From: Deltaproteobacteria bacterium RIFCSPLOWO2_12_FULL_60_19
GTDB lineage: Bacteria; Desulfobacterota; Binatia; UBA9968
Length of the DNA stretch: 64,000 bases
Assembly: GCA_001798595.1 (NCBI GenBank)
Contig: MGSS01000144.1
Coordinates: forward strand, 14,032 to 78,031
Direction of reading: 5' to 3'
The notes under the pieces were generated by a model. It made no database searches and had not been told where the DNA came from. It saw nothing but the letters and a program-made list of their open reading frames with translations. The position numbers were made by a program, and so were the translations under genes. Positions 1 to 64,000 of this stretch are shown piece after piece (within the stretch, counting starts at the first letter, position 1; every line of letters begins with the position of its first letter).

Positions 1-297
1 CAGGCGACCGAGGAGCGTGACCGGAACGACGGGATAGGCCGGAAGCTTTTTGGCCACGTCAAGGGGCAAGTCGCCGAGATCAATTCCAAATGATGACAAG
101 GTATAATAGCCTAAGATGATGTTGGGGTGGGTCGAGACAAGGACAAAGGGCGCAGCCACGCGGCGACGCATATCCTGGCCAGCCTGTTCTTTCAGATAGT
201 GGTCGAGGGAGTCATTGCCGCACGAGAAAGCGGCGCGGTCATGGTGTCTGGCAAGCGGTTCGACACGCCATGAGGACGGCTCGCTTTCAGGGAGCAT
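1..297 (-). CDS. GNAT-family N-acetyltransferase toxin (TacT-like), 3'-partial at window edge
   Basis: Manual translation of the minus strand from ATG at 295-297 gives MLPESEPSSWRVEPLARHHDRAAFSCGNDSLDHYLKEQAGQDMRRRVAAPFVLVSTHPNIILGYYTLSSFGIDLGDLPLDVAKKLPAYPVVPVTLLGRL. This is the typical N-terminus of GNAT toxins paired with DUF1778 antitoxins. The start overlaps the antitoxin stop (TAGATG). Confidence 0.7.
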   Translation of the reverse strand, partial: MLPESEPSSWRVEPLARHHDRAAFSCGNDSLDHYLKEQAGQDMRRRVAAPFVLVSTHPNIILGYYTLSSFGIDLGDLPLDVAKKLPAYPVVPVTLLGRL

Positions 298-606
298 CTA
301 CCTCGCCCGTGATCCTGCGTAGCGGCGTGCAGCCTTGCGGAGCCGGGAAGATGGCGCCTCAGGCTTGAGAAGCGTAGCGACGAAAGCTTCACGGTCGCGG
401 GCGCTCAAAGTCATGACCTCGTGCTCGTGTACGGTGCGCACAGCGACTTCATAAGCGCTGCTGACCACAAAATCGGTCATGGTGCGCCCGGTGATTGCTG
501 CGGCGCGCAAAAGGAAGGCTTTCTGATCAGCCGTGATGCGCGTTTCAAGCCGCTCCTTCTTTGCCGTGTGGTTACCCTGGGTTTCGTGTGTTTGTCTAGC
601 TGCCAT
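298..606 (-). CDS. DUF1778-family (TacA/ribbon-helix-helix-like) antitoxin
   Basis: 102-aa ORF with ITADQKAFLLRAAAITGRTMTDFVVSSAYEVAVRTVHEHEVMTLSARDREAFVATLLKPEAP, the characteristic DUF1778 antitoxin pattern. It lies immediately upstream of, and translationally coupled to, the GNAT ORF. Confidence 0.75.
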   Translation of the reverse strand: MAARQTHETQGNHTAKKERLETRITADQKAFLLRAAAITGRTMTDFVVSSAYEVAVRTVHEHEVMTLSARDREAFVATLLKPEAPSSRLRKAARRYAGSRAR

Positions 607-697
607 AGTCTTTTCTCCGGACTGGAGCGATTGTACGGCTATATGCCGTACATGTCAAGGGTGCTGCTAGAAGTTTCAGCGCGTGCCGGGGAGGGAC

Positions 698-754
698 CTC
701 GAAATCAAGTTCACCCACAGGGTGACGGGGGTTCGAATCCCTCCCTCTCCGCCA
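698..754 (+). other. Orphan 3' fragment of a tRNA-Ser gene (half anticodon loop, variable arm, T-arm, acceptor 3' strand and CCA); no 5' half
   Basis: GGGGGTTCGAATCCCTCCCTCTCCGCCA matches the T-arm/acceptor/CCA of the intact tRNA-Ser at 1307-1399. A long variable arm (TCACC-CACAG-GGTGA) is present. The sequence upstream of ~698 cannot form an anticodon stem, D-arm or 5' acceptor strand. Confidence 0.55.
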
Positions 755-783
755 AAACTCTTTCCTCTGCCGCCGCGCTTCTC

Positions 784-1128
784 TCAGAAATTATAAGCCA
801 AAGTTTTGAGCGCGAAGTTGACCACGCTCAGCACAATCGCGCCCAGGATGGCGGGGAGGAAGCCTTGCACGGAGAAGCCGGGCACCAGGGCGGCGGCCAG
901 CTTGAGCATCAGGGCGTTGACCACGATCAGAAAGAGCCCGAAGGTGAGGAAGGTCAGCGGCAAGGTTAAAATCTTCAGGAGAAATCCCAGCGTGGCGTTG
1001 ACCAAGCCGACGACCAACGCGGCGATCAACGCCGCGCCGAAGCCTCTCACGTTGAATCCGGGGACGATGTGGGCCACGATCAACAAGCTCAACGCGCCCA
1101 GGAACCAGTGGGCGATCACGTACATCAT
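784..1128 (-). CDS. Small 4-TM membrane protein, phage-holin-family-4-like (Phage_holin_4_2/DUF360-type)
   Basis: 114-aa hydrophobic ORF with duplicated VPGF..GF motif halves (HIVPGFNVRGFGAALIAALVVGLVNA ... ALVPGFSVQGFLPAILGAIV), typical of this family. Confidence 0.5.
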   Translation of the reverse strand: MMYVIAHWFLGALSLLIVAHIVPGFNVRGFGAALIAALVVGLVNATLGFLLKILTLPLTFLTFGLFLIVVNALMLKLAAALVPGFSVQGFLPAILGAIVLSVVNFALKTLAYNF

Positions 1129-1306
1129 CGCGCAGGAGCCTCCTCTCTTGCCCGATTTCCAATCGACGATAGCCGCCGGTCAAGCCGAATACTAACGCGA
1201 ATCGCATTCCGATCCAAGAGGACGTTGCGATCACGGAACAAACTTCCTTCCGATATTTTTATGTGTTATTAGTTGCAGAGTAATGATCGGCTGTGAGCGG
1301 TCTGCG

Positions 1307-1399
<93 letters not shown>

Positions 1400-1475
1400 G
1401 TATTTAAAAAAGACGTGTCTCGTGTTCGTGTTCGGTGCGGGGATGCCGGTCACGATCACGTTTTCACGAGCACGA

Positions 1476-2177
1476 TCACGGTTTTCCCCCCGTCGGCAAT
1501 ACCAGCCTGTAGCCGATGCCCGGCTCGGTCCTGAGAAGTCTTTCCTTGGCGTTGGGCGCTTCGATCTTTTTACGCAAGTGGTTCACATACACCCGCAGAT
1601 ATTGGGATTGCTCTTCCGCATTGGGTCCCCAGACCTCCCGCAATAACTGTTTGTGCGTCACTACCTTGCCCGCGTGCTGCGCCAGAACTTTGAGTAGAGC
1701 GTATTCCGTCGCGGTGAGTTTCACTTCCTGCTTGTTGACGGTGATGGTATGGCTGCTGAAATCGACGGCCAGATGTCCAGCCTGGAAGTAGGGCTCGTCT
1801 TTCTCGGTGGACGAGCGCCTCTGGATCGCCCTTAGGCGGGCGAGCAGCTCCGGCGAGTCGAACGGCTTGGTCACATAGTCGTCCGCTCCCGCGTCCAGCG
1901 CGGCGACCTTCTCTTCGGCGCCGGCCTTCACCGTGAGCACCAATACAGGCACGCGGCTCCATTCGCGCAGGCGCCGGAGCGCGGTCAGCCCGTCGACCTT
2001 CGGCAGGCCGAGATCGAGCAGAACGACGTCGGGCCGGCGGAGCGCGATGTCCGACAGGCCCTGCTCGCCGGTGTCCGCCTCCAGCACCCGGTAACCGTCG
2101 GTTTCGAGCACGACCCGGAGCAGCCGCCGGATCTGGACCTCGTCGTCGATGATGAGCGCCGTAACCTTTTCGCTCAA
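1476..2177 (-). CDS. kdpE: OmpR-family response regulator KdpE
   Basis: Receiver domain (LIIDDE...DVVLLDLGLP...LTVK) plus winged-helix C-terminus, with strong similarity to KdpE. It overlaps the upstream kinase by 4 bp. Confidence 0.8.
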   Translation of the reverse strand: MSEKVTALIIDDEVQIRRLLRVVLETDGYRVLEADTGEQGLSDIALRRPDVVLLDLGLPKVDGLTALRRLREWSRVPVLVLTVKAGAEEKVAALDAGADDYVTKPFDSPELLARLRAIQRRSSTEKDEPYFQAGHLAVDFSSHTITVNKQEVKLTATEYALLKVLAQHAGKVVTHKQLLREVWGPNAEEQSQYLRVYVNHLRKKIEAPNAKERLLRTEPGIGYRLVLPTGGKP

Positions 2178-3766
2178 GCCAGCTCCTCCAGCGCCTCGGC
2201 GCGCATGGTTTCGACCGGAATCGTCAGCGTGAATTCGGCTCCTCCCGTCTCGCGGTTGGCCGCGCGCGCAGAGCCTCCATGAGATCGCACAAAGTTATCC
2301 ACGATCGCGAGTCCGAGCCCCGTGCCGCCCGGAGGGGCGTCGGACGCGCGGTAGAACTTCTCAAAGATCCGCCGCAAGTCCGTTTCCTTCACGCCCGGCC
2401 CCTCATCGAGAATCGCAAGCGTGAGCCGGTCTCCGTCTAAAGCAGCGCGGACGGTGATGGTTGTGCCGGGCCTGCTCCAAGAGGCGGCGTTGAGGAGAAG
2501 GTTATAAAGGCATTGTTCGATCAGAGCTTGATCGAGTCTGACCATCGGAAGATCGTGATCGGCTTCTACCGCGATCTCGTGCTCGGCGACTCCATCACCG
2601 GCCAAGTCTATGGCGGCCTGGACGAGCTCGGCCACATCGCACCAGTCCAGCTTCGGCTGGATGACGCCGGCTTCGATGCGGGTCATGGTCAGGAGGTTGT
2701 CGATGACCCGGCGCAACCGTCGAACCGCGGATTGCACTTCCCGCAGCGTGGCGCGTTTTTCTTCGTCTCCGCCGAGCTGCCTCCCTAAAGCATCGATGCC
2801 GGCCTGCACGGCCGACAGGGGAGTCTTGAGTTCATGCGAGACGCTGTCGAGCAGCGCGCGTCTTAACCGCTCGGAGGCTTCGAGTACCTCGGCGCGTTTC
2901 ACGGCTTCAACCACATGATCTTTTTCCAGAATCAAGCCGATCAGTACCGCGAACGCTTCAAGGAGTTCTGTTTCGCCGCGATCGAGCGATTTTCCGGGAG
3001 CTCGACGAACGCACAACACGCCCATGACGGCGGTACGGCCCTGCAAAGGCAAACACCGGGCGCTCGAATCCCCGCGCGCTCCGATGAATCCGTCCGCCTG
3101 CGACGGATGATCGAAGGCCCATAGGGCAGCGGTCTTCTCCCTTTCAGAAAGAGTGAACGAGCTGGCCGGGTGCGCGAGCTCCGAGAGCGTGTGATCTTTT
3201 CGGCGCAGGAGGAGCGCGGCCTGCGCGCCCGAAACGGACGCGATCAAGCTCACGGCCGCACCGAGTCCGGTTTCCAGGTCCGTCGCAAAGGCCGCCTGAT
3301 GCGCCAGCTCATACAAGGCCGCGGTCCGCCGTTCGCGACGCCGCTCCGCCATTTCACTTGAGCGCAGGCGGCTGGCGAGGTGGCCCATCGCCATCGCGAC
3401 GACGAAGAACGTGGCGAACATCATCGCATCCTCAAGTCTGTCTATGTAAAAGGTGAAGTGAGGCGGAATGAACAGGAAATTCCAGACCAGGGCGCTGATC
3501 GCGGCCAGGATCAACACCGGGGCCCGTCCGAGCTTCAGAGCCGCAGCGACGATTAACAGCAGATAAAGCAGCGCGATCGATAGGTAGCCGGTGAAGGGCT
3601 CAAGGAGCAGGGACGCGACTGTCACCAAAACGACGAGAACTCCCGCCAGGGCGACCTGGTGAATAAAAGAAGCGCCGTTCAATCTTTCAACAGGCCGGTC
3701 CCTTCGGGTATCCTCGCGGGACTTGTCGGGCCGGGCCTCCGGGCTCGGCTGCGCGCCGTCCGCCAT
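2174..3766 (-). CDS. kdpD: KdpD-like sensor histidine kinase, C-terminal half only (4-TM + GAF + HisKA + HATPase)
   Basis: 530 aa. The 4-TM segment resembles the KdpD membrane domain. It is followed by SHELKTPL (H-box) and a DxGxG ATPase motif. The N-terminal KdpD/Usp sensor domains are missing from this polypeptide. Confidence 0.75.
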   Translation of the reverse strand: MADGAQPSPEARPDKSREDTRRDRPVERLNGASFIHQVALAGVLVVLVTVASLLLEPFTGYLSIALLYLLLIVAAALKLGRAPVLILAAISALVWNFLFIPPHFTFYIDRLEDAMMFATFFVVAMAMGHLASRLRSSEMAERRRERRTAALYELAHQAAFATDLETGLGAAVSLIASVSGAQAALLLRRKDHTLSELAHPASSFTLSEREKTAALWAFDHPSQADGFIGARGDSSARCLPLQGRTAVMGVLCVRRAPGKSLDRGETELLEAFAVLIGLILEKDHVVEAVKRAEVLEASERLRRALLDSVSHELKTPLSAVQAGIDALGRQLGGDEEKRATLREVQSAVRRLRRVIDNLLTMTRIEAGVIQPKLDWCDVAELVQAAIDLAGDGVAEHEIAVEADHDLPMVRLDQALIEQCLYNLLLNAASWSRPGTTITVRAALDGDRLTLAILDEGPGVKETDLRRIFEKFYRASDAPPGGTGLGLAIVDNFVRSHGGSARAANRETGGAEFTLTIPVETMRAEALEELA

Positions 3767-3770
3767 AAAA

Positions 3771-5825
3771 TCATTCTAACTTCCGCTTTTCGGGATTGCT
3801 ACCGCTCGGCGCGCGCGCCGTAGGCGGAATGAAAACGCGAATCGGCAGAATCATCATTTCTAAGCCTTCGAATTGAAGCCGCTGCTCCAGCGTGAAGGGC
3901 GTATGGTTGTGAAGCAAGCGGGTAAGAAAATTCTCCCTTTCAAAAACCAGCTTCCCGGCAAAAAAGACCGGCCTGGAGCAATCTCCGGCCACAGACCCGC
4001 ACAATTTCTCCAACTCTTCGATGAGGTCGATCCCTAGCGAATAACGATACTCCGCGTACCAGCCCAGGCAGTTGGCAAATTCCACGAAGCTTTTAAGATC
4101 CTCTTCCTTCGATCCACGCAAGTTGTCGATCTCGCTAAGTCCCTTGAATCGTCCGGAGTCGATTAGTCCAATCGAGACAAAGACGACGTTCTTGAAATGG
4201 TTCGGAAACAGCCGGGCAATGCTGAGCAGGGAATGAACTGCGAGCCCGTCGAAGTCCCTGACGATGAGGACGGCGGTGGGGGCATGCGGCTGCTTAGCCG
4301 GCACCGGATGTTTTAGGTCCGGCCGAAACGGGATATTGATCAGCGTTTCATCAAGGCTCTTCAGCGCCCGCTGCACCTGATCGTAATGCGCCCGGACTAT
4401 ATAGCAGAGAAGAATGAAGCCTGACGTCACCAGGAGCGTGACCCATCCTCCCTCGGCGAACTTGATGATTATCGTGACGATCAGAATAGTCGCCGTGAAC
4501 AACAAACCGAAACCATTCACCAAAAGTTTGCGCCGCCAAAGCTTCTCGGTTTTTCTTGATGCCCACCAATGGCGGCACATGCCCAGCTGAGAAAGGGTGA
4601 AGGTCAGAAAGACATTGATGCTATACATGACGACCAGCAGCCTTACGTCGCCGCCGGTATAAAGGAGAAACGCGACCGAGGCCAGACCCATGAACCAGAC
4701 GCCGTATTGCGCGACCAGGTGGTCGCTTAGATGGGAGAAGCGATGGGGAACCCACGAATCTACCGCCATGTTGGAAAGCACCCTTGGACCGTCGATAAAT
4801 CCGGCTTGCGCGGCGACGAGGAGGATGGTCGCCTCGGTGACCAGCGTTACGATCACCAGAGCGTACGCTGAGTCCGGCGAAAAGAAGTTCCCGTAGACTG
4901 TCGCGAAAAGACTGGCGTTCAAAGTTTTACCCGACTCATGGGAAACCCGGTTCAACAAGTAACAAACCAGAAGGCCGCTCGCCGTGAAGGCGAGGGACAC
5001 GGCCATGTAACGCATCGTTCTTTTCCCCGTCTCGACTCTGGGTTCGCGCAGGGCCTGAAGGCCGTTGCTGACCGCCTCGATGCCCGTGTAGGTGCCGCCG
5101 CCGAGACTATAGGCATGAAGAACGATAAAAACCGTCGTCCATAATCCCAGGGCTTGTATGTCTCCGAGCGTCTTCTGATAGGTGGCGGACGCGAGCGCGG
5201 GAATGTCCGCGGCCTTCGGGCCGACCCCCAGGCTGATCGCGAAAATGTGCGCGACGACAAAAAGGATAAAAATCGGCAGCAGAAAAAGAACCGATTCCTT
5301 GGTGCCGCGTAGATTCAGGTAGAGAAGCAGAAAAATCAAGCAAAATTCGACCGCCAGCTTTGTCCCGTGGATGGAAGCGGGCAGGAAGCTGAATATCTGG
5401 TCGCCGGCGCTGGCGACGGAGATAGTGATCGTCAGCATATAATCCACAATCAGGGCGGAGCCTGAGACCAGACCGACCTTTGGCCCCAAAAGTTTTGTCG
5501 CGACCAGATAGCCGCCGCCGCCCGTGGGGAACAGCTCGATGATGTGGCTGTAGCTCGCCGATATGACAAAGACGGTCAAGGCCATGAGAATCGCTAACGG
5601 AAGCGCGAGGAAAAAATGCTCTCCCAGGGCGAGGTACGCCTCCTCCGGCCCATACGCGGATGAGCTAAGACCGTCCGCGCCGAGACCGACCCACGCCAGA
5701 AAGGCGATGAGCGAGATCTGGTGGAAGACCTTCGGGTCCAGTGGATCTTTGGGCTTGCCGAACAATAGTGTCTTGAGGGATGGGCGCTCCGTTGCGCGCA
5801 ACGCATTTCCCGCTTTCACCCCCAC
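3771..5825 (-). CDS. APC-superfamily permease (12 TM) fused to a C-terminal cytoplasmic USP-like domain; candidate KimA-like K+ importer
   Basis: 684 aa. N-terminal ~450 aa has the APC-family TM pattern (LFPTGGGGYLVATKLLGPKVGLVSGSALIVDYMLTITISVASAGDQ). C-terminal ~220 aa is a soluble alpha/beta region (TAVLIVRDFDGLAVHSLLSIARLF...VVFVSIG). It lies directly upstream of kdpD-C/kdpE on the same strand. Confidence 0.55.
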   Translation of the reverse strand: MGVKAGNALRATERPSLKTLLFGKPKDPLDPKVFHQISLIAFLAWVGLGADGLSSSAYGPEEAYLALGEHFFLALPLAILMALTVFVISASYSHIIELFPTGGGGYLVATKLLGPKVGLVSGSALIVDYMLTITISVASAGDQIFSFLPASIHGTKLAVEFCLIFLLLYLNLRGTKESVLFLLPIFILFVVAHIFAISLGVGPKAADIPALASATYQKTLGDIQALGLWTTVFIVLHAYSLGGGTYTGIEAVSNGLQALREPRVETGKRTMRYMAVSLAFTASGLLVCYLLNRVSHESGKTLNASLFATVYGNFFSPDSAYALVIVTLVTEATILLVAAQAGFIDGPRVLSNMAVDSWVPHRFSHLSDHLVAQYGVWFMGLASVAFLLYTGGDVRLLVVMYSINVFLTFTLSQLGMCRHWWASRKTEKLWRRKLLVNGFGLLFTATILIVTIIIKFAEGGWVTLLVTSGFILLCYIVRAHYDQVQRALKSLDETLINIPFRPDLKHPVPAKQPHAPTAVLIVRDFDGLAVHSLLSIARLFPNHFKNVVFVSIGLIDSGRFKGLSEIDNLRGSKEEDLKSFVEFANCLGWYAEYRYSLGIDLIEELEKLCGSVAGDCSRPVFFAGKLVFERENFLTRLLHNHTPFTLEQRLQFEGLEMMILPIRVFIPPTARAPSGSNPEKRKLE

Positions 5826-5959
5826 ACGCTAACAAGCGGGGGAGCGATCGCCTAATTAAAAGCCCGCACAAAGGCGTAAAAAAAACATTAAAAAACTTCG
5901 CGGCTTTTGTCTTGATTCTTCCAATAGCTCGTCGTAGTCTGAGAATGTTTCCGGCATTC

Positions 5960-6098
5960 GGCCGGATGTCGATTGCTGATAGTCGGGTCCTGTGCAAGGC
6001 GGTCCCGCAAATCCCGTCAGGTCCGGAAGGAAGCAGCGGTAGCGGATCTACCCCTGTGCCACGGGGCAGCCCGGCTGTCAGCAATGGGCATCCTGTCC
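5960..6098 (+). ncRNA. ffs: SRP RNA (4.5S/ffs); ends approximate
   Basis: Contains the universally conserved domain IV motif GUCAGGUCCGGAAGGAAGCAGC (6015-6036). The flanking arms 5964-5982 and 6075-6093 are complementary (helix 5). Its location immediately upstream of dnaX matches the conserved ffs-dnaX-ybaB-recR synteny. A TTGATT-17-TAGTCT promoter-like pair lies at ~5911-5940. Confidence 0.6.
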
Positions 6099-6112
6099 TC
6101 GCTGCGCTCGGA

Positions 6113-6168
6113 ATCTCAGATTTCAAATCTCAGATCTGCAATCTGAAATTTGAGATTTGAGATCGCGG
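6113..6168. repeat. AT-rich imperfect palindrome (22-nt arms, 5-nt spacer) built from TCTCAGAT/TTTGAGAT units
   Basis: TCTCAGATTTCAAATCTCAGAT-ctgca-ATCTGAAATTTGAGATTTGAGA. The arms match at 19 of 22 positions and are unusually low in GC for this genome. It lies between ffs and the dnaX start. Confidence 0.5.
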
Positions 6169-6196
6169 GGCGAGGGGGGCTAGCTGAGGGGAGCGC

Positions 6197-7897
6197 ATGT
6201 CTTACCAAGTCATCGCCCGTAAATGGCGGCCGCAGTGTTTCGACGAGATCGTCGGCCAGGGCCACATCACCCGCGTCCTGCGCAACGCCATCCGCGGGGG
6301 CCGCATCGCGCACGCCTATCTTTTTACCGGCGTGCGCGGGGTGGGTAAGACCACGGCCGCGCGCATTCTCGCCAAGGCGCTCAATTGCGAGAAGGGGCCG
6401 ACCGCGGAGCCTTGCGGCGAGTGCGTTCAGTGCGTCGAGATCAAACAGGGCAACTCGATCGACGTCTACGAGATCGACGGGGCCTCGAACCGCGGCATCG
6501 ACGAGGTGCGCCAGATCATCGAGAACGTCCGCTACCAGCCCGCCAAGAGCCGCTTTAAAATCTACATCATCGACGAAGTGCACCAGGTTACGCGGGATGC
6601 CTTTAACGCGCTGTTGAAAACGCTCGAAGAGCCGCCGCCGTTCGTCAAATTCATTCTGGCGACCACCGAGCCGCAACGCCTTCCCGATACCATCCTGTCG
6701 CGCTGCCAACGCTTCGACTTCCGCCGTATCGCGGTGAGGGAGATCGTCGAGCGGCTGAAAAAGATCGCCGAAGCGGAATCGCTGCAAATTACAGATGGGG
6801 CACTCTTGCTGCTCGCGCGGGAGGCGGAAGGGAGCATGAGGGACGCGCAGTCGCTGCTGGAGCAGCTTCTGGCCTATGCCGGGTCCGAGGGCGAGAGCGA
6901 GGTCGGCAAGGCGGCGATCGACGAGCGGCGGTTGGAGGAGTTGCTGGGGATCGCGGAGCGGCGCGCGCTCTACGAGATCTCCCATGCCGTGATCCAGCGG
7001 GACGCCAAGCGATGCGTCGAGCTGGTGGCGGAGGTTATGAATCAGGGGCGTGACGTAACGCGCCTGTCACGCGACCTGGTGGAGCACTTTCGCAACCTGC
7101 TGATGGTCCGGCTGATACAAGACCGGGCGGCGGGAAGCGAAGAGCGCGGTCATCTCCTGGACCTCTCCGACCAGGAGATCGAGGAGCTGGGTCAACAGGG
7201 GAGCGCGCTTTCGGTCGACGCCTTGCTCGACTATTTCAAATTCATGGCCCAGGGCGACGAGGATACGGCGCGCTCCGCCTATCCGCGCTTTGCGCTCGAG
7301 GCGACGCTGATCCGGCTGGCGACGTTGCCGGAGACGATGCCGGTCGAAGAGGCGCTGGAGCGGCTGGAGGCGCTGGAAAGAAAGCTTGGCGGCGGCGCGG
7401 CGCCAAGATCCGCGCCTGCGGCGGAAAAGCCGCCGCCGGTCGTCAAAGCGGCAAGCGAGACCCGCCTTTCGGGCCACGGGCAGGCCGCAACGCCGGCGCC
7501 CGCGGCTACCGTGGCGGGCGAGTCGTCGCAAACCTGGAAGAGGTTCGTCGCCTTCGTCACGAAAGAGCGACGCATGCTGGCGGTGCATCTGGAGCAGGCC
7601 CAACTGCTGTCGCTGGCGCCAGGGCAGATGAGGCTCGGTGTGGAAGAAGGCCACCAGTTGAAATATCTCCAGGACGGGGAGCAGTTGTCGGCGCTGAAAG
7701 AGTTTGCGTGCCGCTTCTTCTCCGTCGAAACGGCGGTGTCGTTGACTGCGGTGCCGGCGAGAAGCCGGCAGAGCGAGGTTGAGAATTTGAACGTGTCGAA
7801 GGCGCCGAAAGTAGAAGAGGGGAACATGACCGACCTCGAGCGCGAAGCGATGCGTATTTTCGGCGGCTCGATGATTCAGGTGAAGAAGGAGCAGTAG
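6197..7897 (+). CDS. dnaX: DNA polymerase III subunits gamma/tau
   Basis: Walker A GVRGVGKTT, zinc module CGECVQC, and a clamp-loader AAA+ core. Confidence 0.9.
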   Translation: MSYQVIARKWRPQCFDEIVGQGHITRVLRNAIRGGRIAHAYLFTGVRGVGKTTAARILAKALNCEKGPTAEPCGECVQCVEIKQGNSIDVYEIDGASNRGIDEVRQIIENVRYQPAKSRFKIYIIDEVHQVTRDAFNALLKTLEEPPPFVKFILATTEPQRLPDTILSRCQRFDFRRIAVREIVERLKKIAEAESLQITDGALLLLAREAEGSMRDAQSLLEQLLAYAGSEGESEVGKAAIDERRLEELLGIAERRALYEISHAVIQRDAKRCVELVAEVMNQGRDVTRLSRDLVEHFRNLLMVRLIQDRAAGSEERGHLLDLSDQEIEELGQQGSALSVDALLDYFKFMAQGDEDTARSAYPRFALEATLIRLATLPETMPVEEALERLEALERKLGGGAAPRSAPAAEKPPPVVKAASETRLSGHGQAATPAPAATVAGESSQTWKRFVAFVTKERRMLAVHLEQAQLLSLAPGQMRLGVEEGHQLKYLQDGEQLSALKEFACRFFSVETAVSLTAVPARSRQSEVENLNVSKAPKVEEGNMTDLEREAMRIFGGSMIQVKKEQ

Positions 7898-7911
7898 AGA
7901 AAGGGGATTTT

Positions 7912-8238
7912 ATGGCCAAAGGGTTCGGCGGCATGGGTAATCTCTTGAAGCAGGCGCAAGAGCTCCAAACGAGGATGGCGCAGGCGCAGGAAGAGCTTGC
8001 CCGCAAGACGGTGGAGGCCGCCGCCGGAGGAGGGATGGTCAGAGTGACCGTAAACGGGCAGCTTGGGTTGTCGTCGATCCAGATCGACTCGGCCGTGGTC
8101 AATCCCCAGGAGACCGAGATGTTGCAAGATCTGGTTTTGGCGGCGGTCAACGAAGGGCTGCGCCGCGCCCGTGAAATGGCGGCTGAAGAGATGGGCAAAA
8201 TTACCGGCGGACTGAAGATACCGGGCTTAACACCCTGA
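7912..8238 (+). CDS. ybaB: YbaB/EbfC nucleoid-associated protein
   Basis: 108 aa beginning MAKGFGGMGNLLKQAQELQ, at the canonical position between dnaX and recR. Confidence 0.9.
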   Translation: MAKGFGGMGNLLKQAQELQTRMAQAQEELARKTVEAAAGGGMVRVTVNGQLGLSSIQIDSAVVNPQETEMLQDLVLAAVNEGLRRAREMAAEEMGKITGGLKIPGLTP

Positions 8239-8269
8239 ACGCCGACCTCTATCGTCGATCATTTGTACT

Positions 8270-8890
8270 ATGAGTAGCTATCCTGCGCCACTGGAACGTT
8301 TGATTCGCGAGCTGTGTAAGCTGCCCGGCATTGGAGAGAAGACGGCCGCCCGCCTGGCGTTCTTCATGCTCAAGGAGAACGCCGACGACGTGATGGCTCT
8401 CGCCGACAGCATCGGCAAGCTCAAGCAGGCGCTCGGCCTCTGCCGGACCTGTTTCGGGCTGTGCGAAATCGACTCGCGGCGCGACGGGGAGTTAAGCTGC
8501 CGGGTCTGCGAAGATCCGCGCCGGGAGCGGGAGAAGATCTGCGTGGTGGAAGAGCCGTCGGACGTGATGGCGGTGGAGAAGTCGCTGGAGTATAAGGGAC
8601 TGTACCACGTGCTTCACGGGACTATCTCGCCGCTCGACGGCGTCGGGCCGGACGCGCTCAAGATCCGCGAGCTGTTGGAACGCGTGAGAAATGCCGGGGT
8701 TCACGAGATCATCGTCGCGACCAATCCCACGGTGGAGGGGGAGGCGACCGCGCTCTACCTCTCGAAAGTGATCAAGCCGCTGGGGATCAGAGTGACGCGG
8801 ATCGCGCGCGGCTTGCCGATGGGCGGGGATATCGAATATACGGATGCGGTGACGCTCGGAAAGGCGTTGGAAGGAAGAAGGGAAATCTAG
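8270..8890 (+). CDS. recR: Recombination protein RecR
   Basis: LIRELCKLPGIGEKTAARLAFF helix-hairpin-helix, a C4 zinc finger (CRTCFGLCE..CRVC), and a Toprim domain. Confidence 0.9.
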   Translation: MSSYPAPLERLIRELCKLPGIGEKTAARLAFFMLKENADDVMALADSIGKLKQALGLCRTCFGLCEIDSRRDGELSCRVCEDPRREREKICVVEEPSDVMAVEKSLEYKGLYHVLHGTISPLDGVGPDALKIRELLERVRNAGVHEIIVATNPTVEGEATALYLSKVIKPLGIRVTRIARGLPMGGDIEYTDAVTLGKALEGRREI

Positions 8891-8900
8891 AGGAGGGGCT

Positions 8901-9194
8901 ATGTGGATCCGACTGCTTGTGTTGTCTGTCCTTTTTTCTGTTGCGGGATGTTATTATCACGGACGCGACTTTCCCACGGTTCCTATAGAGGAGCTGCGTC
9001 CCAACGTTACGACCAAGAGCCAGGTCTACGGCAACTTCGGCGAGCCGAACGAAAAAGGCTCGGACAGCGGCCTTGAGACCTGGACGTACTACTACGAATT
9101 GTGGACGGTGACCGGGGTCCAAGACAAAAAGCGGCTGCACGTCACGTTCAACCAAAACGGCACGCTGCGCAATTACTCCTACAGCGCGCAATAA
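8901..9194 (+). CDS. Small lipoprotein, possibly BamE/SmpA-OmlA-like
   Basis: Signal peptide with lipobox (LFSVAGC). It is ~75 aa when mature, with a KSQVYGNFGEPN...ETWTYYY pattern reminiscent of the BamE fold. Confidence 0.45.
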   Translation: MWIRLLVLSVLFSVAGCYYHGRDFPTVPIEELRPNVTTKSQVYGNFGEPNEKGSDSGLETWTYYYELWTVTGVQDKKRLHVTFNQNGTLRNYSYSAQ

Positions 9195-9215
9195 ACCGTC
9201 CCATCATTCCCATAC

Positions 9216-10310
9216 GTGGGAACAGCTGAAACAGCTTTGACCGCATCAGCTCAAGTCACGCCAAAACGTCTAAACCTCTTTGAGCGATACCTGACGGTGT
9301 GGGTGGCTCTCTGCATGGGACTAGGGGTCCTGCTGGGCAAATCGCTGCCCGGACTCGTCTCCGCCGTTCGCGAAATGGAGTTCGGCGCCGCCAGCCACAT
9401 CAACGTTCCTATCGCCGTGCTGATATGGCTGATGATTTATCCGATGATGTTGAAGGTGGACTTTGCCTCTGTGCTGGGCGTGGGCAAGCGTCCCGAGGGC
9501 TTGCTCATCACGTTGTTCGTCAACTGGCTGGTCAAGCCGTTCAGCATGGCGCTTCTTGGATGGCTCTTTTTCAAGCGGCTGTTTCTACCGCTCATCGGCG
9601 CGCCGTTGGCGGACCAGTATATCGCCGGCGTGATTATCCTGGCTGCGGCGCCTTGCACCGCAATGGTTTTCGTGTGGAGTTATCTGACAGACGGCGACCC
9701 GGCTTACACGCTGGTTCAGGTATCGTTGAACGACCTCATCATGCTGTTCGCGTTCGCGCCCATTGTCACGCTCCTGGTGAGCGGAGCCTCAGCCTTGACG
9801 GTCCCGTTTATCGTGCTGCTCTACGCGGTGATCCTGTTCATCGTGATTCCGCTGGCGGCCGGTAGCCTGACCCGGGTGTGGCTCGTGCGCGCGCGCGGGT
9901 TGGAATGGTTCGAAAAAACGTTCCTGCCGGCGTTGCATCCGATTTCCATCCTTGCGCTGCTGACCACGCTGGTCATCGTCTTCGCGTTTCAGGCGGACAA
10001 CCTCACCAACCGGTTTTTTCACGTCATCCTGATTGCGGTTCCGATTCTGATTCAGGTCTACTTCAACTCGTGGCTGGTGTATGGTTTGATGCGGCGGTTC
10101 AGGGCCCCCCACAACGTCGCCGCGCCGGGCGCGCTCATTGGAGCGTCGAACTTTTTTGAGTTGGCTGTGGCGACGGCGATTGCGTTGTTCGGCGCGGAGT
10201 CGGGAGCGGCGCTGGCGACGGTGGTGGGGGTGTTGGTGGAAGTGCCGGTTATGCTGTCGGTCTGCTCGTTCTGCAACCGCACGCGCCACTGGTTTCCACA
10301 GGCGGCGTGA
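9216..10310 (+). CDS. arsB: ACR3-family arsenite efflux transporter
   Basis: LNLFERYLTVWVALCMGLGVLLG N-terminus and ~10 TM segments typical of ACR3. It is followed directly by arsC. Confidence 0.8.
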   Translation: MGTAETALTASAQVTPKRLNLFERYLTVWVALCMGLGVLLGKSLPGLVSAVREMEFGAASHINVPIAVLIWLMIYPMMLKVDFASVLGVGKRPEGLLITLFVNWLVKPFSMALLGWLFFKRLFLPLIGAPLADQYIAGVIILAAAPCTAMVFVWSYLTDGDPAYTLVQVSLNDLIMLFAFAPIVTLLVSGASALTVPFIVLLYAVILFIVIPLAAGSLTRVWLVRARGLEWFEKTFLPALHPISILALLTTLVIVFAFQADNLTNRFFHVILIAVPILIQVYFNSWLVYGLMRRFRAPHNVAAPGALIGASNFFELAVATAIALFGAESGAALATVVGVLVEVPVMLSVCSFCNRTRHWFPQAA

Positions 10311-10339
10311 GCGGCGTGGGCTGCGACGCGAGGTGAACC

Positions 10340-10777
10340 ATGAAAAAACGAGTGCTCTTCGTTTGCGTTCACAACAGCGCCCGCAGCCAAATGGCGGAGG
10401 CGTTTTTAAATCGGATGTGCGGCGACGTATTCGAGGCGGAAAGCGCCGGACTGGAGCCGGGGGCGCTCAACCTGCTGGCTGTCGAAGCGATGCGGGAAAT
10501 CGGAATCGACATCGGCGGGAACGGGACGCGCGGGGTGTCGGAGGTCATCGAGTCGGGCCAGAAATTCGATTGTGTTATAACGGTTTGCGACGAGAGCAGC
10601 GCCGAGCAATGCCCCGTTGTTCCCGGCGTCGCCGAGCGGCTACACTGGAATTTTCCCGACCCGGCTAAGTTTACGGGCACCTGGGAAGAAAGACTGGAGC
10701 AGACCAGAAACATCCGAGACGCGATTGAATCTAAGATCGAACAGTTTTGTCCGTCCGGCTGTCGAGCGGTGGCGTAG
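10340..10777 (+). CDS. arsC: Arsenate reductase (LMW-PTP/thioredoxin-coupled type)
   Basis: CVHNSARSQMAEA P-loop with downstream Cys residues. It is 145 aa. Confidence 0.8.
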   Translation: MKKRVLFVCVHNSARSQMAEAFLNRMCGDVFEAESAGLEPGALNLLAVEAMREIGIDIGGNGTRGVSEVIESGQKFDCVITVCDESSAEQCPVVPGVAERLHWNFPDPAKFTGTWEERLEQTRNIRDAIESKIEQFCPSGCRAVA

Positions 10778-12650
10778 GGACGCTTGAACTGCTCGCCTCA
10801 TTTTCCGCCGGCAGAAGAATTCGCACGGTGGTTCCTTTTTGCAAGCGGCTTTCGATCGCCAACGATCCTCCGTGGGCCTGAACGATATGCTTCACGATCG
10901 CTAATCCCAAGCCGGTTCCTCCGAGCTCGCGCGAGCGCGCCTTGTCCACGCGGTAGAAGCGCTCGGTCAGGCGGGGCAGCTCCTTTTCGGGAATGCCGCA
11001 GCCGGTGTCGGACACACTCAGCTCGACAAAGTGGGAATTGGGAGTTAGGGATTGAAAATTAGGGGTTCGGGATTCGGGAGTGGCCCCAATTCCTAATTCC
11101 CGATCCCTAATTCCACCCGACCGGGCCGCGATCGTGATGCTTCCCTTGTCGGTGTATTTGAGCGCGTTGTCGATCAGGTTGATGAGGAGTTGCTGCAGCC
11201 GGTCCGGATCTCCGAGAATAGGAGGCAACTCCGGCTCGATCTGCCGGAGCAGCGCAACGTCCTTCCGCTGCGCCTGATCCTGGAAAATTTCCAATACCTT
11301 GCCGATTAATTCCGCAGCCTGCAGCTTTTCTCTGGCGATTTGAATCTTTCCCGATTCGAGATCCGACAGAGTCAGCAAATCGTCGATGAGCCGGCCGAGC
11401 CTCTCGGAGTGGCGGTGGATGATGCCGAGAAAATGCTCCGCCTCCTTCGGATCCGCCGGCGGAGATCGAAGCAGGGTTTCGGCATAGCCCCGAATGGCGG
11501 TCAGCGGGGTGCGCAGCTCGTGAGACACGTTGGCGACGAAATCGGCGCGAACGGTTTCCAGCCGCTTGAGCTCCGTGACATCGTGAAGGACCAGGATGTA
11601 CCCGAGCGGCTTCTCATCCACGCCTCTCAGGGTCACTGCGTTGACATGGAACCACTTTCCTTCGTCTAAGCAGATATCTTTCGTAAAGCACGCCGTGGAG
11701 CAATCGCAGGCCAGAACCTCCGCCAGGAGTTTTTTCATTTCCGGATGACGCGACAACTCGACGAGCGAGGCGCCGTGGGGATCCGACTCCTCGGGGAGAT
11801 TGAACATCCTTTTGGCATTTTCATTGAGCAGGATCAGCCGCCCCCGGGTATCCACGACCAGAACGCCCTCGGTCATGCATCTGAGGATCGAATCGACCTT
11901 CTCCTTTTCCGCCGTTACGCCGGCGATCGTCTCCTGAATGCTGCGGCTCATCGCATGGAGATTGTGTTCCAGAATGCCGAGCTCGTCGGTCCTGCCGAGC
12001 AAGATCGGCTGCTGGGAAAAGCGACCTCGGGCGACGTTGTCGGAGAATTCCAGCATCCGTTTAATTCTTTGTTCTAAGCGATGGGAAACGAAAAAGGCTA
12101 CGAGCAGTCCCGCCGCCGAGAAGAGCAGCAGTCCGGCCAACATCGCGCGCCGCAAGGAGCTTTCCGCCGCCTCGATGGAGTCCAGAGGGACAGAGAGCCG
12201 GACGATCCATCTGCGACCGGCTTCTCGTAAAAGGACGGCCTGGTATAACATTTCATGCCGGACGGTGGCGCTGTAACGGATACTCGTTCCGCCGCCTTTG
12301 GATGCCGCATCCAGCACCTCCGGCCGCGTCCCGTGATTTTCCATCGTGACCGAAGGTTCGTCCGAGTCGCCCAGCACCTTGCCGCCCAGGTCGATAACGG
12401 TGATGCGAACTCCCAGATCCCGGCCCAGGTCGCGGCAGATTCGATCCAGCGCGGCTCCTTCGAGGCCTACGGGTAGCAAGCGCATCACGATCTTTGCTTC
12501 ATCGCGCATCTTAGCCGACAACGACGAGATGTGAAAATCCTTCACAATCGCCGTGGCGTAGAGATAAAAGAGGAGAAACAGAAGGAGAACGACGGCGAGA
12601 TAGGAGAGGAAGAGCCTGACGACGACTCTATTTTTCCAGGGCCTTTTCAT
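10731..12650 (-). CDS. phoR: Phosphate regulon sensor histidine kinase PhoR (TM + PAS + HisKA + HATPase)
   Basis: SHELRTPLTAI H-box and GGTGLGLAIV G-box. It sits downstream of phoB and is translationally overlapped with it. Confidence 0.8.
   Translation of the reverse strand: MKRPWKNRVVVRLFLSYLAVVLLLFLLFYLYATAIVKDFHISSLSAKMRDEAKIVMRLLPVGLEGAALDRICRDLGRDLGVRITVIDLGGKVLGDSDEPSVTMENHGTRPEVLDAASKGGGTSIRYSATVRHEMLYQAVLLREAGRRWIVRLSVPLDSIEAAESSLRRAMLAGLLLFSAAGLLVAFFVSHRLEQRIKRMLEFSDNVARGRFSQQPILLGRTDELGILEHNLHAMSRSIQETIAGVTAEKEKVDSILRCMTEGVLVVDTRGRLILLNENAKRMFNLPEESDPHGASLVELSRHPEMKKLLAEVLACDCSTACFTKDICLDEGKWFHVNAVTLRGVDEKPLGYILVLHDVTELKRLETVRADFVANVSHELRTPLTAIRGYAETLLRSPPADPKEAEHFLGIIHRHSERLGRLIDDLLTLSDLESGKIQIAREKLQAAELIGKVLEIFQDQAQRKDVALLRQIEPELPPILGDPDRLQQLLINLIDNALKYTDKGSITIAARSGGIRDRELGIGATPESRTPNFQSLTPNSHFVELSVSDTGCGIPEKELPRLTERFYRVDKARSRELGGTGLGLAIVKHIVQAHGGSLAIESRLQKGTTVRILLPAENEASSSSVPTPPLDSRTDKTVRS
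11030..11115. repeat. In-frame low-GC palindromic G-tract (TTAGGG/TTCGGG-like) insertion inside phoR
   Basis: GGGAATTGGGAGTTAGGGATTGAAAATTAGGGGTTCGGGATTCGGG followed by its approximate reverse complement CCCCAATTCCTAATTCCCGATCCCTAATTCC. It encodes an extra ~25-aa loop (IRDRELGIGATPESRTPNFQSLTPNS) between the N-box and G1-box regions. Confidence 0.5.
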
Positions 12651-13341
12651 CGAATTTGTAACCCACTCCCCGGACCGTGAGAACCCATTCGGGCTTGCGG
12701 TCGTTCTTTTCGATTGCCTTTCTCAGCCTGCGGATATGGACGTCCACGGTGCGGGAATCGACGAAGACCTCGCCTCCCCAAACCCGGTCGAGCAGTTGAT
12801 CCCGACTCAGGACCCTGCCGGGATTTTGGACCAGGAATCGGAGCAGCTCAAATTCCTTGAGCGTGAGGCGGACCGCTTTGCCTCTGACAAAAATCTCGTA
12901 AGTCGAGAAGTTGATCTTGAGGGGGCCCTTTTCATAGACCTCCGCTCCCGCGGCCGCGAACGAAGCCTCGCTCCTGCGCAGAATCGCTTTGACGCGCGCG
13001 ACCAGCTCCCTGGGGCTGAAGGGCTTGGTCAGATAATCGTCGGCGCCCATCTCCAATCCGACGACGCGGTCGGCCTCGCCCGCCTTCGCCGTCAGCATGA
13101 GGATCGGCAGCCGGGCGGTCTCCGGCCGCGCGCGCAGGCTGCGGCATAGCTCCAACCCCGACATTCCCGGCAGCATCAGGTCCAGAATCACCAGCTGAGG
13201 CTTTTCCCGCTGGAGCATCTTAAGCGCCTCTTCCCCGTCCTCGGCTTCGACGACCTGAAAGCGCTCTTGCGCCAAGTTATAATGGACGAGCTTCCGTATA
13301 TCGGGCTCGTCTTCGACCACTAGGATTTTCTTCGCAGCCAT
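12628..13341 (-). CDS. phoB: Phosphate regulon response regulator PhoB
   Basis: OmpR family, opening KILVVEDEPDIRKLV. It sits between phoU and phoR. Confidence 0.85.
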   Translation of the reverse strand: MAAKKILVVEDEPDIRKLVHYNLAQERFQVVEAEDGEEALKMLQREKPQLVILDLMLPGMSGLELCRSLRARPETARLPILMLTAKAGEADRVVGLEMGADDYLTKPFSPRELVARVKAILRRSEASFAAAGAEVYEKGPLKINFSTYEIFVRGKAVRLTLKEFELLRFLVQNPGRVLSRDQLLDRVWGGEVFVDSRTVDVHIRRLRKAIEKNDRKPEWVLTVRGVGYKFDEKALEK

Positions 13342-13354
13342 AACCGGGTTGGAT

Positions 13355-13430
13355 ACGGTTCAAAGGGGTCAAAATAGTTCAATAGGTTCAAAATGTTTTG
13401 AACGACTTGAACTTTTTGAACAGCGTCCGT
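13355..13430. promoter_or_regulatory. Array of GTTCAA/TTGAAC hexamers at ~9-bp periodicity, including a perfect 8+8 palindrome GTTCAAAAtGTTTTGAAC, in the phoU-phoB intergenic region
   Basis: In coding (minus) orientation it reads GTTCAAAAA-GTTCAAGTC-GTTCAAAAC-ATTTTGAAC-CTATTGAAC. It lies ~20-90 bp upstream of the phoB start. Confidence 0.4.
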
Positions 13431-13443
13431 CTTCGCATCCGCC

Positions 13444-14130
13444 CTAGATCGACTGCGGCAACTCTTTGAGATGGCGGATGCTCTTGCCTTTCACCATGAA
13501 GACGACCATCTCGGCGATATTGGTGGCGTGGTCGGCGATGCGTTCAAGATATTTTGAGATAAAGGAGATCTTCATCGCCCGATTGATCGTGTGGGGGTCC
13601 TCGATCATGAAGCTGACGGTTTCGCGGAAAACCTGGCTGTTGAGATCGTCCACCTCTTGATCGTCCTTGCAGACTTTCAAGGCTAGATTCGTGTCTTCGC
13701 GCACGAAGGCGTCGAGGCTTTCGTGAATCATCCGCTGCGAAATCCTCGCCATGCGGGGAATGTCGATGTAGGGCTTGAGCTGGGGCTCCGCATTAAGCTC
13801 TAAAGCTCGCTCGCAGATGTTGACGGCCATGTCGCCGATCCGCTCCAGATCGGTCGTGATCTTCAAAGCGGTGGTGATGAAACGCAAGTCCCGCGCCGCC
13901 GGCTGGTGCAGAGCGAGGAGCTGGATGCAGAGCTCGTCGATCTCCACGTCCAGGGTGTTCACTTCCTTGTCCCGTTCGATAATCGTTGCGGCCATATTGG
14001 AATCCCGGTCGACCAACGAGCTGACCGCTTTCTGAATCTGATCCTCCACCAATCCTCCCATGTAGAGGATGTCCTCGCGAAGCTTCTTCAGGTCTTCCTC
14101 GTATCTTTTGTCCGTGTGCTGGGTTAACAT
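13444..14130 (-). CDS. phoU: Phosphate signalling complex protein PhoU
   Basis: 228 aa with two PhoU repeats. Confidence 0.9.
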   Translation of the reverse strand: MLTQHTDKRYEEDLKKLREDILYMGGLVEDQIQKAVSSLVDRDSNMAATIIERDKEVNTLDVEIDELCIQLLALHQPAARDLRFITTALKITTDLERIGDMAVNICERALELNAEPQLKPYIDIPRMARISQRMIHESLDAFVREDTNLALKVCKDDQEVDDLNSQVFRETVSFMIEDPHTINRAMKISFISKYLERIADHATNIAEMVVFMVKGKSIRHLKELPQSI

Positions 14131-14139
14131 CTCTCCCCC

Positions 14140-14200
14140 TTTGAACGTCTCCCGCCGTTAAACCGGTCAAGCCGTTCAAAATGTTCAAATCGTTCAACTC
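14140..14200. promoter_or_regulatory. Second array of TTGAAC hexamers at 9-bp periodicity, in the pstB-phoU intergenic region
   Basis: In coding orientation it reads GTTGAACGA-TTTGAACAT-TTTGAACGG-CTTGACCGG, then GTTCAAAGGGGGGAGAG before the phoU ATG. Confidence 0.4.
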
Positions 14201-14201
14201 G

Positions 14202-14981
14202 TCATCCGAACCTGCCCGTGATGTAGTCCTCCGTCTGGCGTTTCTCCGGGTTGGTGAAGATCCTGCCCGTCTCGCCGAATTCTATCAATTCGCCGAGGTA
14301 GAAGAAAGCCGTGACGTCGGATACGCGCGCGGCCTGCTGCATGTTATGGGTCACGATCACAATCGTGAAGGTATGCTTGAGCTCGTGAATCAACTCCTCG
14401 ATCTTGGCCGTGGAGATGGGGTCGAGAGCGGAGCAGGGCTCATCCATGAGCAGGACCTCGGGCTCGACCGCCAAGGCGCGGGCGATGCAAAGGCGCTGTT
14501 GCTGTCCGCCGGAAAGGTCGGAGGCGCTCTTGTGCAAATTGTCCTTCACCTCGTCCCAGAGGGCGGCCCGCTTGAGATTGTTCTCCACCACCTCGTCCAG
14601 CCGGCTCCGGTTGTTGATGCCGACGATCCTCAAGCCATAGACGACATTTTCATAAATGCTCTTGGGAAACGGGTTCCACTTCTGAAAGATCATTCCCACG
14701 CGGCGGCGGAGATCGATGACGTCCGTCCCTGCGTCGTAGATGTCCCGGCCGTCGAGCTTGACGGAGCCTTTGATGGAGACGTTGGAAACGAGGTCGTTCA
14801 TCCGGTTCAGACAGCGGAGGAGTGTCGTCTTGCCGCAACCCGAAGGCCCGATGAACGCGGTTGCCTGCTTTCCGGGAATGTCCACGTTGACGGACTTGAG
14901 CGCCCGGACAGTTCCGTAATAAAAATCGAGATCCCGGACTTGGATGATGGGCTCGGATGGAAGTGTCATCGTCGCTACCAT
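14202..14981 (-). CDS. pstB: Phosphate ABC transporter ATP-binding protein PstB
   Basis: The listed 491-aa ORF is an artefactual N-terminal extension. The true start is [11 protein letters not shown] (ATG 14979-14981). Walker [10 protein letters not shown] and signature LSGGQQQR are present. Confidence 0.9.
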
Positions 14982-15895
14982 CGGATGCGCTTGCGAAAGC
15001 GGTAGCGCAGGTAGATGGCCAGCGCGTTCATAGCCAGAGTCATGACCATGAGGACAAGCCCTGTCGCCGCGGCGTTCAGATGAAATTCCTCCTGCGGGCG
15101 GGAAACCCAGTTGAACATCTGGATCGGCATCACGGTGAACGGAGACATGAGCCAGTCGAACGAAATGAAGGGGAATTCCGGTTTGACCGGGGAATCGGGA
15201 AGGAAGGCGATGAAGGTGAGGGCGCCGATGGTGATCAGCGGCGCCGTTTCTCCGATCGCCCGCGAGAGCGCGATGATGACTCCGGTGAGAATGCCCCCCG
15301 TCGAGTAAGGCAGGACGTGGTCCTTCACCATCTGCCACTTGGTTGCTCCGAGGGCATACGCCGCTTCGCGCATAATGCCGGGAACGGCCCGGATCGCTTC
15401 GCGGGTGGCGACGATGACGATGGGAAGAATCAGCAGCGCCAGGGTCAGCCCGGCGGTCAGGATACTGTGGCCGAGACGAAGCTGATACACGAACAGCCCC
15501 AGAGCCATAAGCCCGTAGACGATCGAAGGAACTCCCGCGAGATTGGCGATGTTGATTTCGATCAGCGCGGTCAGCCAGTTTTTCGGCGCATACTCCTCCA
15601 GATAAACTCCTGCGGCCACGCCCAGCGGAACGGCGGTCAGCGCGGTGACAAGCATAACGAGCGTGGTGCCCACCCATGCCGAGAGGATCCCCGCCTGCTC
15701 GGGGAAGCGCGAAGGGAAGGAGAGGAGAAACTGCCGGCTCAGCCGGCCCGCGCCATCGGTTGCCAGATCGATCATCAAAGCGAAAAGCGTGATCAAGCCG
15801 ATGAAAGTGGCCAGGAGTCCCAGCATCGCGAACGTCCGGTCGTAAAACTTGCGGCGGGCGGTCTTGTTATCCCGACTACTTTGATTCCGCTCCAT
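14975..15895 (-). CDS. pstA: Phosphate ABC transporter permease PstA
   Basis: 306 aa, 6 TM, with the permease EAA-like loop ([10 protein letters not shown]). Confidence 0.85.
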
Positions 15896-15896
15896 C

Positions 15897-16856
15897 TCAG
15901 TAAATCTCCCGGAATTTCTTGCGGAGCAGGTAGCCGGCGATGTTGAAGACGAGCGTCATCAGCATCAACGTCAAACCCGCGGCGAAGATGCTCTGATAGG
16001 CGACGCTTCCGTGGGGCAGGTCGCCCAAGCTCACCTGAACGATGTAAGCCGTGATGGTCGCCGCTCCCTGCATGGGATTCAGCGTGAGGTTGGGCTGCTG
16101 CCCGGCCGCGATGGCGACGACCATGGTCTCGCCGACGGCCCGCGAAAAGCCCAGGACATAAGCCGATGCGATGCCGGAAAAGGCGGACGGAACGAGCACC
16201 CGCAGGGCGGTCTGGAGACGGGTCGCGCCCATGGCATACGAGCCTTCTCGAATCTGCACCGGGACGGCTCTCATAGCGTCCTCACTCAGAGAGCTGACGT
16301 AGGGAATGATCATGATGCCGATCACGATGCCGGCCGAGAGCATGTTGAAGCCGGGAAGGTCCGGCAGAAGACGCTGCAACAGAGGAGTCACGAGGAGCAG
16401 AGCGAAATAACCGAAAACCACCGTCGGGACGGCGCTGAGCATCTCCAAGGCGGGCTTGATGATTTCGCGCACCCGGTGGCTTGCGTACTCGCTCAGGTAG
16501 ATGGCGATGACGGTGCCGAGCGGCAAGGCCACGAGCAGGGCGACCGCTGAAGTCACCACGGTTCCCGCCACCAGCGGCATGATGCCGTAGTGCGGATCGG
16601 CGAACAGCACTGTCCACTGGGTGTCCGTGAGAAACTCTACGACGGAGACATGGCTGAAAAAGGAGAAGGACTCATAGAGCAGAATCCCGACGATGCCCAC
16701 CGTGATCCCGATCGAGGAGAGGGCGGATAAAAAGAGCAGCGCCTCGACGACCCGCTCTCCCGGCCGGCGAGTCGAGCTACGAGCGGCGAATTGCCGAGTC
16801 GCCGCCGTGGCGTGTGCCGTTTCCGCGTGATTCATAGGTGTGAAGCAGGGCATCAT
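15897..16856 (-). CDS. pstC: Phosphate ABC transporter permease PstC
   Basis: 319 aa permease with [11 protein letters not shown] motif. Confidence 0.85.
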
Positions 16857-16890
16857 GGCGATGCCCTGCTTCGTTTCGATATTTCAGCCT

Positions 16891-17877
16891 TTAGAACTTG
16901 GCCTCGCGCTTGAGCAGCTCTTCAATCTTGATGCCCACCTGGGCCTCGCCTCCGAATACGGTCCCGATCTTGCCCTTCTGGAAATGCTCGAGTCCCAGCG
17001 TATAGGCGTTGGCGGGAAGGGCCACGTATTTTATCTGCCTTACGAGCTTCGCGGCGTTCTGCATATAGAACTCCACGAACTCTTTGACTTCGGGTTTTTC
17101 AGCAGCTTTCTTGCTCACGTAGATGAAGATCGGCCTTGATAGGGGCTGATACGTTCCATCTTCGACGGTTTTGGGGGAAGGCGGCACGACCTCTTTGCCG
17201 CCGTCGATCCCCACGGCCTTGAGCTTCTTTTGGTTCTCGACGTAATAGGCGAAGCCGAAATATCCGAGCGCGTTCTTGTCGTTGGCGATGCCCTGCACCA
17301 ATACGTTGTCGTCTTCACTGGCGGTGAAGTCGCCGCGGCTGGCCTTCGCCTTGCCCACGATCGCTTCGGTGAAATAATCGAACGTGCCGGAATCGGCGCC
17401 CGGACCGAAGAGCTTCAGAGGCGCGTTTGGCCAGGACGCTCGGACCTGGTTCCAGGTCGTGACCTTCCCCTGGGCGGCCGGCTCCCAGATTTTTTTCAGG
17501 TCCGCGACCGTCATGGACGAGACCCAATCGTTTTTGGGATTGACCATCACCGTCAAGGCGTCGAAGGCCACGGGCAGCTCGTAGTATTGAACGCTCGCCT
17601 GTTTACACGCCTCCATCTCTTGTTTAAGAATCGGCCGGGAGGCGTCGCTGATATCGGTCTCGCCCCGGCAGAACTTTTTGAAACCCCCGCCAGTCCCGGA
17701 GATTCCGACGGTCACCTTGACCTTTCCCTTTTTTGCTTTCTGGAACTCTTCAGCGACCGCCTCTGTGACCGGAAAGACGGTGCTGGAGCCGTCGATTTGG
17801 ACGATCTGGGCGCGGGCTTGAGCGCCCGTGAGGGATGCCATGAGAGCGAAAAACGTTACAAGTGCTTTGGTGTTCAT
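16891..17877 (-). CDS. pstS: Phosphate-binding protein PstS
   Basis: The probable true start is [21 protein letters not shown] (signal peptide). The upstream 'MEETE' codons of the listed ORF coincide with the RBS (GGAGGAAACTGA-ATG). Confidence 0.85.
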
Positions 17878-17908
17878 TTCAGTTTCCTCCATTTCTTTAC
17901 TCCTGCAT

Positions 17909-17948
17909 TGTTACGAACGTGTTACGCATCTGTGAACTGTCAGTGACA
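17909..17948 (-). promoter_or_regulatory. Pho-box-like array: four 7-mers at exact 11-bp periodicity upstream of pstS
   Basis: In coding orientation: TGTCACT-gaca-GTTCACA-gatg-CGTAACA-cgtt-CGTAACA. This is a PhoB-type direct-repeat architecture in the -35 position of the first pst gene. Confidence 0.5.
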
Positions 17949-18121
17949 TGGGCTACGGCAACGTAACGGCATTGGTTCGCCTCCTTAAGGGCAGATCCTT
18001 TTCTAGAGCCCGATGATGGCGCCGGAATCCTACAGGAGGATGAAAGGCAGATTAAAAGAAGGTGAAGGCGGGAGAGATTTTCCTCTTTATATCCAGTCGC
18101 GTCTCTGCTAAGCCGAGGCGT

Positions 18122-19345
18122 ATGAAAATCGACATCTGGAGATTTCTCGGCGCCGGCCGGTTTCCCGAAGAGTCCAAGAGGAAGCTCGGCGTCGTCGCTC
18201 TGCTCTATTTTATCCAGGGGAGCCCGGCGGCGATTTTGTGGGAGGTTTTGCCGGTCTATCTTCGCCTGCAGGGGATTTCTCTCGCCGCCATCGGCGGCCT
18301 CAGGCTGCTCGAGCTGCCGTATTCCTTGAAGGTTCTGTGGTCGCCGCTGATCCATCGCTACGGCGACCGCCGGGCGTGGGTGTTCGGCTGCATGATCGGC
18401 GTCGCGCTGGTCGTCGGCCTGCTGCCGCTCGCGGACGCCGCGCAGGGCGGCGCAATCCTGGCGGTCCTGGTGCTCGCCCTCACCGCGCTTTCAGCTACGC
18501 AAGATATTGCGATCGACTCCTACACGGTAGGCTTAGTCCGCCGCGACGAAGAGGGACCGGCCAACGGCGTGCGCGCCTCGGCCTATCGCGTCGCTCTGGT
18601 GACGATCGGCGGCGGCCTCGTGCTGCTCGCCACGGTCTTTCCGTGGAGCGCGCTCTTGGTGATGGCGGCTGTGGTGTTCGTACTGCTCGGCCTCGCGGCC
18701 TTTCGCGCGCCCCGGCTCGATCTCCCCGTAGAGGCGCGCGCCGAGTGGCTCGGCGGCTTTCTCAACTGGATCGGCACCTGGAACGCGCTGCCGCTGGTTC
18801 TTTTCGCTTTAACCTACAAGCTCGGAGAGTTCGCGATCGGTCCGATGGTGAAGCCGTTCTGGGTGGATCAGGGACGCTCGGTCTTCGAAATCGGACTTGT
18901 CCCGACGACCGCCGGCATCGTTCTCAGCGTCGCCGGCTCGCTGGCCGGCGGGGTGTTTATTTCCCGCTACGGAACCTTTTGCGGCATCTGGGCGCTGGGA
19001 CTGCTCCAGGCCGTATCGAATATCGGTTACGCCCTGGTCGCGTGGGGCGACCTTGGGCGCATCGGCCTATACGGCGCGTCCGTTTTTGAGTCGTTCACCG
19101 GCGGCCTTGGGACCGCGGCCTTTCTCGCCTTCTTGATGAACGTCTGCGAGAAGGAGCACGCTACCGTGCAATACGCTCTGCTGTCGTCGATCTTTGCGCT
19201 CAGCGGCCGGCTGGTGGGAGGCCTGAGCGGCCTGGGCGCGGAGAGATTCGGCTACGGGAATTATTTCGCGCTGACCTTTCTGGTTTCTCTCCCGGCGTTC
19301 ATTTTGCTGCCGTGGGTGAAAAAGTGGATACACGAAGCTCATTGA
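18122..19345 (+). CDS. MFS transporter, AmpG/muropeptide-permease-like
   Basis: ~408 aa, 12-14 TM. The start is set at MKIDIWRF (18122). Confidence 0.65.
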   Translation: MKIDIWRFLGAGRFPEESKRKLGVVALLYFIQGSPAAILWEVLPVYLRLQGISLAAIGGLRLLELPYSLKVLWSPLIHRYGDRRAWVFGCMIGVALVVGLLPLADAAQGGAILAVLVLALTALSATQDIAIDSYTVGLVRRDEEGPANGVRASAYRVALVTIGGGLVLLATVFPWSALLVMAAVVFVLLGLAAFRAPRLDLPVEARAEWLGGFLNWIGTWNALPLVLFALTYKLGEFAIGPMVKPFWVDQGRSVFEIGLVPTTAGIVLSVAGSLAGGVFISRYGTFCGIWALGLLQAVSNIGYALVAWGDLGRIGLYGASVFESFTGGLGTAAFLAFLMNVCEKEHATVQYALLSSIFALSGRLVGGLSGLGAERFGYGNYFALTFLVSLPAFILLPWVKKWIHEAH

Positions 19346-20279
19346 GCAGGGCCTTCCACGCCGCGCCCTCGTGCCTGGGATCGACGAGCGGGCGCAACCG
19401 GGCGCAGTGGGACTTGAGCGTGCGATAAAAGCCGGGATCGGATTCGGCTTTTCGGAGCAGACGCGCCAGCTCACGCGCGTTCCCAACAGAAAAATAGCCG
19501 GGGTAGTCCTCGCCAAGCGTTCCCATCAGGCCGGGTATTCTCGACGCGACCACAGGCACGGACGACGCCAGCGCTTCGCACAGCACGTTGGAGCTGCCTT
19601 CCATGTGCGAGGTGAGCGCCAGCAGGTGGCTTTGAGCCAGCGCCCGTCGCGCTTTCCAATGGGGCAGCTCGCCGATCCAGCGATAGCGCGGATTGCGCGC
19701 CGCCTCCGCCCGCGCGCGTTTTTCCATTTCATTGCTGAGCGCGCGCCCTATATGGATGACTTGGACGCGGGACGAGGCGGGAAGACGACGCGCGGCCAAA
19801 GCCGTGCGGAGAGGATCTTTTTCCAGACGCATGTGGCCAATGACGCAGACTCTGAATCCGTTGCGGCTCGAAGGCGCTTTGCCGGTCAGCAGGGGCGCAG
19901 ATTGGTAAATGACTCGTGTCTTGGGGCGAAAACGTTTCGGCAACTCGGTGACACCTTGTGCCTGGAGCACGATCAGGCGGGTTGCCCACTCCAGAGACTT
20001 TCGCGCATTCGGATTTTTTCGGATATCGCGGTAGAGGTCGGTGCCGGTCAGCGTGACGATGAGCGGCAACGCCGGATGCAATCGGCGGAACAATTTGATG
20101 GATAGGAAGCTGCGCCGCGCGTGCAGCGCGATCATGAGATCGCACGGCTCGCCGCCATAGCGTTCTTCGAGGATCACGCGGTGGCCGAGAGCCGCGAGGA
20201 TGCGCCGCCAGCGCAGCGCGGTGATGCTGTTGCCGTTGCGGGCGGTGACGGGATAGGGCGTGATAAGCCGGATCTTCAT
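19299..20279 (-). CDS. GT-B fold glycosyltransferase, SenB-like candidate selenosugar synthase
   Basis: 326 aa. It is translationally coupled (4-bp overlap) to the upstream EgtB-like gene. The glycosyltransferase C-terminal motif region reads EGSSNVLCEALASSVPVVASRIPG. Confidence 0.55.
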   Translation of the reverse strand: MKIRLITPYPVTARNGNSITALRWRRILAALGHRVILEERYGGEPCDLMIALHARRSFLSIKLFRRLHPALPLIVTLTGTDLYRDIRKNPNARKSLEWATRLIVLQAQGVTELPKRFRPKTRVIYQSAPLLTGKAPSSRNGFRVCVIGHMRLEKDPLRTALAARRLPASSRVQVIHIGRALSNEMEKRARAEAARNPRYRWIGELPHWKARRALAQSHLLALTSHMEGSSNVLCEALASSVPVVASRIPGLMGTLGEDYPGYFSVGNARELARLLRKAESDPGFYRTLKSHCARLRPLVDPRHEGAAWKALLNELRVSTFSPTAAK

Positions 20280-21667
20280 CGTGCGCAGGTGCGGAAGCCG
20301 GCCCAGACGTCGTTCCGGTCAGGCGTGTAAAAGTTGCGCCAGGTGTTGCGGATGAGACGCGCGCGCGTCGCCCAGCAGCCGCCTCGAAGAACTTTGTGCG
20401 TGCCGAACCAGGGCTCGGAATATTCTTTGTAAGGATCGGCGACGAATCCCGGATAAGGGCCGAAGTCCGTCGCCGTCCACTCCCAAACATTGCCGATCAT
20501 TTGACGGCAGCCCGAGGCGCTGTCGCCATCGGCGAGCGCGGCGACTTCAACCGATCCCAAGGCGCGACCGTCGAGATTTGCCCGCTCAGGCGAGGGCGCT
20601 TCGTCTCCCCAGGGAAAGAGCCGCTTTCGGCCGGTAGCGGGTTCCGCAGCCGCGGCCGTTTCCCATTCCGCCTCGGTGGGCAAGCGCCGCTTCGCCCATT
20701 TGCAGTACGCGTCCGCTTCGTACCAATTGACATGGATGACGGGAATATGTTCCCGCAGTGGAACATAGCCGTCGAAAACGCGCTGCGTCCAGCGGCCGCC
20801 GTCTCGCCGCCAGTAAACCGGACGCTCCGCTTTTGCCGCCCGCGCAACGGGCGCGGACGCTTGCGGTTTGCCGAAAAACTTGGAGAAAGATTGCTCAAGC
20901 GCGGGAGAGCCGCCGGATTCAAGCCAGCGCCGGCCGTCGTCGCTCCAGAATTCTCGCCGCCGGTAGCCGCCGTCGTCAACAAAAGCGGCAAACTCTCTAT
21001 TCGTCACCGGCGCGCGCGCGATCCGAAACGGCTTCAGCTCGACCGGATGCGCCCATTTTTCGTTGTCGAAGACAAAAGGAAAATCGCGCGTCGCCCCGAG
21101 CATAAACGAGCCGCCGGGAATCTCGACGTCGCCGGGCAGGGGACCGCCGCCGGTCTGAAATTGTTCCTGGGCCACGGCGGGTTTCGGTGGAGGATATCCC
21201 AGGGTCTGTCTGGTGTAAGTGATCGCCTCGGCATGCATATCCTCATGAAAGACGACCAGAAGAGGAAAGTAGAGTTCCTGCGCGCCGGGCTGCCGTGAAT
21301 ACAAACACTCCGCGACGCAATCTAAAACCGTAGCCATGTATTCGAACGTCTTCTCCCGCGACGGCAGCAGGAGGTCCCAGCGTGTGTCATGGGCGACGTC
21401 GGTCGAGTTATAGAGCGCGTCCGCGCCTTCGACGAGCGGCTTCTGCTTGTAGAGCCGGCGCAAGAGCCAGAACTCCTGCGTCCATGCGACGTGGCCGATC
21501 TCCCAGAGCGGCGGGTTGACGATGGCAAGCCGCGGCCCGATCATCTGCTCGTCGCTCAGGTCGGCGACCAGCTCCAGCGTGCGGCCGCGCGCTTCGCGCA
21601 GCATCTCGATAAGCTGGGAGGCGGAAGGCCCCAAGTTGTCCTGCGAATGTCGGCTCGCCCGCGCCAT
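20276..21667 (-). CDS. EgtB-family sulfoxide/selenoxide synthase (DinB_2 + FGE-sulfatase domains); SenA-like candidate
   Basis: 463 aa. The N-terminal DinB-like metal-binding domain contains NPPLWEIGHVAWTQEFW. The C-terminal FGE-like domain contains GNVWEWTATDF...VLRGGCWAT. Confidence 0.7.
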   Translation of the reverse strand: MARASRHSQDNLGPSASQLIEMLREARGRTLELVADLSDEQMIGPRLAIVNPPLWEIGHVAWTQEFWLLRRLYKQKPLVEGADALYNSTDVAHDTRWDLLLPSREKTFEYMATVLDCVAECLYSRQPGAQELYFPLLVVFHEDMHAEAITYTRQTLGYPPPKPAVAQEQFQTGGGPLPGDVEIPGGSFMLGATRDFPFVFDNEKWAHPVELKPFRIARAPVTNREFAAFVDDGGYRRREFWSDDGRRWLESGGSPALEQSFSKFFGKPQASAPVARAAKAERPVYWRRDGGRWTQRVFDGYVPLREHIPVIHVNWYEADAYCKWAKRRLPTEAEWETAAAAEPATGRKRLFPWGDEAPSPERANLDGRALGSVEVAALADGDSASGCRQMIGNVWEWTATDFGPYPGFVADPYKEYSEPWFGTHKVLRGGCWATRARLIRNTWRNFYTPDRNDVWAGFRTCAR

Positions 21668-21920
21668 AGGATCAATTCTTACGCTGCTTAGGTTCGAGGA
21701 TCAAGAAGGGAGCGATTCTGTTTTTCTGGAAAAGCTAGGTTCGTCACTCCCGCAAAAGCGGAAGGCCAGGTCGTAAGACTCTGGATTCCCGTTTCAGCCT
21801 CAGGCTGATCCGTCCGAAGCCCAGTGGCGGATCCACGGGAATGACAGTTAAAGTGCAAACTTCGCGACCGCGTCCAATGAACAAGTCTCGAACGGTATAT
21901 CGGAGAAGGGAAAGGGCTGC

Positions 21921-22739
21921 TCAAGCCGCCAAAAATTCCGCGGTGAGTCGCTCAAACTCCAACGCCGCGTCCCACTGAGCGAGATGTTTGCAGCGGTCGA
22001 GCAGATGCAGGTTGAGAGTGGGGAATCGCTCCTTGAGAAGGGCGGCCCGCGCGGCTGCTGAGCCTCGGTCCTGTTTGCCGTAGAGCATAAGCAGCGGCAC
22101 CGGCAGCTGGTGCAGCCGCTCCCAGATCGGGACATTGTCTTTTCTGCCGCCGCTCCTCGGGGCCTTGGCCCGCTCTAAGAAAGCTTGAAAATTTTTGCCT
22201 ACGCTCATCCGGTGGCGTTTTTCGAAAACTTCGGCGGTGATCAGCGAGTGATTGAAGAGATTCTGCTCCAATAGCGCGCGGGTCTCCGCCGGAGTCGGCT
22301 CCGAGGCGCCTCCCTCTTCGCCCTCGCCGGGGCCGCCCTTGCCGCCTTCGGGCAGCGGCGGCAGCACGCTGCCGGTGGCGAGGACGACGACTTTGCCGAT
22401 CCGATCGGTGTGATCGAAGGCGAGGCCTACCGCCATGCCGCCGGCTTGCGAGTGGCCGACGAGATGCGCTTTGCGGATTCCTAGCGTATCCATAAACTGG
22501 AGGATGAAACGGCGCCGGTAAGCCACGGAATAGTCCTTCGGGTTGTCGGTCAGGCCGAATCCGGGCTGGTCGAAGGCGACGGCTCTGAGACGGTGGCTCG
22601 CAAGCGGGGCGAGATTGCGCTCCCAGACATCGGCGGAGGAGCCGAGCGACGCGCCGTGAAGCAGCAAGACTTCGGGGCCGCTTCCTTCTTCGAGGTAGCG
22701 TGTTTTCAACCCATCGACTTTAATAAGTCTCTCAGCCAT
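21921..22739 (-). CDS. Alpha/beta-hydrolase fold protein
   Basis: The GHSQAG nucleophile elbow and HGASLGSS oxyanion region are present. Confidence 0.75.
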   Translation of the reverse strand: MAERLIKVDGLKTRYLEEGSGPEVLLLHGASLGSSADVWERNLAPLASHRLRAVAFDQPGFGLTDNPKDYSVAYRRRFILQFMDTLGIRKAHLVGHSQAGGMAVGLAFDHTDRIGKVVVLATGSVLPPLPEGGKGGPGEGEEGGASEPTPAETRALLEQNLFNHSLITAEVFEKRHRMSVGKNFQAFLERAKAPRSGGRKDNVPIWERLHQLPVPLLMLYGKQDRGSAAARAALLKERFPTLNLHLLDRCKHLAQWDAALEFERLTAEFLAA

Positions 22740-22764
22740 AAGATCGCTTCGCGTATATTTCGGG

Positions 22765-23571
22765 TTACGCGTCCGAGACGTCGATCAAGACTCCGTCAGG
22801 ATCGGCGAGATGATATTTGCCGAAGGGACAACTGGCCTGGAACAGCTTCAGCCTGGCTGCCCCTTCGGGTCCGCCGCCCACCGGGCTGGGCGACAACCTT
22901 GGATTTCGTCCGATCAAGTTCTCCAGGTCCTTCTTGAACCCCTCTACGCTCTCGACCTTGAAACCGATATGTTCCGGCGCGGGCCGCTCGATCCCAGATC
23001 CCTGATAATCGTTGATGTTCCAGGGCATGACGATGAGGGTCACCCGGCCGTCGGACAAATAAGAATTAGGGTCCCCCGCGGGTTTTTCCTGAGGCCGCAG
23101 CTCGAACACGTCAACGTAAAATTGCGCCAGCGTCTCCGGCATGACCGTTCTCAGTCCGAAATGATGGATGGTGCGGTCCTGCTTCCAATCCCCGTCTTCG
23201 TAGACGTCTCGCCTGTTTTCCATTCCCTTCTGTGAAAGATCGAAGACGTTTCCCGCCGGATCGTGCGTGCTCAAGCCGGCAAACGGTCTGTTGCCGGGGC
23301 GCTTGAGCACGTTGACCGCCGGGTACCTGGCTTTCATTCGCCCCAATACCGTCTCGACATCGTCCACCTCGAAGCCGAAATGGTCGAAGCCCGCCTGCCG
23401 CCCGGCCCGGCGCGGGTTAATGTTCATGCCGACGTATCCGTCGCCGACCACGACGGCGCTTTCGGGTTTCGCGTTCGGCGAAGTTCTCAAGCGAAATAAA
23501 GCTTCATAGAAGCGCCCCATGAGCGCATAATTTTCGCTGGCAATCGCCATGTGCTTGATCTGTGCAAACAT
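22765..23571 (-). CDS. VOC-family (glyoxalase/bleomycin-resistance/extradiol-dioxygenase-like) two-domain protein
   Basis: Two beta-alpha-beta-beta-beta modules (HFGFEVDD..., HIGFKVESVE...). Confidence 0.7.
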   Translation of the reverse strand: MFAQIKHMAIASENYALMGRFYEALFRLRTSPNAKPESAVVVGDGYVGMNINPRRAGRQAGFDHFGFEVDDVETVLGRMKARYPAVNVLKRPGNRPFAGLSTHDPAGNVFDLSQKGMENRRDVYEDGDWKQDRTIHHFGLRTVMPETLAQFYVDVFELRPQEKPAGDPNSYLSDGRVTLIVMPWNINDYQGSGIERPAPEHIGFKVESVEGFKKDLENLIGRNPRLSPSPVGGGPEGAARLKLFQASCPFGKYHLADPDGVLIDVSDA

Positions 23572-23617
23572 AAGTATCTCCTCGCTTTGCCGGGTTGGTA
23601 TAGGGTTGGATTCTCCC

Positions 23618-24766
23618 TCAGACGCTTCCTTTCGTCAAGCTCTTTTCTAGCAGGTCCATCCAGGGCCGCAATTCTTTAGCCCAGGGCTCGTGCTGGCGCT
23701 GCGCCGCGTAGCAGAAGGCGGCGGCGAAGGGAAAGCGCTGCGCGCGGCTGACGCGCAAGCCGCAGGTCTTATCCTTCCGCCGGTTGATACCCTCGCAGAA
23801 TTCACGAATCGCCCGCCAGTAGGGAAGAGGAGTTTCCCCGAAGCGCTCCCGGATGATCCGCTCCCAGCTCTGTTCGGGATCGTAAGCCGCGGGGTGCGCC
23901 GCGTAGTCGAAGCAGGTGGCGAGCGGAAGGAAGCTCAACGATTCCTGCAGCAGCGGGTTATTGAGGTAGCCATAGACGGCCTCCGGCAGGCGCGCGTCGC
24001 GCCCGGTGAGCGGGCTCAAGTGTATCTCTTCTTTCATGGAAAGGTCGTTGACCGGATAGTTGTCCCACAGGATGAGACGGCGCTTCAGCCGTTCGGCGAT
24101 CTTGCGAGCGTGGGACAGGCTGATCTCTTTCGCCACCACGCGCGCGCCGGTCCAGAAACAGGCGACGGAGGCTGGAAGGTATTCCGCCAGAGTTTCGAGG
24201 AAGGCGGGTTCGAACCTGCCGAACATACGGGCGAGAAGCGGATCGTCCGTGTAGTAGGAGGGACAGATCCACCATTCCACGTCGCGCCAGGCGGAGGGCT
24301 GCCGGTCGATGACGCTTGTCAGCCATGTGCCCTCAGCTTGCGCCAGGCTGTCCTTAAATAGTGTTCGGTCGCGCGCCAGTTGCAGGCGTGATGGAATATC
24401 GTCGAAGAGAATCGCGAAAGTCCGCACCCCGGCGTCGTAGAAGCGCCGCGCCTTTTCGAGCAGAATGCGGACCGGTTGATCGTCGCTGAAGGTAAGTCCT
24501 TTCCCAGGATGGAAGCCGTAAACAAAGTCGATCTTGCAGGCCTCTGCCGCGCAAATCAGACCAACAAGCTCGTTCCATTGATCCTTGGGGTAGGGGAGCC
24601 GCCATTTTTCCCGGTGGTAGGGGTCGTCTTTGGGCGCGTACAAGTAAGTGTTCATGCCGCGCGCCGCGCCGAATTCGAAGACGGCCTTGCGGTGAGCCAT
24701 GCTCCAGGGCGGGCCGAAGAATCCTTCGACGATGCCCCGGCGTTCAAAGGTGAGATTGGGATTCAC
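23618..24766 (-). CDS. GH84-family beta-N-acetylglucosaminidase (O-GlcNAcase-like), cytoplasmic
   Basis: GIVEGFFGPPWS N-terminal signature, FAILFDDIP catalytic Asp-Asp, and WDNYPVND motif. No signal peptide. Confidence 0.7.
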   Translation of the reverse strand: MNPNLTFERRGIVEGFFGPPWSMAHRKAVFEFGAARGMNTYLYAPKDDPYHREKWRLPYPKDQWNELVGLICAAEACKIDFVYGFHPGKGLTFSDDQPVRILLEKARRFYDAGVRTFAILFDDIPSRLQLARDRTLFKDSLAQAEGTWLTSVIDRQPSAWRDVEWWICPSYYTDDPLLARMFGRFEPAFLETLAEYLPASVACFWTGARVVAKEISLSHARKIAERLKRRLILWDNYPVNDLSMKEEIHLSPLTGRDARLPEAVYGYLNNPLLQESLSFLPLATCFDYAAHPAAYDPEQSWERIIRERFGETPLPYWRAIREFCEGINRRKDKTCGLRVSRAQRFPFAAAFCYAAQRQHEPWAKELRPWMDLLEKSLTKGSV

Positions 24767-24916
24767 GTTGATTCAACCTCTGCGTAGCACGGCGTCGGGA
24801 AGCGCACAAGCGGAAATGCGGGCGGGAGCCGCCTCCGCACGAGCGATTCGGTTGCGAAGCTGTGCGGCATTGCGTAATATCCGAAGAATTACCGACGATT
24901 TCACGAATCAAGCACG

Positions 24917-25540
24917 ATGCTGCTATTTCTCAAAGGCTTTGCTATCGGGCTCATGGTGGCCGTGCCGGTCGGACCGATCGGCTTGTTATGCGTCAACCGC
25001 GCGCTGTTCAAAGGAGCGGCCTACGGCTTGCTCTCCGGCCTGGGTGTCGCCACGGCCGACGCCATCGCCGCCGGCATCGCGGTTTTGGGCTTGACGCTGG
25101 TTTCGGGTTTTCTGCTCGAGCAGCAACTATGGCTTCGTCTGATCGGCGGCTTTTTCTTGTGCTATCTTGGGGTCAAAATCTTCAGCACGACGCCGATGGA
25201 GCGGGCCGCGTCGGCTAAGGATAACAGTTTGGTCGGCGCCTATGTCTCGACGTTCCTTCTCACCTTCAGCAATCCGCTGACCATTCTGTCCTTCGTGGCA
25301 ATCTACGCCGGTTGGGGGGTCGAAGAACTCAGCGGGCGCTATTTCGCGGCGCTGGAACTGACCGCCGGGGTGTTCGCCGGCTCTTCGGCGTGGTGGTTCG
25401 GTCTTTGCGGCGGGATGCCGGCGTTCCGGCTGATGTTCAGCCATCAGGGGCTTGAATGGATCCACAAAGTGTCGGGGGCGCTCATCGCCGGCTTTGGGTT
25501 CGTCGTTCTGCTCAGCCTGCTGCAGCGGGGCGGAGGATAG
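24917..25540 (+). CDS. LysE/RhtB-family amino-acid exporter
   Basis: 207 aa, 6 TM, with the family-typical N-terminus (GFAIGLMVAVPVGPIG). Confidence 0.8.
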   Translation: MLLFLKGFAIGLMVAVPVGPIGLLCVNRALFKGAAYGLLSGLGVATADAIAAGIAVLGLTLVSGFLLEQQLWLRLIGGFFLCYLGVKIFSTTPMERAASAKDNSLVGAYVSTFLLTFSNPLTILSFVAIYAGWGVEELSGRYFAALELTAGVFAGSSAWWFGLCGGMPAFRLMFSHQGLEWIHKVSGALIAGFGFVVLLSLLQRGGG

Positions 25541-25549
25541 GAGAGGGCG

Positions 25550-26527
25550 GTGAGTGTGAATGCCCTGGCATCAGAGCGACCCGGCAGTTTGGCCACTGCA
25601 ATTCCGACAACGCTCAATCTTTGCCTCGCGGCGGCACACCTGCTGGCCAGTCTCTATCAGTTGTTTATTCTGCCTCTTTTTCTCTTGCCCGCGAGCTCGT
25701 GGTGGCTCTTGACGCTGGTGCCGCTGGCCGCGCTTAACAATCCTTTCTGGAGCCTGATCCACGAGGCGATTCACGACATGTTCCATCCCTCTCGCCGCGT
25801 GAGCCGGACAGCGGGCCGGACGCTGGGAATCTTCTTCGGCGCGCCGTTTCTGGTATTGCGCTTGAGCCATCTGCTCCACCACAAGCTCAACCGCACGCCG
25901 GTGGAAGCGACCGAGCCGTACGACCCGGCGAAAACATCCAAGGCGCGCGCGGCTTGCGGATACTTCTTCCAGGTTCTAGGCGGGCTGTATCTATTGGAGT
26001 TTATCAGCCCGTGGCTCTTCTTCTTGTTCCGCCGCACGCTTCACGCAATGGAGCGCAAGCGTTTTTCCGGCAACGACCTACCGGGCCACTTGATGAGAGG
26101 ATTGATGCGCGACGAAGCGATCACGGAGATGCGAATCGACGGCGCGCTGATTCTCGTTCTGTTCGCGCTCAGCGCGCTCAGCTACGGCGCCTACTGGCCG
26201 TGGCTGGTCGCCGCGCTCCTCGCGCGCGCTTTTCTCATTTCTTTTCTCGACAACGTCTATCACTACGGAACGCCGATCAACGACATTTTTTACGCCCGAA
26301 ATCTCTTTCTGTCGCCGCCGCTTTCCGCAGGGCTGCTCTATTTCAACCTGCACGGCATCCATCACAAAAATCCCTCCATCCCCTGGATCGGGCTTCCCGA
26401 CGCATTTCGCAAACAGGAGGCGGTGTTCGAGGGGACCTATTTTACCGCCGCGCTCGACCAGTTGGCCGGGCCGATTCCGTTATCCGAGCTTCCCGGCGCC
26501 GCGGCAGCCAGTGGCGGCCCAGCTTAA
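25550..26527 (+). CDS. Membrane fatty-acid desaturase family protein
   Basis: Three His boxes: HEAIHD, HLLHHK, HGIHH. Confidence 0.8.
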   Translation: MSVNALASERPGSLATAIPTTLNLCLAAAHLLASLYQLFILPLFLLPASSWWLLTLVPLAALNNPFWSLIHEAIHDMFHPSRRVSRTAGRTLGIFFGAPFLVLRLSHLLHHKLNRTPVEATEPYDPAKTSKARAACGYFFQVLGGLYLLEFISPWLFFLFRRTLHAMERKRFSGNDLPGHLMRGLMRDEAITEMRIDGALILVLFALSALSYGAYWPWLVAALLARAFLISFLDNVYHYGTPINDIFYARNLFLSPPLSAGLLYFNLHGIHHKNPSIPWIGLPDAFRKQEAVFEGTYFTAALDQLAGPIPLSELPGAAAASGGPA

Positions 26528-26587
26528 CGGATACAAGGCGAGCCGGGGCGAAGAAGGCGAGCCTCTGAGGCGGACGTTTTAGTTCGC

Positions 26588-27712
26588 CTACGGCTTCTTC
26601 AGCACCTCGTCGATCACTTTAAACGCCCCTTGGAGTTCTCTGAACTCAGGACGATAAACGGACATGAATCTGTCGCCCGGCTTGGGCTTGTAAGGCTCGA
26701 CTGTAGGATCCGGAGGGACATCGTCCCTTAAGCTGAACACGGGATCGATGCGCAAAAAATGCTTCTGGAAATGAGTCTGGCCTTCGCGGGAAAGAAGCCA
26801 GTTGACGAGTACCTTCGTCGCGCGGGGATGGGGGAGCTGGCTCAGGATGCTGAGCGACCCCTGAGTGGCGCGCATATAGAGCCCTTCCTTGAACGCCCGC
26901 GGCTCGAAGCGGGCCAAAGGCAGCCCTTGGGTCATGCCTGCCTGAACGTCGCTGGCGGACGGCGCCAGGGCGATGGCGAACCTGCCTGCGGCGAGCCAGT
27001 CGACAATCTGGCGGCCGTCTCGTGACAGCGTGATGTCCATCTCCCCGAAGAGCCGTCTCAAGAACTTGCCGCCCAGCTCCGGATGGTAGTACGCAAACTG
27101 AAGCAGTCCGCTGGGAAACCCCGCCAGCTTGGGATCCATCGAAACGATTTTCCCTTTCCACGCGGGCTTAAGCAGATCCCAATAGGAGCTGAACTCCTTC
27201 GCGTTCACGAGCGTAGTGTTGTAAGCCATATCCGAGCGGACCACTCCCTCAAAGACGAAGATGTACTTGCCCTCAGGATCGGCGTAGTGATGTTGCTTCC
27301 CGAACCAGTTTGCCTGGTCTTTAACCTCCGGCAAGCTCATGAAAGCCTGAGTCGGCTCCAGAATCTTGGCCGGGTAGAGAACGTCCATGGGAGTTCCCGA
27401 TGAGCCGAGATATATGTCGGCGAGGTGTTTGCCGGCTCTCCTTTCCGCCATGATCCTCGAGATCAGCTCGCCTCCTCGTCCTGTCACCGACACGACCTTG
27501 ATCGCGGGGTAACGCTTGGAGAACTCGGCGAAGAGCTTATCGAACGGGCCCCGGGTGTGGTAGATGGTGACCTGCCCTTCTCTTTTGGCCGCCTCGACAG
27601 TCTCCTCCCATTCCGCTTGCCATGCCTGGCTGGCCTCGCCGGCATGCGCAAAGGTCAGCCAGGCGAAAAAAAACAATCCGCAAATCAACGCTACGCAGCC
27701 TGGAGATCTCAT
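26588..27712 (-). CDS. Orphan periplasmic solute-binding protein (family 1, Fe3+/AfuA-like)
   Basis: The start is set at MRSPGCVALICGLFFFAWLTFAHA (signal peptide). It is a paralogue of the gene at 29213-30259, sharing a QRAGK(H/Y)LAD(I/V) motif. Confidence 0.7.
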   Translation of the reverse strand: MRSPGCVALICGLFFFAWLTFAHAGEASQAWQAEWEETVEAAKREGQVTIYHTRGPFDKLFAEFSKRYPAIKVVSVTGRGGELISRIMAERRAGKHLADIYLGSSGTPMDVLYPAKILEPTQAFMSLPEVKDQANWFGKQHHYADPEGKYIFVFEGVVRSDMAYNTTLVNAKEFSSYWDLLKPAWKGKIVSMDPKLAGFPSGLLQFAYYHPELGGKFLRRLFGEMDITLSRDGRQIVDWLAAGRFAIALAPSASDVQAGMTQGLPLARFEPRAFKEGLYMRATQGSLSILSQLPHPRATKVLVNWLLSREGQTHFQKHFLRIDPVFSLRDDVPPDPTVEPYKPKPGDRFMSVYRPEFRELQGAFKVIDEVLKKP

Positions 27713-27741
27713 GAGCGCTTCCTCTCTTTCTTTACCTAACA

Positions 27742-28813
27742 CGTAGGGGGTCAGACATTTAATTATTTATTTTCTTCGTCTTGCGTTCCTCAGACCCTCT
27801 GTCAAATCCTCCACGCTTTGTCTCAAACCAGCTTCTTTCGTCATTCGCTCTCTCAATCCCTTTAGGCCCAGGCTCAGGGAGACTTGGTCTCGGCCATATC
27901 GCTTGGCCACATCACTAAGCTTTATCCCTCCCAGTTCCTGCCCCAGGTAGGCTACAACCATCCTGCCAAACGATCCGCGACGGTCCTTGCTCTTGGAGCG
28001 CAGGAGCTCGGGGGATAGCCCGTAGCGACCACACGCCGCTTCCTCGATGTCCGCAAGGTCGATTCGGATTGCCTGAGACGGTTCCTTTTCTATCCTACTA
28101 CTTACCCGCTCCACAAACTGCTCATCTCCCAAATACCGCTGCTCCTTAGTGGCGTAGAGATCCTCCCGATGTCCCTCAGATATGCCCTCCAATACAAATT
28201 CCTTGTATCTCCTTACCGCCTGCGAGCGCCTGGGTGAAAACTGGCTCAAAATCAAATCGGTCTCGATATCTACCTCAACCTTCAAGGGCTTACCCAAATA
28301 ACGACGGTGGCTGCTCCACGGATACTCTGATGGCTCCTTCACAAGCTTGGAGCGAACCGGATTCAAATGCAGATAGCGCACTAACTCCAGCAGATAGGAG
28401 TCCCGGTCGCAGAGAATCGCCTTGTAGCGGCCCTGAAAGAGGTGGCCCACCAGCCCGTATTTGCGGTTGAAATAGAGCGTGTAGCTCTGCTGCAGCCCCT
28501 GCATGACCTTGGCCAGCGGCGTCAGGCACGCTTCGACGAGCAAGTGAACGTGATTGGCCATTAACACGTAGGCGTACAGCCGAAAACGATACCGTTTCTG
28601 ATACCGGCTGAGCAACTCAAGGTAGCGGGCGCGGTCAAGATCGGAACGAAAGATCTTCTGGCGCTGATTGCCGCGAGCAATCACATGGTAGAGGCCGCCA
28701 GGGAAGTGGACTCGGGGCTTTCGTGCCATGGCTTGGGCCATACCACGAGGCAAGCGTACGATGCAAGAATTAAATAATTAAATGTCTGACCCCTACGATG
28801 TCTGACCCCTACG
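27742..28813. mobile_element. REPtron-like unit: a Y1 (HUH) transposase gene bracketed by ~27-bp inverted REP-like repeats starting GTAG, with a tandem 16-bp copy at the right end
   Basis: Left repeat CGTAGGGGGTCAGACATTTAATTATTTA (27742-27769). The right repeat (28771-28797) is its reverse complement with one G fewer. A second tandem ATGTCTGACCCCTACG copy lies at 28798-28813. Confidence 0.6.
27767..28753 (-). CDS. IS200-like/REP-associated tyrosine (Y1) transposase with C-terminal HTH extension
   Basis: HUH motif ANHVHLL, and catalytic Tyr region GRYKAILCDRDSYLLELVRYLHLNP. It is 328 aa and paralogous to 31822-32682. Confidence 0.8.
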   Translation of the reverse strand: MPRGMAQAMARKPRVHFPGGLYHVIARGNQRQKIFRSDLDRARYLELLSRYQKRYRFRLYAYVLMANHVHLLVEACLTPLAKVMQGLQQSYTLYFNRKYGLVGHLFQGRYKAILCDRDSYLLELVRYLHLNPVRSKLVKEPSEYPWSSHRRYLGKPLKVEVDIETDLILSQFSPRRSQAVRRYKEFVLEGISEGHREDLYATKEQRYLGDEQFVERVSSRIEKEPSQAIRIDLADIEEAACGRYGLSPELLRSKSKDRRGSFGRMVVAYLGQELGGIKLSDVAKRYGRDQVSLSLGLKGLRERMTKEAGLRQSVEDLTEGLRNARRRK

Positions 28814-29193
28814 ACGCGATCCTGCCGGTGATGGTCAACACTTATTATCCGCCGGCGCCTTCGGCCACAAGGTGTGCGCAGTTCGGCAAGGCCGTGGCCG
28901 CCGCAATCCGTGCTTTCCCCCAATCGCGGCGCGTCGTCGTCGGCTCGGGCGGACTCAGTCACACGAAGATCGACGAGGGACTGGATGCCGATCTGATCAG
29001 GGCGCTCACGAAAAACGATCAGAAGTTTCTTCAGACGATGGAATCTTCGGCCCTGGTGGAAGGCACCTCGGAGATCCGCAACTGGATCGTGACCGCGGCG
29101 GCGGCCGACCGGCCCGCGACGATCGTCGATTACCCGCCGCTTTACCGGACGCCGAACGGCGTCGGCTGCGCCATGGGATTCGCGTCCTGGTAG
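28814..29193 (+). pseudogene. 3' fragment of a LigB-type (class III) extradiol ring-cleavage dioxygenase gene, truncated at the repeat boundary
   Basis: The ORF body (AILPVMVNTYYPPAPS...SGGLSHT...) corresponds to the middle and C-terminal part of LigB-family enzymes. Its first five codons (MSDPY) are supplied by the tandem REP copy. No N-terminal half is present on either side. Confidence 0.5.
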
Positions 29194-29212
29194 TAGGGGA
29201 AAGGCAGTCGGA

Positions 29213-30259
29213 TCAACGACCGCTTAGAAAAATTTCCCTGAATTCCTGGCTATACCGGTCGAATTTTTCCGACATTTCGGGACTGATGACCACGATCTTA
29301 AGCTTGGCCGGGTCGAGCTTGGGACTTTTCGGTTTGATACCCGTCCGAGCGGGAACACGGTTCATAGTAACGAGCAGCTTCTGCGCTTCTTCGGAGAGAA
29401 AGAAATCGATAAAAAGCTTAGCGGCGTTGGGATGGGGCGCCTTGGAAAGCAGGTACAATCCCACAAGCGAAGTCGCGATCGGGTCCACACTGCTTTCCCA
29501 GTCGATGGGCGCTTTCTTATCGTTCTTGAGAGTCTCGACGGTGGCGGCCAGCACGACACCCGCCGCCACTTCCCCGGCGGCGGTAAACTCCGAAATCAGA
29601 CCGTAGCTTCCCTTGATCATACGCGGGTTTTGCGCGGCCAGTTTGCGCATGAAGCTGCGGCCTTTTTCCTCCCCCATGTAATCGATCATCGTTCCGAACC
29701 ATCGGACGGTATCGTCCTTTATGCCAATAAGCTGGCCTTTCCAGCGCGGATGCAAAAGATCGTCGTAGGCCTTGGGCGCATCGACGGGTTTCACCATTCG
29801 GGTGTTATACGCGATCACGTAGAAATTGGGATAATTTCCGACCCACAACCCGTTGGGATCTTTGAACTCCGGCGGAATGAACCTGGCTTCGGGAGACCGG
29901 TAGGGCTCGAAAAAACCTTTTTTTTGGAAGAAATAGGTTTCCACAATGTTCGACTCGATTACGTCGGCCAGATACTTCCCCGCACGCTGTTCAGACGCCA
30001 GGCGGTTGAGCAGACCTTGACTTCCAGCGCGGTAGAAGTCCACCTTTAAAAACGGATATTTTTTTTCGAACGCGTCGACTATCTTTCTTCCGTCGGTTAC
30101 ATTCATCGTGCCGTACCAACCGACGCTTCCGTCCTTTTTCGCAGCTTCGATCAGCGATGCTTGCGGGCCGGCTTCCGCCCCATTTGCGCGCGCGGAGTAA
30201 CAGAAAATCGCGAGGAAAAGAGCCACCCCGAGCGTTCTACCTTTGCTTCCCGTCATCAC
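29213..30259 (-). CDS. Orphan periplasmic solute-binding protein (family 1, Fe3+/AfuA-like), paralogue of 26588-27712
   Basis: Has a signal peptide and QRAGKYLADV. No cognate permease or ATPase genes are adjacent. Confidence 0.7.
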   Translation of the reverse strand: MMTGSKGRTLGVALFLAIFCYSARANGAEAGPQASLIEAAKKDGSVGWYGTMNVTDGRKIVDAFEKKYPFLKVDFYRAGSQGLLNRLASEQRAGKYLADVIESNIVETYFFQKKGFFEPYRSPEARFIPPEFKDPNGLWVGNYPNFYVIAYNTRMVKPVDAPKAYDDLLHPRWKGQLIGIKDDTVRWFGTMIDYMGEEKGRSFMRKLAAQNPRMIKGSYGLISEFTAAGEVAAGVVLAATVETLKNDKKAPIDWESSVDPIATSLVGLYLLSKAPHPNAAKLFIDFFLSEEAQKLLVTMNRVPARTGIKPKSPKLDPAKLKIVVISPEMSEKFDRYSQEFREIFLSGR

Positions 30260-30290
30260 TTACCTATCCTTATGAAATAAAATTTATGGT

Positions 30291-31397
30291 TCAGGTATTT
30301 GTCGTTTGCGTCAGCCATTCGGTCGGGATTTGCTTACCGATCTTCTTTTGGACGGCAAGCTCATAGACTCTGGCCCCGACCGCCGCGAACTGCAGGCCCA
30401 AACCTTGCACGTTCATAAAGAAAGTGATCTGTGAGTCATCGATCCTGGTAGGCGATGACCCGGTCAGAATGTCTTCGAGAAGAGGTATCTTATCAATGTC
30501 CAAGCGGGAAAGGACATGGGATTCCCAGTCATATTCCGAGGCGACGTACGGATTGCCGTGAACGAGCTTGCCGAATTGCCCTTCGCCCGCGATATGCGTG
30601 CGGTACCGCTCTCTGGAATGGATTGCCATTACGTCGGGCCTGGATAGGGCATCACCGTCGACCTCGTAGGGCCCGATGGAACCGAAGTGGGTCCCTTGCC
30701 GTAGGTACTTGCCGCGAATAATCGGTTCCTTCGCGTTTGTCGCCGCCATGAGCAGATCCGCATCAAACAGTTCGACCGGATCATCGACGGCCCGCGTGTG
30801 GACGCCGGTTCTCTCGCTCATCCTTTCGGCGAATTCCTTCCGGTGAGCGGGATTAGGGCTGTGAATCATTATCTCCTCGAGCGGGAATATTGCGCAGAAC
30901 GCATCGATATGGGCGCTGGCTTGCCACCCCGATCCGAATAGCCCCATGCGCCGGGAGTCCTTGCGCGCCATGTATTTCGCCCCAATGGCACTGGTGGCGG
31001 CGACCCGGATCTTTTGAATATAGGAATCCGGAAAGATGGCGAGCGGCTCGCATGTTTCGAAGCTGAAAAGCTGGACTAGGCCAAGAAGCCTGCCGCCAGG
31101 CCCGCGCACATAATCCGCGCGTAACGAGCCGTACTCTCGTAGCCATTGCTGGATCGTGGCGCTACACCGCAGAGCCACTATTCCCCGCTTCGGGAGGATC
31201 CCTACCATTGTCTTAAATTCAAATTCTTTAAGTTGATTGTCTTTCGCGATAGGAACTTCGGTGTCCATGCGGAGCTGACTGATCGCTCTTCCGGCCGCCT
31301 GCTCTCGATAAGCGTCTTCTAGGACGTCAATACAGTCCTTAATGTCCAGAAGTTCTTCGACTTCCTCATTGCTGAGAATGAGTGTCATGCAAAGCAT
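30291..31397 (-). CDS. Ornithine cyclodeaminase/mu-crystallin family protein
   Basis: Rossmann motif GLFGSGWQASAH and an OCD-family N-terminal domain. The start is 31397 or 31388. Confidence 0.75.
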   Translation of the reverse strand: MLCMTLILSNEEVEELLDIKDCIDVLEDAYREQAAGRAISQLRMDTEVPIAKDNQLKEFEFKTMVGILPKRGIVALRCSATIQQWLREYGSLRADYVRGPGGRLLGLVQLFSFETCEPLAIFPDSYIQKIRVAATSAIGAKYMARKDSRRMGLFGSGWQASAHIDAFCAIFPLEEIMIHSPNPAHRKEFAERMSERTGVHTRAVDDPVELFDADLLMAATNAKEPIIRGKYLRQGTHFGSIGPYEVDGDALSRPDVMAIHSRERYRTHIAGEGQFGKLVHGNPYVASEYDWESHVLSRLDIDKIPLLEDILTGSSPTRIDDSQITFFMNVQGLGLQFAAVGARVYELAVQKKIGKQIPTEWLTQTTNT

Positions 31398-31816
31398 CTC
31401 CTCCCTGCAGCGGCGCGCTGGGATTTATCCCGACGCTGTCCATAAGCTCAACTTGAATGCTTTGTACCTCAAGCAGAAATGAATGTCTAGTTCGGCGATC
31501 TGCCGATGCTTCGTTGCTATGAAGTCGAACGGCTCCAGTCCGCTGATAGGCGGAGCGCGAGCGACGCCTAGCGGCGGGAGTCTCCATCCCGCGCCGCTAC
31601 AAGCGGATGGGCTTTGCCCAAGCGAGCGACTCTTCCACTGAGCCAAACTGTTTCAATCTTCCTGCTTTCGCTTCAAACATCTCAGTAATACCAGGGATCG
31701 CGACCGATTCGCCATTCATTTTGCCACTGATCAGCAGCTTGGGCTTGTGCGTTGCCGAGCGCCGTATTGTCTCGTTTAAATGGAAGAGAGTCGGGACAAC
31801 CTTGTCATATTGCTTT

Positions 31817-32737
31817 AGGGGTCAGGTCTTGCTTCTTGTATCAGGCCTGTTTGCCAACCGGCTTACGGTAGCGTAGTGCAGGTCCAGAACATCCGCGACG
31901 TCACTCTGGCTGTACCCGTAACGATGCACCGCACGGACAACCAGGGCGTCTCGCCTGGCCTTGGTTAGCTTCCCTTCAAACAGGCTCTTGAGTGTCGGCC
32001 GGCTTAAGTATCTCTGGCTCCTAGGAATCTCTGTGACGGCCTCGTAACCTTTTACATACCCCCTGAGCCTCTCTACAAAGTCCTCTTCCCCCAACAATAC
32101 CTGGGCTTGCATCTTCTCCCAGATCGACGGCCGATCGATCCCTTCTCTGACAAATCGACGGTAGTGTCTAGCGGCCGAGTATCTTCTCTTACCAAACTGA
32201 CTCAACACCCAATCGACGGAGAGCCACGGGAGGTGCTTTTCCAGCCCTGCTGTAGCCCCGTAACTGCTCCACTTCCATTGCTCGACTCTCTTTACGGCCT
32301 TGGCCCTGACGGGGTTTAGCGCCACGTAGCGACAGACTTCCAAAAGGTGGCTGTCTTTTTGTATCAGCACGGCCTTGTAGCGGCCTTGAAACAGATGCCC
32401 TACCGTTCGGTGGCGTCGATTATAGAGTTGGGTGTAGACGCCGTTGAGCTGGCGCATCCCCTTGGAGAGATTAGCCTCCGGTGTTTCAATCACCAGGTGA
32501 TAGTGGTTATCCATCAGACAGTAGGCGTGGCAGAGCCAGTTAAAGCGGTTGACGACCTTGCCCAGGACCTCCAGGAAGGCTTTGCGGTCCCCATCGTCAT
32601 CGAAGATGTCCTCTCGGGCGTTGCCCCGGGAGGTCACATGGTAGACCGCACCGTCAAATTCCACTCGGAGAGGACGAGCCATGATTCACGGAACTATCAA
32701 GATAAGCCATCGATAGCAAGAAACAAGACCTGACCCC
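31817..32737. mobile_element. Second REPtron-like unit: Y1 transposase gene bracketed by 21-bp inverted repeats GGGGTCAGGTCTTG(C/T)TTCTTG
   Basis: The left repeat (31817-31837) and right repeat (32717-32737, reverse complement) have 1 mismatch. They share the GGGGTCAG core with the first unit. Confidence 0.55.
31822..32682 (-). CDS. IS200-like/REP-associated tyrosine (Y1) transposase paralogue
   Basis: HUH motif DNHYHLV and catalytic Tyr region GRYKAVLIQKDSHLLEVCRYVALNP. It is 286 aa. Confidence 0.8.
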   Translation of the reverse strand: MARPLRVEFDGAVYHVTSRGNAREDIFDDDGDRKAFLEVLGKVVNRFNWLCHAYCLMDNHYHLVIETPEANLSKGMRQLNGVYTQLYNRRHRTVGHLFQGRYKAVLIQKDSHLLEVCRYVALNPVRAKAVKRVEQWKWSSYGATAGLEKHLPWLSVDWVLSQFGKRRYSAARHYRRFVREGIDRPSIWEKMQAQVLLGEEDFVERLRGYVKGYEAVTEIPRSQRYLSRPTLKSLFEGKLTKARRDALVVRAVHRYGYSQSDVADVLDLHYATVSRLANRPDTRSKT

Positions 32738-32774
32738 GACATGTGTTGGAGCGGGGCATGCAAGAGAAAAGGCG

Positions 32775-32813
32775 CGCAAAAAACGAAGGGCCGCCTGTTT
32801 AGACGGCCCTTCG
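32775..32813 (-). terminator. Rho-independent terminator downstream of the Kelch/PKD gene
   Basis: On the minus strand: CGAAGGGCCG-tctaaacag-CGGCCCTTCG followed by TTTTTTG. Confidence 0.6.
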
Positions 32814-32838
32814 TGGTCCAGCAACCGGGAATCCGCGA

Positions 32839-34983
32839 CTACGGCAGCGTTGAGTTGTAGAGCTGCCCGTCATCAACGGCAGAGCTACCCGGTTTCATGC
32901 TCTTCGGCACACTCACCTCGACCGATCCGGCGCAGCTTCCGCCCTGGCCGTCGTCTGCCGTGAAGCCAACGCGATAGACCCGGCCGTTGCTATTGCCGGA
33001 GCGCTCCGCCCTGAGCAGCACGGTGCTTCCCTGGATTACTGCATCCGGGCTGGTGTCGCCGTCGCCCAGACCGTTCACCCGCTCATCCTGGGTTACGCCT
33101 GTTATGGTGATTGTCACGCCGTCATTGTTCGGATCGCTGACGCCTACGATCCCGACCGACACCAGCTTGTGGTTCGGCGGCCAGAGCCGCGATGGACTAG
33201 CCTGCGCAAGTTGGCAGATCGGAGGATCATTGACGTTCTGAACGGTAATGCTGACCCACTCATCGGGCTCGCCAGCCGCAGGATTGTTGCTCAACTGACC
33301 GTCGCTTACGCTAAGTTTAAACACCAGCGTATCCCCGCCGGGTCCCACCGGAGGCGCTGTGAAGCTAGGCGTCGCTGTGTCAGCCCCAGTTAGAGTCACC
33401 AGTGTCCCGCCGGTTTGTACCCAGCTGTATGTAATCGCATCCCCGTCCGGGTCGCTGCTGGCGGTACCATTCAGTGTCACCAGCGCCCCTTCGTCCTTCG
33501 TCTGGTCAGCACCGGCGTTAGCGACGGGCGCATGGTTTACCTGCTCGACGGTTACCTGGACCGTATCCGTGTCGAAGAGATAGCCGTCGGAGACAGTCAA
33601 CTCGAAGGTCAAAATCTCGAACCCGCCGACACCGCCGGGAATGAGCGGGGCCGTGAAGCTAGGCGTTGCAGTGTCGGGCCCAGTGAGAGTTACCAGCGTC
33701 CCGCCGGTTTGCACCCAGCTGTACGTGATAGCATCGAGATCCGGGTCGAAGCTGGCGCTGCCGTCGAGCATTACCGGCGCATCCTCGTTGACCGTTTGGT
33801 CACCGCCGGCATGCGCCTCCGGCGCGAGATTCACATTACCGACGGGGATTCCGTTCGCATCAGTCAGCACCCAGACGTCGTTCAGGGCGAAGAACTCAGC
33901 TCCAGAGCAACCGCCGCTGCAGCTGCGTCCTGCGAACATGACCATCCGGTTCGTCGCCGGGTTATAGACGGCGGTAGGGGAGCTTCGCCCGCGGGGTGGC
34001 CCGCCGGTGGGAAAAAGCTGCGTCCAATTTGGGGTACCTCCTAGTCCGTTGGCAACCTCAAGGACCCACACATCGTTAAGATTGCCCGCAACGTTTCGGT
34101 CGCCACCGAAGACCGTCATCCGGTTCGTCGCCTGGTCGTAAACCGCCGTGTGCATCGAGCGCGAGGGAGGGGGCCCACCGGTGGGGAAAAGCTGGGTCCA
34201 GGTGGGCGACCCCAATCCGTTGGCGTTCTGCAACACCCAGACATCGTCGGACGGACACGGCCCCCCGTCTACGCACCCCGAAAACACGATCATCCTGTTG
34301 TTTGTCGCATCATAGACCGCTATGTGTTCCGACCTTGCAGACGGCGGCCCGCCGGTGGGGAAAAGCTGGGTCCAGGTGGGCGACCCCAATCCGTTGGCGT
34401 TCTGCAACACCCAGACAGCGTTACTGTTGGCGCTGCAAGCGTTGCTCCTGCCGCCGAAGACGACCATGCGGTTCATAGCGGCATCGTAGACGGCCGTGGG
34501 TCCTTGACGAAGGTTGGGTGGCCCACCGGTGGGGCTGAGTTGCGACCAATTGGGCGTTCCGCCTGTCCCATCGGCGTTGGTAAGTACCCAGACATCATTG
34601 ACCGCACCAAAACAAGAACCAATGTTGGGATCTCCGGCAAACACAATCATGCGGTTGTTCACCACATCGTACACAGCACTATGGTAGCCCCGGGCACTTG
34701 GTGGCCCGCCAGTGGGGAAAAGCTGCGTCCAGGTGGGCGTCCCTCCCAATCCGTCGGCATTGGTCAGCACCCAGACATCGTTGAACAGAGGGTGCCCTGT
34801 AATCACTCCAGGGCCATTCATTCCCCCGAACACGATCATACGGTTATTGGTCGAGTTGAAGACCGCGGTATGGAGAACCCTTACGCCTGGTGGGCCGCCG
34901 ATCGGGCTAAGCTGCGTCCATGTCTGCGCCGCCGCCTGGCCGACCAGGGCGAAGACGAGAAGAAGGATTACCCCCCCCCCCAA
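32839..34983 (-). CDS. Secreted multi-domain protein: N-terminal Kelch-type beta-propeller (6-7 blades) plus two C-terminal PKD/Ig-like domains
   Basis: Repeated TW(T/S)QL..GGPP..R..H.AVYD...NRMIVFGG blades, then a duplicated D.DGD.ITYSWVQTGGTLVTLTG module. In the sequence as given, the TTG start sits inside a G11 tract. An in-frame ATG plus signal peptide is reached only with a G10 tract (see findings). Confidence 0.7.
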   Translation of the reverse strand: MGGGVILLLVFALVGQAAAQTWTQLSPIGGPPGVRVLHTAVFNSTNNRMIVFGGMNGPGVITGHPLFNDVWVLTNADGLGGTPTWTQLFPTGGPPSARGYHSAVYDVVNNRMIVFAGDPNIGSCFGAVNDVWVLTNADGTGGTPNWSQLSPTGGPPNLRQGPTAVYDAAMNRMVVFGGRSNACSANSNAVWVLQNANGLGSPTWTQLFPTGGPPSARSEHIAVYDATNNRMIVFSGCVDGGPCPSDDVWVLQNANGLGSPTWTQLFPTGGPPPSRSMHTAVYDQATNRMTVFGGDRNVAGNLNDVWVLEVANGLGGTPNWTQLFPTGGPPRGRSSPTAVYNPATNRMVMFAGRSCSGGCSGAEFFALNDVWVLTDANGIPVGNVNLAPEAHAGGDQTVNEDAPVMLDGSASFDPDLDAITYSWVQTGGTLVTLTGPDTATPSFTAPLIPGGVGGFEILTFELTVSDGYLFDTDTVQVTVEQVNHAPVANAGADQTKDEGALVTLNGTASSDPDGDAITYSWVQTGGTLVTLTGADTATPSFTAPPVGPGGDTLVFKLSVSDGQLSNNPAAGEPDEWVSITVQNVNDPPICQLAQASPSRLWPPNHKLVSVGIVGVSDPNNDGVTITITGVTQDERVNGLGDGDTSPDAVIQGSTVLLRAERSGNSNGRVYRVGFTADDGQGGSCAGSVEVSVPKSMKPGSSAVDDGQLYNSTLP
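34971..34981. repeat. Homopolymeric tract C11 (G11 on the coding strand) at the 5' end of the Kelch/PKD gene
   Basis: Direct reading: 11 consecutive C residues. Confidence 0.9.
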
Positions 34984-35049
34984 GTAACGGTTTGAACATT
35001 CGGCTTGTGTTTTTCATGACGCTGCTGTCCTTTCCGCCCATTTTAGGCA

Positions 35050-36162
35050 ATGGCAGATAACTATGAGGTGCCCCGCTCTAGCAGTGGGCAAAGAGGTTGT
35101 CAAGTTCTTAGTCGGGATTTTTTTCCTGGCTTGATCTGGCGGATTTTTGATGTTATCGGGAACGACGTGCGGATCGATATTGAATTCAATTCCGGCGCGC
35201 AACTCCCTATGGACGCGATTCCGGAGCTGGCGCGGTTGGCGGAAGAGCATGGCTTTGGCTGCGCGTGGGGCGGAGAGGCGAATAATAAAGATCCGACGGT
35301 GATGTTGTCGGCCATTGCCGCGGTCACCAGGCGCCTTCAGGTCGGATCGGCGGTCTATCACATTCTCGGCCGGACGCCGGCGACGCTGGCTTTGCAGGCA
35401 GCGGGGCTCGATGAATTGTCCGGCGGTCGATTTCTGCTCGGACTCGGCGTCTCGAATCCGACCATAGCCAGATGGCACGGCGTGCCGAACGATCATCCTC
35501 TCGGCCGCGTCAAAGAGTATCTCGATATCGTGCGACTGGCGATGAGCGGCGAGAAGCTCAATTTTGAGGGCAAATATTTCTCGTCGCAGGCGTTCAAGAT
35601 GGCCTTCAAGCCGTCGGGCAGGAAGGTTCCGATCTACCTCGCGGCCTTCGGCCCGAAGATGAGCCGGTTGGCGGGCGCGGCGACCGACGGCGTCATGATC
35701 AACATGGCCAATCCGGGAGAGATGCGCCGCATCGTGGAAGATGTCCGGCAGGGCGCCGATGAGGCCGGCAAAAACTTCAAGGAACTGGAAATCATCTGCA
35801 AGATACGCTGTTCCGTGGCGAAGGACTATGCCACCGCGCGCGAGGCGCTGAGCCACGCGCTGACTTACTATGCGCTGGCCGACTATTATCGTGTTCTTTT
35901 GACGCGGATGGGATTCGGCGCCGAGGTCGAGGCGATGCGCGCGGCGTGGCACTCCGGCGGCTTTCACGCGGCGAGGGCTCTGGTTTCGGACCGGCTGTTC
36001 GCCGGCCTGCCGCTGGTGCCCGCGACCTCCGTGGAAGAGATCAAGGAAAAGATCGAGCCGTATCGGGACGCCGGTGCGACGCGGATTATTCTCCCGTACG
36101 TGGCGTCGTCGGGAGAAACCGAGATGGTCGACGAGTTGAGAGAGTTTATCAACGCGTGGTGA
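35050..36162 (+). CDS. LLM-class (luciferase-like) flavin/F420-dependent oxidoreductase
   Basis: TIM-barrel LLM signatures (RIDIEFNSG...ELARLAEEHGFGCAWGGE...GLGVSNP). The start is uncertain; a GTG at 35167 is an alternative. Confidence 0.75.
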   Translation: MADNYEVPRSSSGQRGCQVLSRDFFPGLIWRIFDVIGNDVRIDIEFNSGAQLPMDAIPELARLAEEHGFGCAWGGEANNKDPTVMLSAIAAVTRRLQVGSAVYHILGRTPATLALQAAGLDELSGGRFLLGLGVSNPTIARWHGVPNDHPLGRVKEYLDIVRLAMSGEKLNFEGKYFSSQAFKMAFKPSGRKVPIYLAAFGPKMSRLAGAATDGVMINMANPGEMRRIVEDVRQGADEAGKNFKELEIICKIRCSVAKDYATAREALSHALTYYALADYYRVLLTRMGFGAEVEAMRAAWHSGGFHAARALVSDRLFAGLPLVPATSVEEIKEKIEPYRDAGATRIILPYVASSGETEMVDELREFINAW

Positions 36163-36190
36163 AGCAGCGGGTTGAATCGTGTACCGTGCC

Positions 36191-36267
36191 GTCATTCCGG
36201 CCAAGCTCGCGGTAGCGGGCGCGAGCCGGAACCCAGAAAGACTGGATTCCCGCTTTCGCGGGAAAGA
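36191..36267 (+). repeat. Structured ~80-nt intergenic repeat, copy A, ending in terminator-like hairpin TTCCCGC-tttc-GCGGGAA
   Basis: GTCATTCCGGCCAA...GAGCCGGAA(C/T)CCAG...CTGGATTCCCGCTTTCGCGGGA. Lies just downstream of the LLM gene stop. Confidence 0.6.
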
Positions 36268-36300
36268 CGCAAGGAGCAGAGCGTCAATTGAGAGGTTGCT

Positions 36301-36702
36301 ATGCCGTTTGAGTTGCTGAATCCGCAGGGATTGGAAAAACCGGTCGGTTATGCGCATGTCGCAAAGATCACGGGCGGGAAAATCGTTTACGTCGCTGGGC
36401 AGGCGCCGTTCGATGCCGATGGAGCGGTGGTGGGGAAGGGCGATTTTGCCCGCCAGTTTCGTCAGGTCATACACAATCTGAAGCTCGCGGTCGAGGGCGT
36501 GGGCGGGAGGCCGAATCAGTTTGCCGTGCTGACCATGTACTTGACCGACCTTCCGGCCTATCTTGCCGCCAAGAAAGAAATCGGCGCCGCCTATCGCGAA
36601 GTCTTCGGCAAATATTTCCCGGCGATCACGCTCGTCGAGGTCAAGAGCCTCTATCATGCGGACTGTATGGTCGAGATCTCGGGCGTCGCGGTAATTGACT
36701 AG
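36301..36702 (+). CDS. ridA: RidA/YjgF family reactive-intermediate deaminase
   Basis: 133 aa with a YjgF/chorismate-mutase-like fold pattern (GKIVYVAGQ...TMYLTDL...AITLVEV). Confidence 0.85.
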   Translation: MPFELLNPQGLEKPVGYAHVAKITGGKIVYVAGQAPFDADGAVVGKGDFARQFRQVIHNLKLAVEGVGGRPNQFAVLTMYLTDLPAYLAAKKEIGAAYREVFGKYFPAITLVEVKSLYHADCMVEISGVAVID

Positions 36703-36735
36703 CAGGCCGTTTCTAAATCCGTGAAATTTTTTGAA

Positions 36736-36825
36736 CGTCATTCCGGCCAACCCCCGCGATAGCGGGGGGCGAGCCGGAATCCAGGGAATTTCGGGAGTAC
36801 TGGATTCCCGCTTTCGCGGGAGTGA
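36736..36825 (+). repeat. Structured intergenic repeat, copy B, with the same terminal hairpin, immediately followed by the group II intron 5' end
   Basis: Shares the 14-nt 5' end, GAGCCGGAAyCCAG, and the 3' 24-nt hairpin with copy A. The central inner hairpin differs (CCCCCGC-gata-GCGGGGG). Confidence 0.6.
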
Positions 36826-38671
36826 GTGCGCCCGTGAAGGCGCCACATCAGCATGGTGAAAGTCCATGCCGGAGTATGCCACAGCTCCGTAGCCGAAGGT
36901 AACTGCGTCGCCCCTAGGCGAGGTGGGGAGCAACCGGAGGCGAACTGTCGGTCCGTAGGAGGACGAACTCGATTCGGCGGGGAGCTGCGACGAGCCTGCT
37001 CATTCATGGCGAAGTCCGAAAGTCGCTGGACACGCTGGCGTGGTGGGTGAAGCGATGTTCAGGCAGCCCACGTGGTTGGAGACGGAACGACGGGAAGGTG
37101 TGGTGCAGTAAGCGGGGAGACCTGCACGGTAGGTGAGCGGTGCAGGAGTCAGAGTCTCCATAGTACCGATGCGGGGCAACCTGCGAGAGGTGCGGGAAGC
37201 AAAACCGCGCTGAGGGAAGGGAGATAGGAAGGTGGAAGCGTGAGCGACACAACGGGGCAAAGCGAAAGCGAAGCGTCGGTAGTGCCCGAAGGGGCTACAC
37301 AAGGCGCAGAGACCCAGGGCCGAGATTGGTCGTGGGTGGAAGCCGAGGTGTGGAGCGAGCGCATGTTGGCGGCGCTGGAGAACGGCGTCAAAGGAGGCAA
37401 ATGGTTTAGCCTGATCGACAAGGTCTATCGTCCGGCAACGCTTGAGGCGGCGTGGCGCAAGGTAGCCGCGAACGCGGGAGCAGCCGGAGTAGACGGGCAA
37501 AGTGTTGAGCAGTTTGCGGCGCGAGCGGAAACGTATCTCGAAGAACTGGGAGAAGCGCTCAAGACGGGGAGCTACAAGCCGCTGGCCGTGCGGCGCGTGG
37601 AGATTCCGAAGGGGCAGGGAAAGCTGCGTCCCCTGGGGATTCCGGCGGTCAAAGACCGCATCGTGCAAACGGCGTTGAAGCTTGTGATCGAGCCGATCTT
37701 TGAGCGTGAGTTCCTGGACATGAGCTACGGTTTTCGTCCGGGTCGTGGCTGCAAAGACGCTTTGCGAGAAGTGGACCGGCTGCTCAGAGGAGGTTACACC
37801 CGCGTGGTGGACGCCGATCTTTCGAGCTACTTCGACACGATTCCTCACGCGCGTCTGATGGAGCGGGTGGGGGAGCGCGTGAGCGATGGCCGGTTGCTTC
37901 AGTTGATCGCAGCGTTTCTGCAACAAGACATCGTCAAGGGACTGGAGAGGTGGACGCCCGTAGGGGGCACGCCGCAAGGCGCGGTGATCAGCCCCTTGTT
38001 GGCGAACATCTACCTTCACTCGCTGGACTGTCATATGCGGGAACGCGGTTATCGGATGGTGCGCTACGCTGATGACTTCGTGGTGCTGTGCCGCAGCGCC
38101 GAACAGGCGCAAGCGGCACTTGCCGAGGTAAAAGCCTGGGTAGAAGCAAATGGCCTGAGTCTCAATGCCGACAAGACCCATGTGGGTGACTGCCGGGAAC
38201 CGGGCCAGGGCTTTGAATTTCTGGGCTATCGCTTCGAGGCGGGGCGGCGTTGGGTACGGCGCAAGAGCATCAGAGCGCTGCGTGACCGTATCCGGGCCAA
38301 GACCAGTCGCACACGGGGAGACAGTCTGCGTCATATGATTGCGGACTTGAACCCGCTGCTCAAGGGCTGGTTCGGCTACTTCAAGCATGCTCATCCGATG
38401 ACCTTTAGCGGGATGGACGGCTTTACTCGCAGACGGCTGAGGGCGGTCCTGCGCAAGCAGGAGAAACGCCCTGGCCTGGGTCGGTGTCTGGCCGATCATC
38501 TTAGGTGGTCCAAAGTTTTCTTTGCCGACTTGGGACTCTTCACCATGACGGAGGCCCATGCACTGGCAAGCCGATCCCGATGAGGAAACCACCGACTGGA
38601 GAGCCGTGTGCGGGAGAACCGCACGCACGGTTCGGAGGGCGGGGAGAGCGAAAGCTCTTCCCGACCCCTAT
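36826..38671 (+). mobile_element. Bacterial class C (IIC) group II intron, full length (~1.85 kb)
   Basis: 5' end GTGCGCC (36826). The IEP ORF sits in domain IV. Domain V GAGCCGTGTGCGGGAGAACCGCACGCACGGTTC (38603-38635). Domain VI has a bulged A (CCGACCCC). The 3' end is ...CTAT (38671). It is inserted directly after a hairpin, as IIC introns do. Confidence 0.75.
37240..38583 (+). CDS. Group II intron-encoded reverse transcriptase/maturase (no endonuclease domain)
   Basis: RT blocks including YADDFVV, plus an X/maturase domain. It is 447 aa and lacks an HNH/En C-terminus, consistent with class C. Confidence 0.9.
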   Translation: MSDTTGQSESEASVVPEGATQGAETQGRDWSWVEAEVWSERMLAALENGVKGGKWFSLIDKVYRPATLEAAWRKVAANAGAAGVDGQSVEQFAARAETYLEELGEALKTGSYKPLAVRRVEIPKGQGKLRPLGIPAVKDRIVQTALKLVIEPIFEREFLDMSYGFRPGRGCKDALREVDRLLRGGYTRVVDADLSSYFDTIPHARLMERVGERVSDGRLLQLIAAFLQQDIVKGLERWTPVGGTPQGAVISPLLANIYLHSLDCHMRERGYRMVRYADDFVVLCRSAEQAQAALAEVKAWVEANGLSLNADKTHVGDCREPGQGFEFLGYRFEAGRRWVRRKSIRALRDRIRAKTSRTRGDSLRHMIADLNPLLKGWFGYFKHAHPMTFSGMDGFTRRRLRAVLRKQEKRPGLGRCLADHLRWSKVFFADLGLFTMTEAHALASRSR

Positions 38672-39135
38672 CGACGGAGCGCGTACCTCTATCCTTAAAT
38701 CCAGATCGAACCTGCGCGAGGTGACACTCAACCGTCAGGTTTCCGGCGTCGCAGCGGACATTTTTGACTCCATTCTGGGTAAAATCATCCCAAATTACGG
38801 CAGTGGATGTCCAAACCGGGTACTCGTTTCCGCCTATTTACCAAGGCCCTTCTCGGTATTTCGCCTAGTTAGGAGTTTGGCATCGGGTTTGCTTCAAACC
38901 ACACTCATGGACCAACTGCAAACTTTGAGGAAATCTCCGGCGCTCGACGGGTTTGAAACTCCGACCCTGGATGAGATCGTCTGCCTTTGGCAGGCGTTCC
39001 GTTCCAATGGCTTGGAGGCTGAGGAAGCTTGGAATGCAATCGTCGCGGGGTTGGCCCTGGAAGTGGCTTTTCCGCGGCGGCCCGGTGTAACCCGGATCGA
39101 GCACTAAGCAGGCGGCAAGCGAAACCAAGAACGTC

Positions 39136-40137
39136 TTACGGTTTGTAGACCTTGTCGATAAAGCCGCTCTTCTCCAACTCCCGCACAATACTGTCGTCCA
39201 CGATGTCATCCAGTTTCAGGCTGGCGCCCGGCTTGCGCGCCAAAGCTTCCTGAATCTGCGCTTCCATTCCGGGCCGCGTCACCAGCGGCACTCGATCATA
39301 GAGCTTGGCCATCGCGTTGTAGGAGCTCTCCAGGTAGCCTTCGTTGGTTATCCGGCTGTTTTTTGCAATGCTCTTTTTGCTCTCTTCTTTGTGGGTCTTA
39401 AAGAAGTGGGCAGCTTCGATCAGCGCCATCACGCCCTTGCGCACCGTCTCCCGATTCTTGGCGAGATAGCCTTTCGTTGTATTCACACAGATATACGGGA
39501 AGTCAAAACGTTTCTTAAAGTCCGCCGTGCTGGTAAGAATCCTGTGCGGCATGCCCTTCGCCAATTGGATCATCCCCGGCGGAGATGGAAAGCCGACGAT
39601 TCTACCGGTGCGGAAAGCGGCGGCTCTCTCCGGAGCGCCGCCGACCTGGAGAATCGGAACGTCCTTGATCGGTTCCAGGCCGAGGCCCCTGATGAGCGCG
39701 TGAGCCGCCGTGTCCGAGGCGCTTCCGACGCGGCTGATCCCGATGCTTTTTCCTTTTAGATCTTCAGCCGATTTGACGGACTCTTGGACTACAAGCTCAT
39801 AAGGAAGGGTATTGATATAGCAGGCGACCGTAACCAGGCTGACTCCTCCCACGGCGGCGCTTGCCACACCTCCGCCTGAGGCATTGGCTATCTCGATATC
39901 GCCGGCAAGAAGGCTGGCCACACTGATCGTCGTAGTCTGGATAAAGACAAGGTTCACGTCGAGGCCGTGCTTTTTGTAGAAACCATAGTCCTGCGCTACA
40001 TAGTAGATCGCGTTGGTGGTGTCGAGGGAACTATAGGAGATTTTGATCTTGTCTTGGCCATGCGCGGGGTTCAATCCAAAAAGCGCCAAAACAAAAATCT
40101 GGCTTGCGATCAGTAAAGTCCTGCACCAGCTTTTCAT
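39136..40137 (-). CDS. Orphan NMT1/THI5-like (nitrate/sulfonate/taurine/HMP-type) ABC substrate-binding protein
   Basis: The start is set at MKSWCRTLLIASQIFVLALFGLNPAHG (signal peptide). No transporter genes are adjacent. Confidence 0.65.
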   Translation of the reverse strand: MKSWCRTLLIASQIFVLALFGLNPAHGQDKIKISYSSLDTTNAIYYVAQDYGFYKKHGLDVNLVFIQTTTISVASLLAGDIEIANASGGGVASAAVGGVSLVTVACYINTLPYELVVQESVKSAEDLKGKSIGISRVGSASDTAAHALIRGLGLEPIKDVPILQVGGAPERAAAFRTGRIVGFPSPPGMIQLAKGMPHRILTSTADFKKRFDFPYICVNTTKGYLAKNRETVRKGVMALIEAAHFFKTHKEESKKSIAKNSRITNEGYLESSYNAMAKLYDRVPLVTRPGMEAQIQEALARKPGASLKLDDIVDDSIVRELEKSGFIDKVYKP

Positions 40138-40177
40138 CGTTTCACCTCTTCGTTTTTTCGGCCCGGGATCGGGCATG

Positions 40178-40666
40178 TTAGGTCTGCTCGGCCTGCGGGT
40201 CGGCCCGGGCGACAAGATCGAGCAAGGTGTCGGTGTGAGGATGCTGCGAGGCCGCGACCTCTCTCAGCAGTTCGGCGAACTCCGGCTTCTCCTCGCTCAG
40301 CAGCATCGCCTGGTCAAAAAGGCTGCTCTCCAAGGCTTTCTGATCCTGCAAATCATGCACGACCCGCTCCCAGTGATTTCGCGCCGATCTTCCCTCGCGC
40401 GCGGGCTCGTCAACAGCTGTTTCCAACCTGGCGATGCTCTCCCGCAGGCGGCCGGCGCTGGCGCGCTTTTCCGCCGCCATCTGACGCAGGCGCGCGGCGA
40501 CCTGAGGATAGGGCGCCTTCTCGGCGTGGTCGTCCAACTGCTTTGCCAGGACGCATAAGCGATGATAACTGTTCTTCAGCAGGTCGATCGGGTCCGATCG
40601 CTGAGTTTCACCGTTTTGCCGGCTGCACCCGGAGAGCGGACAAATCCGTTTCAAAAATTCGAACAT
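40178..40666 (-). CDS. Hypothetical protein, 162 aa, helical and charged
   Basis: Intact ORF with reasonable codon usage; no recognisable motif. Confidence 0.35.
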   Translation of the reverse strand: MFEFLKRICPLSGCSRQNGETQRSDPIDLLKNSYHRLCVLAKQLDDHAEKAPYPQVAARLRQMAAEKRASAGRLRESIARLETAVDEPAREGRSARNHWERVVHDLQDQKALESSLFDQAMLLSEEKPEFAELLREVAASQHPHTDTLLDLVARADPQAEQT

Positions 40667-40789
40667 CCGATCTACCTCTGCGGTGGAAGATAGAGTGGCG
40701 TAAGGAGCTTGTCAAGCCTATGGCTTAGCGCGCGCGCGTTTGACTGTCAGTGGAAAATCTGGTGAAATAACCGGCGGTGAGGTGAATGT

Positions 40790-40993
40790 ATGGCCCGTAT
40801 CACCGTGGAAGATTGTCTCGCAAAAATTCCCAACCGTTTTGAGCTGGTCGGGATCGCCTCCAGGAGGGCGAGGCAGCTGTTCAAAGGCGCCAAGCCGCTG
40901 ATCGAGTGCGATAACCGGGAGGTGGTCGTGGCGCTTCGAGAGATCGCCGAAGGACAAGTGCGAAAAGTCTCCAAGGAACTTAAGCCCGTATAG
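40790..40993 (+). CDS. rpoZ: RNA polymerase subunit omega
   Basis: [30 protein letters not shown] is the canonical RpoZ N-terminus. Confidence 0.85.
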
Positions 40994-41170
40994 TCTCCGC
41001 TTCTCTATTTTTCCCGCACAATTCCGAACCGTTATCTTTTTCTCGGCATCTGTCAGCCTGAGGCTCTCATTGCTTGAAACGGGCGGTGAAACCGGGTAAA
41101 TTTCCCTATATCGAGGTCGGTTCCTCCTTCTGTGGCGCAGCCCGTCTAAGGCGGCTGCAGAGAGCATCCC

Positions 41171-42124
41171 ATGTCCAAAGCCAAGCGCGATCCTGAAGAA
41201 GAGACCCCCCGGGACGATCCCTATCGAGAGATCGACCTTGCCGAGGCGGAGGATTCTTCCGCCAAGGCTCTCGTCCCATTTGACGCGCTCCAAAGATATC
41301 TCGCCGAAATTCGCCGTTATCCTCTCTTGAGCCGCGAGGAGGAGCACCGCATCGCGGTGGAATACAAAGAGTTCGGCAACCTGGAGGCCGCCTACAAGCT
41401 GGTGACGGCGAACTTAAGGCTCGTGGTGATGATCGCCAGGGAGTACCAGCGGGCATTTCGCAGCCTCCTCGATCTGGTTCAGGAGGGCAACATCGGCCTC
41501 ATGGAGGCGGTGAAAAACTTCGACCCGTACCGCGGCATCCGCTTCCCCTCCTACGCGGTCTGGTGGATTCGGGCCTATGTTCTCCGCTACCTCATCAACA
41601 ACTGGCGCATGGTCAAGATCGGGACCACTCAGGCGCAGCGCAAGCTCTTTTTCAATCTCCAAAAGGAGAAGGAGAGACTGGAGGCCGAAGGCTTCGCTCC
41701 GGGCCCGAAGCTGCTGGCGCAGCGGTTGAACGTCAAGGAGGGGGAAGTGGTCGAGATGGAGCAACGGCTGGCGAGCCGCGACCTCTCGACCGATGCGCCG
41801 GTCGGCGACGATGAGGGGGCGACGTTGCTGAGTTTTATGGCGGATCAGAAAGAGACGCCGGAGGAGCACTTCGCCGGCGCCGAGTACCGGCGGCTGTTGA
41901 GCGACAAGATCGAAGAGTTTTCCAAGGGATTGAAGGACAAAGAGCTGGTGATTTTCCGCGAGCGGCTGCTCAACGAAGAGCCGCTCACGCTCAGAGAGAT
42001 CGGCGCGCGCTACGGCATCAGCCGGGAGCGCGTGCGCCAGATCGAAGAGCGGGTCAAGAAAAAACTCAAAGACTATCTCGGCCGGGAATTCAAAGAGGCC
42101 AAAGACACGGCGGCCGGCGCTTGA
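41171..42124 (+). CDS. rpoH: RNA polymerase sigma-32 (heat-shock) factor
   Basis: Sigma-70 regions 2-4 plus the RpoH box QRKLFFNLQ. Confidence 0.85.
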   Translation: MSKAKRDPEEETPRDDPYREIDLAEAEDSSAKALVPFDALQRYLAEIRRYPLLSREEEHRIAVEYKEFGNLEAAYKLVTANLRLVVMIAREYQRAFRSLLDLVQEGNIGLMEAVKNFDPYRGIRFPSYAVWWIRAYVLRYLINNWRMVKIGTTQAQRKLFFNLQKEKERLEAEGFAPGPKLLAQRLNVKEGEVVEMEQRLASRDLSTDAPVGDDEGATLLSFMADQKETPEEHFAGAEYRRLLSDKIEEFSKGLKDKELVIFRERLLNEEPLTLREIGARYGISRERVRQIEERVKKKLKDYLGREFKEAKDTAAGA

Positions 42125-42266
42125 GCGCCGGCCTCGCAGCTCAGTCCACTCGTCGAGCCGCTCGAGGCCACGTCCCATCGTTCTCTTCCCCTCATGGAAG
42201 CAATGATCGCTTGCCAGTTGGAGACGCATTTGATAGCAAGGAAACAGTTGGGGAGGGCAATGCGCC

Positions 42267-42719
42267 TTGCGATTTGAAAAAGAGATAGAGATCGTCAATT
42301 CGAAAGAGAACGTCTGGCGGTTTTTGTGGGATGTGGACCGCTTCATCGCCTGCGTGCCGGGCTGTAAAGAGGCGAGCACGGTGGAGCCTGGAAAACAGTA
42401 CGCCGCGACGATGGTGGAGAAGGTCGGCCCCTTCCGCGTGTCGTTTCCGCTGCGGATCGACGTCGTGGAAAGCCGCGACCTGGCTTATATCAAGGCGGTG
42501 GCCGCCGGCAGCGACAATGCGGTCGGGAGCCGGATGAAAGTGGAGCTGGAGGTCGGTCTCAAAGGAGACGGCGACCGCACCGTCCTCTCGATCGCCGCCT
42601 CGGTCGATGTCCTCGGCAAGCTCGCCACCCTGGGCCACAGCATCATCAAGCGCAAAGCCGATCAGGTCATGGAGGAGTTTGCGCAAACATTAAAGCACAA
42701 ACTGGAAGGAGCCGCGTAA
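42267..42719 (+). CDS. coxG: CoxG-like SRPBCC family protein
   Basis: 150 aa with a polyketide-cyclase/CoxG fold pattern. It is adjacent to Mo-hydroxylase medium and small subunit genes. Confidence 0.7.
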   Translation: MRFEKEIEIVNSKENVWRFLWDVDRFIACVPGCKEASTVEPGKQYAATMVEKVGPFRVSFPLRIDVVESRDLAYIKAVAAGSDNAVGSRMKVELEVGLKGDGDRTVLSIAASVDVLGKLATLGHSIIKRKADQVMEEFAQTLKHKLEGAA

Positions 42720-42721
42720 CC

Positions 42722-43588
42722 ATGCTGAGACGATTCCGTTTAGAAGAGCCGGACACGATTCAAGCGGCGTCCGATTTGCTGGTTCGCTTCGGCGATGCGG
42801 CTCGCCTCTATGCCGGCGGCACGGAGCTGCTGCTGGTGATGAAGGAAGGACTGGTCCGCTACGAGCGGCTGATCAACATCAAGCAGATTCCGAATCTGAA
42901 CCAGGTGAAGTTGGACAACGGCGCGATCTCCATCGGAGCGCTGGCAACCCACCGGGAACTGACCGTCTCGCCGGTGCTCCGTGAAAGTCTCCCGGCGTTG
43001 GTCCAAATGGAAAACAACGTCGCCAACATTCGCGTGCGCGAGGTCGGGACGATCGGCGGCAATTTGTGCTTCGCTGAGCCGCACGCCGATCCGGGAACGC
43101 TGCTTCTGGTTTTAGGGGCGAAGCTGATCGCGGCGAAAAAGACGGGGCAACGCGAAATCGCCGTCGAAAACTTTTTTCGCGACGCCTATGAGACCAGTCT
43201 CGAATCGGACGAGCTGCTTACGGAAATCCGAATTCCGCGGCCATCCGCCGCGGGTGGATTGGCTTACCTGAAATTCGGCTATCTGGAGCGGCCGAGCGTC
43301 GGTGTCGCGGTGCGCGTCGAGTTTAACGGCGGCGAAAAAAAATGGATCGCCGAAGCGCGTATCGCCGTAGGCTGCGCCGGGCCTGCTCCGCGAAGGGTCG
43401 AAGAGGCCGAGGCGCCGCTCAAAGGGAAGTCGATCCAGGAAGCGACGCATTTGATCGACGAGGCCGGCGGGATCGCGGGACGCGCCAGCCAGGCGATCAG
43501 CGATCTCCACGGGTCGCAAGAGTACAAGGAACATATCGTCCAGGTGCTCGTAAAGCGCGCGTTTCAGCAAGCTGTCCAGAAAAGCTGA
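42722..43588 (+). CDS. Molybdo-hydroxylase FAD-binding medium subunit (CoxM/XdhB-like)
   Basis: FAD_binding_5 motif region (LYAGGTELLLVMKEG) and a CO-dehydrogenase flavoprotein C-terminal domain. Confidence 0.8.
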   Translation: MLRRFRLEEPDTIQAASDLLVRFGDAARLYAGGTELLLVMKEGLVRYERLINIKQIPNLNQVKLDNGAISIGALATHRELTVSPVLRESLPALVQMENNVANIRVREVGTIGGNLCFAEPHADPGTLLLVLGAKLIAAKKTGQREIAVENFFRDAYETSLESDELLTEIRIPRPSAAGGLAYLKFGYLERPSVGVAVRVEFNGGEKKWIAEARIAVGCAGPAPRRVEEAEAPLKGKSIQEATHLIDEAGGIAGRASQAISDLHGSQEYKEHIVQVLVKRAFQQAVQKS

Positions 43589-43615
43589 CAGAGGGCGGGA
43601 GCGGAGAGGCAAACG

Positions 43616-44140
43616 ATGGCAACTGCAAGTTCAAAAGCGGCGGAGCGGCAAACTATCGCTCTTTCGTTCACAGTCAACGGAAGAGCTTACGATCTCGATG
43701 TGGAGCCGCACGAGCTGCTGCTCGACGTCATCCGCGACCGTCTCGCGCTGACGGGCGCGAAAAGGTCGTGCGACGTCCAGGTATGCGGGGCCTGCACGCT
43801 CTTGCTGGACGGCAGGCCGGTCAGCGCATGCACGCTGCCCGCCTTCGAAGCCAGGGGGAAGAAAATTCTAACGATCGAAGGCTTGGCGGAGAATGGCACG
43901 CTGCACCCGTTGCAGCAGGCCTTCATCGAGCACGGCGGCTTTCAGTGCGGCTTTTGCACGCCGGGCATGATCCTGACGGCCAAACTCCTGCTCGACGAGA
44001 ACCCCGATCCGACGGAAAAAGAGCTCAAGCACTTCATGCACGGCAACATCTGCCGCTGCACCGGATATAAAAAGATCGTGGAGTCGATCCTCGCCGCGGC
44101 CAAGAAAATGCGCTCGGGCGCTCGCTCAGGAAAAAACTAG
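43616..44140 (+). CDS. Molybdo-hydroxylase 2Fe-2S small subunit (CoxS-like)
   Basis: Two [2Fe-2S] cysteine clusters (CDVQVCGAC...C and CGFCTPG...CRC). Confidence 0.85.
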
Positions 44141-44265
44141 CAGGGTGCTGAAAAGCCGTGTGTTCACCCTTCGACAAGCTCAGGGCGAACGGGCTAGGAA
44201 AGCGCCGTTCGTGGTGAGCGTTGTCGAACCAGGACGGCGCTGCCAGGGTTATAGTTAAACCCGCA

Positions 44266-45687
44266 CTAATCGCTGATACCGTAATCTTTCCAGCGCGCCG
44301 CGACGCGATCGAGGTGCTCTTTCGGGGGCAGCGAGATCGCCGGATAGTCGTGTTTCCGGGTGGCGTCGATCGCCACGCGCGAGCCGACGTCGCGTATCGT
44401 GTGGTGCTGCGGGACTGAGGGTGGAGCCTGGGAAGGGTCCAATCCGACGGCCTGCACGTCTCTCTCGATGTACACGTCTTTATCCGGCCTCACTCTCCAG
44501 CTCATCGCCCAATCGACATCGAAATCGTCCCAGACGTCGATATCGTCGTCGACGACGACGGTGATCTTGCCGAAGCCGGTGCGCAACGACCAGATGCCGT
44601 ACATCACCTGCCGCACCTGCCCCTCGAACTGCTTCTTCATCGACACGACGCAATAGGCGCCGCTGCCGCCGGCCTCCTTGAGCCGGACATCTTTGATCGG
44701 GAGGCGGAGGCCGTATTTGAGATGCTTAAACAGGGGCCACTCGCGCCCCACGCCGCGAATGCAGCTCGACTCGGAAGGCGGCCTCTGGCTGATGAAGGCC
44801 TGGTAGATCGGGTTGTTGCGGAAGGTCATGCACTTGATGTTGAAGAAGGGCTGCTTGCCCGCCGGTCCCATGTAGCCCGTGTATTCTCCAAATGGGCCTT
44901 CCATCTCGGTAGCGTTGGGCGGGATCTCTCCCTCGAGCACGATCTCGGCCGTGGCCGGGACTTCAAGCGGAACCGTCTCGCAGGGCACCAGCTCCACCGG
45001 CTCGCCGCGCAGCGCGCCCGCCACCGCATATTCGTCCAACTCCTCGGAGATTTTCGATACGGAAACGTAGCCGATGGTCGGATCGGCGCCGATGACTACG
45101 GCGATCGGAGTAGGCTTGTTCTGCTCGTCGTTTTTCCGCACGTGCCACGCGGCATCCTGGCGCTTGCCGATCAGAAAGCCGGTTTTGTTGGGCCCTTTGA
45201 CCTCCATGCGGTAGGTTCCGATATTGCGCACTCCGGTCTCAGGGTCCTTCGTGACTACATAAGGCGACGTGAAGAAGGGCCCGGGATCTTCGCCCACCGT
45301 CCAGATAGGAACCGGAAGCTTTTGGATGTCCACCTGGTTACAGTGCAAAATATTCTCTTTGCAAGGGCCGGTCTTAACCATCACCGGCGCGATGGGTTTC
45401 TCCAGCGCGCGGTCCCACTTGCGGTTGATGCCTTCGACGGAATCGGTCTCCAGGCCGATGGCGTAAACCTCGCGCGATACGCCGAGAGCTCCCGCCACGA
45501 CGGGAATGTTGAAGCCCTTGACGTTTTCGAACATCAAGGCTGGCCGCTTCGCCGGCGGCAGTTGGTAGAACAGCTGGCGACAGACGGCGGCGATCTCCCA
45601 GTCTTTGTCGACCTCTTTCTTGACTCTTTTTAACTTTCCTTTTTCTTCGAGTACGGCCAGATAGGCCCGCAAATCGCGATAAGCCAC
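44266..45687 (-). CDS. UbiD-family (prFMN-dependent) decarboxylase
   Basis: 473 aa with UbiD N-terminal and core domains. No ubiX partner is adjacent. Confidence 0.8.
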   Translation of the reverse strand: MAYRDLRAYLAVLEEKGKLKRVKKEVDKDWEIAAVCRQLFYQLPPAKRPALMFENVKGFNIPVVAGALGVSREVYAIGLETDSVEGINRKWDRALEKPIAPVMVKTGPCKENILHCNQVDIQKLPVPIWTVGEDPGPFFTSPYVVTKDPETGVRNIGTYRMEVKGPNKTGFLIGKRQDAAWHVRKNDEQNKPTPIAVVIGADPTIGYVSVSKISEELDEYAVAGALRGEPVELVPCETVPLEVPATAEIVLEGEIPPNATEMEGPFGEYTGYMGPAGKQPFFNIKCMTFRNNPIYQAFISQRPPSESSCIRGVGREWPLFKHLKYGLRLPIKDVRLKEAGGSGAYCVVSMKKQFEGQVRQVMYGIWSLRTGFGKITVVVDDDIDVWDDFDVDWAMSWRVRPDKDVYIERDVQAVGLDPSQAPPSVPQHHTIRDVGSRVAIDATRKHDYPAISLPPKEHLDRVAARWKDYGISD

Positions 45688-45839
45688 TTTTGCGCCTGCC
45701 TTTCTAATGAGTTAGAGAACGCGGTATGTATAAATGATTTTGATATAAACAGTCAAGCCTTAAATGATTCTGTCGAATTTAGCAAGCCTTGGCGGGGTCT
45801 TAAGGGGGACAATATCGAACGGTTTACACTGAAAACCGC

Positions 45840-46763
45840 TCAGGCGCGGATCTCTGCGCGCATGAACTTAATGTAGGAGATAGCGAAGCAAACCGCGGCC
45901 AAAGCGATGAGCGTCGTGAGCTGAGGCAAGACCAGGAGAAGGCTTTGACTCAGGGCCAGCGGGGTGAGAAGAATTCCCTGGGTCTGTTCCGGAAGGGCCG
46001 CGCCTAGACCGCGCGCCAGGGGGTTAAGCATTACCTGCACGGTTTCTCCATAGAGGGCGCTCGGAGATATCCGGCTGATCATGTTGGCAATATCCACCTG
46101 ACGGACCATGGCTTCAGGCGTCGAGGGATCGGCTATGATGAAGGCAGCCGCGATCTGGGCGATCAGCGGGGTAAAAATCGTCAGGAAGAGCCACAGCGCC
46201 AAAGATCCCAGCGCGGCGGTCACAGTACGCTGGAACAATAAGGAGAAGAGCAGGGCGAGCGCTAGCCAGAAACCGACGTAAAAGATACCGACGATGGTAA
46301 AAACCAACATCCGCCAAAGCTCTTCGGCGTTCGGCGGAAAGCCGACCAGCGTGACTCCAAGCCCCAATACCAAGAGAAGCACCGACGCCCAGAGGACCGC
46401 TACAGTGGCGAGTCCGGCGAGAAATTTTCCATTGATCAGGCTGTCGCGGTAAATCGGCTGGGAAAGGACCCGGCTGAGCGTCCCACGCGCGTATTCACCG
46501 CTGATCGCGTCAAAACCGAGCATGATGCCGACCAGGGGGCCGAGCAGGCCGAGAAACGTCGCGAGCGACAGGAGGCCGCCGCTCTGTGAGGTGAGCAGGA
46601 GGAGAAAGACGAATTCGGGCGGCGCGCTTTCGGCATCCTGACGGATGGATTGGCCCGACGCGTAGATCGCCCAGACGCCGGTGAGCACGATGATCGCCAG
46701 CAGGATCATGAAACGACGGCTGCTGAAGTGGTCCGCAAGCTCTTTCCAAAAAACAACGCTCAT
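45840..46763 (-). CDS. ABC-2 family transporter permease
   Basis: 307 aa, 6 TM. Confidence 0.7.
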   Translation of the reverse strand: MSVVFWKELADHFSSRRFMILLAIIVLTGVWAIYASGQSIRQDAESAPPEFVFLLLLTSQSGGLLSLATFLGLLGPLVGIMLGFDAISGEYARGTLSRVLSQPIYRDSLINGKFLAGLATVAVLWASVLLLVLGLGVTLVGFPPNAEELWRMLVFTIVGIFYVGFWLALALLFSLLFQRTVTAALGSLALWLFLTIFTPLIAQIAAAFIIADPSTPEAMVRQVDIANMISRISPSALYGETVQVMLNPLARGLGAALPEQTQGILLTPLALSQSLLLVLPQLTTLIALAAVCFAISYIKFMRAEIRA

Positions 46764-46766
46764 GGT

Positions 46767-47699
46767 TTATGCCTCACGAAAATACTTGAGATAGATGTCT
46801 TCGAGCGTGGCATCCTCGGAGCGAAGCTGGAGCAGCGAGAGCCCCTTTTTCGACACCAGCGAAAGCAGCTCCGGCCGGACATCGCGGTTGCAGCGCAGGA
46901 ACCACCCGTGCGTGCGCGGCGCTATTTCGGCCACGCCCTGCACCGCCCGCAGCTCGCTTTCCAGCCCGTTGGGTTGTCCGGCAACCTCCAGCAGGAAGTT
47001 CCACTGGCGCTCTTTGAAGATGGCGCTGCCGAGTTGGTTGACTTCCCCCTGGGCGATCAATTTTCCCTTGACGATGATGCCCACGCGATGGCACATCTGC
47101 TGCACCTGATGAAGCATGTGAGATGAGAGGAGGACGGTGAGGCCGCGCTCGCGGCTGAGTCCGGTAATCAATTCGAGAATACGCGCCGCCCCGTCCGGAT
47201 CGAGCCCCAGCGTCGGCTCATCGAGGATGAGCGCCTGCGGCTCCTTGACCAAAACCTCGGCGATGCCAAGCCGCTGTTTCATCCCGCGCGAGTACTCTCT
47301 CACCGCCCGGTCTCCGTCGTCGCCCAGGCCGATCTGCTCCAACAGCCGGGTAATTCTCGGGCGGGCCTCGGCGGCGGGAATACGATTGAGCCGCGCGATG
47401 TAAAATAGGTTTTCCCGGCCGCTTAAATCGTCGTAGAAGCCGGGGTTCTCCGGCAGGTAGCCGACGCGCTTCTTTACCTCCAGGGGCCGGTGCGTCGGAT
47501 CGAATCCGCACACCTTCGCTTGTCCGGAGGCTGGCTCGGTCAGGCCCAACAGCATCAGAATGGTCGTCGTCTTGCCCGCGCCGTTAGGTCCGAGAAAGCC
47601 GAAGATCTCTCCCTCTTCAACGCTCAAGTTGAGATCGTTGACGGCGACCAGGTCGCGATAGCGCTTGGTCAGGCTGAGGGTTTCGACGACAGCGCTCAT
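46767..47699 (-). CDS. ABC transporter ATP-binding protein
   Basis: The start is set at MSAVVETLSL. Walker A GPNGAGKTT and signature LSGGMKQRL are present. Confidence 0.85.
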   Translation of the reverse strand: MSAVVETLSLTKRYRDLVAVNDLNLSVEEGEIFGFLGPNGAGKTTTILMLLGLTEPASGQAKVCGFDPTHRPLEVKKRVGYLPENPGFYDDLSGRENLFYIARLNRIPAAEARPRITRLLEQIGLGDDGDRAVREYSRGMKQRLGIAEVLVKEPQALILDEPTLGLDPDGAARILELITGLSRERGLTVLLSSHMLHQVQQMCHRVGIIVKGKLIAQGEVNQLGSAIFKERQWNFLLEVAGQPNGLESELRAVQGVAEIAPRTHGWFLRCNRDVRPELLSLVSKKGLSLLQLRSEDATLEDIYLKYFREA

Positions 47700-48943
47700 C
47701 GGCGGCCCAGGCGCCAGAAGACAATGATCAGGCCCAAGACCACCGCCGCCACGATTCCGGCCCCGATCCAACCCCACAGCGTGGCGGTGGTAACCGTCAC
47801 TCTAAAATCGAGAGGCTTGCTGCCGCTGTCGGCGCTGTTGGATATGACCGTGATGAGATAGTCCCCCGCGATGGCGCGTGCCGGCGCCGTGATCTCCATA
47901 GAGATTTCGCGCAGCTCCCCAGGATTGAGGCTGTCGACCTTGTCCGGCTTGAAGTCGATCGTCCATTTATCCGGCTTCTTGGTGGAGAAGGCGAGGTTCC
48001 GGATCGGCGCGGTGCCGGCGTTTTGGAGGTGAAACGGAATGGGGCTTTTCTGCCCGGCGGCGACGGAGGCGCTGAGGGTCCCGGCCAGCGTTCCCATTCG
48101 GAGATCGGTGACTCCCCTGAGAGTGACCTTGAGGCTCGTCGAGGCCTCGTACGCTCCGGCCCTGGCTCTCACGGTCACCGGATGCTCGCCCGCGTCGGCG
48201 CGCGACGGAGAGTCGATCTCAACGCTCAAGGTTTCGGTGGCGCTCTCCTTGAGCTGGAGGGAAGAGATCTGCGTGTCGCCGTATTGCGGCTTGAAACGTA
48301 TCGCCCATCCCGTGGGTGCCTGGCTGGTGAGCGAAGCGGTGAGCGGCTTGTTGGTCTCGTTCTTGAGATCGACGGTGAACTTGAGCGTCTGTCCCGACGG
48401 AGTCGTCAGTACGGGATATTGACTTGTGAGCTTCAAGCCGCCGGTTTCGACTTTTTTGGTGGTGATGCGGAAGAGGATCTTGTCGCTGTAAGCTGTTTTG
48501 CCGCTATCGTCTTTCGTGGAGACCTTCACCTCATAGTCGCCCGCCTTGGTCTTGTCCGAGATTTTCGCCTTGAACTCGACCGTGGTCGATTTCTCGCCCT
48601 GCACCATGACGGAGCGGATCGGGTAGCTCGGGTAGCGCGAATTAAACCCCACCTCCCATCCTTCGGGAACGCCTTCAATGGTCAAGCTGACCTGGACCGG
48701 GTTTTTGGTCCGATTGACGACCTCGGTGTCCATGGTGACTTCCTGCCCCTGGCCGACGGTCACGTCCTTAAAGGGCAGAATCAGGTTGAACGATTCCTTG
48801 GGTTCGACGACGACATCCTGTTTTTTTTCGGCTTCTTTCTCGGCGGCGGAGATCGGCGTGGTATAGGCGGTCGCCAACGCGAGTAGAAAGACGACGGAAT
48901 AGAACGTGGGTCTGCAGACGCGCTTGAGCTTTTCCAACCTCAT
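47696..48943 (-). CDS. Signal-peptide protein with repeated beta-sandwich (NEW3/DUF11-like) domains and a C-terminal TM anchor
   Basis: 415 aa with an internally repeated ~100-aa module and a terminal hydrophobic helix (LWGWIGAGIVAAVVLGLIIVFW). It is operon-linked to the ABC-2 pair. Confidence 0.45.
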   Translation of the reverse strand: MRLEKLKRVCRPTFYSVVFLLALATAYTTPISAAEKEAEKKQDVVVEPKESFNLILPFKDVTVGQGQEVTMDTEVVNRTKNPVQVSLTIEGVPEGWEVGFNSRYPSYPIRSVMVQGEKSTTVEFKAKISDKTKAGDYEVKVSTKDDSGKTAYSDKILFRITTKKVETGGLKLTSQYPVLTTPSGQTLKFTVDLKNETNKPLTASLTSQAPTGWAIRFKPQYGDTQISSLQLKESATETLSVEIDSPSRADAGEHPVTVRARAGAYEASTSLKVTLRGVTDLRMGTLAGTLSASVAAGQKSPIPFHLQNAGTAPIRNLAFSTKKPDKWTIDFKPDKVDSLNPGELREISMEITAPARAIAGDYLITVISNSADSGSKPLDFRVTVTTATLWGWIGAGIVAAVVLGLIIVFWRLGRR

Positions 48944-49017
48944 ATAGATCCGGTCCCCTCTCTGCGGAAGTTTGTGGGTGTCTAGTTAATCATAATCGCG
49001 TGGCGCGTCAAGTCCCC

Positions 49018-49470
49018 TCATGCCTTTCCCAACTGTCTCAGGGCCTCATAAAGGACGATCGAGACGGCGTTGGACAGGTTCAGGCTGCGCACCGCCTCGG
49101 TCATCATCGGGATGCGAAAAGCGCGGGCGGAATGGGCATCGAGCAACTCTTGCGGGAGCCCCTTGGTTTCCGGGCCGAAGACGAGAAAATCCTCTTCCTG
49201 GTAACGCGCCTGCGTGTAGGACTGAACGGCCTTTTTTGAAAAGAAGAGCAACGTGGCCGATCCATGTTGCCGCAAAAAACCCTGCCACGAATCATGCAGC
49301 CGCACGTCAACGTAAGGCCAATAGTCGAGGCCGGCGCGTTTCAGATGCTTGTTGTCGATCTTAAACCCGAGCGGCGCGATCAAATGAAGCGGCGTCTGTG
49401 TCGCCGCGCAGAGCCGGGCGATACTCCCCGTATTCGGAGGAATTTCGGGCTGGAAGAGAACGACGTGCAT
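49018..49470 (-). CDS. trmL: tRNA (cytidine/uridine-2'-O-)-methyltransferase TrmL (SpoU family)
   Basis: The start is set at MHVVLFQPEIPPNTGSIARLCAAT. SPOUT knot motifs are present. Confidence 0.8.
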   Translation of the reverse strand: MHVVLFQPEIPPNTGSIARLCAATQTPLHLIAPLGFKIDNKHLKRAGLDYWPYVDVRLHDSWQGFLRQHGSATLLFFSKKAVQSYTQARYQEEDFLVFGPETKGLPQELLDAHSARAFRIPMMTEAVRSLNLSNAVSIVLYEALRQLGKA

Positions 49471-49684
49471 GGTTAGCCTGAACGATTCGCGCTCTCGGAG
49501 ACGAGCCCTTCCGGTCGAGGGCAATAGACCTCTACTTTTCTTTGATCCGTTGAACGAGCAGGCGCATGGCATCAAGTAAAAAGATTTCTCCTCGAAATAC
49601 AAGGGAAGCGGTAAACTCTTTACGCCTGTCCGGTGAACGTGCTAGGGTCCGGTTTCATTAAGACAAAACGCGAGGATAAACCCC

Positions 49685-50422
49685 ATGCAAATCATCGAGC
49701 GTTTACTGAGCAGCCAAAGCGACGGCATGGCGGGCTATCTGGTCTATCCGGAGCGCAGCGCTGCGGGACCGGGCCTGTTGCTGATTCATCCGAAGTCGGG
49801 GATCACCGACTATATCAAGATCGAGGCGCGCAAGTTCGCCAACCTGGGCTACAGCACCTTCGCGGTCAATGTCTTCGAGCTGCTCGGCTATCCGGCCGCG
49901 ACGCACATCGAAACCGGCTCGCAAATCCAGGCCAAGACTTCGGATGCGGAATTTACCCGCGTCCTTACCGATGGCTGGCGCTACCTGCTTTCCCAGCCTC
50001 ATGTGGACAGGAAGAAAGTTGCGGTGTGCGGCTATTGCATGGGTGGCCGCATCGCGATTCATTTCGTCGCCGCCACGCCGGAGGTGCGCGCCTTCGTCGG
50101 CTACTATCCGACGGTGCGCGACGAGCCGGTGACGGCGATGAGGCCGGTTGCGCCCTGGGAGGCGACGAAACTGATCCGCTGCCCGTCTATTGTGCTCTAC
50201 GGCGCCGACGATACGGTTACAAAAATCCCGGTTCAGGAAAAGATGTGGCGCGGGTTTCTGGCCAACGGGCAATCCCTGGAGTGGCACTTCTATCCGTTCG
50301 GCGGTCACGGCTTTGTGGATCCCGGCGCCGTCGGTTATCACGCGCACGCGGCGGAGCTGGCCTGGCCGATGGTGGTGGACTTTCTGGAGCGCGAGCTTAA
50401 GTGGAGTTCGCCGCCGGCTTAA
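49685..50422 (+). CDS. Dienelactone hydrolase family protein
   Basis: Nucleophile motif GYCMGG and DLH-family architecture. Confidence 0.8.
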   Translation: MQIIERLLSSQSDGMAGYLVYPERSAAGPGLLLIHPKSGITDYIKIEARKFANLGYSTFAVNVFELLGYPAATHIETGSQIQAKTSDAEFTRVLTDGWRYLLSQPHVDRKKVAVCGYCMGGRIAIHFVAATPEVRAFVGYYPTVRDEPVTAMRPVAPWEATKLIRCPSIVLYGADDTVTKIPVQEKMWRGFLANGQSLEWHFYPFGGHGFVDPGAVGYHAHAAELAWPMVVDFLERELKWSSPPA

Positions 50423-50485
50423 TTTTCCTTCGGCTTTCTGCTAACGTGAAAATTCCCTGTCGAAACATCATCGCAGGCGGAAACT

Positions 50486-51277
50486 ATGTATCCAGTTTTA
50501 TTCAGCATCGGCCCTTTGACGATCTACAGCTTCGGCACGCTCATGGCGCTGGCCGCGCTGTGCGCGGGTTGGATCGTCTGGCTTGAGTTGAAGCGCTACG
50601 GCTACGATCCGGAAATTTCTTCCACCATGGTTTTTGCCGCCGCCGTCGGCGGCCTGCTCGGCGCGAGGATTCTCTTCATTCTTGAGGAGTGGAGCAGTTT
50701 CATCCGCTCGCCGTTGGACTTTATTTTCAGCGGGGCGGGATTTACCTGGTACGGCGGGATGGCCGGGGCGGCGCTGGCGGTGACCTGGGTAGTGCGCCGT
50801 TACGGCATTCCGTGGCTCAAGGCCGCCGACATCTCGTCGCCCGCGGTCACGCTGGCTTACGGCATCGGCCGTATCGGCTGCCACATCGCCGGAGACGGCG
50901 ATTGGGGGACCGTCACCGATGTGCCCTGGGCGGTCGCCTACACCAACGCGATCATCGGTTGGGTGCATCCCTACACGGGGCTGCCGTACCCGCCAGGCGT
51001 GCGCGTCCATCCGACGCCGATTTATGAATTCCTCGAATCGCTGGCGATCTTCGGGATTCTGTGGCCGCTGCGCAAGAAGGGCTACGCCGACGGGAAGATT
51101 TTCTGGATCTACCTGATCCTCTCCGGCCTGGCTCGCTTCACCGTGGAATTCTGGCGCGTCAATCCTCCCCTCGCATCCGGGCTGAGCGAGGCGCAGTGGT
51201 TCAGTTTAGCCCTCATCGGGATCGGTTCGTATCTGCTTTACACGCGCGCGCAAAAAGGGACGGCCAGAGAGACGTAA
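50486..51277 (+). CDS. lgt: Prolipoprotein diacylglyceryl transferase
   Basis: Lgt signature G..R(I/L)GCH..GDG (YGIGRIGCHIAGDGDWG), 263 aa. Confidence 0.9.
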   Translation: MYPVLFSIGPLTIYSFGTLMALAALCAGWIVWLELKRYGYDPEISSTMVFAAAVGGLLGARILFILEEWSSFIRSPLDFIFSGAGFTWYGGMAGAALAVTWVVRRYGIPWLKAADISSPAVTLAYGIGRIGCHIAGDGDWGTVTDVPWAVAYTNAIIGWVHPYTGLPYPPGVRVHPTPIYEFLESLAIFGILWPLRKKGYADGKIFWIYLILSGLARFTVEFWRVNPPLASGLSEAQWFSLALIGIGSYLLYTRAQKGTARET

Positions 51278-51533
51278 GCGTTACTCGTGTTGACACTGAC
51301 CCCGGCTGTCCAACCCGACAACAGTTAAATAGAGATTGTACCTTACTGTGAACTTGAGATATGCCCCTTGAGAACTGAAAGGCATGGCGAGTGCTTCCCG
51401 GCCGGCTGGCCGGCAGGACCGGACCAACCGTTGAAGTATGCGTCAGTCTGCCTACGGGGCTGCGCGGGCAGGGAACCTTTTGGCTCAGAAGAAGTTTCGT
51501 TGTTAGTACGACTATCCGATACATGGAGAAAAT

Positions 51534-52040
51534 ATGACCCGAACAAAATCGTTAGTTGTCTTTTCCACTTTGGTCTTGGGCCTTTTGGGGGTTCATTTTG
51601 CCGACAAGATCGTCGCGGCGCAGGCTGAAAAAGACAAGGCCCCGGCCTTTACGCTTAAACTCTTGAACGGAGGAGATCTAAAATCCTCGGAGCTGGAAGG
51701 TAAAGTCACGGTTTTGAAGTTTGTCGCTTCCTGGTGACCGGAGTGCCGGCAGGAGGCTCCTGCCGTTGAAAGAGTGTACAAGAAATTCAAGGACAGAGGG
51801 GTTCAGTTCGTGGGGATCTTCGTTAAAGACAAAGATTCCGAGGTTCGGAAATTCGTAAAAACCCACGGCCTAACCTTCCCTGTGGGTCTCGACGATGAAA
51901 TGAAAATCGCTAACGCTTATAAATTTGTCGGCACGCCCTTTACGGTCATAGTCTCGAAAGCAGGGGAAGTCACTGACCGGAGAACCGGGCCTCAGAGCGA
52001 GAAGGCTCTGCGCGATAAAATAGAGAAGCTCCTAAAATAG
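51534..52040 (+). CDS. TlpA/ResA-like periplasmic thiol:disulfide oxidoreductase, candidate selenoprotein (UxxC) with in-frame TGA at 51735-51737
   Basis: The two listed ORFs (51534-51737 and 51774-52040) are in the same frame and are separated only by TGA. Read-through gives ...VTVLKFVASW-U-PECRQEAPAVERVYKKFKDRGVQFVGI..., a textbook TlpA thioredoxin fold in which the TGA occupies the first Cys of WCxxC. A signal peptide and the RBS GGAGA are present. Confidence 0.65.
51747..51765 (+). promoter_or_regulatory. Candidate bacterial SECIS hairpin 9 nt downstream of the in-frame UGA
   Basis: CGGCAGGA-ggc-TCCTGCCG, an 8-bp stem beginning 9 nt after the UGA. Confidence 0.4.
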
Positions 52041-52256
52041 GTTTCGTATGACCAGCGGTCAGACTTAGTCGCTCGGCCCTCGGTGCTTTACCGCGCCGTG
52101 CATCGCCGTTTCTCCGCTGATCACTCTCGCCCTGGCACACGGATCATCAAACGTACGCCACGAACCTTTACACTCCCTCCCTCTTGTAGATGAGACAAAC
52201 CGGACTACTTCCAAGCTATAACGGCCCATCGTTTCTGAAATGTTAGGAGGCGAAAA

Positions 52257-52592
52257 ATGACCGCAGTGAGGATCACTCATTCACTATTGCTGTTTCTCAT
52301 AGCTGGTTTGTGTGAGATCGGAGGAGGATGGCTCGTGTGGCAATGGCTGCGAGAGGGACGGGGCAGCCTTTGGGGGCTCGCAGGCGGGCTGTTGTTGATT
52401 TTTTACGGGATCATTCCGACTTTTCAGCCGGTGCATTTCGGCCGCGTTTATGCGGCTTACGGCGGTTTTTTTATCTTCCTATCGTTATGTTGGGGTTGGA
52501 TGTTCGATGGAAACGTTCCGGACCGTCCTGAAATCGTTGGAGGTACGTTGAGCTTGGCCGGAGTCTTTATCATTATGTATTGGCCGAGATAA
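52257..52592 (+). CDS. ynfA: YnfA/UPF0060 family small membrane protein
   Basis: 111 aa, 4 TM, with the family-typical GGGWLVWQW motif. Confidence 0.8.
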   Translation: MTAVRITHSLLLFLIAGLCEIGGGWLVWQWLREGRGSLWGLAGGLLLIFYGIIPTFQPVHFGRVYAAYGGFFIFLSLCWGWMFDGNVPDRPEIVGGTLSLAGVFIIMYWPR

Positions 52593-53206
52593 TGACACCA
52601 TACAAAAAAGCTCTCCTTTCAGAATATTTCACCGTCGGTTGGAATATTATCGAGGGGATCGTCGCCATCGCCGCTGGCGTCATTGCCGGATCGATAGCGC
52701 TGGTGGGATTTGGCCTGGACAGCTCTATTGAAGTAGCCTCCGGCTTAGTCTTGATCTGGCGGCTTCGCAAGCACGGATTCAGCGACGAAGAGGAAGAAGA
52801 GGCCGCCGAGAAAAGAGCCATATTATTTGTTGGCGTTACCTTTTTTCTTTTGTCGGCTTACGTGGTTTACGAGTCCGGAAAGAAACTCATCTACCACGAG
52901 CACCCCGAGGAAAGTCTCGTCGGAATTATTTTAGCGGTTGTCTCTCTGGTCGTGATGCCTATCTTGGCTTGGTATAAAAAGAAGCTAGCCTTGGAAATTC
53001 ATAGCCGCGCTTTGAGAGCCGATGCGCTAGAGACCCTGGCCTGTTCCTATCTTTCGCTGACTCTACTGCTAGGTCTTGGCGCTAATGCGCTCTTCGGTTG
53101 GTGGTGGGCCGATCCGGTGTCCGCCCTAGCTATGGTCTATTTTCTTATCAAGGAGGGAACGGAGGCGATCCGCGAAGGATGGAAAGGCCTAACGCAAAAA
53201 GCCTGA
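52580..53206 (+). CDS. Cation-diffusion-facilitator (CDF) family transporter, membrane domain only
   Basis: 208 aa, 6 TM, with TM2/TM5 metal-site residues (H/D pattern). It lacks the usual C-terminal cytoplasmic domain. Confidence 0.65.
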   Translation: MAEIMTPYKKALLSEYFTVGWNIIEGIVAIAAGVIAGSIALVGFGLDSSIEVASGLVLIWRLRKHGFSDEEEEEAAEKRAILFVGVTFFLLSAYVVYESGKKLIYHEHPEESLVGIILAVVSLVVMPILAWYKKKLALEIHSRALRADALETLACSYLSLTLLLGLGANALFGWWWADPVSALAMVYFLIKEGTEAIREGWKGLTQKA

Positions 53207-53289
53207 TCCTATGCCGTGAGGAAGAGGTTGCGGCGCTGTCGCCTCGCTTCGCCCGAAGGGGAAACGGACGAGGGCCACGAAGCGATATC

Positions 53290-54396
53290 TCACCAGGCCT
53301 TCGCCATGACCTCAAGAAGTTTGGCGCGAGTCTCTGGGTTGTCCATGCCGGCGCGTCGAAGCGCGTCACGGCAGATGTGGCTGCAGAACGCCTCGACCGC
53401 TTGTGCCACGATCATCCCTCTGCCGTTGAGCGTGCGATGGCCGGTCAACCGTCCGTGACGCAGGAAGACGGTTTCCTCCGGATGATAGATGAGATCGTAG
53501 AAGCCCGCTTTGAGCGGGATGGAGAGCGCGAGCTTCCAGGAAGCTCGATTATTGGCTTCGATATCCGCGAGCGAGGCGCTCATGCAGGCGCGGTAAAATT
53601 CCGGCCCGCCGTCTTCCGTGAGGCCGGCGGGATTCGCCGGCCCCAGCGCGGAGTAGGGCTCTAGTGTGGTTATCCCCGCCCCGTTCTTGCGGATTCCGCC
53701 CTGGCCTTTGGTCGTGCAATTGACGATCAGCTCGACGCCGGGCGCGCGCTCGAGAATTTTCTTTTCGTCAATCGCCTCAACGTTCGCGTGGCTTTTGCCG
53801 ATCTCGGCGGCGAGCGACGCGGCGCTCTCATGAGTCCGGTTTGAGATAAGCAGGCGGCCTTGCTCCAGCCGCTCGGCGAGAGCGAAGGCGACTGCCCGCG
53901 CCGAACCGCCGGCGCCGAGAATTAGCGCGTTGATGCCGCTCAACGACTCGATCAGAGGCGCAGCGCCGCCGGGTTGACCGGCCAGCAGACTCTGGACGAA
54001 GCCCTCGCCGTCGGTATTTGCGCCGAGTAGCCGCCCGTCCTCCATGCGCGTGATCGTATTGACCGCGCCGACCTTCGCCGCTTTTTCGTCAATTGCGTCG
54101 AGATGCTTCATCACCGCGACTTTGTGCGGCACGGTGACCTGGAGGCCCAAGAGCCGGCCGGACTCCCTCACCGCCGCGATCAGATCCTGCAGCCGATCGT
54201 CGTCCACGTCGAGAGCGACATAGACGGTCTTCATCTTTAACGCCCGGAATGCCGCGTTCCACAGGGCGGGGCTTTTGCTATAGCGCGAAGGGGAATCGCC
54301 GATCACGGCGACGAGTTGCTTCGCGCCTATGGCCCTGCGGTCGAGCGGGTTGCGGATCCCGCTCTGAATACGGGCGATGTCGTCTTTAACAGCCAC
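53290..54396 (-). CDS. Shikimate/quinate 5-dehydrogenase family protein (AroE-like, extended)
   Basis: SKSP, NTDG and GAGGSARA Rossmann motifs. Confidence 0.7.
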   Translation of the reverse strand: MAVKDDIARIQSGIRNPLDRRAIGAKQLVAVIGDSPSRYSKSPALWNAAFRALKMKTVYVALDVDDDRLQDLIAAVRESGRLLGLQVTVPHKVAVMKHLDAIDEKAAKVGAVNTITRMEDGRLLGANTDGEGFVQSLLAGQPGGAAPLIESLSGINALILGAGGSARAVAFALAERLEQGRLLISNRTHESAASLAAEIGKSHANVEAIDEKKILERAPGVELIVNCTTKGQGGIRKNGAGITTLEPYSALGPANPAGLTEDGGPEFYRACMSASLADIEANNRASWKLALSIPLKAGFYDLIYHPEETVFLRHGRLTGHRTLNGRGMIVAQAVEAFCSHICRDALRRAGMDNPETRAKLLEVMAKAW

Positions 54397-54523
54397 GCGG
54401 CGATCCTTTCAACCGATGTTTATAGGGCAATATCGCTAACGGATCAATCGACCAAAGGGGAGAGCTACCGCTTCTCCCCTTTGGAAACCCCATCGGTTTT
54501 GTGCCCGCCTCAAGAGGCGGGGT

Positions 54524-55963
54524 TTACGTTGAATGAAGGGGTTTGATGGAGAGTTTGTCCTCGGTGAAGCAAAGCAGAGATTTTTTGCCGTTGATCTCGG
54601 TCTCAAGCGCCACCTCCCGCCCCCACAACTGATGGAGATACTGGAGCGTTTTGTCCGCATATTCCAGCTGCAAGTCCCTGCCGTCGTGGGCATGCTTTAG
54701 GAACAGCGCGCGATTGTTGTTATAGTCCGCGTTATCGATCTGAATCGTCGGGACCGTTCCCATGCCGACGTTGCGTATCAGGGTTTCTTTGATCGCCTGC
54801 CAGTTCTCGTCGTCCGCCACGCGGCTTACGACGCGGTCGCCGCCGCGGCTCTGGTGCTCGAACAGGTTGAGCTCCCGAACCAGCTCCTCGGTGAGATAAC
54901 GGCGCAGGAAAGAGACGTCCCGCTCGACTTCCCGCGCCTCGAAGAGCTTGGCCCGGCCCGATTTTGTTTTCGGGCCGGACTGTTTTTCTTCCTCCGGCGT
55001 CGGATGATCCCAGCGCCGCTCGATGGCCTCCCAGACCTTCATGCCCAGATGGTATGGATTCAGCGAGTTGGCGGCCGGGCTTAAGACCTGGTTGTGGCGG
55101 ACCATGAATTCCAGGTGCATGCCTTGAGGGAGTTTCAAGGCCTCGACGATGCGCTTATGCCAGTAGCTCGCCCAGCCCTCATTCATGATTTTCGTCTCGA
55201 TCTGCGGGATGAAGTATTGCGCCTCTTCGTGGACGATCGTGAGAAGGTCTTTTTCCCAATCGCTCAACTGCGGGTTGTGGTCGCGGATAAAGAGCAAAAT
55301 GTCCGCTTCCGGATAGAGCGGCACGCGGTTCAAATCGGGCGGCGCGTAGTCCGGGCGGCGGTGGATCGTCTGGAAAGGGTCCGCCGCCGGCCTGGAGTCC
55401 GCCAGCCGTTGATCGATCTGTTCGTCGGGCGTCTGTTTGCGGACCGCCAGGTTGCGCCGGCATTGGAGCGAAAGGGCATGCGCTGCGTCGAGCAGCCGCT
55501 CCACTTTTTCCCGCCCGATGCTGGGGTCTTCGACGTATTTCCGCACCCGATCCGCGTGGGCCTTGAAAGTTTCTATGGTAAATTCCGCGCGGCCGGACCT
55601 GAAGGTGAAATTATTTTTGAAAAAGTCGTTGTGCCCATACACGTGGGCGATGGTCAGCACCTGGAGGAGGAGCGTGTTGTCCCGCATCAAATAGGCGATG
55701 GACGGATCGGAGTTGATCACCATCTCGTAGGGCAAGCCGCTCATGCCGTAATCGTAGAGCGTTTTGAGCTTCTCGTAGCTCTTGCCGTAAGACCAGTGCG
55801 GGTAGTGGGACGGCATGCCGGAATAGACCATGTAGCCGAGCATCTGCTCGTGGTCGCAGATCTCGAATTCCTGGGGGTAGGGGTCGAGGCCGAACTGGCG
55901 CGCCAGGATGAGAATACGCTCGTTCCAGGCTTCCAACTCGGCCACGGTGTATGCGGCAGCCAT
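54524..55963 (-). CDS. SpoVR/YcgB family protein
   Basis: 479 aa SpoVR-like. It is the third gene of the prkA operon. Confidence 0.85.
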   Translation of the reverse strand: MAAAYTVAELEAWNERILILARQFGLDPYPQEFEICDHEQMLGYMVYSGMPSHYPHWSYGKSYEKLKTLYDYGMSGLPYEMVINSDPSIAYLMRDNTLLLQVLTIAHVYGHNDFFKNNFTFRSGRAEFTIETFKAHADRVRKYVEDPSIGREKVERLLDAAHALSLQCRRNLAVRKQTPDEQIDQRLADSRPAADPFQTIHRRPDYAPPDLNRVPLYPEADILLFIRDHNPQLSDWEKDLLTIVHEEAQYFIPQIETKIMNEGWASYWHKRIVEALKLPQGMHLEFMVRHNQVLSPAANSLNPYHLGMKVWEAIERRWDHPTPEEEKQSGPKTKSGRAKLFEAREVERDVSFLRRYLTEELVRELNLFEHQSRGGDRVVSRVADDENWQAIKETLIRNVGMGTVPTIQIDNADYNNNRALFLKHAHDGRDLQLEYADKTLQYLHQLWGREVALETEINGKKSLLCFTEDKLSIKPLHST

Positions 55964-55975
55964 GGCGCGCGCGGC

Positions 55976-57151
55976 TCAAGCCGCCTCTTCGCGGGCGCGG
56001 TCCCGCGCGAGGAAGGTCCTGAAGCAGGGCCAGATGTCTTCTTTGCGCTGGATCTGGACGGTTTGAAAGTTGTCGGCCTGGAGCTGGGAGAAAAATTGGA
56101 TCATGCTGCTGCCGTAGTAGCCGGCGCCGAGGGGCTTGATCTCGCCGTAGCCGAAAAGGTTGGCAACCTCGGTCAATTCTTTGGCGGCCTGGAGGGCGGC
56201 CGGATTGTCGGAGTCGAAGTTGTCTCCGTCGGAGCAATGAAACACGTAAACGTTCCACAGCGTCGGATGGTAGCGCTGGTCGATGATCTCCAACGCCTTG
56301 CGGTAGCCGGAGGAGATGAAGGTGCCGCCGGACTCTCCCTTGTGGAAGAATTCCTCTTCGCTAACTTGGCGGGCTTCGGTGTGGTGGGCGATGAAGACGA
56401 TCTCGACGTTCTGGTATTTGGCGCAGAGGAAGCGGTAGAGGAGGAAGAAAAAGCTCCGCGCCAGATATTTCTTCATGGTGTCCATCGAGCCCGAAGTGTC
56501 CATGACGCATAGCACGACGGCGTTGGATTCGCGCCGCATCTCCGTCACCGTATGGCGGTAGGTGAGGTCGTCGTTGTGGAACGGGAATCGCTGAGCGGCG
56601 GCCGCTCCGCCGGTCTTTTCGCTCGCTTTCTTGCGCTTGATCCGCGCGATAGCCGTGCGGCGCTTGTCGAGGTGAACCCGAACCCCTTTCCTCCGATAGC
56701 CCTTTCTGCGGTAGAGCTGTTGGACTTCCGTCTCGCGCAGGTGCTTGCGCTCGAGATCGGGGAGCTCGAGGTCCTCAAACATCATATCGATCAGCTCTTC
56801 GAGGGAGATATCGGTTTCATAGTAGTCCACGCCGGGCCGGTCGCCCGCCGGATCGCCCTGGCCGGGTCCCTTTCCTTGACCGACGACCTGCCCCGGCTGC
56901 GTATTTTCTCCGCCCTGGCCGACGCCCGGCGAGTTTTCGCCGTAAACGAAGCGGTACTCTTTCACACCGCGAATCGGAACCTTGACGATGCGGTTGCGGT
57001 CTTTGCCGATGATCGACTCTTCGGCGATGATGTCGGCGATGTTATGCCGGATGGCTTCGTGAACTTTTTGGCGATGGCGCAGCCGGTCCCCGGCGGAGCG
57101 GTCGCTGCGCTGGACGGAAGAGGGATCGTAGGAGCGGAAGATGGTCTCCAT
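55976..57151 (-). CDS. yeaH: YeaH/YhbH (DUF444, vWA-like) protein
   Basis: 391 aa DUF444, between prkA and spoVR. Confidence 0.85.
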   Translation of the reverse strand: METIFRSYDPSSVQRSDRSAGDRLRHRQKVHEAIRHNIADIIAEESIIGKDRNRIVKVPIRGVKEYRFVYGENSPGVGQGGENTQPGQVVGQGKGPGQGDPAGDRPGVDYYETDISLEELIDMMFEDLELPDLERKHLRETEVQQLYRRKGYRRKGVRVHLDKRRTAIARIKRKKASEKTGGAAAAQRFPFHNDDLTYRHTVTEMRRESNAVVLCVMDTSGSMDTMKKYLARSFFFLLYRFLCAKYQNVEIVFIAHHTEARQVSEEEFFHKGESGGTFISSGYRKALEIIDQRYHPTLWNVYVFHCSDGDNFDSDNPAALQAAKELTEVANLFGYGEIKPLGAGYYGSSMIQFFSQLQADNFQTVQIQRKEDIWPCFRTFLARDRAREEAA

Positions 57152-57224
57152 CTCCGTTAGGGGTTAGGCGTAAGGGGTGAGGGGATCGCCTGACCTTTCA
57201 CCCCTCACGCCTTACGGGCGTCGA

Positions 57225-59186
57225 TTAGTCCTTCCACAAATTGTTGGCTGCGTACTTTAAGACCACGTCCACGCAACTCGCGCAGTAGCCGTGATCGAGC
57301 AGGTTCTTGACCATCGCGTTGTATTTCTCGCTCTGCTCCTCGTCGCGCGTCCTGGCTTTGGTAATCACGCGGCTCAAGTCCCGCACCGAAGTCATCAGTT
57401 TTTTCTCGATCGCTTCCGTGAGCGGCTCGTAACTTCGGTAGTCGATCTTTTCCCCTCTGCGGTTGGCCGCCCACAGGTAGGCGATCACCTCCTGGCGGAA
57501 ACCGTCGGCGGCGGAGCCGATGATGGCGATCTGCTCCTCGATGGATTTCATAAAACCTTCGTCCGGCGACAGCTCTTCCTTGGTGTTGCGGTCCTTGACC
57601 TTGCTCTTGTTGACGTAAGCCTCGGCGTGGTCGAGGTAGTTTTGGAACAGCGATTCGGCCTGCTCGCGGTACGAATAGACAAACGCGCGAGTAATCTCCT
57701 TCTCCAAAATCTCCAGGTACTCTTTGTGCAACGTGTCCTGGAGAAATTCCAGATACTGCTTGCGCATGTCGTCGGGCAGGTCGGCCTCCTTGACCATATT
57801 GATCAACGCCTCGCGGACGTTGATCGGATTGATGCAGTTGCCCGCGGTGTTGTCCGACAGGGCGTTGTCCAGCGCCTTCATGATAAACCGGGTCGATATC
57901 CCGCTCATGCCCTCGCGCTTGGCCGACTCGCGCAGCTCCTGCACGTCAACTTTTTTCGTCCGCCCCTTCTCCACAACCTCTTCGCCGTTGTAAAGCTTGA
58001 GCTTGGTCATGAGGTCGCACTTGTTGGTGGGCTCGAGGCGGGAGAGGACGGCGAACATAGAGACGATATCGAGGGTGTGCGGCGACACGTGGGCGTGGAA
58101 GTCGGAGTGGCGGATGATCTTCTGGTAGATCTTGACCTCCTCCGAGAGGCGAAGGTTGTAGGGGACTTTGATGACGACGATACGGTCCAGAATCGCCTCG
58201 TTGGTATGATCGGCCTTGAACTTCTGCCACTCGGCTTCGTTCGAGTGGGCCACGATGACGGTGTCGACGTAGACCAAGCCGTGCCTTCCGGGGGCCGGGA
58301 TCACCTTCTCCTGCGTCGCGGTGATCATGCAGTGGAGATACTCGATCTCGTTTTTGAAGACCTCGATAAATTCGACCACGCCGCGGTTGCCGACGTTGAG
58401 CGCGCCGTTCAGCTCCAGGACGCGCGGATCGCCTTCGGAATAGAGGTCGAGCTTGGAGATGTCTTCGCTGCCGATCAGGACCGAGGTGTCCTGGTTGTTG
58501 GGGTCCACCGGCGGCACCACGCCGATCCCGACGCGCGTCCGCTTGGAAAACTCTACGGCGCAGACGGGGAACTCTTCATAGCGGCCGTTGAACTCCGCCT
58601 TCAGCCGGTAGCGGCAGACCGGGCAGAGGTCGCCTTCGATGTGAACTCCCAACATCTTTTCGAATTCTTTGCGCAGATGGCGGGGAATCAGGTGGAGCGG
58701 CTCTTCGAACATCGGGCAGCCCTCGATCGCATAGAGGGGTAGGCTCTCTTCGAGGCCGCGATGGAGTTTTTCAATCAGCGAGCTTTTGCCGGAGCCGACG
58801 GGGCCCATCAGGTAGAGCACCTGGCGGCTCTCTTCGCCTTTCATGGACGCGGCGTGAAAGTAGCGAACGATTTGCGCGATGGTCTTTTCGATGCCGAAGA
58901 ATTCGTCGGCGAAGAAATGGTGGACCTTGAGGTTCTCGTCCTTGTAGAGACGTTTGATCCTGGGGTCGTCCGTGTCGTGAATGTCGCGGACGCCCGGCTT
59001 CATCACGATGTCGTAGATGCGCGCATGGGCCAGCTTGGTCATCGAGGGAGTCTCTTTGACCTTGTCGAGATAGCCCAGCAGGTTTCCTTTCCAGGCCCTG
59101 ACCTGGCTTTGGTCACGATCTTTGCGGATCAGAGACTCAAAGTCCTTGTGTTCGTTCATTCCAACGGCACCTCCTTTCGGAGTCAA
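57225..59186 (-). CDS. prkA: PrkA/YeaG serine protein kinase (AAA+ N-domain)
   Basis: Walker A GPVGSGKSS and a PrkA C-terminal domain; 653 aa. Confidence 0.9.
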   Translation of the reverse strand: MTPKGGAVGMNEHKDFESLIRKDRDQSQVRAWKGNLLGYLDKVKETPSMTKLAHARIYDIVMKPGVRDIHDTDDPRIKRLYKDENLKVHHFFADEFFGIEKTIAQIVRYFHAASMKGEESRQVLYLMGPVGSGKSSLIEKLHRGLEESLPLYAIEGCPMFEEPLHLIPRHLRKEFEKMLGVHIEGDLCPVCRYRLKAEFNGRYEEFPVCAVEFSKRTRVGIGVVPPVDPNNQDTSVLIGSEDISKLDLYSEGDPRVLELNGALNVGNRGVVEFIEVFKNEIEYLHCMITATQEKVIPAPGRHGLVYVDTVIVAHSNEAEWQKFKADHTNEAILDRIVVIKVPYNLRLSEEVKIYQKIIRHSDFHAHVSPHTLDIVSMFAVLSRLEPTNKCDLMTKLKLYNGEEVVEKGRTKKVDVQELRESAKREGMSGISTRFIMKALDNALSDNTAGNCINPINVREALINMVKEADLPDDMRKQYLEFLQDTLHKEYLEILEKEITRAFVYSYREQAESLFQNYLDHAEAYVNKSKVKDRNTKEELSPDEGFMKSIEEQIAIIGSAADGFRQEVIAYLWAANRRGEKIDYRSYEPLTEAIEKKLMTSVRDLSRVITKARTRDEEQSEKYNAMVKNLLDHGYCASCVDVVLKYAANNLWKD

Positions 59187-59690
59187 TCCTGCAATCTGGG
59201 AAAAATATAGGTTGTCTTCGCTGGAATGCGCCCGGCCGGTGGCGATTCGATTTCCTGTTACGCATGGAAATTGGCAGCGGCTGGTGCGCGCTGCAGCGCA
59301 GCGTTGTCGGGTATCGGAAGCAATAGCAGGGGAAGAGAAGTAAAAGGGGAGGTGTTTGTCTTGAAGATCAACCAGAAGCTCTTTAGGGTCAGCACGCTAC
59401 CTTCTCTCCCTAAGGATCCCCGTCAATTCGAGCCGAGGCGCCCTCTAGTTGATTGGACGAAGGGGAGCAGCGCATCTTCAAAAGGGCGTCCACAGCCCCC
59501 ATTGAAACTCTATTCTTCCCCAATGTCAAGAAAATTCATCAGTCATCACCGTGCGCCGCCTCCTTTCAGAGAAGATAATCGGCCGATGCCGCGCTATCCT
59601 TTAAGCAAGCGATATGTTCACACGTTGAATTTCCGTATCCGTTGCGGACTTCGGTCGGCGGAAAACGGCAAAGCTTCGCGCGGATTTTGG

Positions 59691-60515
59691 TCAGGGCTTC
59701 CAGCCTTGAGTGAAGAGATAAAAAATCGGAGCTGCGGCGATCCGATAATAGGCGAACGGAACCAGGCTCCAGCGGTTGAGCAGCCGAATGAAAGTTTTGA
59801 TGGTCGTCAGCGCGACAACATACGAAACCACGAAGCCGACCGCCAACTGCGCGATGTCGGCGCCGGTGAGAGCGTACGCTGTTTTCAAAAGGTCGTAACC
59901 GGTAGCCGCGGCCATCACGGGAACGGCGATCAAAAACGAGAACTCGGCGGCCGCCTTGCGATCGAGTCCGAGGAGCATCCCTCCGGCGATGGTCGCCGCG
60001 GCGCGCGAGGTGCCGGGCCACAAGGCGAGTATCTGAAACAGCCCGACTCCCAGAGCTTGACCCAGGGTGATCGAGTCCAGCGAAGCGGAAGGCCGGTTGC
60101 GGATATGACGCTCGACGAGCAGGAGGCCGGCGCCGCCCGCCGCGAGAGCTAGGCTGACCGCCCTCGGATTGAACAGATGGCGCTTAATGAGACCGTGCCC
60201 GAGATATCCAGCCACCAGCGCCGGGAGAGTGGCCGCCGCGATGCGCAAAACTCCATCCCAGCCGTCCAATGTCGAGCCGAGGACCAGGGACTGCGGGCGT
60301 TCGCGGGGAAGGAGGCGCAGGAACCGCTCGCGGTAAAGCACAAGAACCGAGAGCACCGCGCCAAGCTGTATCGCGACTTCGAACGTCGCCGCCTTCTCGC
60401 CGACGAAGCCCAATAGATTGCCGGCGACGATGAGATGGCCGGTGGAGGAGACGGGGATGAATTCGGTCAGCCCTTCGACGATGCCCAGGACGGTAGCGAT
60501 GGCTAAGCTCTGCAA
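59691..60515 (-). CDS. uppP: Undecaprenyl-diphosphate phosphatase
   Basis: BacA/UppP motifs (GLTEFIPVSSTGH, and a PGxSRSG-like PGTSRAAAT). Confidence 0.9.
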   Translation of the reverse strand: MQSLAIATVLGIVEGLTEFIPVSSTGHLIVAGNLLGFVGEKAATFEVAIQLGAVLSVLVLYRERFLRLLPRERPQSLVLGSTLDGWDGVLRIAAATLPALVAGYLGHGLIKRHLFNPRAVSLALAAGGAGLLLVERHIRNRPSASLDSITLGQALGVGLFQILALWPGTSRAAATIAGGMLLGLDRKAAAEFSFLIAVPVMAAATGYDLLKTAYALTGADIAQLAVGFVVSYVVALTTIKTFIRLLNRWSLVPFAYYRIAAAPIFYLFTQGWKP

Positions 60516-60845
60516 AATTTATCGCCCTCCGTGTCACAAATACGCTGAAATTGGTTGCCCGGAAAGTCCGTGGTGGTTTGCGAAAAGACCAGGAGGAATT
60601 TTGGTTCCAAACAAAGTAAAGTGTAGCACCATGTCGCCGGGCAAGTCAAAGAAAAATCCGGCAAGAAAAATCGGGCATGCGTCGATCCGCACGCGGTGAG
60701 ATCGTTGAGCCTTGCCATCGTCGCGCCGATACCGAAGCCCAAGCGGTGGGCATGAGCCGCGATAGCGCTTGACAGGCTCGGCTTAAGCCTGATAGAGGCG
60801 GCTATCCATAGGAACATACCTTGTTTCAGCAATAGGAAGGTTGGG

Positions 60846-63374
60846 ATGGCCTACCCGAGTCGGCGTCGAACAGGCTGGTTGTGGATCGTGGCGTTGGTCG
60901 CGTTTGCAGTAACCGCCGCGACTCTGGTTTCCTCTCTCCAATGGGTAAACCGGACGTTTCCGGGGTTTTTCCTCTACGGGAACCTTACCGTCGCGCCCTA
61001 TTTTCTCCCTCACTGGAGCGGCCAGCGGGCCGGCTTGGGTTTTTTGGACCGCGTGGTCGCGGTCGATGGCGAAACGATTGCCGCGCCTGAGCAGATCTAC
61101 GATCGTTTGCGCCGTTCGCCTGCGCAGGAGCCGATCCGCTACACGGTGAAGCGGCGCGGCGAGACGATCGAGCTTGCCATTGCCCCGATGCGGTTTTCGT
61201 TTCAGGACTGGCTGCTGAGTTCCGGAATCTACCTGCTGGGAGGCTTGGGATTTCTGATCATCGGGTTCACTCCTTTTTATATGCGCTCCTCCGCTCCTGC
61301 GGCGCCGGTGCTGTTTTTTATGGCGAGCGCTATCTCGGTATGGTTTATTTCCACCTTCGACTTTATGACGGCGCGCCAATGGCCGCTGGCGGTGCGTCCC
61401 TTTGCGCTTGTTTTGACCTGTGGCGGGGTGATCCATCTCGGGCTTGCCCTTACCCGAACCCGCGAAGCGCTGAGGAAACTCCGGTGGCGCCTCGCCATCG
61501 TCTATGGCGTCTCTTCGCTGTTGGGGTTCTTCTTCGTCTTCACCTTCAACGGTCCGCTTGATCTCTGGCGCTGGAGCCAACGGCTCAGCTACGGCTATAG
61601 CCTCCTTGCGGCGTCGCTTCTACTCGCATTTTTGGTTGCGGCGCTGCGGCGGCCGGCGACCGCCTTGGAGCGGTCGCGTCTGAAAGTGGTCTTGTTCGGC
61701 GCGCTACTGGGCCTCTGTGTGCCCGCCTTCGGCACGGTCCTGACGAGCTTCTTCTCCTGGTCGATTCCTTACAACATATCGTTTATTCCGGTGGTGTTCT
61801 TCCCGTTGTCCGTGGCGTACGCGCTGCTCAAATACAGCCTGTTCGATCTCGACGTCGCGCTTAAAGCGGGGGTCATTCGGGCGGCTTTGGCGGCGGCGCT
61901 CCTGCTGATCTACGGCCTGTTGGTTTCGGTTTTGGGAGTGGGCATCGGCGTCTATGCCGAAGACGCGCCGGTTCCGATTTTTTTTTCCATCCTCGTGGTT
62001 GTGATCTTCAATCCCTTGCTCCGTTGGATCGAACCGGCCGTGGACCGCTACATCTATCGTAAGGAATACGATCCGAGGCAGTTGCAGACGGATGCGAGCG
62101 CGCTGCTGCGCTCCCTCTCGCGGCCCCAGACCGTGGCGGAAAAATCCCTCAAATTGATCGGCGAGCGCATCGGCCTCGACGCCGCGCATTTATTCTTTTT
62201 CTCGGCGGATAACGGTGGGCCGGTGACCGCCTCGCTTAATACCGAGAGCAACCCGGATCGCGACCTTCTCCTCCGGCGTACGCATGGTCTCTGGTCGGCT
62301 CATTTCGGAATCGCCAGGAAGGGCGCTTCGAAGAGCGAATGGCTGACGGATGCCGCCAGCCGGGAGAACCATGAAGAGTTGGCCCACGTGCTCACGGCCT
62401 TGAAATCGGAACTCCTCATCACGATCGTTTTTCAAGACGAGGTTCGAGGGATCCTCGCGCTCGGCAGAAAAACGTCAGGCAGGGAGTTCAACGGCGACGA
62501 TTTCGCCTTGCTCTGCGCCTTGGCGGACCAGCTTGCGCTTGCGCTGGAGAACGCCACGCTCTTCGAGGAGTCCGAGCGGTCGAAGGAGAGTTACCGACGC
62601 CTGTACGACGAAGCTCAAGCCTTGAACCGGAGGCTGATCGAGACGGACCGGCAGAAAAAGGACTTCATCGCCAATATCTCTCATGAGCTGAGAACTCCGG
62701 TGTGCACGATTTTGGGATACGCGGAAGTGCTGCGCGATCCGGCCTTCGCCGGCGATAGCCACGCGATCCTGGATCGGGTCGCCAACCACGGCCGTGAGCT
62801 GTCGCAGCTTATGGATAACCTCTTGCAGTTCTGCCGCATGGAAAGCGGAAGTCTAAGCGTGGCCTTGAGGGAGATGAAGATTGCCGAGGTGTTTCAAGCG
62901 CTCGAGATTGTGGCGCGGCGGCTGATCAAACAGCGGCCGATACAGTTTCGGGTCGAGATGGAATCGTCGCCGGAGACCGTTCTTACCGATCCCGAAAAAT
63001 TTCAGCAGATTATGATGCATCTCCTGACCAACGCCGTAAAGTTCACGGAAAGGGGAGAGATCACGGTGGGAGTCAGACAGGTATGGGAGAAGGACGAGCC
63101 GTTCGTTGAATGTTGGATCGGCGACACCGGCATAGGAATCAGCCGCCAGGACCAGGAGGCGATGTTCGAAGATTTCCGCCAGCTCGAACGCTCGTCGACC
63201 CGGCACTACGGCGGAACCGGCATGGGTCTCGGCCTGTGTAAGAAACTCGCCCATTCACTTGGAGGCAGGATCGAAGTCCGAAGCGAAGTGGGGAAGGGGA
63301 GCGTCTTCAGTCTGCTTCTTCCTGTTCCCAGGCCGCAGACAGAACCCGCCGCGCCGCAAGCAGAAGCGGCATAA
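60846..63374 (+). CDS. Multi-domain sensor histidine kinase: N-terminal PDZ-like segment, polytopic membrane module, GAF, HisKA, HATPase
   Basis: 842 aa. H-box SHELRTPVCTI and G-box GGTGMGLGL. The interior carries a GAF-like region. The N-terminal VVAVDGETIAAPEQIYDRLR looks PDZ-like. Confidence 0.75.
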   Translation: MAYPSRRRTGWLWIVALVAFAVTAATLVSSLQWVNRTFPGFFLYGNLTVAPYFLPHWSGQRAGLGFLDRVVAVDGETIAAPEQIYDRLRRSPAQEPIRYTVKRRGETIELAIAPMRFSFQDWLLSSGIYLLGGLGFLIIGFTPFYMRSSAPAAPVLFFMASAISVWFISTFDFMTARQWPLAVRPFALVLTCGGVIHLGLALTRTREALRKLRWRLAIVYGVSSLLGFFFVFTFNGPLDLWRWSQRLSYGYSLLAASLLLAFLVAALRRPATALERSRLKVVLFGALLGLCVPAFGTVLTSFFSWSIPYNISFIPVVFFPLSVAYALLKYSLFDLDVALKAGVIRAALAAALLLIYGLLVSVLGVGIGVYAEDAPVPIFFSILVVVIFNPLLRWIEPAVDRYIYRKEYDPRQLQTDASALLRSLSRPQTVAEKSLKLIGERIGLDAAHLFFFSADNGGPVTASLNTESNPDRDLLLRRTHGLWSAHFGIARKGASKSEWLTDAASRENHEELAHVLTALKSELLITIVFQDEVRGILALGRKTSGREFNGDDFALLCALADQLALALENATLFEESERSKESYRRLYDEAQALNRRLIETDRQKKDFIANISHELRTPVCTILGYAEVLRDPAFAGDSHAILDRVANHGRELSQLMDNLLQFCRMESGSLSVALREMKIAEVFQALEIVARRLIKQRPIQFRVEMESSPETVLTDPEKFQQIMMHLLTNAVKFTERGEITVGVRQVWEKDEPFVECWIGDTGIGISRQDQEAMFEDFRQLERSSTRHYGGTGMGLGLCKKLAHSLGGRIEVRSEVGKGSVFSLLLPVPRPQTEPAAPQAEAA

Positions 63375-63408
63375 GGGGCGGAAGACAGATCCGCGACAGG
63401 CGCGACTT

Positions 63409-64000
63409 ATGATTTCCCCTTCCGTGCGTTCCGATCTTGCGCCGACGGGCAAGCTGCGCGTCGGCATTAACTACGGGAACCCCGTCCTGGCGACCAAAGA
63501 TTCCGGCAGCGGAGAGCTTCACGGCGTGGCGGTCGATCTGGGGCGGGAACTCGGCAAGCGAATTGGCGTGCCCGTCGAGTTCGTCGCCTATGATGCCGCG
63601 GGAAAGATGGTGGAGGGGCTGAAAAGTAGCGCTTGGGATGTCGCATTCCTCGCCGTCGATCCCGGCCGTGAAGGCGAAATCAGTTTCACCGCTCCCTATC
63701 TCGAGATCGAAGGCACCTACCTTGTGCCGGCCGGATCGCCGCTTCGCGCCGTCGCTGACATCGACCGCAAAGGTGTGCATGTCGCTTTGGCAGCAGGGGC
63801 CGCTTACGATCTGTTCCTGGCCCGCACTTTGAAAAATGCTCAATTGCTACGCGCGCCGGACCCCAAAGCGGCGTTTGAACTACTCGTTGCCGACAAGGCG
63901 GAGGCCCTCGCCGGCGTGAGGCAAACGCTCGTTACGAATGCCGAGAAGCTTCCGGGATCGCGCGTGTTCGACGACCGATTCCTGGCGATCGGCCAAGCGC
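63409..64000 (+). CDS. Type-3 (amino-acid/opine-like) substrate-binding-domain protein, 3'-partial at window edge
   Basis: Manual translation from ATG 63409 gives MISPSVRSDLAPTGKLRVGINYGNPVLATKDSGSGELHGVAVDLGRELGKRIGVPVEFVAYDAAGKMVEGLKSSAWDVAFLAVDPGREGEISFTAPYLEIEGTYLVPAGSP..., an SBP_bac_3 fold pattern. It is not in the ORF track because no stop codon falls inside the window. Confidence 0.5.
   Translation, partial: MISPSVRSDLAPTGKLRVGINYGNPVLATKDSGSGELHGVAVDLGRELGKRIGVPVEFVAYDAAGKMVEGLKSSAWDVAFLAVDPGREGEISFTAPYLEIEGTYLVPAGSPLRAVADIDRKGVHVALAAGAAYDLFLARTLKNAQLLRAPDPKAAFELLVADKAEALAGVRQTLVTNAEKLPGSRVFDDRFLAIGQA

Follow-up and report, generated by a model that had tools for sequence, protein, structure and literature searches.

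A predicted potassium-uptake operon joining a KimA-type symporter gene to truncated kdpD and kdpE in a Binatia-type soil bacterium

The locus consists of three tightly packed ORFs on the minus strand of a Binatia-type soil MAG, from which a 64-kb stretch (the window) was analysed. The first, a kimA-like gene predicted to encode a K+/H+ symporter, occupies positions 3771..5825 (minus strand; 684 aa as an ORF, with a likely GTG start at 5819 that yields the 682-aa NCBI protein P0001). Only 4 nt separate its stop codon from the start of kdpD' (2174..3766, minus strand), whose 530-aa product keeps the four TM segments (DUF4118), GAF, DHp (H311) and CA regions of a sensor kinase and lacks KdpD-N and Usp. 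This gene overlaps by 4 nt with kdpE (1476..2177, minus strand), which specifies a 233-aa response regulator of the OmpR/PhoB family. Coordinates and strand thus confirm the original prediction that the permease gene lies immediately upstream of the kinase gene in the same orientation.

An SRP RNA on the plus strand (5981..6079; Rfam RF00169, 72.8 bits), followed by dnaX-ybaB-recR, forms the upstream boundary, and synteny on this dnaX side is common to the window, L166, L167, L169, L170, and L171. On the other side, a tRNA-Ser gene (1307-1399, plus strand) stands between kdpE and the downstream boundary, a gene for a Phage_holin_4_2-family membrane protein (784..1128, minus strand; PF04020) that is also found after kdpE in L162 and L170. 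As had been claimed, kdpFABC is missing from the window: phmmer searches of its 64 kb with Binatia Kdp proteins gave no homologues of KdpA, KdpB, KdpC, or KdpD-N, and the DKTGT motif was not found there. A generic scan for sigma-70 promoters and terminators returned nothing useful on the minus strand.

KimA-type transporters are known from Firmicutes, where they are controlled by riboswitches and by c-di-AMP. An HMM scan of the 684-aa permease, a check of the view that it belongs to the APC superfamily and resembles dedicated K+ importers, found AA_permease_2 (aa 72-454) as the sole Pfam domain and no PF00582. Homologues are named 'amino acid transporter' or 'APC family permease' in the databases, the latter a label that B. 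subtilis KimA itself carries. The sole PDB match by phmmer was KimA (6s3k; E 1.2e-61, aa 16-493), and the TM domain (approximately aa 16-477) has the LeuT fold in common with B. subtilis KimA (YdaO), a KUP-family K+/H+ symporter (PDB 6S3K, 8B70/8B71). D51, Y58, D128, T132, S136, T247, E250, and Y401 are identical to the eight residues that coordinate or gate K+ in KimA (D36, Y43, D117, T121, S125, T230, E233, and Y377, as listed in bioRxiv 10.1101/2023.07.05.547876). All eight are invariant in 57 close permease homologues, and four of them (Y58, S136, T247, and E250) also appear in the list of near-invariant positions (≥90%) over 40 diverse homologues.

Parts of the c-di-AMP apparatus of KimA (pocket R337, P479, and H579-N580-Q581-S582; coupling residues Y118 and N237; PMC10284832) are also recognizable in the 6s3k alignment. 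Y129 and N254 of the permease correspond to the two coupling residues and are conserved, and H639-N640-H641-T642 (HN-x-T) matches the H579-S582 segment; the position of R337 is taken by H361, with R362 adjacent. B. subtilis kimA is under a c-di-AMP riboswitch, whereas the kimA-like gene of the window shares an operon with a two-component system, and neither a c-di-AMP riboswitch nor another RNA leader was found upstream of it at gathering or permissive thresholds. Judged by these comparisons, the permease is a clear homologue of KimA/KUP-type K+/H+ symporters with a predicted complete K+ site; the importer-type assignment is borne out as homology.

The permease ends in a cytoplasmic tail of approximately 190-207 aa (aa 478-684), compared to approximately 140 aa in B. 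subtilis KimA, with the folded domain spanning approximately aa 478-670. The phmmer alignment with KimA is confined to the TM domain and the likeness of the tails is visible by fold only: searched alone by sequence against the PDB, the tail gave no match. An AF2 model built from a diverse alignment of 32 sequences reached a pLDDT of 91.3 and replaced a model from 13 close homologues (pLDDT 44.5), which was discarded. Its best Foldseek match was KimA (8b70_A; E 7.9e-5, probability 1.00), with many Usp structures, among them 3fg9, the KdpD-Usp domain 7ji4, 4wny, and 6hcd, ranked below (E 5e-4 to 3e-3). No PF00582 match was obtained in the tail at E ≤ 0.1, and the Usp ATP motif G-x2-G-x9-G-(S/T) is absent from it.

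The modelled tail is therefore best taken as the KimA/KUP family's own cytosolic domain, homologous to that of B. subtilis KimA and with a Usp-like alpha/beta (HUP-class) fold, and not as a relocated KdpD-Usp domain. Of the original description of a Usp-like tail of ~220 aa, the fold stands, having been recovered by structure prediction with Usp proteins ranked after KimA, and the size does not. The further idea that the tail is the Usp module missing from the kinase fails on the same fold ranking and on the absence of PF00582 and the ATP motif. Nor can the tail be a replacement for that module, since B. subtilis KimA has the same tail, and kimA copies beside full-length kdpD genes carry it too. 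Permeases with a genuine Pfam Usp domain do occur in related potassium islands: APC-Usp fusions (AA_permease_2 plus PF00582) are neighbours of kimA in L163, L166, L168, and L001, together with stand-alone usp genes, and these genes lie behind the same promoter motif as the kimA-like gene of the window. Like the permease described here, the fusions are APC permeases with a cytosolic tail of nucleotide-binding type, but they belong to a different permease family (approximately 35 bits against the window protein). Neither fusion nor stand-alone usp genes are present in the window.

Pfam resolves the kinase into DUF4118 (39-144), GAF_3 (168-281), HisKA (302-367), and HATPase_c (412-519), with no match to PF02702 (the KdpD N-terminal domain, an atypical serine kinase with Walker A/B motifs) or PF00582. 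Only about 11 residues precede the linker, which leaves no room for a Usp domain. The NCBIfam KdpD model matches the protein over model positions 399-885 of 895 only (258 bits). KdpD' aligns to residues 377-890 of E. coli KdpD with 30% identity, and at 65% identity its residues 12-530 pair with 376-892 of P0347, a full-length KdpD from Binatia. The view that the gene encodes the C-terminal half of KdpD, devoid of KdpD-N and Usp, is upheld by all three comparisons; by alignment, the kinase is a genuine 892-aa-type KdpD with a naturally occurring in-frame internal deletion (~Δ12-375).

The best 120 homologues of the kinase included 81 truncated and 38 full-length proteins of similar identity. 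The 81 truncated forms are 61-79% identical to KdpD' and keep all of its domains, and 80 of 80 preserve the H, N, G1, and G2 box residues. Many of them retain the KdpD N-terminal peptide xRPDPDALLAxLR fused to the linker before TM1, a finding that rejects a simple 5' truncation of kdpD; in some, the N-terminal remnant reaches a degenerate Walker A motif. At least three different deletion junctions occur among the truncated kinases, which suggests that the N-terminal region of kdpD was deleted repeatedly. In a neighbour-joining tree of 119 kinase C-terminal halves, computed without support values, truncated and full-length forms interleave, so that the number of deletion events is uncertain and we do not claim a single origin.

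In E. coli, the N-terminal half of KdpD is a serine kinase that phosphorylates KdpB (PMC11018627), and a KdpD devoid of the N-terminal domain continues to respond to K+ limitation (PMC2714519). The laboratory truncations R12-D228 and R12-W395 of the latter study have boundaries that nearly match those of the natural kdpD' deletion. These constructs repress poorly at high K+; their natural counterparts have been conserved across many lineages. A polypeptide comprising only TM, GAF, and DHpCA is among the KdpD architectures catalogued by Silberberg et al. in 2024 (PMC11018627), a survey limited to species with an annotated Kdp pump, in which the serine-kinase domain is kept in almost all versions. 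In their short or split KdpDs, as in KdpD', the serine-kinase and histidine-kinase halves behave as modules that can be lost or separated. The histidine-kinase-only chains of that survey, however, are paired with a separate KdpD/Usp chain, whereas kdpD' stands with kimA at a site whose pump genes have been deleted.

The regulator contains Response_reg and Trans_reg_C domains. Its best NCBIfam match is KdpE, at 249 bits and thus below the 325-bit cutoff, and its alignment with E. coli KdpE covers the full length at 51% identity. At the positions of the DNA-contact residues R193, R200, and T215 (E. coli numbering; contacts and half-sites from PMC3264566) the two proteins are identical, and the regulator appears orthologous to the KdpE of a full kdp operon in L162 (426 bits). 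By homology it appears to be a close KdpE relative, in agreement with its assignment as a KdpE-type partner.

Upstream of the kimA-like gene lies a KdpE-box-like direct repeat, TTTAAT-GTTTT-TTTTAC (5876..5892, minus strand), in which two T-rich 6-bp half-sites are set 11 bp apart. This is the 6-5-6 architecture of the E. coli KdpE site TTTATA-CTTTT-TTTACA, as read from the MG1655 sequence, so that the kimA promoter and the E. coli kdp promoter both have an upstream T-rich direct repeat of this form; the half-sites themselves differ (TTTAAY compared to TTTATA/TTTACA). A conserved element, TTTTAATTAGGC (5850..5861, minus strand), follows 14 bp downstream of the repeat and ends in a putative -35 hexamer. 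A putative -10, TTAGCG (5827..5832, minus strand), lies 17 bp beyond TTAGGC, with 7 nt between it and the GTG at 5819. The promoter hexamers were assigned by eye, and this -10 was not called by the generic sigma-70 scan. The short distance from the -10 to the GTG suggests a leaderless kimA transcript, and a -10-like hexamer followed after 6-8 nt by the start codon is also present in L001, L004, L005, L082, L162, L163, and L167.

The repeat is conserved in relatives before kimA-like, usp, APC-Usp, REC, and kdpF genes, with the TTTTAATTAGGC element near-invariant at a fixed distance from it in at least 15 related promoters. The window contains the full composite motif a single time, and no copy appeared in any of 100 shuffles; elsewhere it precedes kdpF (L005 and L167) and REC-kdpFABC (L162/L167). 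In L167, kimA1, the closest orthologue situated beside a full kdp operon, has no box in front, so not every copy of this paralogue would be under KdpE. A second possible leaderless promoter, for kdpD'-kdpE, lies inside the operon, where TTAGAAT (3773..3779, minus strand) stands 6 nt before the ATG of kdpD' (3766). TTAGAAT-N6 is found again in L082/L169, and GATATAAT-N6-ATG precedes full-length kdpD in L162 and kdpD' in L163/L168.

Sister genomes reveal what the same chromosomal site can hold. Between dnaX/SRP RNA and the holin-like gene (Phage_holin_4_2), L162/L167 carry a full island, kimA1-kimA2-REC-kdpFABC-orf107-kdpD (892 aa)-kdpE; the version in the window is therefore this island minus its pump genes and minus the N-terminal half of its sensor. 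L004 retains orf107 between kimA and kdpD'. A kimA-like gene is directly upstream in 8/8 kdpD' loci (the window, L004, L082, L163, L168, L169, L170, and L171), and kdpABC was found in the flanks of none of the eight (up to 10 kb). In the Binatia loci with full-length kdpD (L085, L162, and the P0363 contig), kdpFABC is upstream in all. We infer 16 further kimA/kdpD' pairs because the contigs of the two genes are equal in length. At five Acidobacteriota loci, genes for a KdpD-C-like kinase and an OmpR-type regulator adjoin the kimA-like gene, with orientations that vary; across many phyla, only 6 of 80 species-level kimA-like loci have an adjacent KdpD-C-like two-component pair. The survey of neighbourhoods shows that the arrangement recurs on many independent contigs. 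By gene order, the system was not wired de novo; it derives by deletion from a kimA-kdpFABC-kdpDE potassium island.

Together, these results lead us to read the locus, at a probability of roughly 0.7, as a compact potassium-uptake operon, kimA-like/kdpD'/kdpE, that is derived from a potassium island and activated by KdpE. The core of the original prediction, a K+-uptake module in which a KdpD-C/KdpE pair controls the transporter, is supported by the KimA homology and the KdpE-box-type promoter, and KdpD'/KdpE probably control transcription of kimA. Under K+ scarcity, the TM/GAF region would turn on the KdpD' kinase (H311); phosphorylated KdpE would bind the TTTAAT-N5-TTTTAC repeat approximately 65 bp upstream of the kimA start and activate the weak leaderless promoter, raising expression of kimA and, by read-through, of kdpD'-kdpE. 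The weak internal promoter could provide basal expression of the sensor. The KimA-like protein would import K+ together with protons, and fast post-translational control would be left to its own cytosolic domain, possibly via c-di-AMP. With the pump gone, the N-terminal serine kinase would be without its target, which would explain its repeated loss. The E. coli KdpD/KdpE-kdpFABC system shares with this operon the TM/GAF/DHp/CA kinase core and the position of the sensor genes at the 3' end of the operon that they presumably activate. It differs in that E. coli KdpD has KdpD-N (a Walker A/B serine kinase) and Usp and the kinase of the window has neither, and in the presumed target, a P-type ATPase pump in E. 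coli and a secondary transporter here.

An alternative that we consider unlikely, but that retains some weight, is that KdpD is split: kdpFABC would lie elsewhere in the genome, served by a free-standing KdpD-N/Usp serine kinase or by another, full-length KdpD, KdpD'/KdpE would mainly regulate that pump, and the adjacency of kimA would be left over from the island. The window covers 64 kb, and a kdpFABC operon, a full-length kdpD, or a KdpD-N/Usp protein could lie outside it; some species are known to make the serine-kinase and histidine-kinase halves as separate polypeptides (PMC11018627), and Binatia hold truncated and full-length KdpDs at similar identity. Yet the pump genes are deleted at the exact site where relatives carry them, kdp genes are absent within up to 10 kb at all eight kdpD' loci, and kimA, kdpD', and kdpE follow each other closely (4-nt gap, then 4-nt overlap) behind a KdpE-box-like promoter directly before kimA. 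A split KdpD would, moreover, be compatible with co-regulation of kimA.

Less probable still is that the T-rich composite motif marks a type of promoter or UP element peculiar to the lineage, or is bound by some other regulator, with kimA expressed independently of KdpD'/KdpE. Its half-sites are unlike those of E. coli, AT-rich tracts are common upstream of promoters, and in L001 the motif also stands before usp and APC-Usp genes that have no two-component system nearby. Against this, the direct repeat has the 6-5-6 geometry of KdpE sites, its single occurrence in 64 kb is in front of kimA, and every clear instance in relatives precedes a potassium-island gene, including kdpF, the canonical KdpE target.

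We give very little credence to a permease for amino acids, polyamines, or another cation, with a two-component system that senses a signal other than K+: AA_permease_2 is the only Pfam match and the source annotations read amino acid transporter, but KimA, which goes by 'APC family permease' as well, is the only PDB sequence match (E 1e-61), 8/8 K+ residues are conserved, and several lineages have the gene in a cluster with kdp genes. It is just as improbable that kdpD'-kdpE is a decaying, non-functional relic of pump loss, for although kdpD' arose by deletion and some relatives are damaged further (an out-of-frame N-terminal remnant in L171, a kinase in two pieces of 358 and 123 aa in L168), the reading frames in the window are intact with overlaps suited to translational coupling, the truncated homologues retain their domains and catalytic residues, and the same outcome was reached with different junctions.

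Beyond the single operon, we tentatively entertain, at somewhat less than an even chance, a wider scenario for Binatia and perhaps Acidobacteriota. KdpD/KdpE would have been re-purposed repeatedly from the Kdp pump to a KimA-type symporter, with the serine-kinase/Usp half excised in frame whenever the pump was lost, and the KdpE regulon would be broader, taking in kimA paralogues, usp, APC-Usp, and the REC protein. KdpD' would set transcription, and the Usp-like domain of the transporter would act as a fast brake, possibly through c-di-AMP, much as KdpD-N does on KdpB.

Few bacterial two-component systems are as widespread as KdpD/KdpE, which has been treated as the dedicated regulator of KdpFABC. 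The operon described here indicates that a transcriptional arm made up of TM/GAF/histidine kinase and KdpE can apparently be retained and linked to another class of K+ importer, while the N-terminal half of KdpD is lost along with the adjacent pump genes, a joint loss that fits the 2024 finding that the serine kinase acts on KdpB (PMC11018627). It also places KimA-type transporters in the kdp potassium islands of uncultured soil phyla, and could improve the names of thousands of database entries now called 'amino acid transporter' or 'DUF4118 domain-containing protein'. The natural 'ΔN' KdpD variants and the candidate KdpE operator offer material for studying K+ sensing without the N-terminal domain and, if the re-purposing scenario is true, would represent a natural separation of the two functions of KdpD.

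In the window, the permease gene (3771-5825, 684 aa), a kinase gene (2174-3766, 530 aa) and a regulator gene (1476-2177, 233 aa) form a tandem array on the minus strand, the first two separated by 4 nt and the last two overlapping by 4 nt; their coordinates and Pfam domains agree with the original prediction. On its upstream side the operon is flanked by an SRP RNA gene (5981-6079), with dnaX-ybaB-recR beyond; its downstream boundary is formed by a tRNA-Ser gene (1307-1399) and a gene of the Phage_holin_4_2 family (784-1128). The predicted absence of kdpFABC was also confirmed: the 64-kb window contains no P-type ATPase signature, and queries with Kdp proteins from Binatia (the label carried by close relatives of the source MAG is Candidatus Binatia) found no homologue of KdpA, KdpB, KdpC or the KdpD N-terminal domain. 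Between the SRP RNA gene and dnaX lies a near-perfect long hairpin or palindrome (6089-6183) with short units of the type tcaaatctgagatt, for which Rfam returned only miRNA-like matches, all sub-threshold.

Pfam places AA_permease_2 at residues 72-454 of the permease. Searched against every PDB chain, the permease sequence gave a single match, to B. subtilis KimA, a K+/H+ symporter (6S3K; E 1.2e-61, residues 16-493). All eight KimA residues that coordinate or gate K+ (D36, Y43, D117, T121, S125, T230, E233 and Y377; bioRxiv 10.1101/2023.07.05.547876) are identical in the window permease (D51, Y58, D128, T132, S136, T247, E250 and Y401). With the permease as query against representative sequences clustered at 50% identity, 942 clusters fell below E 1e-30, and the architecture of a TM domain followed by a tail of ~190 aa is kept down to ~31% identity.

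The last ~200 residues of the permease have no match in Pfam or among PDB sequences, and were modeled confidently (pLDDT 91.3) on the basis of 32 diverse homologues. Because a fold search with this model matched, after KimA itself as the top-ranked structure (8b70_A), many Usp proteins, including the Usp domain of KdpD (7JI4), the predicted Usp-like character of the tail holds at the level of fold; cation-chloride cotransporter C-terminal domains were also among the matches. However, the tail lacks both PF00582 and the Usp ATP motif, and it is KimA's own domain, the cytosolic part ancestral to KimA/KUP proteins. Residues of KimA tied to c-di-AMP binding or inhibition are Y118, N237, R337 and H579-N580-Q581-S582 (PMC10284832). 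These are largely kept in the window permease: Y118 and N237 correspond to Y129 and N254, the H579-N580-Q581-S582 stretch to H639-N640-H641-T642, and an arginine lies one position past the R337 site. Nucleotide control of the transporter is plausible.

The kinase contains DUF4118, GAF_3, HisKA and HATPase_c domains, with neither PF02702 (the KdpD N-terminal domain) nor Usp detected by Pfam. It matches the NCBIfam KdpD model over positions 399-885 of 895 only, is 30% identical to residues 377-890 of E. coli KdpD, and aligns over residues 12-530 with residues 376-892 of an 892-aa Binatia KdpD (P0347) at 65% identity, as expected from the prediction that it represents the C-terminal half of KdpD. 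Among its best 120 homologues (61-79% identity), 81 are short forms (~496-557 aa) that share the four domains of the window kinase, and 38 are ~892-aa forms with PF02702, Usp being present or not. In a 5.8-billion-protein collection the full-length window kinase is absent and is represented only by a 359-aa fragment (P0281, 100% identity), unlike the window transporter, which is present (P0001).

A simple 5' truncation of kdpD was ruled out, as many short forms retain the start of full-length KdpD, some as MxxxxRPDPDALLAxLR and some further, as far as a degenerate Walker A (GMGPGVAKTYTML). The remnant is always joined straight to the linker preceding TM1, so the short KdpDs (kdpD') are products of in-frame internal deletion. 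The window kinase has the junction MADGAQPSPEA followed by RPDKSREDTRRDRPVERLNGASFIHQ, and reading of N-termini distinguished at least three deletion junctions among the short forms; because these differ, such deletions probably arose more than once. Short and long forms were mixed in a neighbor-joining tree, which carried no support values and was not relied upon. Decay of the short KdpDs is argued against by conservation of the phospho-accepting His and of the N, G1 and G2 box residues in 80/80 short forms.

One truncated class (P0280, P0286, P0287 and P0295; 10001-11638 of locus L169) retains residues ~1-45, including the degenerate Walker A GMGPGVAKT. By analogy with E. coli KdpD, whose SRP-recognition element comprises residues 22-48 (PMC2440551), a role in SRP recognition may explain this retention. 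Some relatives show signs of further erosion: at L171 (9355-9535) the kinase begins at MPINEF, and the KdpD N-terminal remnant (MPNPDVLLAKLSEQ...) lies in a different frame, and at L168 (10111-11674) the kinase is broken into 358 and 123 aa.

The regulator has Response_reg and Trans_reg_C domains. Its best NCBIfam match is KdpE, at 249 bits and under the 325-bit cutoff; it shares 51% identity with the E. coli protein, including R193, R200 and T215.

Contigs with the closest transporter orthologues have the same flanks as the window. At L167, dnaX is followed divergently by kimA1 (83% identical), kimA2, a 223-aa REC protein, kdpF, kdpA, kdpB and kdpC; at L162 this island continues with orf107, kdpD (892 aa), kdpE and a holin_4_2 gene, the last also following kdpE in the window. 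The window carries kimA1, kdpD' and kdpE at the same site, and other loci carry other subsets: kimA2, orf107, kdpD' and kdpE (L004); APC-Usp, usp, kimA1, kdpD' and kdpE (L163 and L168); usp, kimA2, kdpD' and kdpE (L082); or kimA, kdpD' and kdpE divergent from dnaX (L169, L170 and L171, in the NCBI MAG assemblies GCA_016193465.1, GCA_023250495.1 and GCA_001799125.1). A kimA-like gene is directly upstream of kdpD' in 8/8 loci, none of which has kdp pump genes in its flanks, and we infer 16 further kimA/kdpD' pairs from contigs of identical length. Directly upstream of full-length kdpD is kdpFABC in all three Binatia loci (L085, L162 and the P0363 contig). The proposed pairing of transporter and two-component system is supported, but the system is a deletion derivative of a kimA-kdp potassium island.

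This type of link is lineage-restricted. Of 80 kimA-like loci, taken at species level and spanning many phyla, only six had an adjacent KdpD-C-like kinase and OmpR-type regulator: one from Binatia and five from Acidobacteriota, the latter with varied orientations and regulators that are not clearly KdpE. Full-length kdpDE adjoins kimA-like genes in more distant lineages too (L098, L104 and L123).

Several further genes accompany the island. The 223-aa stand-alone receiver protein, which has weak TPR matches, precedes kdpF behind a KdpE-box promoter (L162 4134-4805; L167 12291-12962). A 107-aa ORF unmatched in Pfam separates kdpC from kdpD (L162 9612-9935) and survives between kimA and kdpD' in L004 (2462-2791). 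Upstream of kimA1 in relatives is a second permease family of ~612 aa, in which AA_permease_2 is joined to a true Usp domain (PF00582), accompanied by a stand-alone usp gene (L163 5246-7950; L166 5484-7985; L168 5362-7973; L001 7451-9974); both genes stand behind the same promoter motif as kimA.

Upstream of kimA in the window is a KdpE-box-like repeat, TTTAAT-GTTTT-TTTTAC (5892-5876), followed after 14 bp by a conserved element, TTTTAATTAGGC (5861-5850), and after a further 17 bp by a -10-like TTAGCG, 7 nt before the GTG at 5819 that starts the 682-aa NCBI protein. In E. coli, the KdpE operator has the sequence TTTATA-CTTTT-TTTACA, a pair of T-rich 6-bp direct repeats with 5 bp between them (PMC3264566). 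Across the 64-kb window the full composite pattern is found at this one place, and 0/100 shuffles contained it. In relatives it also precedes, at the same distances from the start codon, kimA-like, usp and APC-Usp genes, the REC-kdpFABC unit (L162 and L167) and kdpF itself (L005 and L167). With the -10-like hexamer so close to the start codon, kimA transcripts may be leaderless. A second -10-like element, TTAGAAT, 6 nt before the kdpD' ATG, resembles the sequence preceding kdpD in relatives and may give basal expression of the sensor. No such KdpE-like box precedes kimA1 of L167, so KdpE-type control does not extend to all kimA copies. In L170 (7243-7916) the orthologous promoter is present, but ~630 nt from kimA. 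The window transporter has an N-terminal extension of ~13 residues (VKAGNALRATERP, 5781-5825) that is absent from homologues; a possible explanation is that a gene formerly upstream, perhaps usp, was lost from the window and left its start fused to kimA.

Elsewhere in the window, a group II intron (36907-38671; RF02001 domains at 36907-37106 and RF00029 at 38599-38671) encloses a 447-aa ORF (37240-38583, plus strand) between these parts. A TacA-type antitoxin gene (PF08681) lies at 298-606 on the minus strand, and its GNAT-toxin partner would be located at or past the window edge. In the region 9216-13341, an ACR3/SBF-type permease (9216-10310) and an LMWPc ArsC-like phosphatase (10340-10777) adjoin a minus-strand sCache-PAS histidine kinase (10731-12650) and OmpR-type regulator (12628-13341); the latter two are probably PhoR/PhoB, because PhoU adjoins the pair in relatives.

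Given the demonstrated identities and evolutionary origin of the three genes, their conserved synteny and the promoter motif shared with kdpF, a mode of action can be proposed. K+ limitation would switch on KdpD' through its TM/GAF part, and phosphorylated KdpE would bind the TTTAAT-N5-TTTTAC repeat and activate kimA-kdpD'-kdpE. The KimA-like protein would then bring in K+ together with H+, its cytosolic domain providing post-translational control. E. coli KdpD without its N-terminal domain keeps its response to K+ limitation but gives poor repression at high K+ (PMC2714519). The N-terminal half of E. coli KdpD is a serine kinase acting on KdpB (PMC11018627). Loss of the pump would leave the N-terminal half of KdpD without a target, which fits the paired loss of the pump and this half.

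The open-access literature that we searched does not describe a conserved kimA-kdpD'-kdpE operon, a histidine-kinase-only KdpD at a pump-deleted locus, repeated in-frame excision of the KdpD-N/Usp module, or a KdpE-type promoter common to kdpF and kimA-like genes. Silberberg et al. (PMC11018627) list a chain composed only of TM/GAF/DHpCA, but the species concerned all contain the pump, and the chain is accompanied there by a second one carrying KdpD/Usp. Every part of the system belongs to a known family (KimA/KUP, KdpD or KdpE), and the finding is of moderate interest for specialists in K+ homeostasis and two-component signaling.

Follow-up and report, generated by a model that had tools for sequence, protein, structure and literature searches.

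The closest described counterpart of the locus reported here is the selenoneine (sen) cluster senA-senB-senC of Variovorax paradoxus and Amycolatopsis palatopharyngis (Kayrouz et al. 2022), for which structures of SenA (8k5i, 8ryz) and SenB (8jjq, 8fbx) have been solved. The release of 2-acetamidoglucal by this pathway is documented, as is a selenoether shunt product, hercynyl-SeGlcNAc. The ovoselenol (ovs) pathway of Halomonas utahensis / Marinobacter contains OvsA (PDB 8u41, 8u42; Kayrouz et al. 2024), which was shown experimentally to gain SenA activity by the substitutions M401Y/Q430N/A431F. A further relative, type I EgtB, for example that of Mycobacterium thermoresistibile (4x8b), is found in egtABCDE clusters. 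We compared these systems with a locus in a 64-kb stretch of DNA, hereafter the window. The best explanation of the locus as a whole, which we consider likely, is that it holds SenA/SenB orthologues in a GH84-linked, selD-less cluster variant of a Binatia-type soil/sediment bacterium.

Identity of the overlapping gene pair

The two overlapping genes very likely encode the selenoneine synthase pair SenA/SenB. The features concerned are the following:

20276..21667, minus strand: senA, selenoneine (selenoxide) synthase, DinB_2 + FGE, 463 aa (ORF, Pfam, NCBIfam)
19299..20279, minus strand: senB, selenosugar synthase (Se-glycosyltransferase, GT-B), 326 aa (ORF, NCBIfam)
20276..20279, minus strand: ATGA stop/start overlap of senA and senB, read directly in the sequence

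The sequence-only reading had described a DinB_2 + FGE gene and a gene for a GT-B protein of about 330 aa with a 4-bp ATGA overlap, and ORFs, Pfam domains and junction agree with this description. The 463-aa protein matched DinB_2 (38.9 bits) and FGE-sulfatase (183 bits), and the 326-aa protein Glycos_transf_1 / Glyco_trans_1_4 (Pfam). The junction reads ...GCA CGA TGA AGA TCC..., in which the senA TGA and the senB ATG share the ATGA. The senA start codon is ambiguous (M1 or M22; in the nearest NCBI homologue the gene call is shorter by 20 aa), but the conclusions hold with either.

The same reading had proposed a senA/senB pair, and this proposal held when both proteins were compared with NCBIfam models. 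The 463-aa protein scored 511.3 bits with the SenA equivalog NF041186 (cut-off, 420), 330.1 bits with the EgtB model TIGR03440 (below its cut-off of 360), and 131 bits with OvoA, also below threshold. The 326-aa glycosyltransferase reached 405 bits with the SenB equivalog TIGR04348 (cut-off, 300), as compared to 95.8 bits for the next GT4 family, and matched the solved SenB structures 8jjq/8fbx with 224 bits. Homologues of the 463-aa protein at 66-71% identity in Binatia MAGs are already named 'selenoneine synthase SenA' by NCBI. Among the 41 species-representative genome loci with at least 5 kb on both sides of senA, 37 hold a SenB homologue at most 5 kb from the SenA homologue, and the pairing is thus not due to chance. 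With respect to the relative L002 (86% identical), dN/dS was 0.20 for senA and 0.22 for senB, which indicates purifying selection on both genes. The locus resembles the sen cluster in its NCBIfam equivalogs, in the adjacency of senA and senB, and in the catalytic/substrate residues of SenB.

In the window SenA, we predict the iron ligands H59/H141/H145, the catalytic Y413, a hercynine site formed by Y416/N445/F446 and a selenosugar site formed by N51/E56/H93/R96/Y447/R451. The 14 composite-motif positions (as defined in bioRxiv 10.1101/2024.04.10.588772) read NEHHRHMHYYNFYR, a hercynine-type SenA motif that is identical in 120 of the 120 closest homologues; the corresponding motifs are NEHHRHMHYYNFFR in V. 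paradoxus SenA, NEHHRHMHYMQAYR in OvsA and SDHRRHQHYYNWDR in EgtB-I. The positions match those of the sen cluster, with Y instead of F as the last aromatic residue, both of which the definition allows, and hercynine is the implied substrate. In SenB, all ten residues mapped from the reference protein (N20, T23, H58, T83, T85, D86, R155, K158, E231 and E239; mapping against PMC10891094) are conserved, as N17, T20, H53, T78, T80, D81, R151, K154, E227 and E235, with K154 equivalent to K158 of V. paradoxus SenB. Eight of the 10 are invariant among 79 SenB homologues, and T23 and T83 vary in a minority. The SenB motif EGGAHV of the sen cluster reads EGSSNV in the window.

A sulfur-specific EgtB lying by coincidence beside an unrelated GT4 enzyme, for instance one of the cell envelope, would be consistent with the TIGR03440 score, with the generic Glycos_transf_1 domains of the glycosyltransferase, and with M. 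thermoresistibile EgtB as the third-best PDB match of the 463-aa protein (255 bits). The protein also shares with type I EgtB the DinB_2 + FGE architecture, the three-His iron site, the catalytic Tyr and the hercynine N/aromatic pair, at 41% identity. However, it scored under the EgtB cut-off and well over that of SenA, and its motif departs from that of EgtB-I at six of 14 positions. Most of these are assigned by the motif definition to binding of the thiol/selenol donor, where the window protein has N for S, E for D, H for R and Y for D; the others have M for Q and F for W. Furthermore, no egtA, egtB, egtC or egtE is present in the cluster, the partner belongs to the SenB equivalog (405 bits against at most 96 for other GT4 families), the 37 of 41 loci with adjacent senA and senB span many phyla, and the ATGA overlap couples the two genes. 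We give this reading almost no credence.

Another reading, which the sequence-only one had not raised, makes the 463-aa protein a selenoxide synthase of the OvsA type, with free histidine selenylated at C5 to give ovoselenol. The best solved-structure matches were indeed full-length ones to OvsA (349.5 and 339.6 bits), whereas V. paradoxus SenA scored 239 bits. OvsA branches inside the SenA radiation, and this identity would account for the lack of egtD within about 84 kb. The window protein resembles OvsA in its fold, iron triad, catalytic Tyr, selenosugar-site residues and SenB partner, and the ovs genes are scattered over the chromosome in some genomes. The order of the bit scores, however, follows from a difference in loops: a 48-aa loop that is kept in the window SenA, most SenA-type proteins, OvsA and EgtB-I has been lost from V. 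paradoxus SenA. In the aligned columns the window protein shares more residues with V. paradoxus SenA (44.5% identity) than with OvsA (41.3%), and the top PDB entry, 8ux5, is an engineered OvsA-YNF variant with SenA activity. The specificity residues Y416/N445/F446 are of the SenA type, not M/Q/A; a true egtD lies inside the clusters of relatives; no ovsM methyltransferase was found among the genes within 10 kb; and known OvsA proteins come almost all from aquatic gammaproteobacteria, unlike the Binatia-type window. An OvsA identity is extremely unlikely, and we rejected it on the basis of the Y/N/F triad and the egtD in the same cluster of relatives.

The characterised SenA is only 44.5% identical to the window SenA and lacks its extra loops, which comprise, in addition to the 48-aa loop, a clade-specific 30-aa insertion (aa 251-280).

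By analogy with V. paradoxus, SenB would convert selenophosphate and UDP-GlcNAc, with subsequent hydrolysis of the Se-P bond (K154), to 1-seleno-GlcNAc. SenA, using non-haem iron and O2, would join this selenosugar to C2 of hercynine, and the selenoxide would then eliminate spontaneously to selenoneine and 2-acetamidoglucal.

Sources of selenophosphate and hercynine

The sequence-only reading had also stated that egtD and selD are absent nearby, and our searches bear this out. tblastn of the 64-kb window found neither selD (E. coli SelD as query, best E = 1.5) nor egtD (EgtD of the relative L003 as query, best E = 0.24). As a positive control, the E. coli SelD query recovered SelD at 33-51% identity from 17 other loci. 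Approximately 10 kb past either window end, read from contigs with identical end-of-window proteins (about 84 kb covered overall), contained no AIRS (SelD-type) or PF10017 (EgtD-type) gene, and Pfam scans revealed nothing related to selenium among the remaining large ORFs of the window.

The locus thus differs from the sen cluster in the lack of senC/selD, which is also absent from every clade locus (0 of 46 and 0 of 13 loci of the Binatia-type clade). An unlinked selD is nevertheless the majority state and no peculiarity of this locus. selD lies no more than 5 kb from senA in only 8 of the 41 reference loci, and both egtB and selD were found within 5 kb for 827 of 2,353 TIGR04348 genes (Kayrouz et al. 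2022). Because most senAB loci lack a linked selD, its absence needs no special explanation. The clade relies throughout on an unlinked selenophosphate source, unlike the clusters in which the pathway was discovered.

In clusters of relatives, the gene upstream encodes a methyltransferase scoring 292.7 and 298.4 bits with the EgtD equivalog (cut-off, 290.9), and 8 of the 13 clade loci for which 4 kb or more is available upstream have such an egtD, a feature shared with the 'small subset' of published sen clusters. In the window, this position is taken by genes for substrate-binding proteins, two genes for IS200-like transposases and a LigB-family ORF of 131 aa, perhaps a fragment; L002 shares the arrangement without linked egtD. 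egtD probably moved out of the cluster in the window lineage by a rearrangement beside the IS200-like transposase genes. Selenophosphate and hercynine would then be supplied by selD and egtD encoded elsewhere in the genome; if the genome had neither gene, the pathway could not run as described.

The missing selD and egtD in about 84 kb, together with the transposase genes and possible LigB-family fragment in place of egtD, could also mean that the pair is an incomplete remnant, so that in this genome the pathway does not work or yields the selenosugar only. Both ORFs are intact, though, with complete catalytic residues and translational coupling. Since the split from the egtD-less L002, dN/dS has been about 0.2, and dS of about 0.38 implies ample time for decay. 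Such a remnant therefore appears quite unlikely.

GH84 and the conserved neighbours

The genes that surround the pair are listed below.

18122..19345, plus strand: AmpG-like MFS transporter, 407 aa as called (L001 gene call); the longest ORF starts at 18062
21668..21920, minus strand: intergenic region upstream of senA, 253 nt, from the sequence
21921..22739, minus strand: alpha/beta-hydrolase, 272 aa; Pfam Abhydrolase_1/6
22765..23571, minus strand: two-domain VOC/glyoxalase-fold protein, 268 aa; Pfam Glyoxalase
23618..24766, minus strand: cytoplasmic GH84 beta-N-acetylglucosaminidase, 382 aa, catalytic domain only; Pfam NAGidase 278.5 bits
24917..25540, plus strand: LysE/RhtB-family exporter, 207 aa; PF01810 in L001, weak NCBIfam RhtB-type matches
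25550..26527, plus strand: membrane FA_desaturase-family protein, 325 aa; PF00487 in L001

The order in the clade is (egtD), desaturase-like gene and LysE (divergent), GH84, (VOC), (alpha/beta-hydrolase), senA, senB and a convergent AmpG-like MFS gene, with the genes in brackets being variable. The conserved partners GH84, alpha/beta-hydrolase, VOC, AmpG-like MFS and LysE exporter are additions with respect to the sen cluster.

The GH84 protein shares the catalytic domain, the Asp-Asp pair and the sugar-binding motifs with bacterial cytoplasmic GH84 O-GlcNAcase homologues (T. terrenum 5diy, C. perfringens NagJ, B. thetaiotaomicron BT_4395); its catalytic D122-D123, in LFDDIPS, and its WDNYPVND motif are supported by invariant alignment columns. 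Among solved structures it is nearest to 5diy, the OGA homologue of Thermobaculum terrenum (223.6 bits), and, like the T. terrenum and O. granulosus enzymes, it has no signal peptide. In contrast to other bacterial GH84, it belongs to a distinct subfamily specifically linked to senA-senB, with 56-73% identity among its members and at most 40% to the next GH84s found. senA was present at 11 of the 14 subfamily loci with at least 3.5 kb downstream (the exceptions are L114, L120 and L121) versus 0 of 34 GH84 loci at 40% identity or less. GH84 and senA are co-directional in 32 of 32 units, and in L008, L012, L015 and L022 the distance between the GH84 stop and the SenA alignment start, which approximates the senA start, is -46 to +114 nt.

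In 10 of the 32 units the alpha/beta-hydrolase gene is located between GH84 and senA, and in three upstream of GH84; all NCBIfam matches of its product are sub-threshold (HsaD 131 bits, cut-off 400). The VOC gene is inserted between GH84 and senA in the sub-lineage of the window, and no other protein of the cluster is as conserved as its product (91-93% identity in L002, L003, L092, L098 and L127; dN/dS 0.08-0.10). In this sub-lineage, with VOC and hydrolase genes between GH84 and senA, the 253-nt gap probably holds the senAB promoter; it matched no Rfam family at E <= 1, and its minus strand gave no convincing sigma-70 match. The LysE exporter gene is divergent from GH84 and kept in the cluster of the clade. 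Co-oriented with it is the FA_desaturase gene, which sits between egtD and LysE in relatives and whose product gave no informative match in the NCBIfam search. The MFS gene runs towards senB, shares 47 nt with its 3' end, and is found beside senB in L001-L008, L012, L064, L079 and many metagenome loci (67-93% identity).

AmpG and a cytoplasmic N-acetylglucosaminidase form the classical recycling pair. We regard it as possible, although we lean against it, that senAB is real and that GH84, hydrolase and MFS are unrelated to it, with GH84 and the AmpG-like permease acting in muropeptide/GlcNAc recycling and held together by lineage synteny. The best match of the MFS protein is to AmpG muropeptide permeases (254 bits), senA is missing from three of the subfamily GH84 loci, and close relatives share the synteny of the entire region, pst operon included, so some of the linkage is simply inherited. 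The MFS score is, however, under the AmpG cut-off of 350, and the GH84-senA-senB unit survives changed flanks (for example in L012, on a 3.6-Mb contig) and the absence of the MFS gene (L015, L022). Moreover, GH84 abuts senA co-directionally whereas the MFS gene is convergent, neither senAB nor the AmpG-like MFS of the clade was seen at the distant GH84 loci, and at L114 the subfamily GH84 lies near a SenB-like glycosyltransferase with neither SenA nor MFS.

On the basis of synteny and chemistry, we infer that the balance of evidence slightly favours GH84 acting together with the selenoneine pathway. It may hydrolyse the Se-glycosidic bond of the selenoether hercynyl-SeGlcNAc to selenoneine and GlcNAc, or hydrate the eliminated 2-acetamidoglucal for salvage. 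GH84 OGA can cleave activated thioglycosides, according to Macauley et al. 2005 as referenced in PMC10636738; against such a role, Cys-S-GlcNAc is not hydrolysed by human OGA.

The tight and specific GH84-senA linkage, the absence of selD from all 46 and 13 clade loci with egtD often present, and the absence of egtB, egtC and egtE would also suit a selenium-independent variant. A thiosugar would be joined to hercynine and, since a sulfoxide does not undergo spontaneous elimination, GH84 would supply the cleavage, resulting in a new route to ergothioneine. SenA takes thioglucose poorly and builds up a stable sulfoxide that would need processing. Yet all SenB residues with a reported part in binding or processing selenophosphate, and all SenA motif positions, are the same as in selD-linked loci, and most senAB loci without linked selD, across phyla, also lack GH84. 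We know of no biological thiophosphate donor, which also counts against this variant, and we consider it very unlikely.

The selenoneine pair itself is ordinary; that in this lineage it travels with a GH84 instead of selD is a modest new twist.

The senA/senB gene pair and its relatives

The sequence-only reading had proposed that an EgtB-like synthase gene, translationally coupled to a glycosyltransferase gene, forms a selenoneine (senA/senB) locus. Both open reading frames were recovered on the minus strand, encoding proteins of 463 aa (20276-21667) and 326 aa (19299-20279), and the junction GCA CGA TGA AGA confirms the proposed 4-bp overlap, in which the senA stop codon and the senB ATG share ATGA. 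The analysis of Pfam domains also bore out the proposed architecture, with DinB_2 and FGE-sulfatase domains in the 463-aa protein and a Glycos_transf_1 domain in the 326-aa protein. Placement against NCBIfam models with curated cut-offs assigned both proteins to the selenoneine families. The 463-aa protein scored 511.3 bits against SenA NF041186 (cut-off, 420 bits; residues 16-462 on model positions 5-382) and fell below the cut-offs for EgtB TIGR03440 (330.1 against 360 bits) and OvoA (131 against 400 bits). The 326-aa protein passed the SenB equivalog TIGR04348 with 405 bits over residues 3-313 (cut-off, 300 bits), the runner-up GT4 family reaching only 95.8 bits, and it matched the solved structures of Variovorax paradoxus SenB with 224 bits. 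With respect to genomic context, senB was located within 5 kb of senA in 37 of the 41 species-representative genome loci that extend at least 5 kb to either side of senA. Taken together, curated models, context and the active-site motif described below identify the 463-aa protein as a SenA, as judged from its sequence, and support the reading of a selenoneine locus, for which C2 selenylation of hercynine with SeGlcNAc is predicted. Both genes would already receive these names from NCBI's automated annotation. An EgtB accompanied by a generic GT4 enzyme was rejected on the basis of the curated cut-offs and the active-site motif.

Database relatives of the window SenA number more than 8,000. The best 120 share 65-87% identity, are 431-511 aa long and stem mostly from soil and sediment metagenomes; those that are named belong to 'Candidatus Binatia' or 'Deltaproteobacteria' metagenome-assembled genomes, and several carry the NCBI label 'selenoneine synthase SenA'. 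The same contig is contained in ENA assembly ERZ4903185, and among genome records GCA_041483675.1 is closest (86% identity). Among Binatia-type bacteria of soils and sediments the SenA/SenB pair is widely distributed, as shown by hundreds of homologues (65-87% identity) in metagenomes. Scans of 17.8-25.6 kb for promoters and terminators gave no informative signal, and an Rfam scan of the same region returned no RNA family. The gene for an AmpG-like major facilitator superfamily (MFS) transporter (+) is convergent with senB (-), the two genes sharing 47 nt at their 3' ends (19299-19345).

Active-site residues of SenA and SenB

An alternative that we took seriously is OvsA, the selenoxide synthase of ovoselenol biosynthesis, because its substrate is free histidine and its use would explain the missing egtD. 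OvsA was also the top solved structure for the 463-aa protein (349.5 and 339.6 bits), followed by Mycobacterium thermoresistibile EgtB (255 bits) and V. paradoxus SenA (239 bits). The higher-scoring OvsA entry, 8ux5, is the engineered OvsA-YNF variant. This ranking arises because V. paradoxus SenA has lost a 48-aa loop: the segment (window protein aa 344-391) is missing in the V. paradoxus enzyme and in its relatives from Burkholderiales, whereas EgtB-I, OvsA and most SenA-type proteins retain it. Over aligned columns, the window protein is 44.5% identical to SenA, 41.3% to OvsA and 41.2% to EgtB.

The composite motifs reported for SenA, xNEH--HRHxHYYN(F/Y)(F/Y)R, and OvsA, xNEH--HRHxHYMQAYR (Kayrouz et al. 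2024, bioRxiv 10.1101/2024.04.10.588772), were compared with that of EgtB-I, xSDH--RRHQHYYNWDR, at 14 positions, using references rebuilt from HMMER alignments and aligned with the window protein.

Residues at the 14 motif positions
Window SenA: NEHHRHMHYYNFYR
V. paradoxus SenA: NEHHRHMHYYNFFR
OvsA: NEHHRHMHYMQAYR
EgtB-I: SDHRRHQHYYNWDR

The window protein carries the composite SenA motif, which is identical in all of its 120 closest database homologues, and differs from EgtB-I at 6 of the 14 extracted positions. The residues of the three-histidine iron triad (H59, H141 and H145) and the predicted catalytic tyrosine, Y413, align with their reference counterparts. The OvsA motif is absent, with Y416, N445 and F446 standing where OvsA has M401, Q430 and A431; the corresponding exchanges M401Y/Q430N/A431F convert OvsA into a hercynine-using, C2-selenylating enzyme (bioRxiv 10.1101/2024.04.10.588772). 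A neighbour-joining tree built from 80 fetched homologues and the references placed OvsA within the radiation of proteins with the SenA motif, in agreement with the ovoselenol paper (bioRxiv 10.1101/2024.04.10.588772). A methyltransferase domain that could mark an OvsM candidate was found in none of the genes called within 10 kb. The specificity triad, the analysis of loop content and the presence of egtD in relatives led us to reject an OvsA/ovoselenol identity.

A 30-aa insertion at SenA aa 251-280 (window 20828-20917), with the conserved sequence SGGSPxLExSFSKFF..., is restricted to a sub-clade formed by the window and the homologous loci L002, L003 and L005-L008; other SenA-type proteins, OvsA and EgtB do not contain it.

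For SenB, published work assigns N20, T23 and E231 to the sugar donor, T83 and T85 together with N20 to the selenophosphate pocket, near which lies an H58-D86 dyad, and K158 to Se-P cleavage, and also names R155 and E239, the latter one of the sugar/UDP contacts (PMC10891094). All equivalents are present in the window SenB (N17, T20, H53, T78, T80, D81, R151, K154, E227 and E235), and N20, H58, T85, D86, R155, K158, E231 and E239 were invariant across 79 SenB homologues. The published sugar-donor motif EGGAHV reads EGSSNV in the window protein, with E, the first G and V retained. This motif was defined on beta-proteobacterial SenB, and its H is replaced by N in 76 of the 79 homologues; EGGAHV is therefore a beta-proteobacterial feature and not a requirement of the family.

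selD and egtD

The absence of selD and egtD nearby, also part of the sequence-only reading, was confirmed: tblastn of the 64-kb window found neither, using a SelD query that detected SelD in 17 other loci. Neither gene was found in the approximately 10 kb past either window end, as covered by contigs with identical terminal proteins. A tRNA-Sec, sought as a proxy for selenium use, was not found in the window, its sole tRNA being tRNA-Ser(GGA), and a Pfam scan of the remaining window ORFs revealed nothing related to selenium. The three-gene senA-senB-senC cluster was likewise not found, SelD being present in none of the clade's 13 + 46 loci. Unlinked selD and egtD are not unusual at senA loci: within 5 kb of senA, SelD was encoded at 8 and EgtD at 7 of the 41 species-representative genome loci. 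Kayrouz et al. (2022) reported that only 827 of 2,353 TIGR04348 genes had egtB as well as selD within a distance of 5 kb, and that egtD was co-localized in 'a small subset' of clusters.

Several other features were recorded in the window. Two ORFs without a Pfam match, at 35014-36933 (-; 639 aa) and 37000-38628 (-; 542 aa), lie downstream of a gene for a Kelch/PKD-repeat protein (32839-34983). ORFs at 46774-47511 (-) have a third-position GC of 0.38-0.41, against about 0.75 elsewhere, and are probably not real genes. The Pfam annotation of an identical contig, L085, places a PrkA - DUF444 - SpoVR triad at 54524-59186 (-). Genes for an SBF-family (PF01758) transporter and a low-molecular-weight phosphatase, the latter possibly arsenate related, stand beside phoR-phoB-phoU-pstBACS (9216-10777, +; 10731-17892, -), and the pst operon adjoins the MFS gene in close relatives as it does in the window.

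In relatives, a methyltransferase encoded upstream passes the EgtD equivalog (292.7 and 298.4 bits; cut-off, 290.9 bits). Its position is occupied in the window by substrate-binding-protein genes, an ORF of 131 aa of the LigB family, which may be a fragment, an ornithine-cyclodeaminase gene and two flanking transposase genes:

27767-28753, minus strand, IS200-like Y1_Tnp (RAYT-type) transposase gene, flanking the substrate-binding-protein block
31822-32682, minus strand, IS200-like Y1_Tnp (RAYT-type) transposase gene, flanking the same block

The block sits exactly at the egtD position of the homologous loci L003, L094, L097, L099, L100, L103 and L131, which suggests that egtD was displaced from the window cluster by a rearrangement. 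The egtD-less state is common to the window and its 86%-identical relative, L002. Since their split (dS of about 0.38), dN/dS has been 0.20 for senA and 0.22 for senB, and this purifying selection on an egtD-less pair argues that the pathway is still in use.

A GH84-linked cluster variant and the possible role of its glycosidase

The gene of a GH84 beta-N-acetylglucosaminidase (23618-24766, minus strand) lies upstream of senA. Relatives with 73% and 86% identity share the complete neighborhood, namely, LysE, an FA-desaturase-like gene, the GH84 NAGidase, VOC, alpha/beta-hydrolase, senA, senB, the convergent AmpG-like MFS and pst. The GH84-senA-senB unit is kept in more divergent genome loci, in which SenA is 54-64% identical. 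With the start of the SenA alignment taken as the approximate senA start, the GH84 stop codon lies -46 to +114 nt from it in four homologous loci (L008, L012, L015 and L022; ORFs of the high-GC loci L015 and L022 were obtained by HSP-anchored extraction). The flanks of the unit in L012, which lies on a 3.6-Mb contig, are unrelated, and the MFS gene is missing from L015 and L022.

Querying the metagenome collection with aligned sen-linked GH84 proteins yielded 80 loci in two clearly separated groups, one of 46 loci with 56-73% identity and one of 34 loci with no more than 40%. In the former group, senA lay downstream of GH84 in 11 of the 14 loci that extend 3.5 kb or more in that direction, and senB in 10 of the 13 that extend 4.5 kb or more; egtD lay upstream in 8 of the 13 with 4 kb or more of upstream sequence. 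SelD was encoded in 0 of the 46 loci (266 kb surveyed). Neither senA nor senB was found in any of the 34 loci of the latter group. Across collections, 32 units of GH84 and senA were identified, all co-directional; GH84 was directly adjacent to senA in 21, the hydrolase gene lay between them in 10, and 4 also contained VOC. The typical cluster of this clade is egtD ... LysE / GH84-[VOC]-[hydrolase]-senA-senB / MFS, without selD. Searches of the literature found no description of a selD-less, GH84-linked sen cluster variant and nothing relevant on sen genes in Binatia.

Of all genes in the cluster, the two-domain VOC/glyoxalase gene between GH84 and senA (22765-23571, -) shows the highest conservation, with 91-93% identity where SenA has 73-86% and a dN/dS of 0.08-0.10; its product and the neighboring alpha/beta-hydrolase are reminiscent of an extradiol dioxygenase/hydrolase pair. 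Many relatives encode an FGE-sulfatase-domain protein of about 268 aa between LysE and GH84 (L003:5665-6477, L006:6817-7620, L008:2232-3038 and others), which has a hydrophobic, signal-peptide-like N terminus, shares 26-35% identity with the SenA C-terminal half and has no counterpart in the window. At another locus (L113/L114, Ga0111538_10000384; L114:2684-7128), a GH84 of the sen subfamily (63% identity) is near a divergent SenB-like glycosyltransferase (43%), an ArsR-rhodanese fusion protein and a fatty-acid hydroxylase, with no SenA; this may represent a module that makes only a selenosugar or a thiosugar.

The window GH84 consists of a 382-aa catalytic domain (PF07555, 278.5 bits) with the motif WDNYPVND and no signal peptide. 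Its Asp-Asp pair, D122-D123, is invariant in the alignment of sen-linked GH84 proteins. It scored 190 bits against the NCBIfam GlcNAcase equivalog, with a cut-off of 1000, and is closest to the cytoplasmic OGA homologue of Thermobaculum terrenum (5diy). Two GlcNAc species documented as products of the pathway are candidate substrates: the hercynyl-SeGlcNAc selenoether, a reduced shunt product that arises when the selenoxide is trapped by a reductant, and 2-acetamidoglucal, released by selenoxide elimination. By substrate-assisted catalysis, GH84 may plausibly hydrolyze the selenoether and release selenoneine, the imidazole selenolate being a good leaving group; alternatively or additionally, it may hydrate and salvage 2-acetamidoglucal. 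Work by Lai and Withers from 1994 is said to describe the hydration of glycals by GH20 hexosaminidases. A literature search on the enzymatic hydration of 2-acetamidoglucal found nothing relevant, and no paper linking GH84 to selenoneine or SenA was found in the literature searched. Activated thioglycosides are cleaved by OGA (Macauley et al. 2005, as cited in PMC10636738). Cys-S-GlcNAc is not cleaved by OGA, which counts against a role of GH84.

The AmpG-like nature of the neighboring MFS transporter suggests another function for GH84, in peptidoglycan recycling and unrelated to selenium. We also considered a sulfur-based version of the chemistry in this clade, with GH84 enabling a selenium-independent route to ergothioneine, and judged this to be highly improbable. 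Synteny and chemistry together tip the balance slightly toward a role of GH84 in the selenoneine pathway. The more specific proposal, that it is the dedicated Se-glycosidase and/or 2-acetamidoglucal hydratase of a selD-less sen variant, is possible and rather unlikely.

Few selenium-containing small molecules are known, and selenoneine is one of them. Its pathway was found by requiring selD in the cluster, and such a search is blind to selD-less arrangements. In Binatia-type bacteria the genes are organized differently: egtD, a hydrolase, the GH84 glycosidase and two transporters accompany senA and senB, and selD is absent from all loci surveyed; the interest of the present locus lies in its membership in this GH84-linked variant, which selD-centered mining would miss. 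If GH84 is unrelated to the pathway, the locus is one more correctly predictable senAB pair. If it acts on the Se-GlcNAc conjugate or the glycal, the supposedly enzyme-free last step would have an enzymatic assistant in some lineages, of use in selenoneine engineering and in the prediction of selenometabolite producers in soil, and GH84 would be the first glycoside hydrolase in selenometabolite biosynthesis, contributing an enzymatic bond-cleavage or repair step.

Follow-up and report, generated by a model that had tools for sequence, protein, structure and literature searches.

What kind of element is formed by a Y1/HUH transposase gene and the inverted repeats on either side of it? The question is raised twice by a 64 kb stretch of DNA (64,000 nucleotides, referred to as the window) from an uncultured groundwater bacterium. 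An initial annotation had recognised two paralogous genes there, each between inverted repeats with a shared GGGGTCAG core, and had interpreted the repeats as REP sequences. Both units are ordinary new members of an already described kind, the TIRtron. In Di Nocera et al. 2013 (PMC3733652), the names TIRYT and TIRtron are used for RAYT-like genes flanked by terminal inverted repeats that share the motif GGGGWSAS. TIRYTs (TIR-associated tyrosine transposases) are relatives of RAYT/TnpAREP proteins; judged by domain architecture, the two proteins would belong to TnpAY1 subclass 2.1. It is likely that each unit is a single-gene TIRtron of about 1 kb, encoding a TIRYT and resident in its genome, with an enzyme that would nick DNA at the repeat ends.

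Layout of the two units

The two units and the genes bordering unit 1 are arranged as follows:

26588–27712, minus strand: solute-binding-protein gene, immediately downstream of unit 1, in the same direction and outside the element; flank common to locus L081
27742–27769, plus strand: gene-distal (3') terminal inverted repeat of unit 1, CGTAGGGGGTCAGACATTTAATTATTTA; its inner end overlaps the TIRYT-1 stop codon
27767–28729, minus strand: TIRYT-1 gene, 320 aa from the ATG at 28729 (MARKPRV)
28771–28797, minus strand: gene-proximal (5') terminal inverted repeat of unit 1, minus-strand reading CGTAGGGGTCAGACATTTAATTATTTA
28798–28813, minus strand: stutter of unit 1, an extra tandem copy of the terminal 16-mer outside the repeat, minus-strand reading CGTAGGGGTCAGACAT
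28814–29193, plus strand: gene for a LigB-type extradiol dioxygenase, truncated N-terminally and abutting the outer 16-mer
31818–31838, plus strand: gene-distal (3') terminal inverted repeat of unit 2, GGGGTCAGGTCTTGCTTCTTG; overlaps the last TIRYT-2 codons
31822–32682, minus strand: TIRYT-2 gene, 286 aa, Y1/HUH domain and short C-terminal HTH (weak HTH_23 match)
32717–32737, minus strand: gene-proximal (5') terminal inverted repeat of unit 2, minus-strand reading GGGGTCAGGTCTTGTTTCTTG

Each unit has a separate pair of terminal inverted repeats, 21–28 bp long, at its ends. The arms of unit 1 (27742–27769 and 28771–28797) both begin with CGTAGGGG and differ by a single extra G; a repeat search gives longer arms of 39 nt that are 82% complementary (27747–27785 and 28755–28793). 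The extra tandem 16-mer reported at one end of this unit is present, ATGTCTGACCCCTACG occurring at 28782–28797 and again at 28798–28813. The arms of unit 2 are 21 nt each and 95% complementary. GGGGTCAG occurs six times in the window, where 1.9 occurrences are expected, and five of the six are at the two units. The inverted repeats with this core are genuine and gene-specific. Look-alikes at 51293–51307 and 59381–59392, already described as weak, are at chance level, and the 64 kb window contains no dispersed repeat family and no extra copies beyond chance.

The open reading frame of TIRYT-1, annotated as 328 aa, exists at that full extent (27767–28753, minus strand) and starts with a TTG at 28753. 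A further in-frame ATG is located at 28741, and the true start is likely an ATG, giving 320 aa (28729) or 324 aa (28741, the call in public assemblies).

The left repeat of unit 1 precedes the ATG of the solute-binding-protein gene (27712) by 30–57 nt. At the right end, the dioxygenase gene is truncated as annotated: Pfam LigB is matched at profile positions 132–210 of 269 alone, and homology to an 85%-identical longer homologue starts at residue 7, directly past the outer 16-mer. The 16-mer itself provides the ATG and first five codons of the fused open reading frame. Locus L081, from a variant strain, is 99.3% identical over unit 1 and the solute-binding-protein flank, diverges exactly at the terminus of the 5' repeat and has one 16-mer, without the stutter copy. 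The alternative flank of L081 is missing from the 64 kb window. Unit 1 may have caused the LigB truncation or may simply be adjacent to it.

Domain structure and fold of the two proteins

TIRYT-1 and TIRYT-2 share 45% identity across their N-terminal 210 aa (E 7e-57) and both match Pfam Y1_Tnp (E 3e-15 and 4e-15, respectively). TIRYT-1 is composed of an N-terminal Y1/HUH domain (HUH residues H60/H62, catalytic tyrosine Y119), a linker and a DnaA-domain-IV-like domain (approximately residues 225–318). The HUH motif and the tyrosine, which aligns to Y115 of PDB entry 4ER8, are invariant across 14 relatives, and a serine motif (WSS) follows the catalytic region, as in TnpAY1 subclass 2.1. The best structural match of the N-terminal domain is E. 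coli TnpAREP (PDB entry 4ER8), both in a PDB sequence search and in a fold search run on the AlphaFold model (pLDDT 80).

Against the NCBIfam profile REP_Tyr_transpos, TIRYT-1 scores 73.7 bits (under the 80-bit cut-off) and TIRYT-2 86.4 bits (over it), whereas the scores for transpos_IS200 are 21 and 19.7 bits, with a cut-off of 55 bits. Together with the 4ER8 match, these values bear out the proposed relation to RAYTs as opposed to canonical IS200 TnpA. In IS200/IS605 elements the left and right ends are asymmetric, with hairpins in a subterminal position; terminal inverted repeats are lacking, and both cuts are made on one strand. Our units share the Y1 HUH fold and the lack of a target-site duplication with IS608 and ISDra2 TnpA systems, but they bear terminal inverted repeats, are without hairpin ends and match weakly in sequence (about 20 bits); identity with IS200/IS605 was rejected on these scores and on the presence of the terminal inverted repeats.

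The C-terminus of TIRYT-1 matches Pfam Bac_DnaA_C with 27.4 bits, under the curated cut-off of 31.5. In the AlphaFold model, its C-terminal 95 residues can be superposed on DnaA domain IV (PDB entries 3PVP and 1J1V) to an r.m.s.d. of 1.4–1.6 Å with a TM score of 0.88 (1.6 Å and 0.88 for 3PVP). Where DnaA domain IV has the base-contacting signature DHTTV, the corresponding residues of TIRYT-1 are RDQVSLS; the repeats of both units contain no DnaA box, and their inner part is dissimilar to it. The C-terminus of TIRYT-2 matches HTH_23 (E 2e-4). The annotated C-terminal HTH extension of a long, atypical subgroup is confirmed, but the subgroup is not new (PMC6006769 and PMC3733652). Quentin et al. 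2018 (PMC6006769) assigned most TIRYTs to TnpAY1 subclass 2.1, where the C-terminal domain is either Bac_DnaA_C or HTH_23/28. The units resemble subgroup 2.1.2 of that study in the HUH/Y1 core, the serine motif after the catalytic region and the lack of REPs nearby; by domain architecture, protein 1 would be of its Bac_DnaA_C type and protein 2 of its HTH_23 type.

Related loci and their genomic context

A word-index search yielded more than 7,700 TIRYT relatives among the 8,000 candidates scored, from many phyla. In about 64 of 80 relative loci, the TIRYT gene is located between inverted repeats starting with GGGGTCAG. Such loci span Nitrospirota, Thermodesulfobacteriota, Binatia, NC10, Acidobacteriota, Chlamydiae, Clostridia and Pseudoduganella, and the copy on the Sporomusa plasmid pSPTER also has flanking inverted repeats. 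Over 51 anchored loci, the end consensus is a T followed by GGGGTCAGRCYTG (in short form, T followed by GGGGTCAG(G/A)CYTG). Its outer edge is sharp, and these ends lack a target-site duplication. The family-conserved part is formed by the outer 8–13 bp, (T)GGGGTCAG(G/A)CYT, while the inner part is AT-rich and element-specific. In a relative with merely 78% nucleotide identity in the gene, the 31-nt 5' repeat plus leader is identical, which suggests constraint on the repeat.

Actively proliferating autonomous insertion sequences, i.e. a TIR-bearing Y1 family transposing as whole units, would explain the sharp ends without target duplication, the patchy taxonomic distribution, the several divergent copies per genome (in the window itself and in the pairs L006/L016, L014/L036 and L060/L070) and the flank polymorphism exactly at the repeat end in L081. 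Many homologues on contigs of about 1.05–1.2 kb and the location of around a quarter of the loci close to the end of a contig, at a distance of up to about 300 bp (hand count), point the same way. However, the same element was not found in two contexts: the gene context of the identical protein P0079 is the same in 16 of 16 contigs read, and 12 contigs from several samples have exactly the arrangement of the window. Where a genome has more than one copy, these are old paralogues whose repeats differ (45% identity in the window), and plasmids (11 of 72,556 records) and viral contigs (2 loci) very rarely carry the family. We consider active proliferation unlikely; from their contexts, TIRtrons appear to behave as resident, essentially single-copy genes.

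Comparison with REPtrons and described TIRtrons

REPs are GTAG-tagged (or CGTC) imperfect-palindrome hairpins, present in hundreds of copies per genome. REPtrons, formed by E. coli TnpAREP/RAYT and REP/BIME sequences, are reportedly the subject of Nunvar 2010, Ton-Hoang 2012 and Messing 2012 (PDB 4ER8). They provide the closest solved structure of the catalytic domain and likewise consist of a single-copy gene between inverted copies of its presumed substrate. If the units were classical REPtrons, their repeats would be REP/REPIN sequences spread genome-wide as GTAG-tagged hairpin miniature elements. The RAYT-like proteins (REP_Tyr_transpos scores and 4ER8 match) and the CGTAGGGG opening of both unit 1 arms agree with this, as do a solo tandem pair of the unit-1-type repeat in another metagenome, with no TIRYT gene nearby (L104/L107), and the moderately abundant TIR families that Di Nocera et al. 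(PMC3733652) describe in a few genomes.

The repeats themselves argue otherwise. DNA folding of the four ends gives no hairpin for a single arm (z of -0.2 to +1.7 versus shuffles), the arms are not palindromic, and the 64 kb window contains no repeat swarm, its extra copies not being above chance; the identification of the flanking repeats as REPs is not upheld. The GTAG start exists in unit 1 but is not conserved: it is confined to unit 1 and L081, relatives with an identical repeat read AATGGGG or ATCGGGG, and it is missing from the family consensus. The two proteins are about twice as long as REPtron proteins, with an added domain predicted to bind double-stranded DNA, and no REPs were found near subclass 2.1 genes (Quentin et al., PMC6006769). 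A classical REPtron is a quite improbable identity for either unit.

Compared with TIRtrons, as PMC3733652 describes them, the units have no essential difference. In both cases a RAYT-like Y1 gene is located between terminal inverted repeats that are not REPs, at similar repeat-to-gene distances; GGGGTCAG, present at all four ends of our units, fits GGGGWSAS; several divergent TIRYT genes occur per genome, each with its own TIRs; and an abundant TIR family is usually lacking. Units 1 and 2 add nothing categorically new to what is a very large family across many phyla.

Stutter copies and a candidate nick site

At around 20% of the ends, flank plus GGGGTCA is repeated in tandem ("stutter" copies). 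Of 103 ends, 21 have an extra GGTCA in the same orientation no more than 30 nt to the outside, 2 have one on the inside, and further out the figure is about 3–4%. The stutter statistics comprise 14 clear cases from 51 loci, anchored by a regular expression requiring GG[TA][CG]A. In 12 of these 14 tandem duplications the periodic region stops at repeat position +7 to +9, while its outer boundary is variable (binomial 3e-5), and the stutter of L105 has the same fixed inner boundary. Stutters are about equally frequent at both ends of the element (17 versus 16 ends). In nearly every case the inner boundary directly follows GGGGTCA, suggesting that a nick site lies there. The exceptions are the stutter copy of unit 1 itself, ending at +12, and that of L075, at +11, which do not fit the proposed position. 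The passages of PMC3733652 returned by term searches mention neither stutters with a fixed inner boundary nor a strain-level breakpoint at a TIR end.

That the repeats are regulatory operators alone, bound by the HTH for autoregulation in an immobile element with an HUH domain acting on other substrates, is very improbable: in most loci the 5' repeat indeed precedes the start codon by 45–60 nt, TTGACA is frequent in the inner part of this repeat, and the genes are stable and single-context, but this leaves unexplained the equally conserved copy downstream of the gene, the most conserved bases at the outermost edge, stutters as frequent at one end as at the other and the strain breakpoint exactly at the terminus, and the repeats in the window contain no sigma-70 consensus promoter.

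For a TIRtron with an enzyme acting on its own ends, the following course can be proposed from the comparative data. The C-terminal domain (DnaA-domain-IV-like in protein 1, a short HTH in protein 2) would bind double-stranded DNA in the inner, element-specific part of each of the two repeats, putting the HUH/Tyr domain on the conserved terminus. This domain would nick one strand just inside GGGGTCA, on the strand reading 5'-...C^TGACCCC-3'. The element side would thereby gain a free 3'-OH, and the flank would stay linked to the enzyme. Occasional extension by a polymerase followed by resealing would give the tandem copies, and strand transfer elsewhere would result in rare transposition or adjacent rearrangements, such as the truncated LigB gene and the strain-specific flank of unit 1. 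Binding, nicking, strand and polarity are all inferred. That the stutter copies are scars of enzyme activity (a nick in the complementary strand at GGGGTCA^G, limited outward synthesis from the 3'-OH of the element and resealing) is a tentative proposal, which we regard as possible but rather doubtful.

If true, TIRYTs would for the first time have a cleavage site and a strand polarity derived from sequence. A Y1/HUH enzyme would then act on opposite strands at the two inverted ends and free a 3'-OH at each, a geometry that differs from IS200/IS605 and REP processing with their one-strand mechanism. TIRtron ends would also be local rearrangement hot spots, with the LigB truncation and strain-specific flank of unit 1 as an example. 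No experiment on any TIRYT is reported in the literature searched, and the comparative data lead to three predictions for its biochemistry: the position of the cut, the strand that is cut and which domain reads which part of the repeat. For the annotation of TIRYT genes, both "IS200-like transposase" and "REP-associated transposase" are imprecise.

Organization of the two units

Two Y1 (HUH) transposase genes, both intact, lie between inverted repeats of their own in the window, and one end of the first unit carries a tandem extra 16-mer, which confirms the arrangement described in the initial annotation. The features are as follows (window positions):

27742–27769: arm of unit 1, CGTAGGGGGTCAGACATTTAATTATTTA, whose inverted partner at 28771–28797 differs by one G
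27767–28753, minus strand: unit 1 open reading frame, between these arms
28782–28797 and 28798–28813: terminal 16-mer of unit 1, ATGTCTGACCCCTACG, in two tandem copies
3-kb segment between the units: LigB fragment; second solute-binding-protein gene (29213–30259); ornithine cyclodeaminase-family gene (30291–31397)
31818–31838 and 32717–32737: arms of unit 2, 21 nt, 95% complementary
31822–32682, minus strand: unit 2 open reading frame

When extended in a repeat search, the inverted pair of unit 1 reaches 39 nt at 82% complementarity. The 328-residue unit 1 frame begins with TTG; the alignment of relatives indicates a start at MARKPRV (320 residues), and public gene calls use an ATG four codons 3' of the TTG (324 residues). 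The 64 kb contain six copies of the motif GGGGTCAG, against 1.9 expected, five of them at unit ends. Scanning the 64-kb window with GGGGTCAG and with GTAGGGGTCAGAC, allowing up to two mismatches, returned the unit ends and chance-level matches, nothing else. The look-alikes of the repeat core that had been pointed out elsewhere are at chance level by these short and longer probes; the one at 51293–51307 is located directly 3' of a gene end and lacks a partner.

Structure and classification of the proteins

Proteins 1 and 2, the products of the two genes, both match the Pfam family Y1_Tnp and share 45% identity across the first 210 residues (E-value 7e-57). With the NCBIfam model for REP-associated tyrosine transposases they score 73.7 and 86.4 bits, respectively (cut-off 80), and with the IS200 TnpA model 21 and 20 bits (cut-off 55). 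Both are thus nearer to the REP-associated model, which bears out the proposed relationship to RAYTs. Comparison of protein 1 with PDB sequences relates residues 6–149 to E. coli TnpAREP (PDB entry 4ER8) and residues 225–318 to domain IV of Mycobacterium tuberculosis DnaA. An AlphaFold model of protein 1, made from an alignment of 14 relatives, has a mean pLDDT of 80; a fold search with this model gives 4ER8 as best match (E-value 2e-6), followed by the TnpA proteins of IS608 and ISDra2. The HUH histidines His60 and His62 are invariant in the alignment of relatives, as is Tyr119 in the motif RYLHLNP, which aligns with the catalytic Tyr115 of 4ER8. The modelled carboxy-terminal domain resembles box-bound DnaA domain IV (3PVP, TM-score 0.88 and r.m.s.d. 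1.6 Å; 1J1V, TM-score 0.88), with a Pfam Bac_DnaA_C score of 27.4 bits, under the cut-off of 31.5. Protein 2 has a weak match to HTH_23.

Di Nocera et al. 2013 (PMC3733652) described RAYT-like genes whose long terminal inverted repeats have no relation to REPs and in many cases contain GGGGWSAS, and coined the names TIRYT and TIRtron; according to the same authors, several TIRYT genes can coexist in one genome, their repeats differing, and TIR repeat families are present in only a few genomes. Quentin et al. 2018 (PMC6006769) assigned 20 of these 26 TIRYTs to TnpAY1 subclass 2.1, the genes of which have no REPs nearby and the function of which they left open; in subgroup 2.1.2 the carboxy-terminus is either Bac_DnaA_C or a shorter HTH_23/HTH_28. 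The repeat motif GGGGTCAG fits GGGGWSAS, and proteins 1 and 2 correspond to the long and short forms of subgroup 2.1.2, respectively. Units 1 and 2 are securely identified as TIRtrons. They add new members to a kind that is already published yet uncharacterised: a full-text literature search for the word TIRYT returned PMC3733652 and PMC6006769 only, and no experimental study. The atypical subgroup suggested in the initial annotation is not new, because these two papers had already published it.

The same annotation had read the units as REPtron-like. Its protein family and the significance of its repeats stand; the REPtron label does not. Single arms at the four ends fold no better than shuffled sequences (z −0.2 to +1.7), so REP hairpins were rejected. 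The GTAG of unit 1 is local, as the sequence is AATGGGGTCAG or ATCGGGGTCAG in contigs with the identical 23-nt repeat, and the consensus of 51 family loci has a T before the repeat start, not GTAG. No REP swarm is present within the 64-kb window.

Terminal repeats across the family

Relatives of protein 1 are numerous, with more than 7,700 among 8,000 candidates scored from a large protein collection. Scanning a single genome for each species gave 80 loci with 35–50% identity, spanning Nitrospirota, Thermodesulfobacteriota, Binatia, NC10/Methylomirabilota, Rokubacteria, Acidobacteriota, Chlamydiae, Clostridia, Zetaproteobacteria and Pseudoduganella. Inverted repeats starting (T)GGGGTCAG bracket the gene in about 64 of the 80, the remainder being mostly cut by contig ends; the repeats are thus peculiar to this gene family. 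A repeat-flanked TIRYT gene like those of the window is also present in a cultured organism, on plasmid pSPTER of Sporomusa termitida. Generic terminators were ruled out as an explanation of the repeats, which are found bracketing this gene family and in which neither a terminator nor a sigma-70 consensus promoter was found.

For 51 loci anchored on the repeat motif, the consensus is aaT-GGGGTCAG(G/A)C(T/C)TG, followed by an AT-rich, element-specific part, with a repeat length of about 25–28 bp. Information content is zero directly outside the consensus T. Most elements are 985–1130 bp long, with outliers of 830 and 938 bp and three of 1133–1154 bp, and the two arms of an element match at about 17 of 20 positions. 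The loci show no target-site duplication: over lengths of 2–10 bp, matches occurred at four of the 51 loci, all of 2 bp, which is chance level.

The family is all but missing from plasmids and viruses, with 11 of 72,556 records of a plasmid collection and two loci in viral contigs. By a hand count of the locus table, a contig end is no more than about 300 bp away in roughly a quarter of the 80 relatives, and many homologues sit on contigs of 1.05–1.2 kb, about one element long. This hints at assembly breaks at TIRtrons, caused by strain heterogeneity or repeats.

Resident behaviour and signs of activity at the ends

TIRtrons behave as resident elements, with signs of activity at their ends. 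One protein, P0079, is found in identical form on 16 contigs from different samples, with the same two neighbouring genes in all ten places shown, the other six being collapsed as similar. The two-unit arrangement of the window recurs unaltered in 12 contigs. Exact-sequence lookups for jumping copies of P0079, protein 1 and protein 2 always gave one context each. Where one genome has several copies, these are old paralogues whose repeats differ, and a metagenome scan for the unit 1 repeat found only five contigs, none of them from another place in the same genome.

Activity at the ends is indicated by three observations. The first is a strain polymorphism: a contig with a 99.3% identical unit 1 and solute-binding-protein flank (L081) diverges from the window exactly at the 5' (gene-proximal) repeat terminus, where it carries one 16-mer, with a small membrane-protein gene before it; in the window, a second 16-mer is fused to a LigB-type gene. 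Second, in L105, a metagenome contig with the unit 1 repeat type, the gene is frameshifted at 78% nucleotide identity, yet the 31-nt 5' repeat plus leader is identical, pointing to constraint on the repeat.

Third, many ends carry a stutter, an extra tandem copy of flank and repeat terminus outside the element. At 21 of 103 ends an additional same-orientation GGTCA is present up to 30 nt outside the repeat, versus 2 of 103 on the inside; at greater distance or on the opposite strand the frequency is about 3–4%. Each stutter unit is made up of k flanking nt and (T)GGGGTCA. Counting inward from the repeat start, the periodic region ends at +7 to +9 in 12 of 14 clear stutters, for which a null of uniform phase gives a binomial tail of 3e-5; the outer boundary is not fixed and ranges from −2 to −11. 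Exceptions to the inner boundary are the window's own copy (+12) and locus L075 (+11). Stutters are equally frequent at both element ends, and L105 has one too.

HUH enzymes cleave single-stranded DNA, remain on the 5' phosphate and are able to reseal. Stutters might arise if the strand 5'-...C^TGACCCC-3' were nicked, the element-side 3'-OH extended outward over a short distance and the displaced, enzyme-linked strand religated; a fixed inner and a variable outer boundary would then be expected. If the GGGGTCAG strand were nicked, inner repeat sequence would be duplicated, and such duplication is not seen. The ends being inverted, one nick would be made on each strand, unlike the processing of IS200/IS605 elements and REPs. 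Recognition of the invariant terminus would fall to the catalytic domain. The variable inner repeat would most plausibly be read as duplex DNA by the DnaA-IV-like or HTH domain; this inner part co-varies with the element, and the arms are matched at about 17 of 20 positions. The proposed nick site, read from the stutter pattern, is tentative and somewhat more likely wrong than right; this lead is the sole part of the analysis that might repay further work.

Neighbouring genes and solo repeats

The dioxygenase gene at the right end of unit 1 is truncated, as initially annotated: the LigB-type gene lacks its amino-terminal half, with Pfam covering profile positions 132–210 of 269, and homology to an 85% identical protein runs from residue 7 on. 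A homologue search with the LigB fragment for an empty site gave no close relative with an uninterrupted locus. In a distant relative (L108, 3474–4366; ENA ERZ25067264, a 2.3 Mb contig) the LigB-type homologue consists of two overlapping frames of 177 (no Pfam match) and 121 residues, and many homologues of 121–125 residues occur on long contigs, so a naturally split LigB-type dioxygenase may be common. A possible link of short Logan contigs ending at 28840–28843 to a branch point was dropped as uninterpretable.

Between unit 2 and the cyclodeaminase gene, about 420 nt (31400–31817) contain no convincing gene. A 74-residue minus-strand frame abutting unit 2 (31600–31816) has no Pfam match and does not demonstrate a second truncated neighbour; it could be what is left of a gene that unit 2 interrupted.

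Overlapping contigs L104 (2791–2813; Ga0326597_10146297) and L107 (94–150; Ga0326597_10040606) contain two tandem, same-orientation unit-1-type repeats, AGAATGGGGTCAGACATTTAATTATTT, with a period of 35. No TIRYT gene is present within 2.8 kb on one side and 5.7 kb on the other, so solo unit-1-type repeats exist in some genomes. The pair lies downstream of a 608-residue frame, which, at a guess from its sequence, may encode an OLD-family ATPase/nuclease.

In the window (27742–32737) both TIRtrons have the same orientation and bracket the 3-kb segment, a layout resembling a composite transposon; in L081 this segment does not adjoin unit 1. The 78% identical relative in L105 (2719–3888; Ga0184634_10002270), also seen in contig L106, is split into three frames and is probably a pseudogene. 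A 3' repeat is not recognisable, and a unit-2-type repeat (GGGGTCAGGTCTTGC...) faces inward from a position 130 nt beyond the 5' end of this relative. In L105 as in the window, there seems to be a clustering of TIRtron ends. Adjoining unit 2, a gene for a large secreted Kelch/PKD protein of 714 residues (32839–34983) contains, at 34169–34421, a 79-nt repeat with 96% identity between copies 174 nt apart, detected as secondary BLAST matches.
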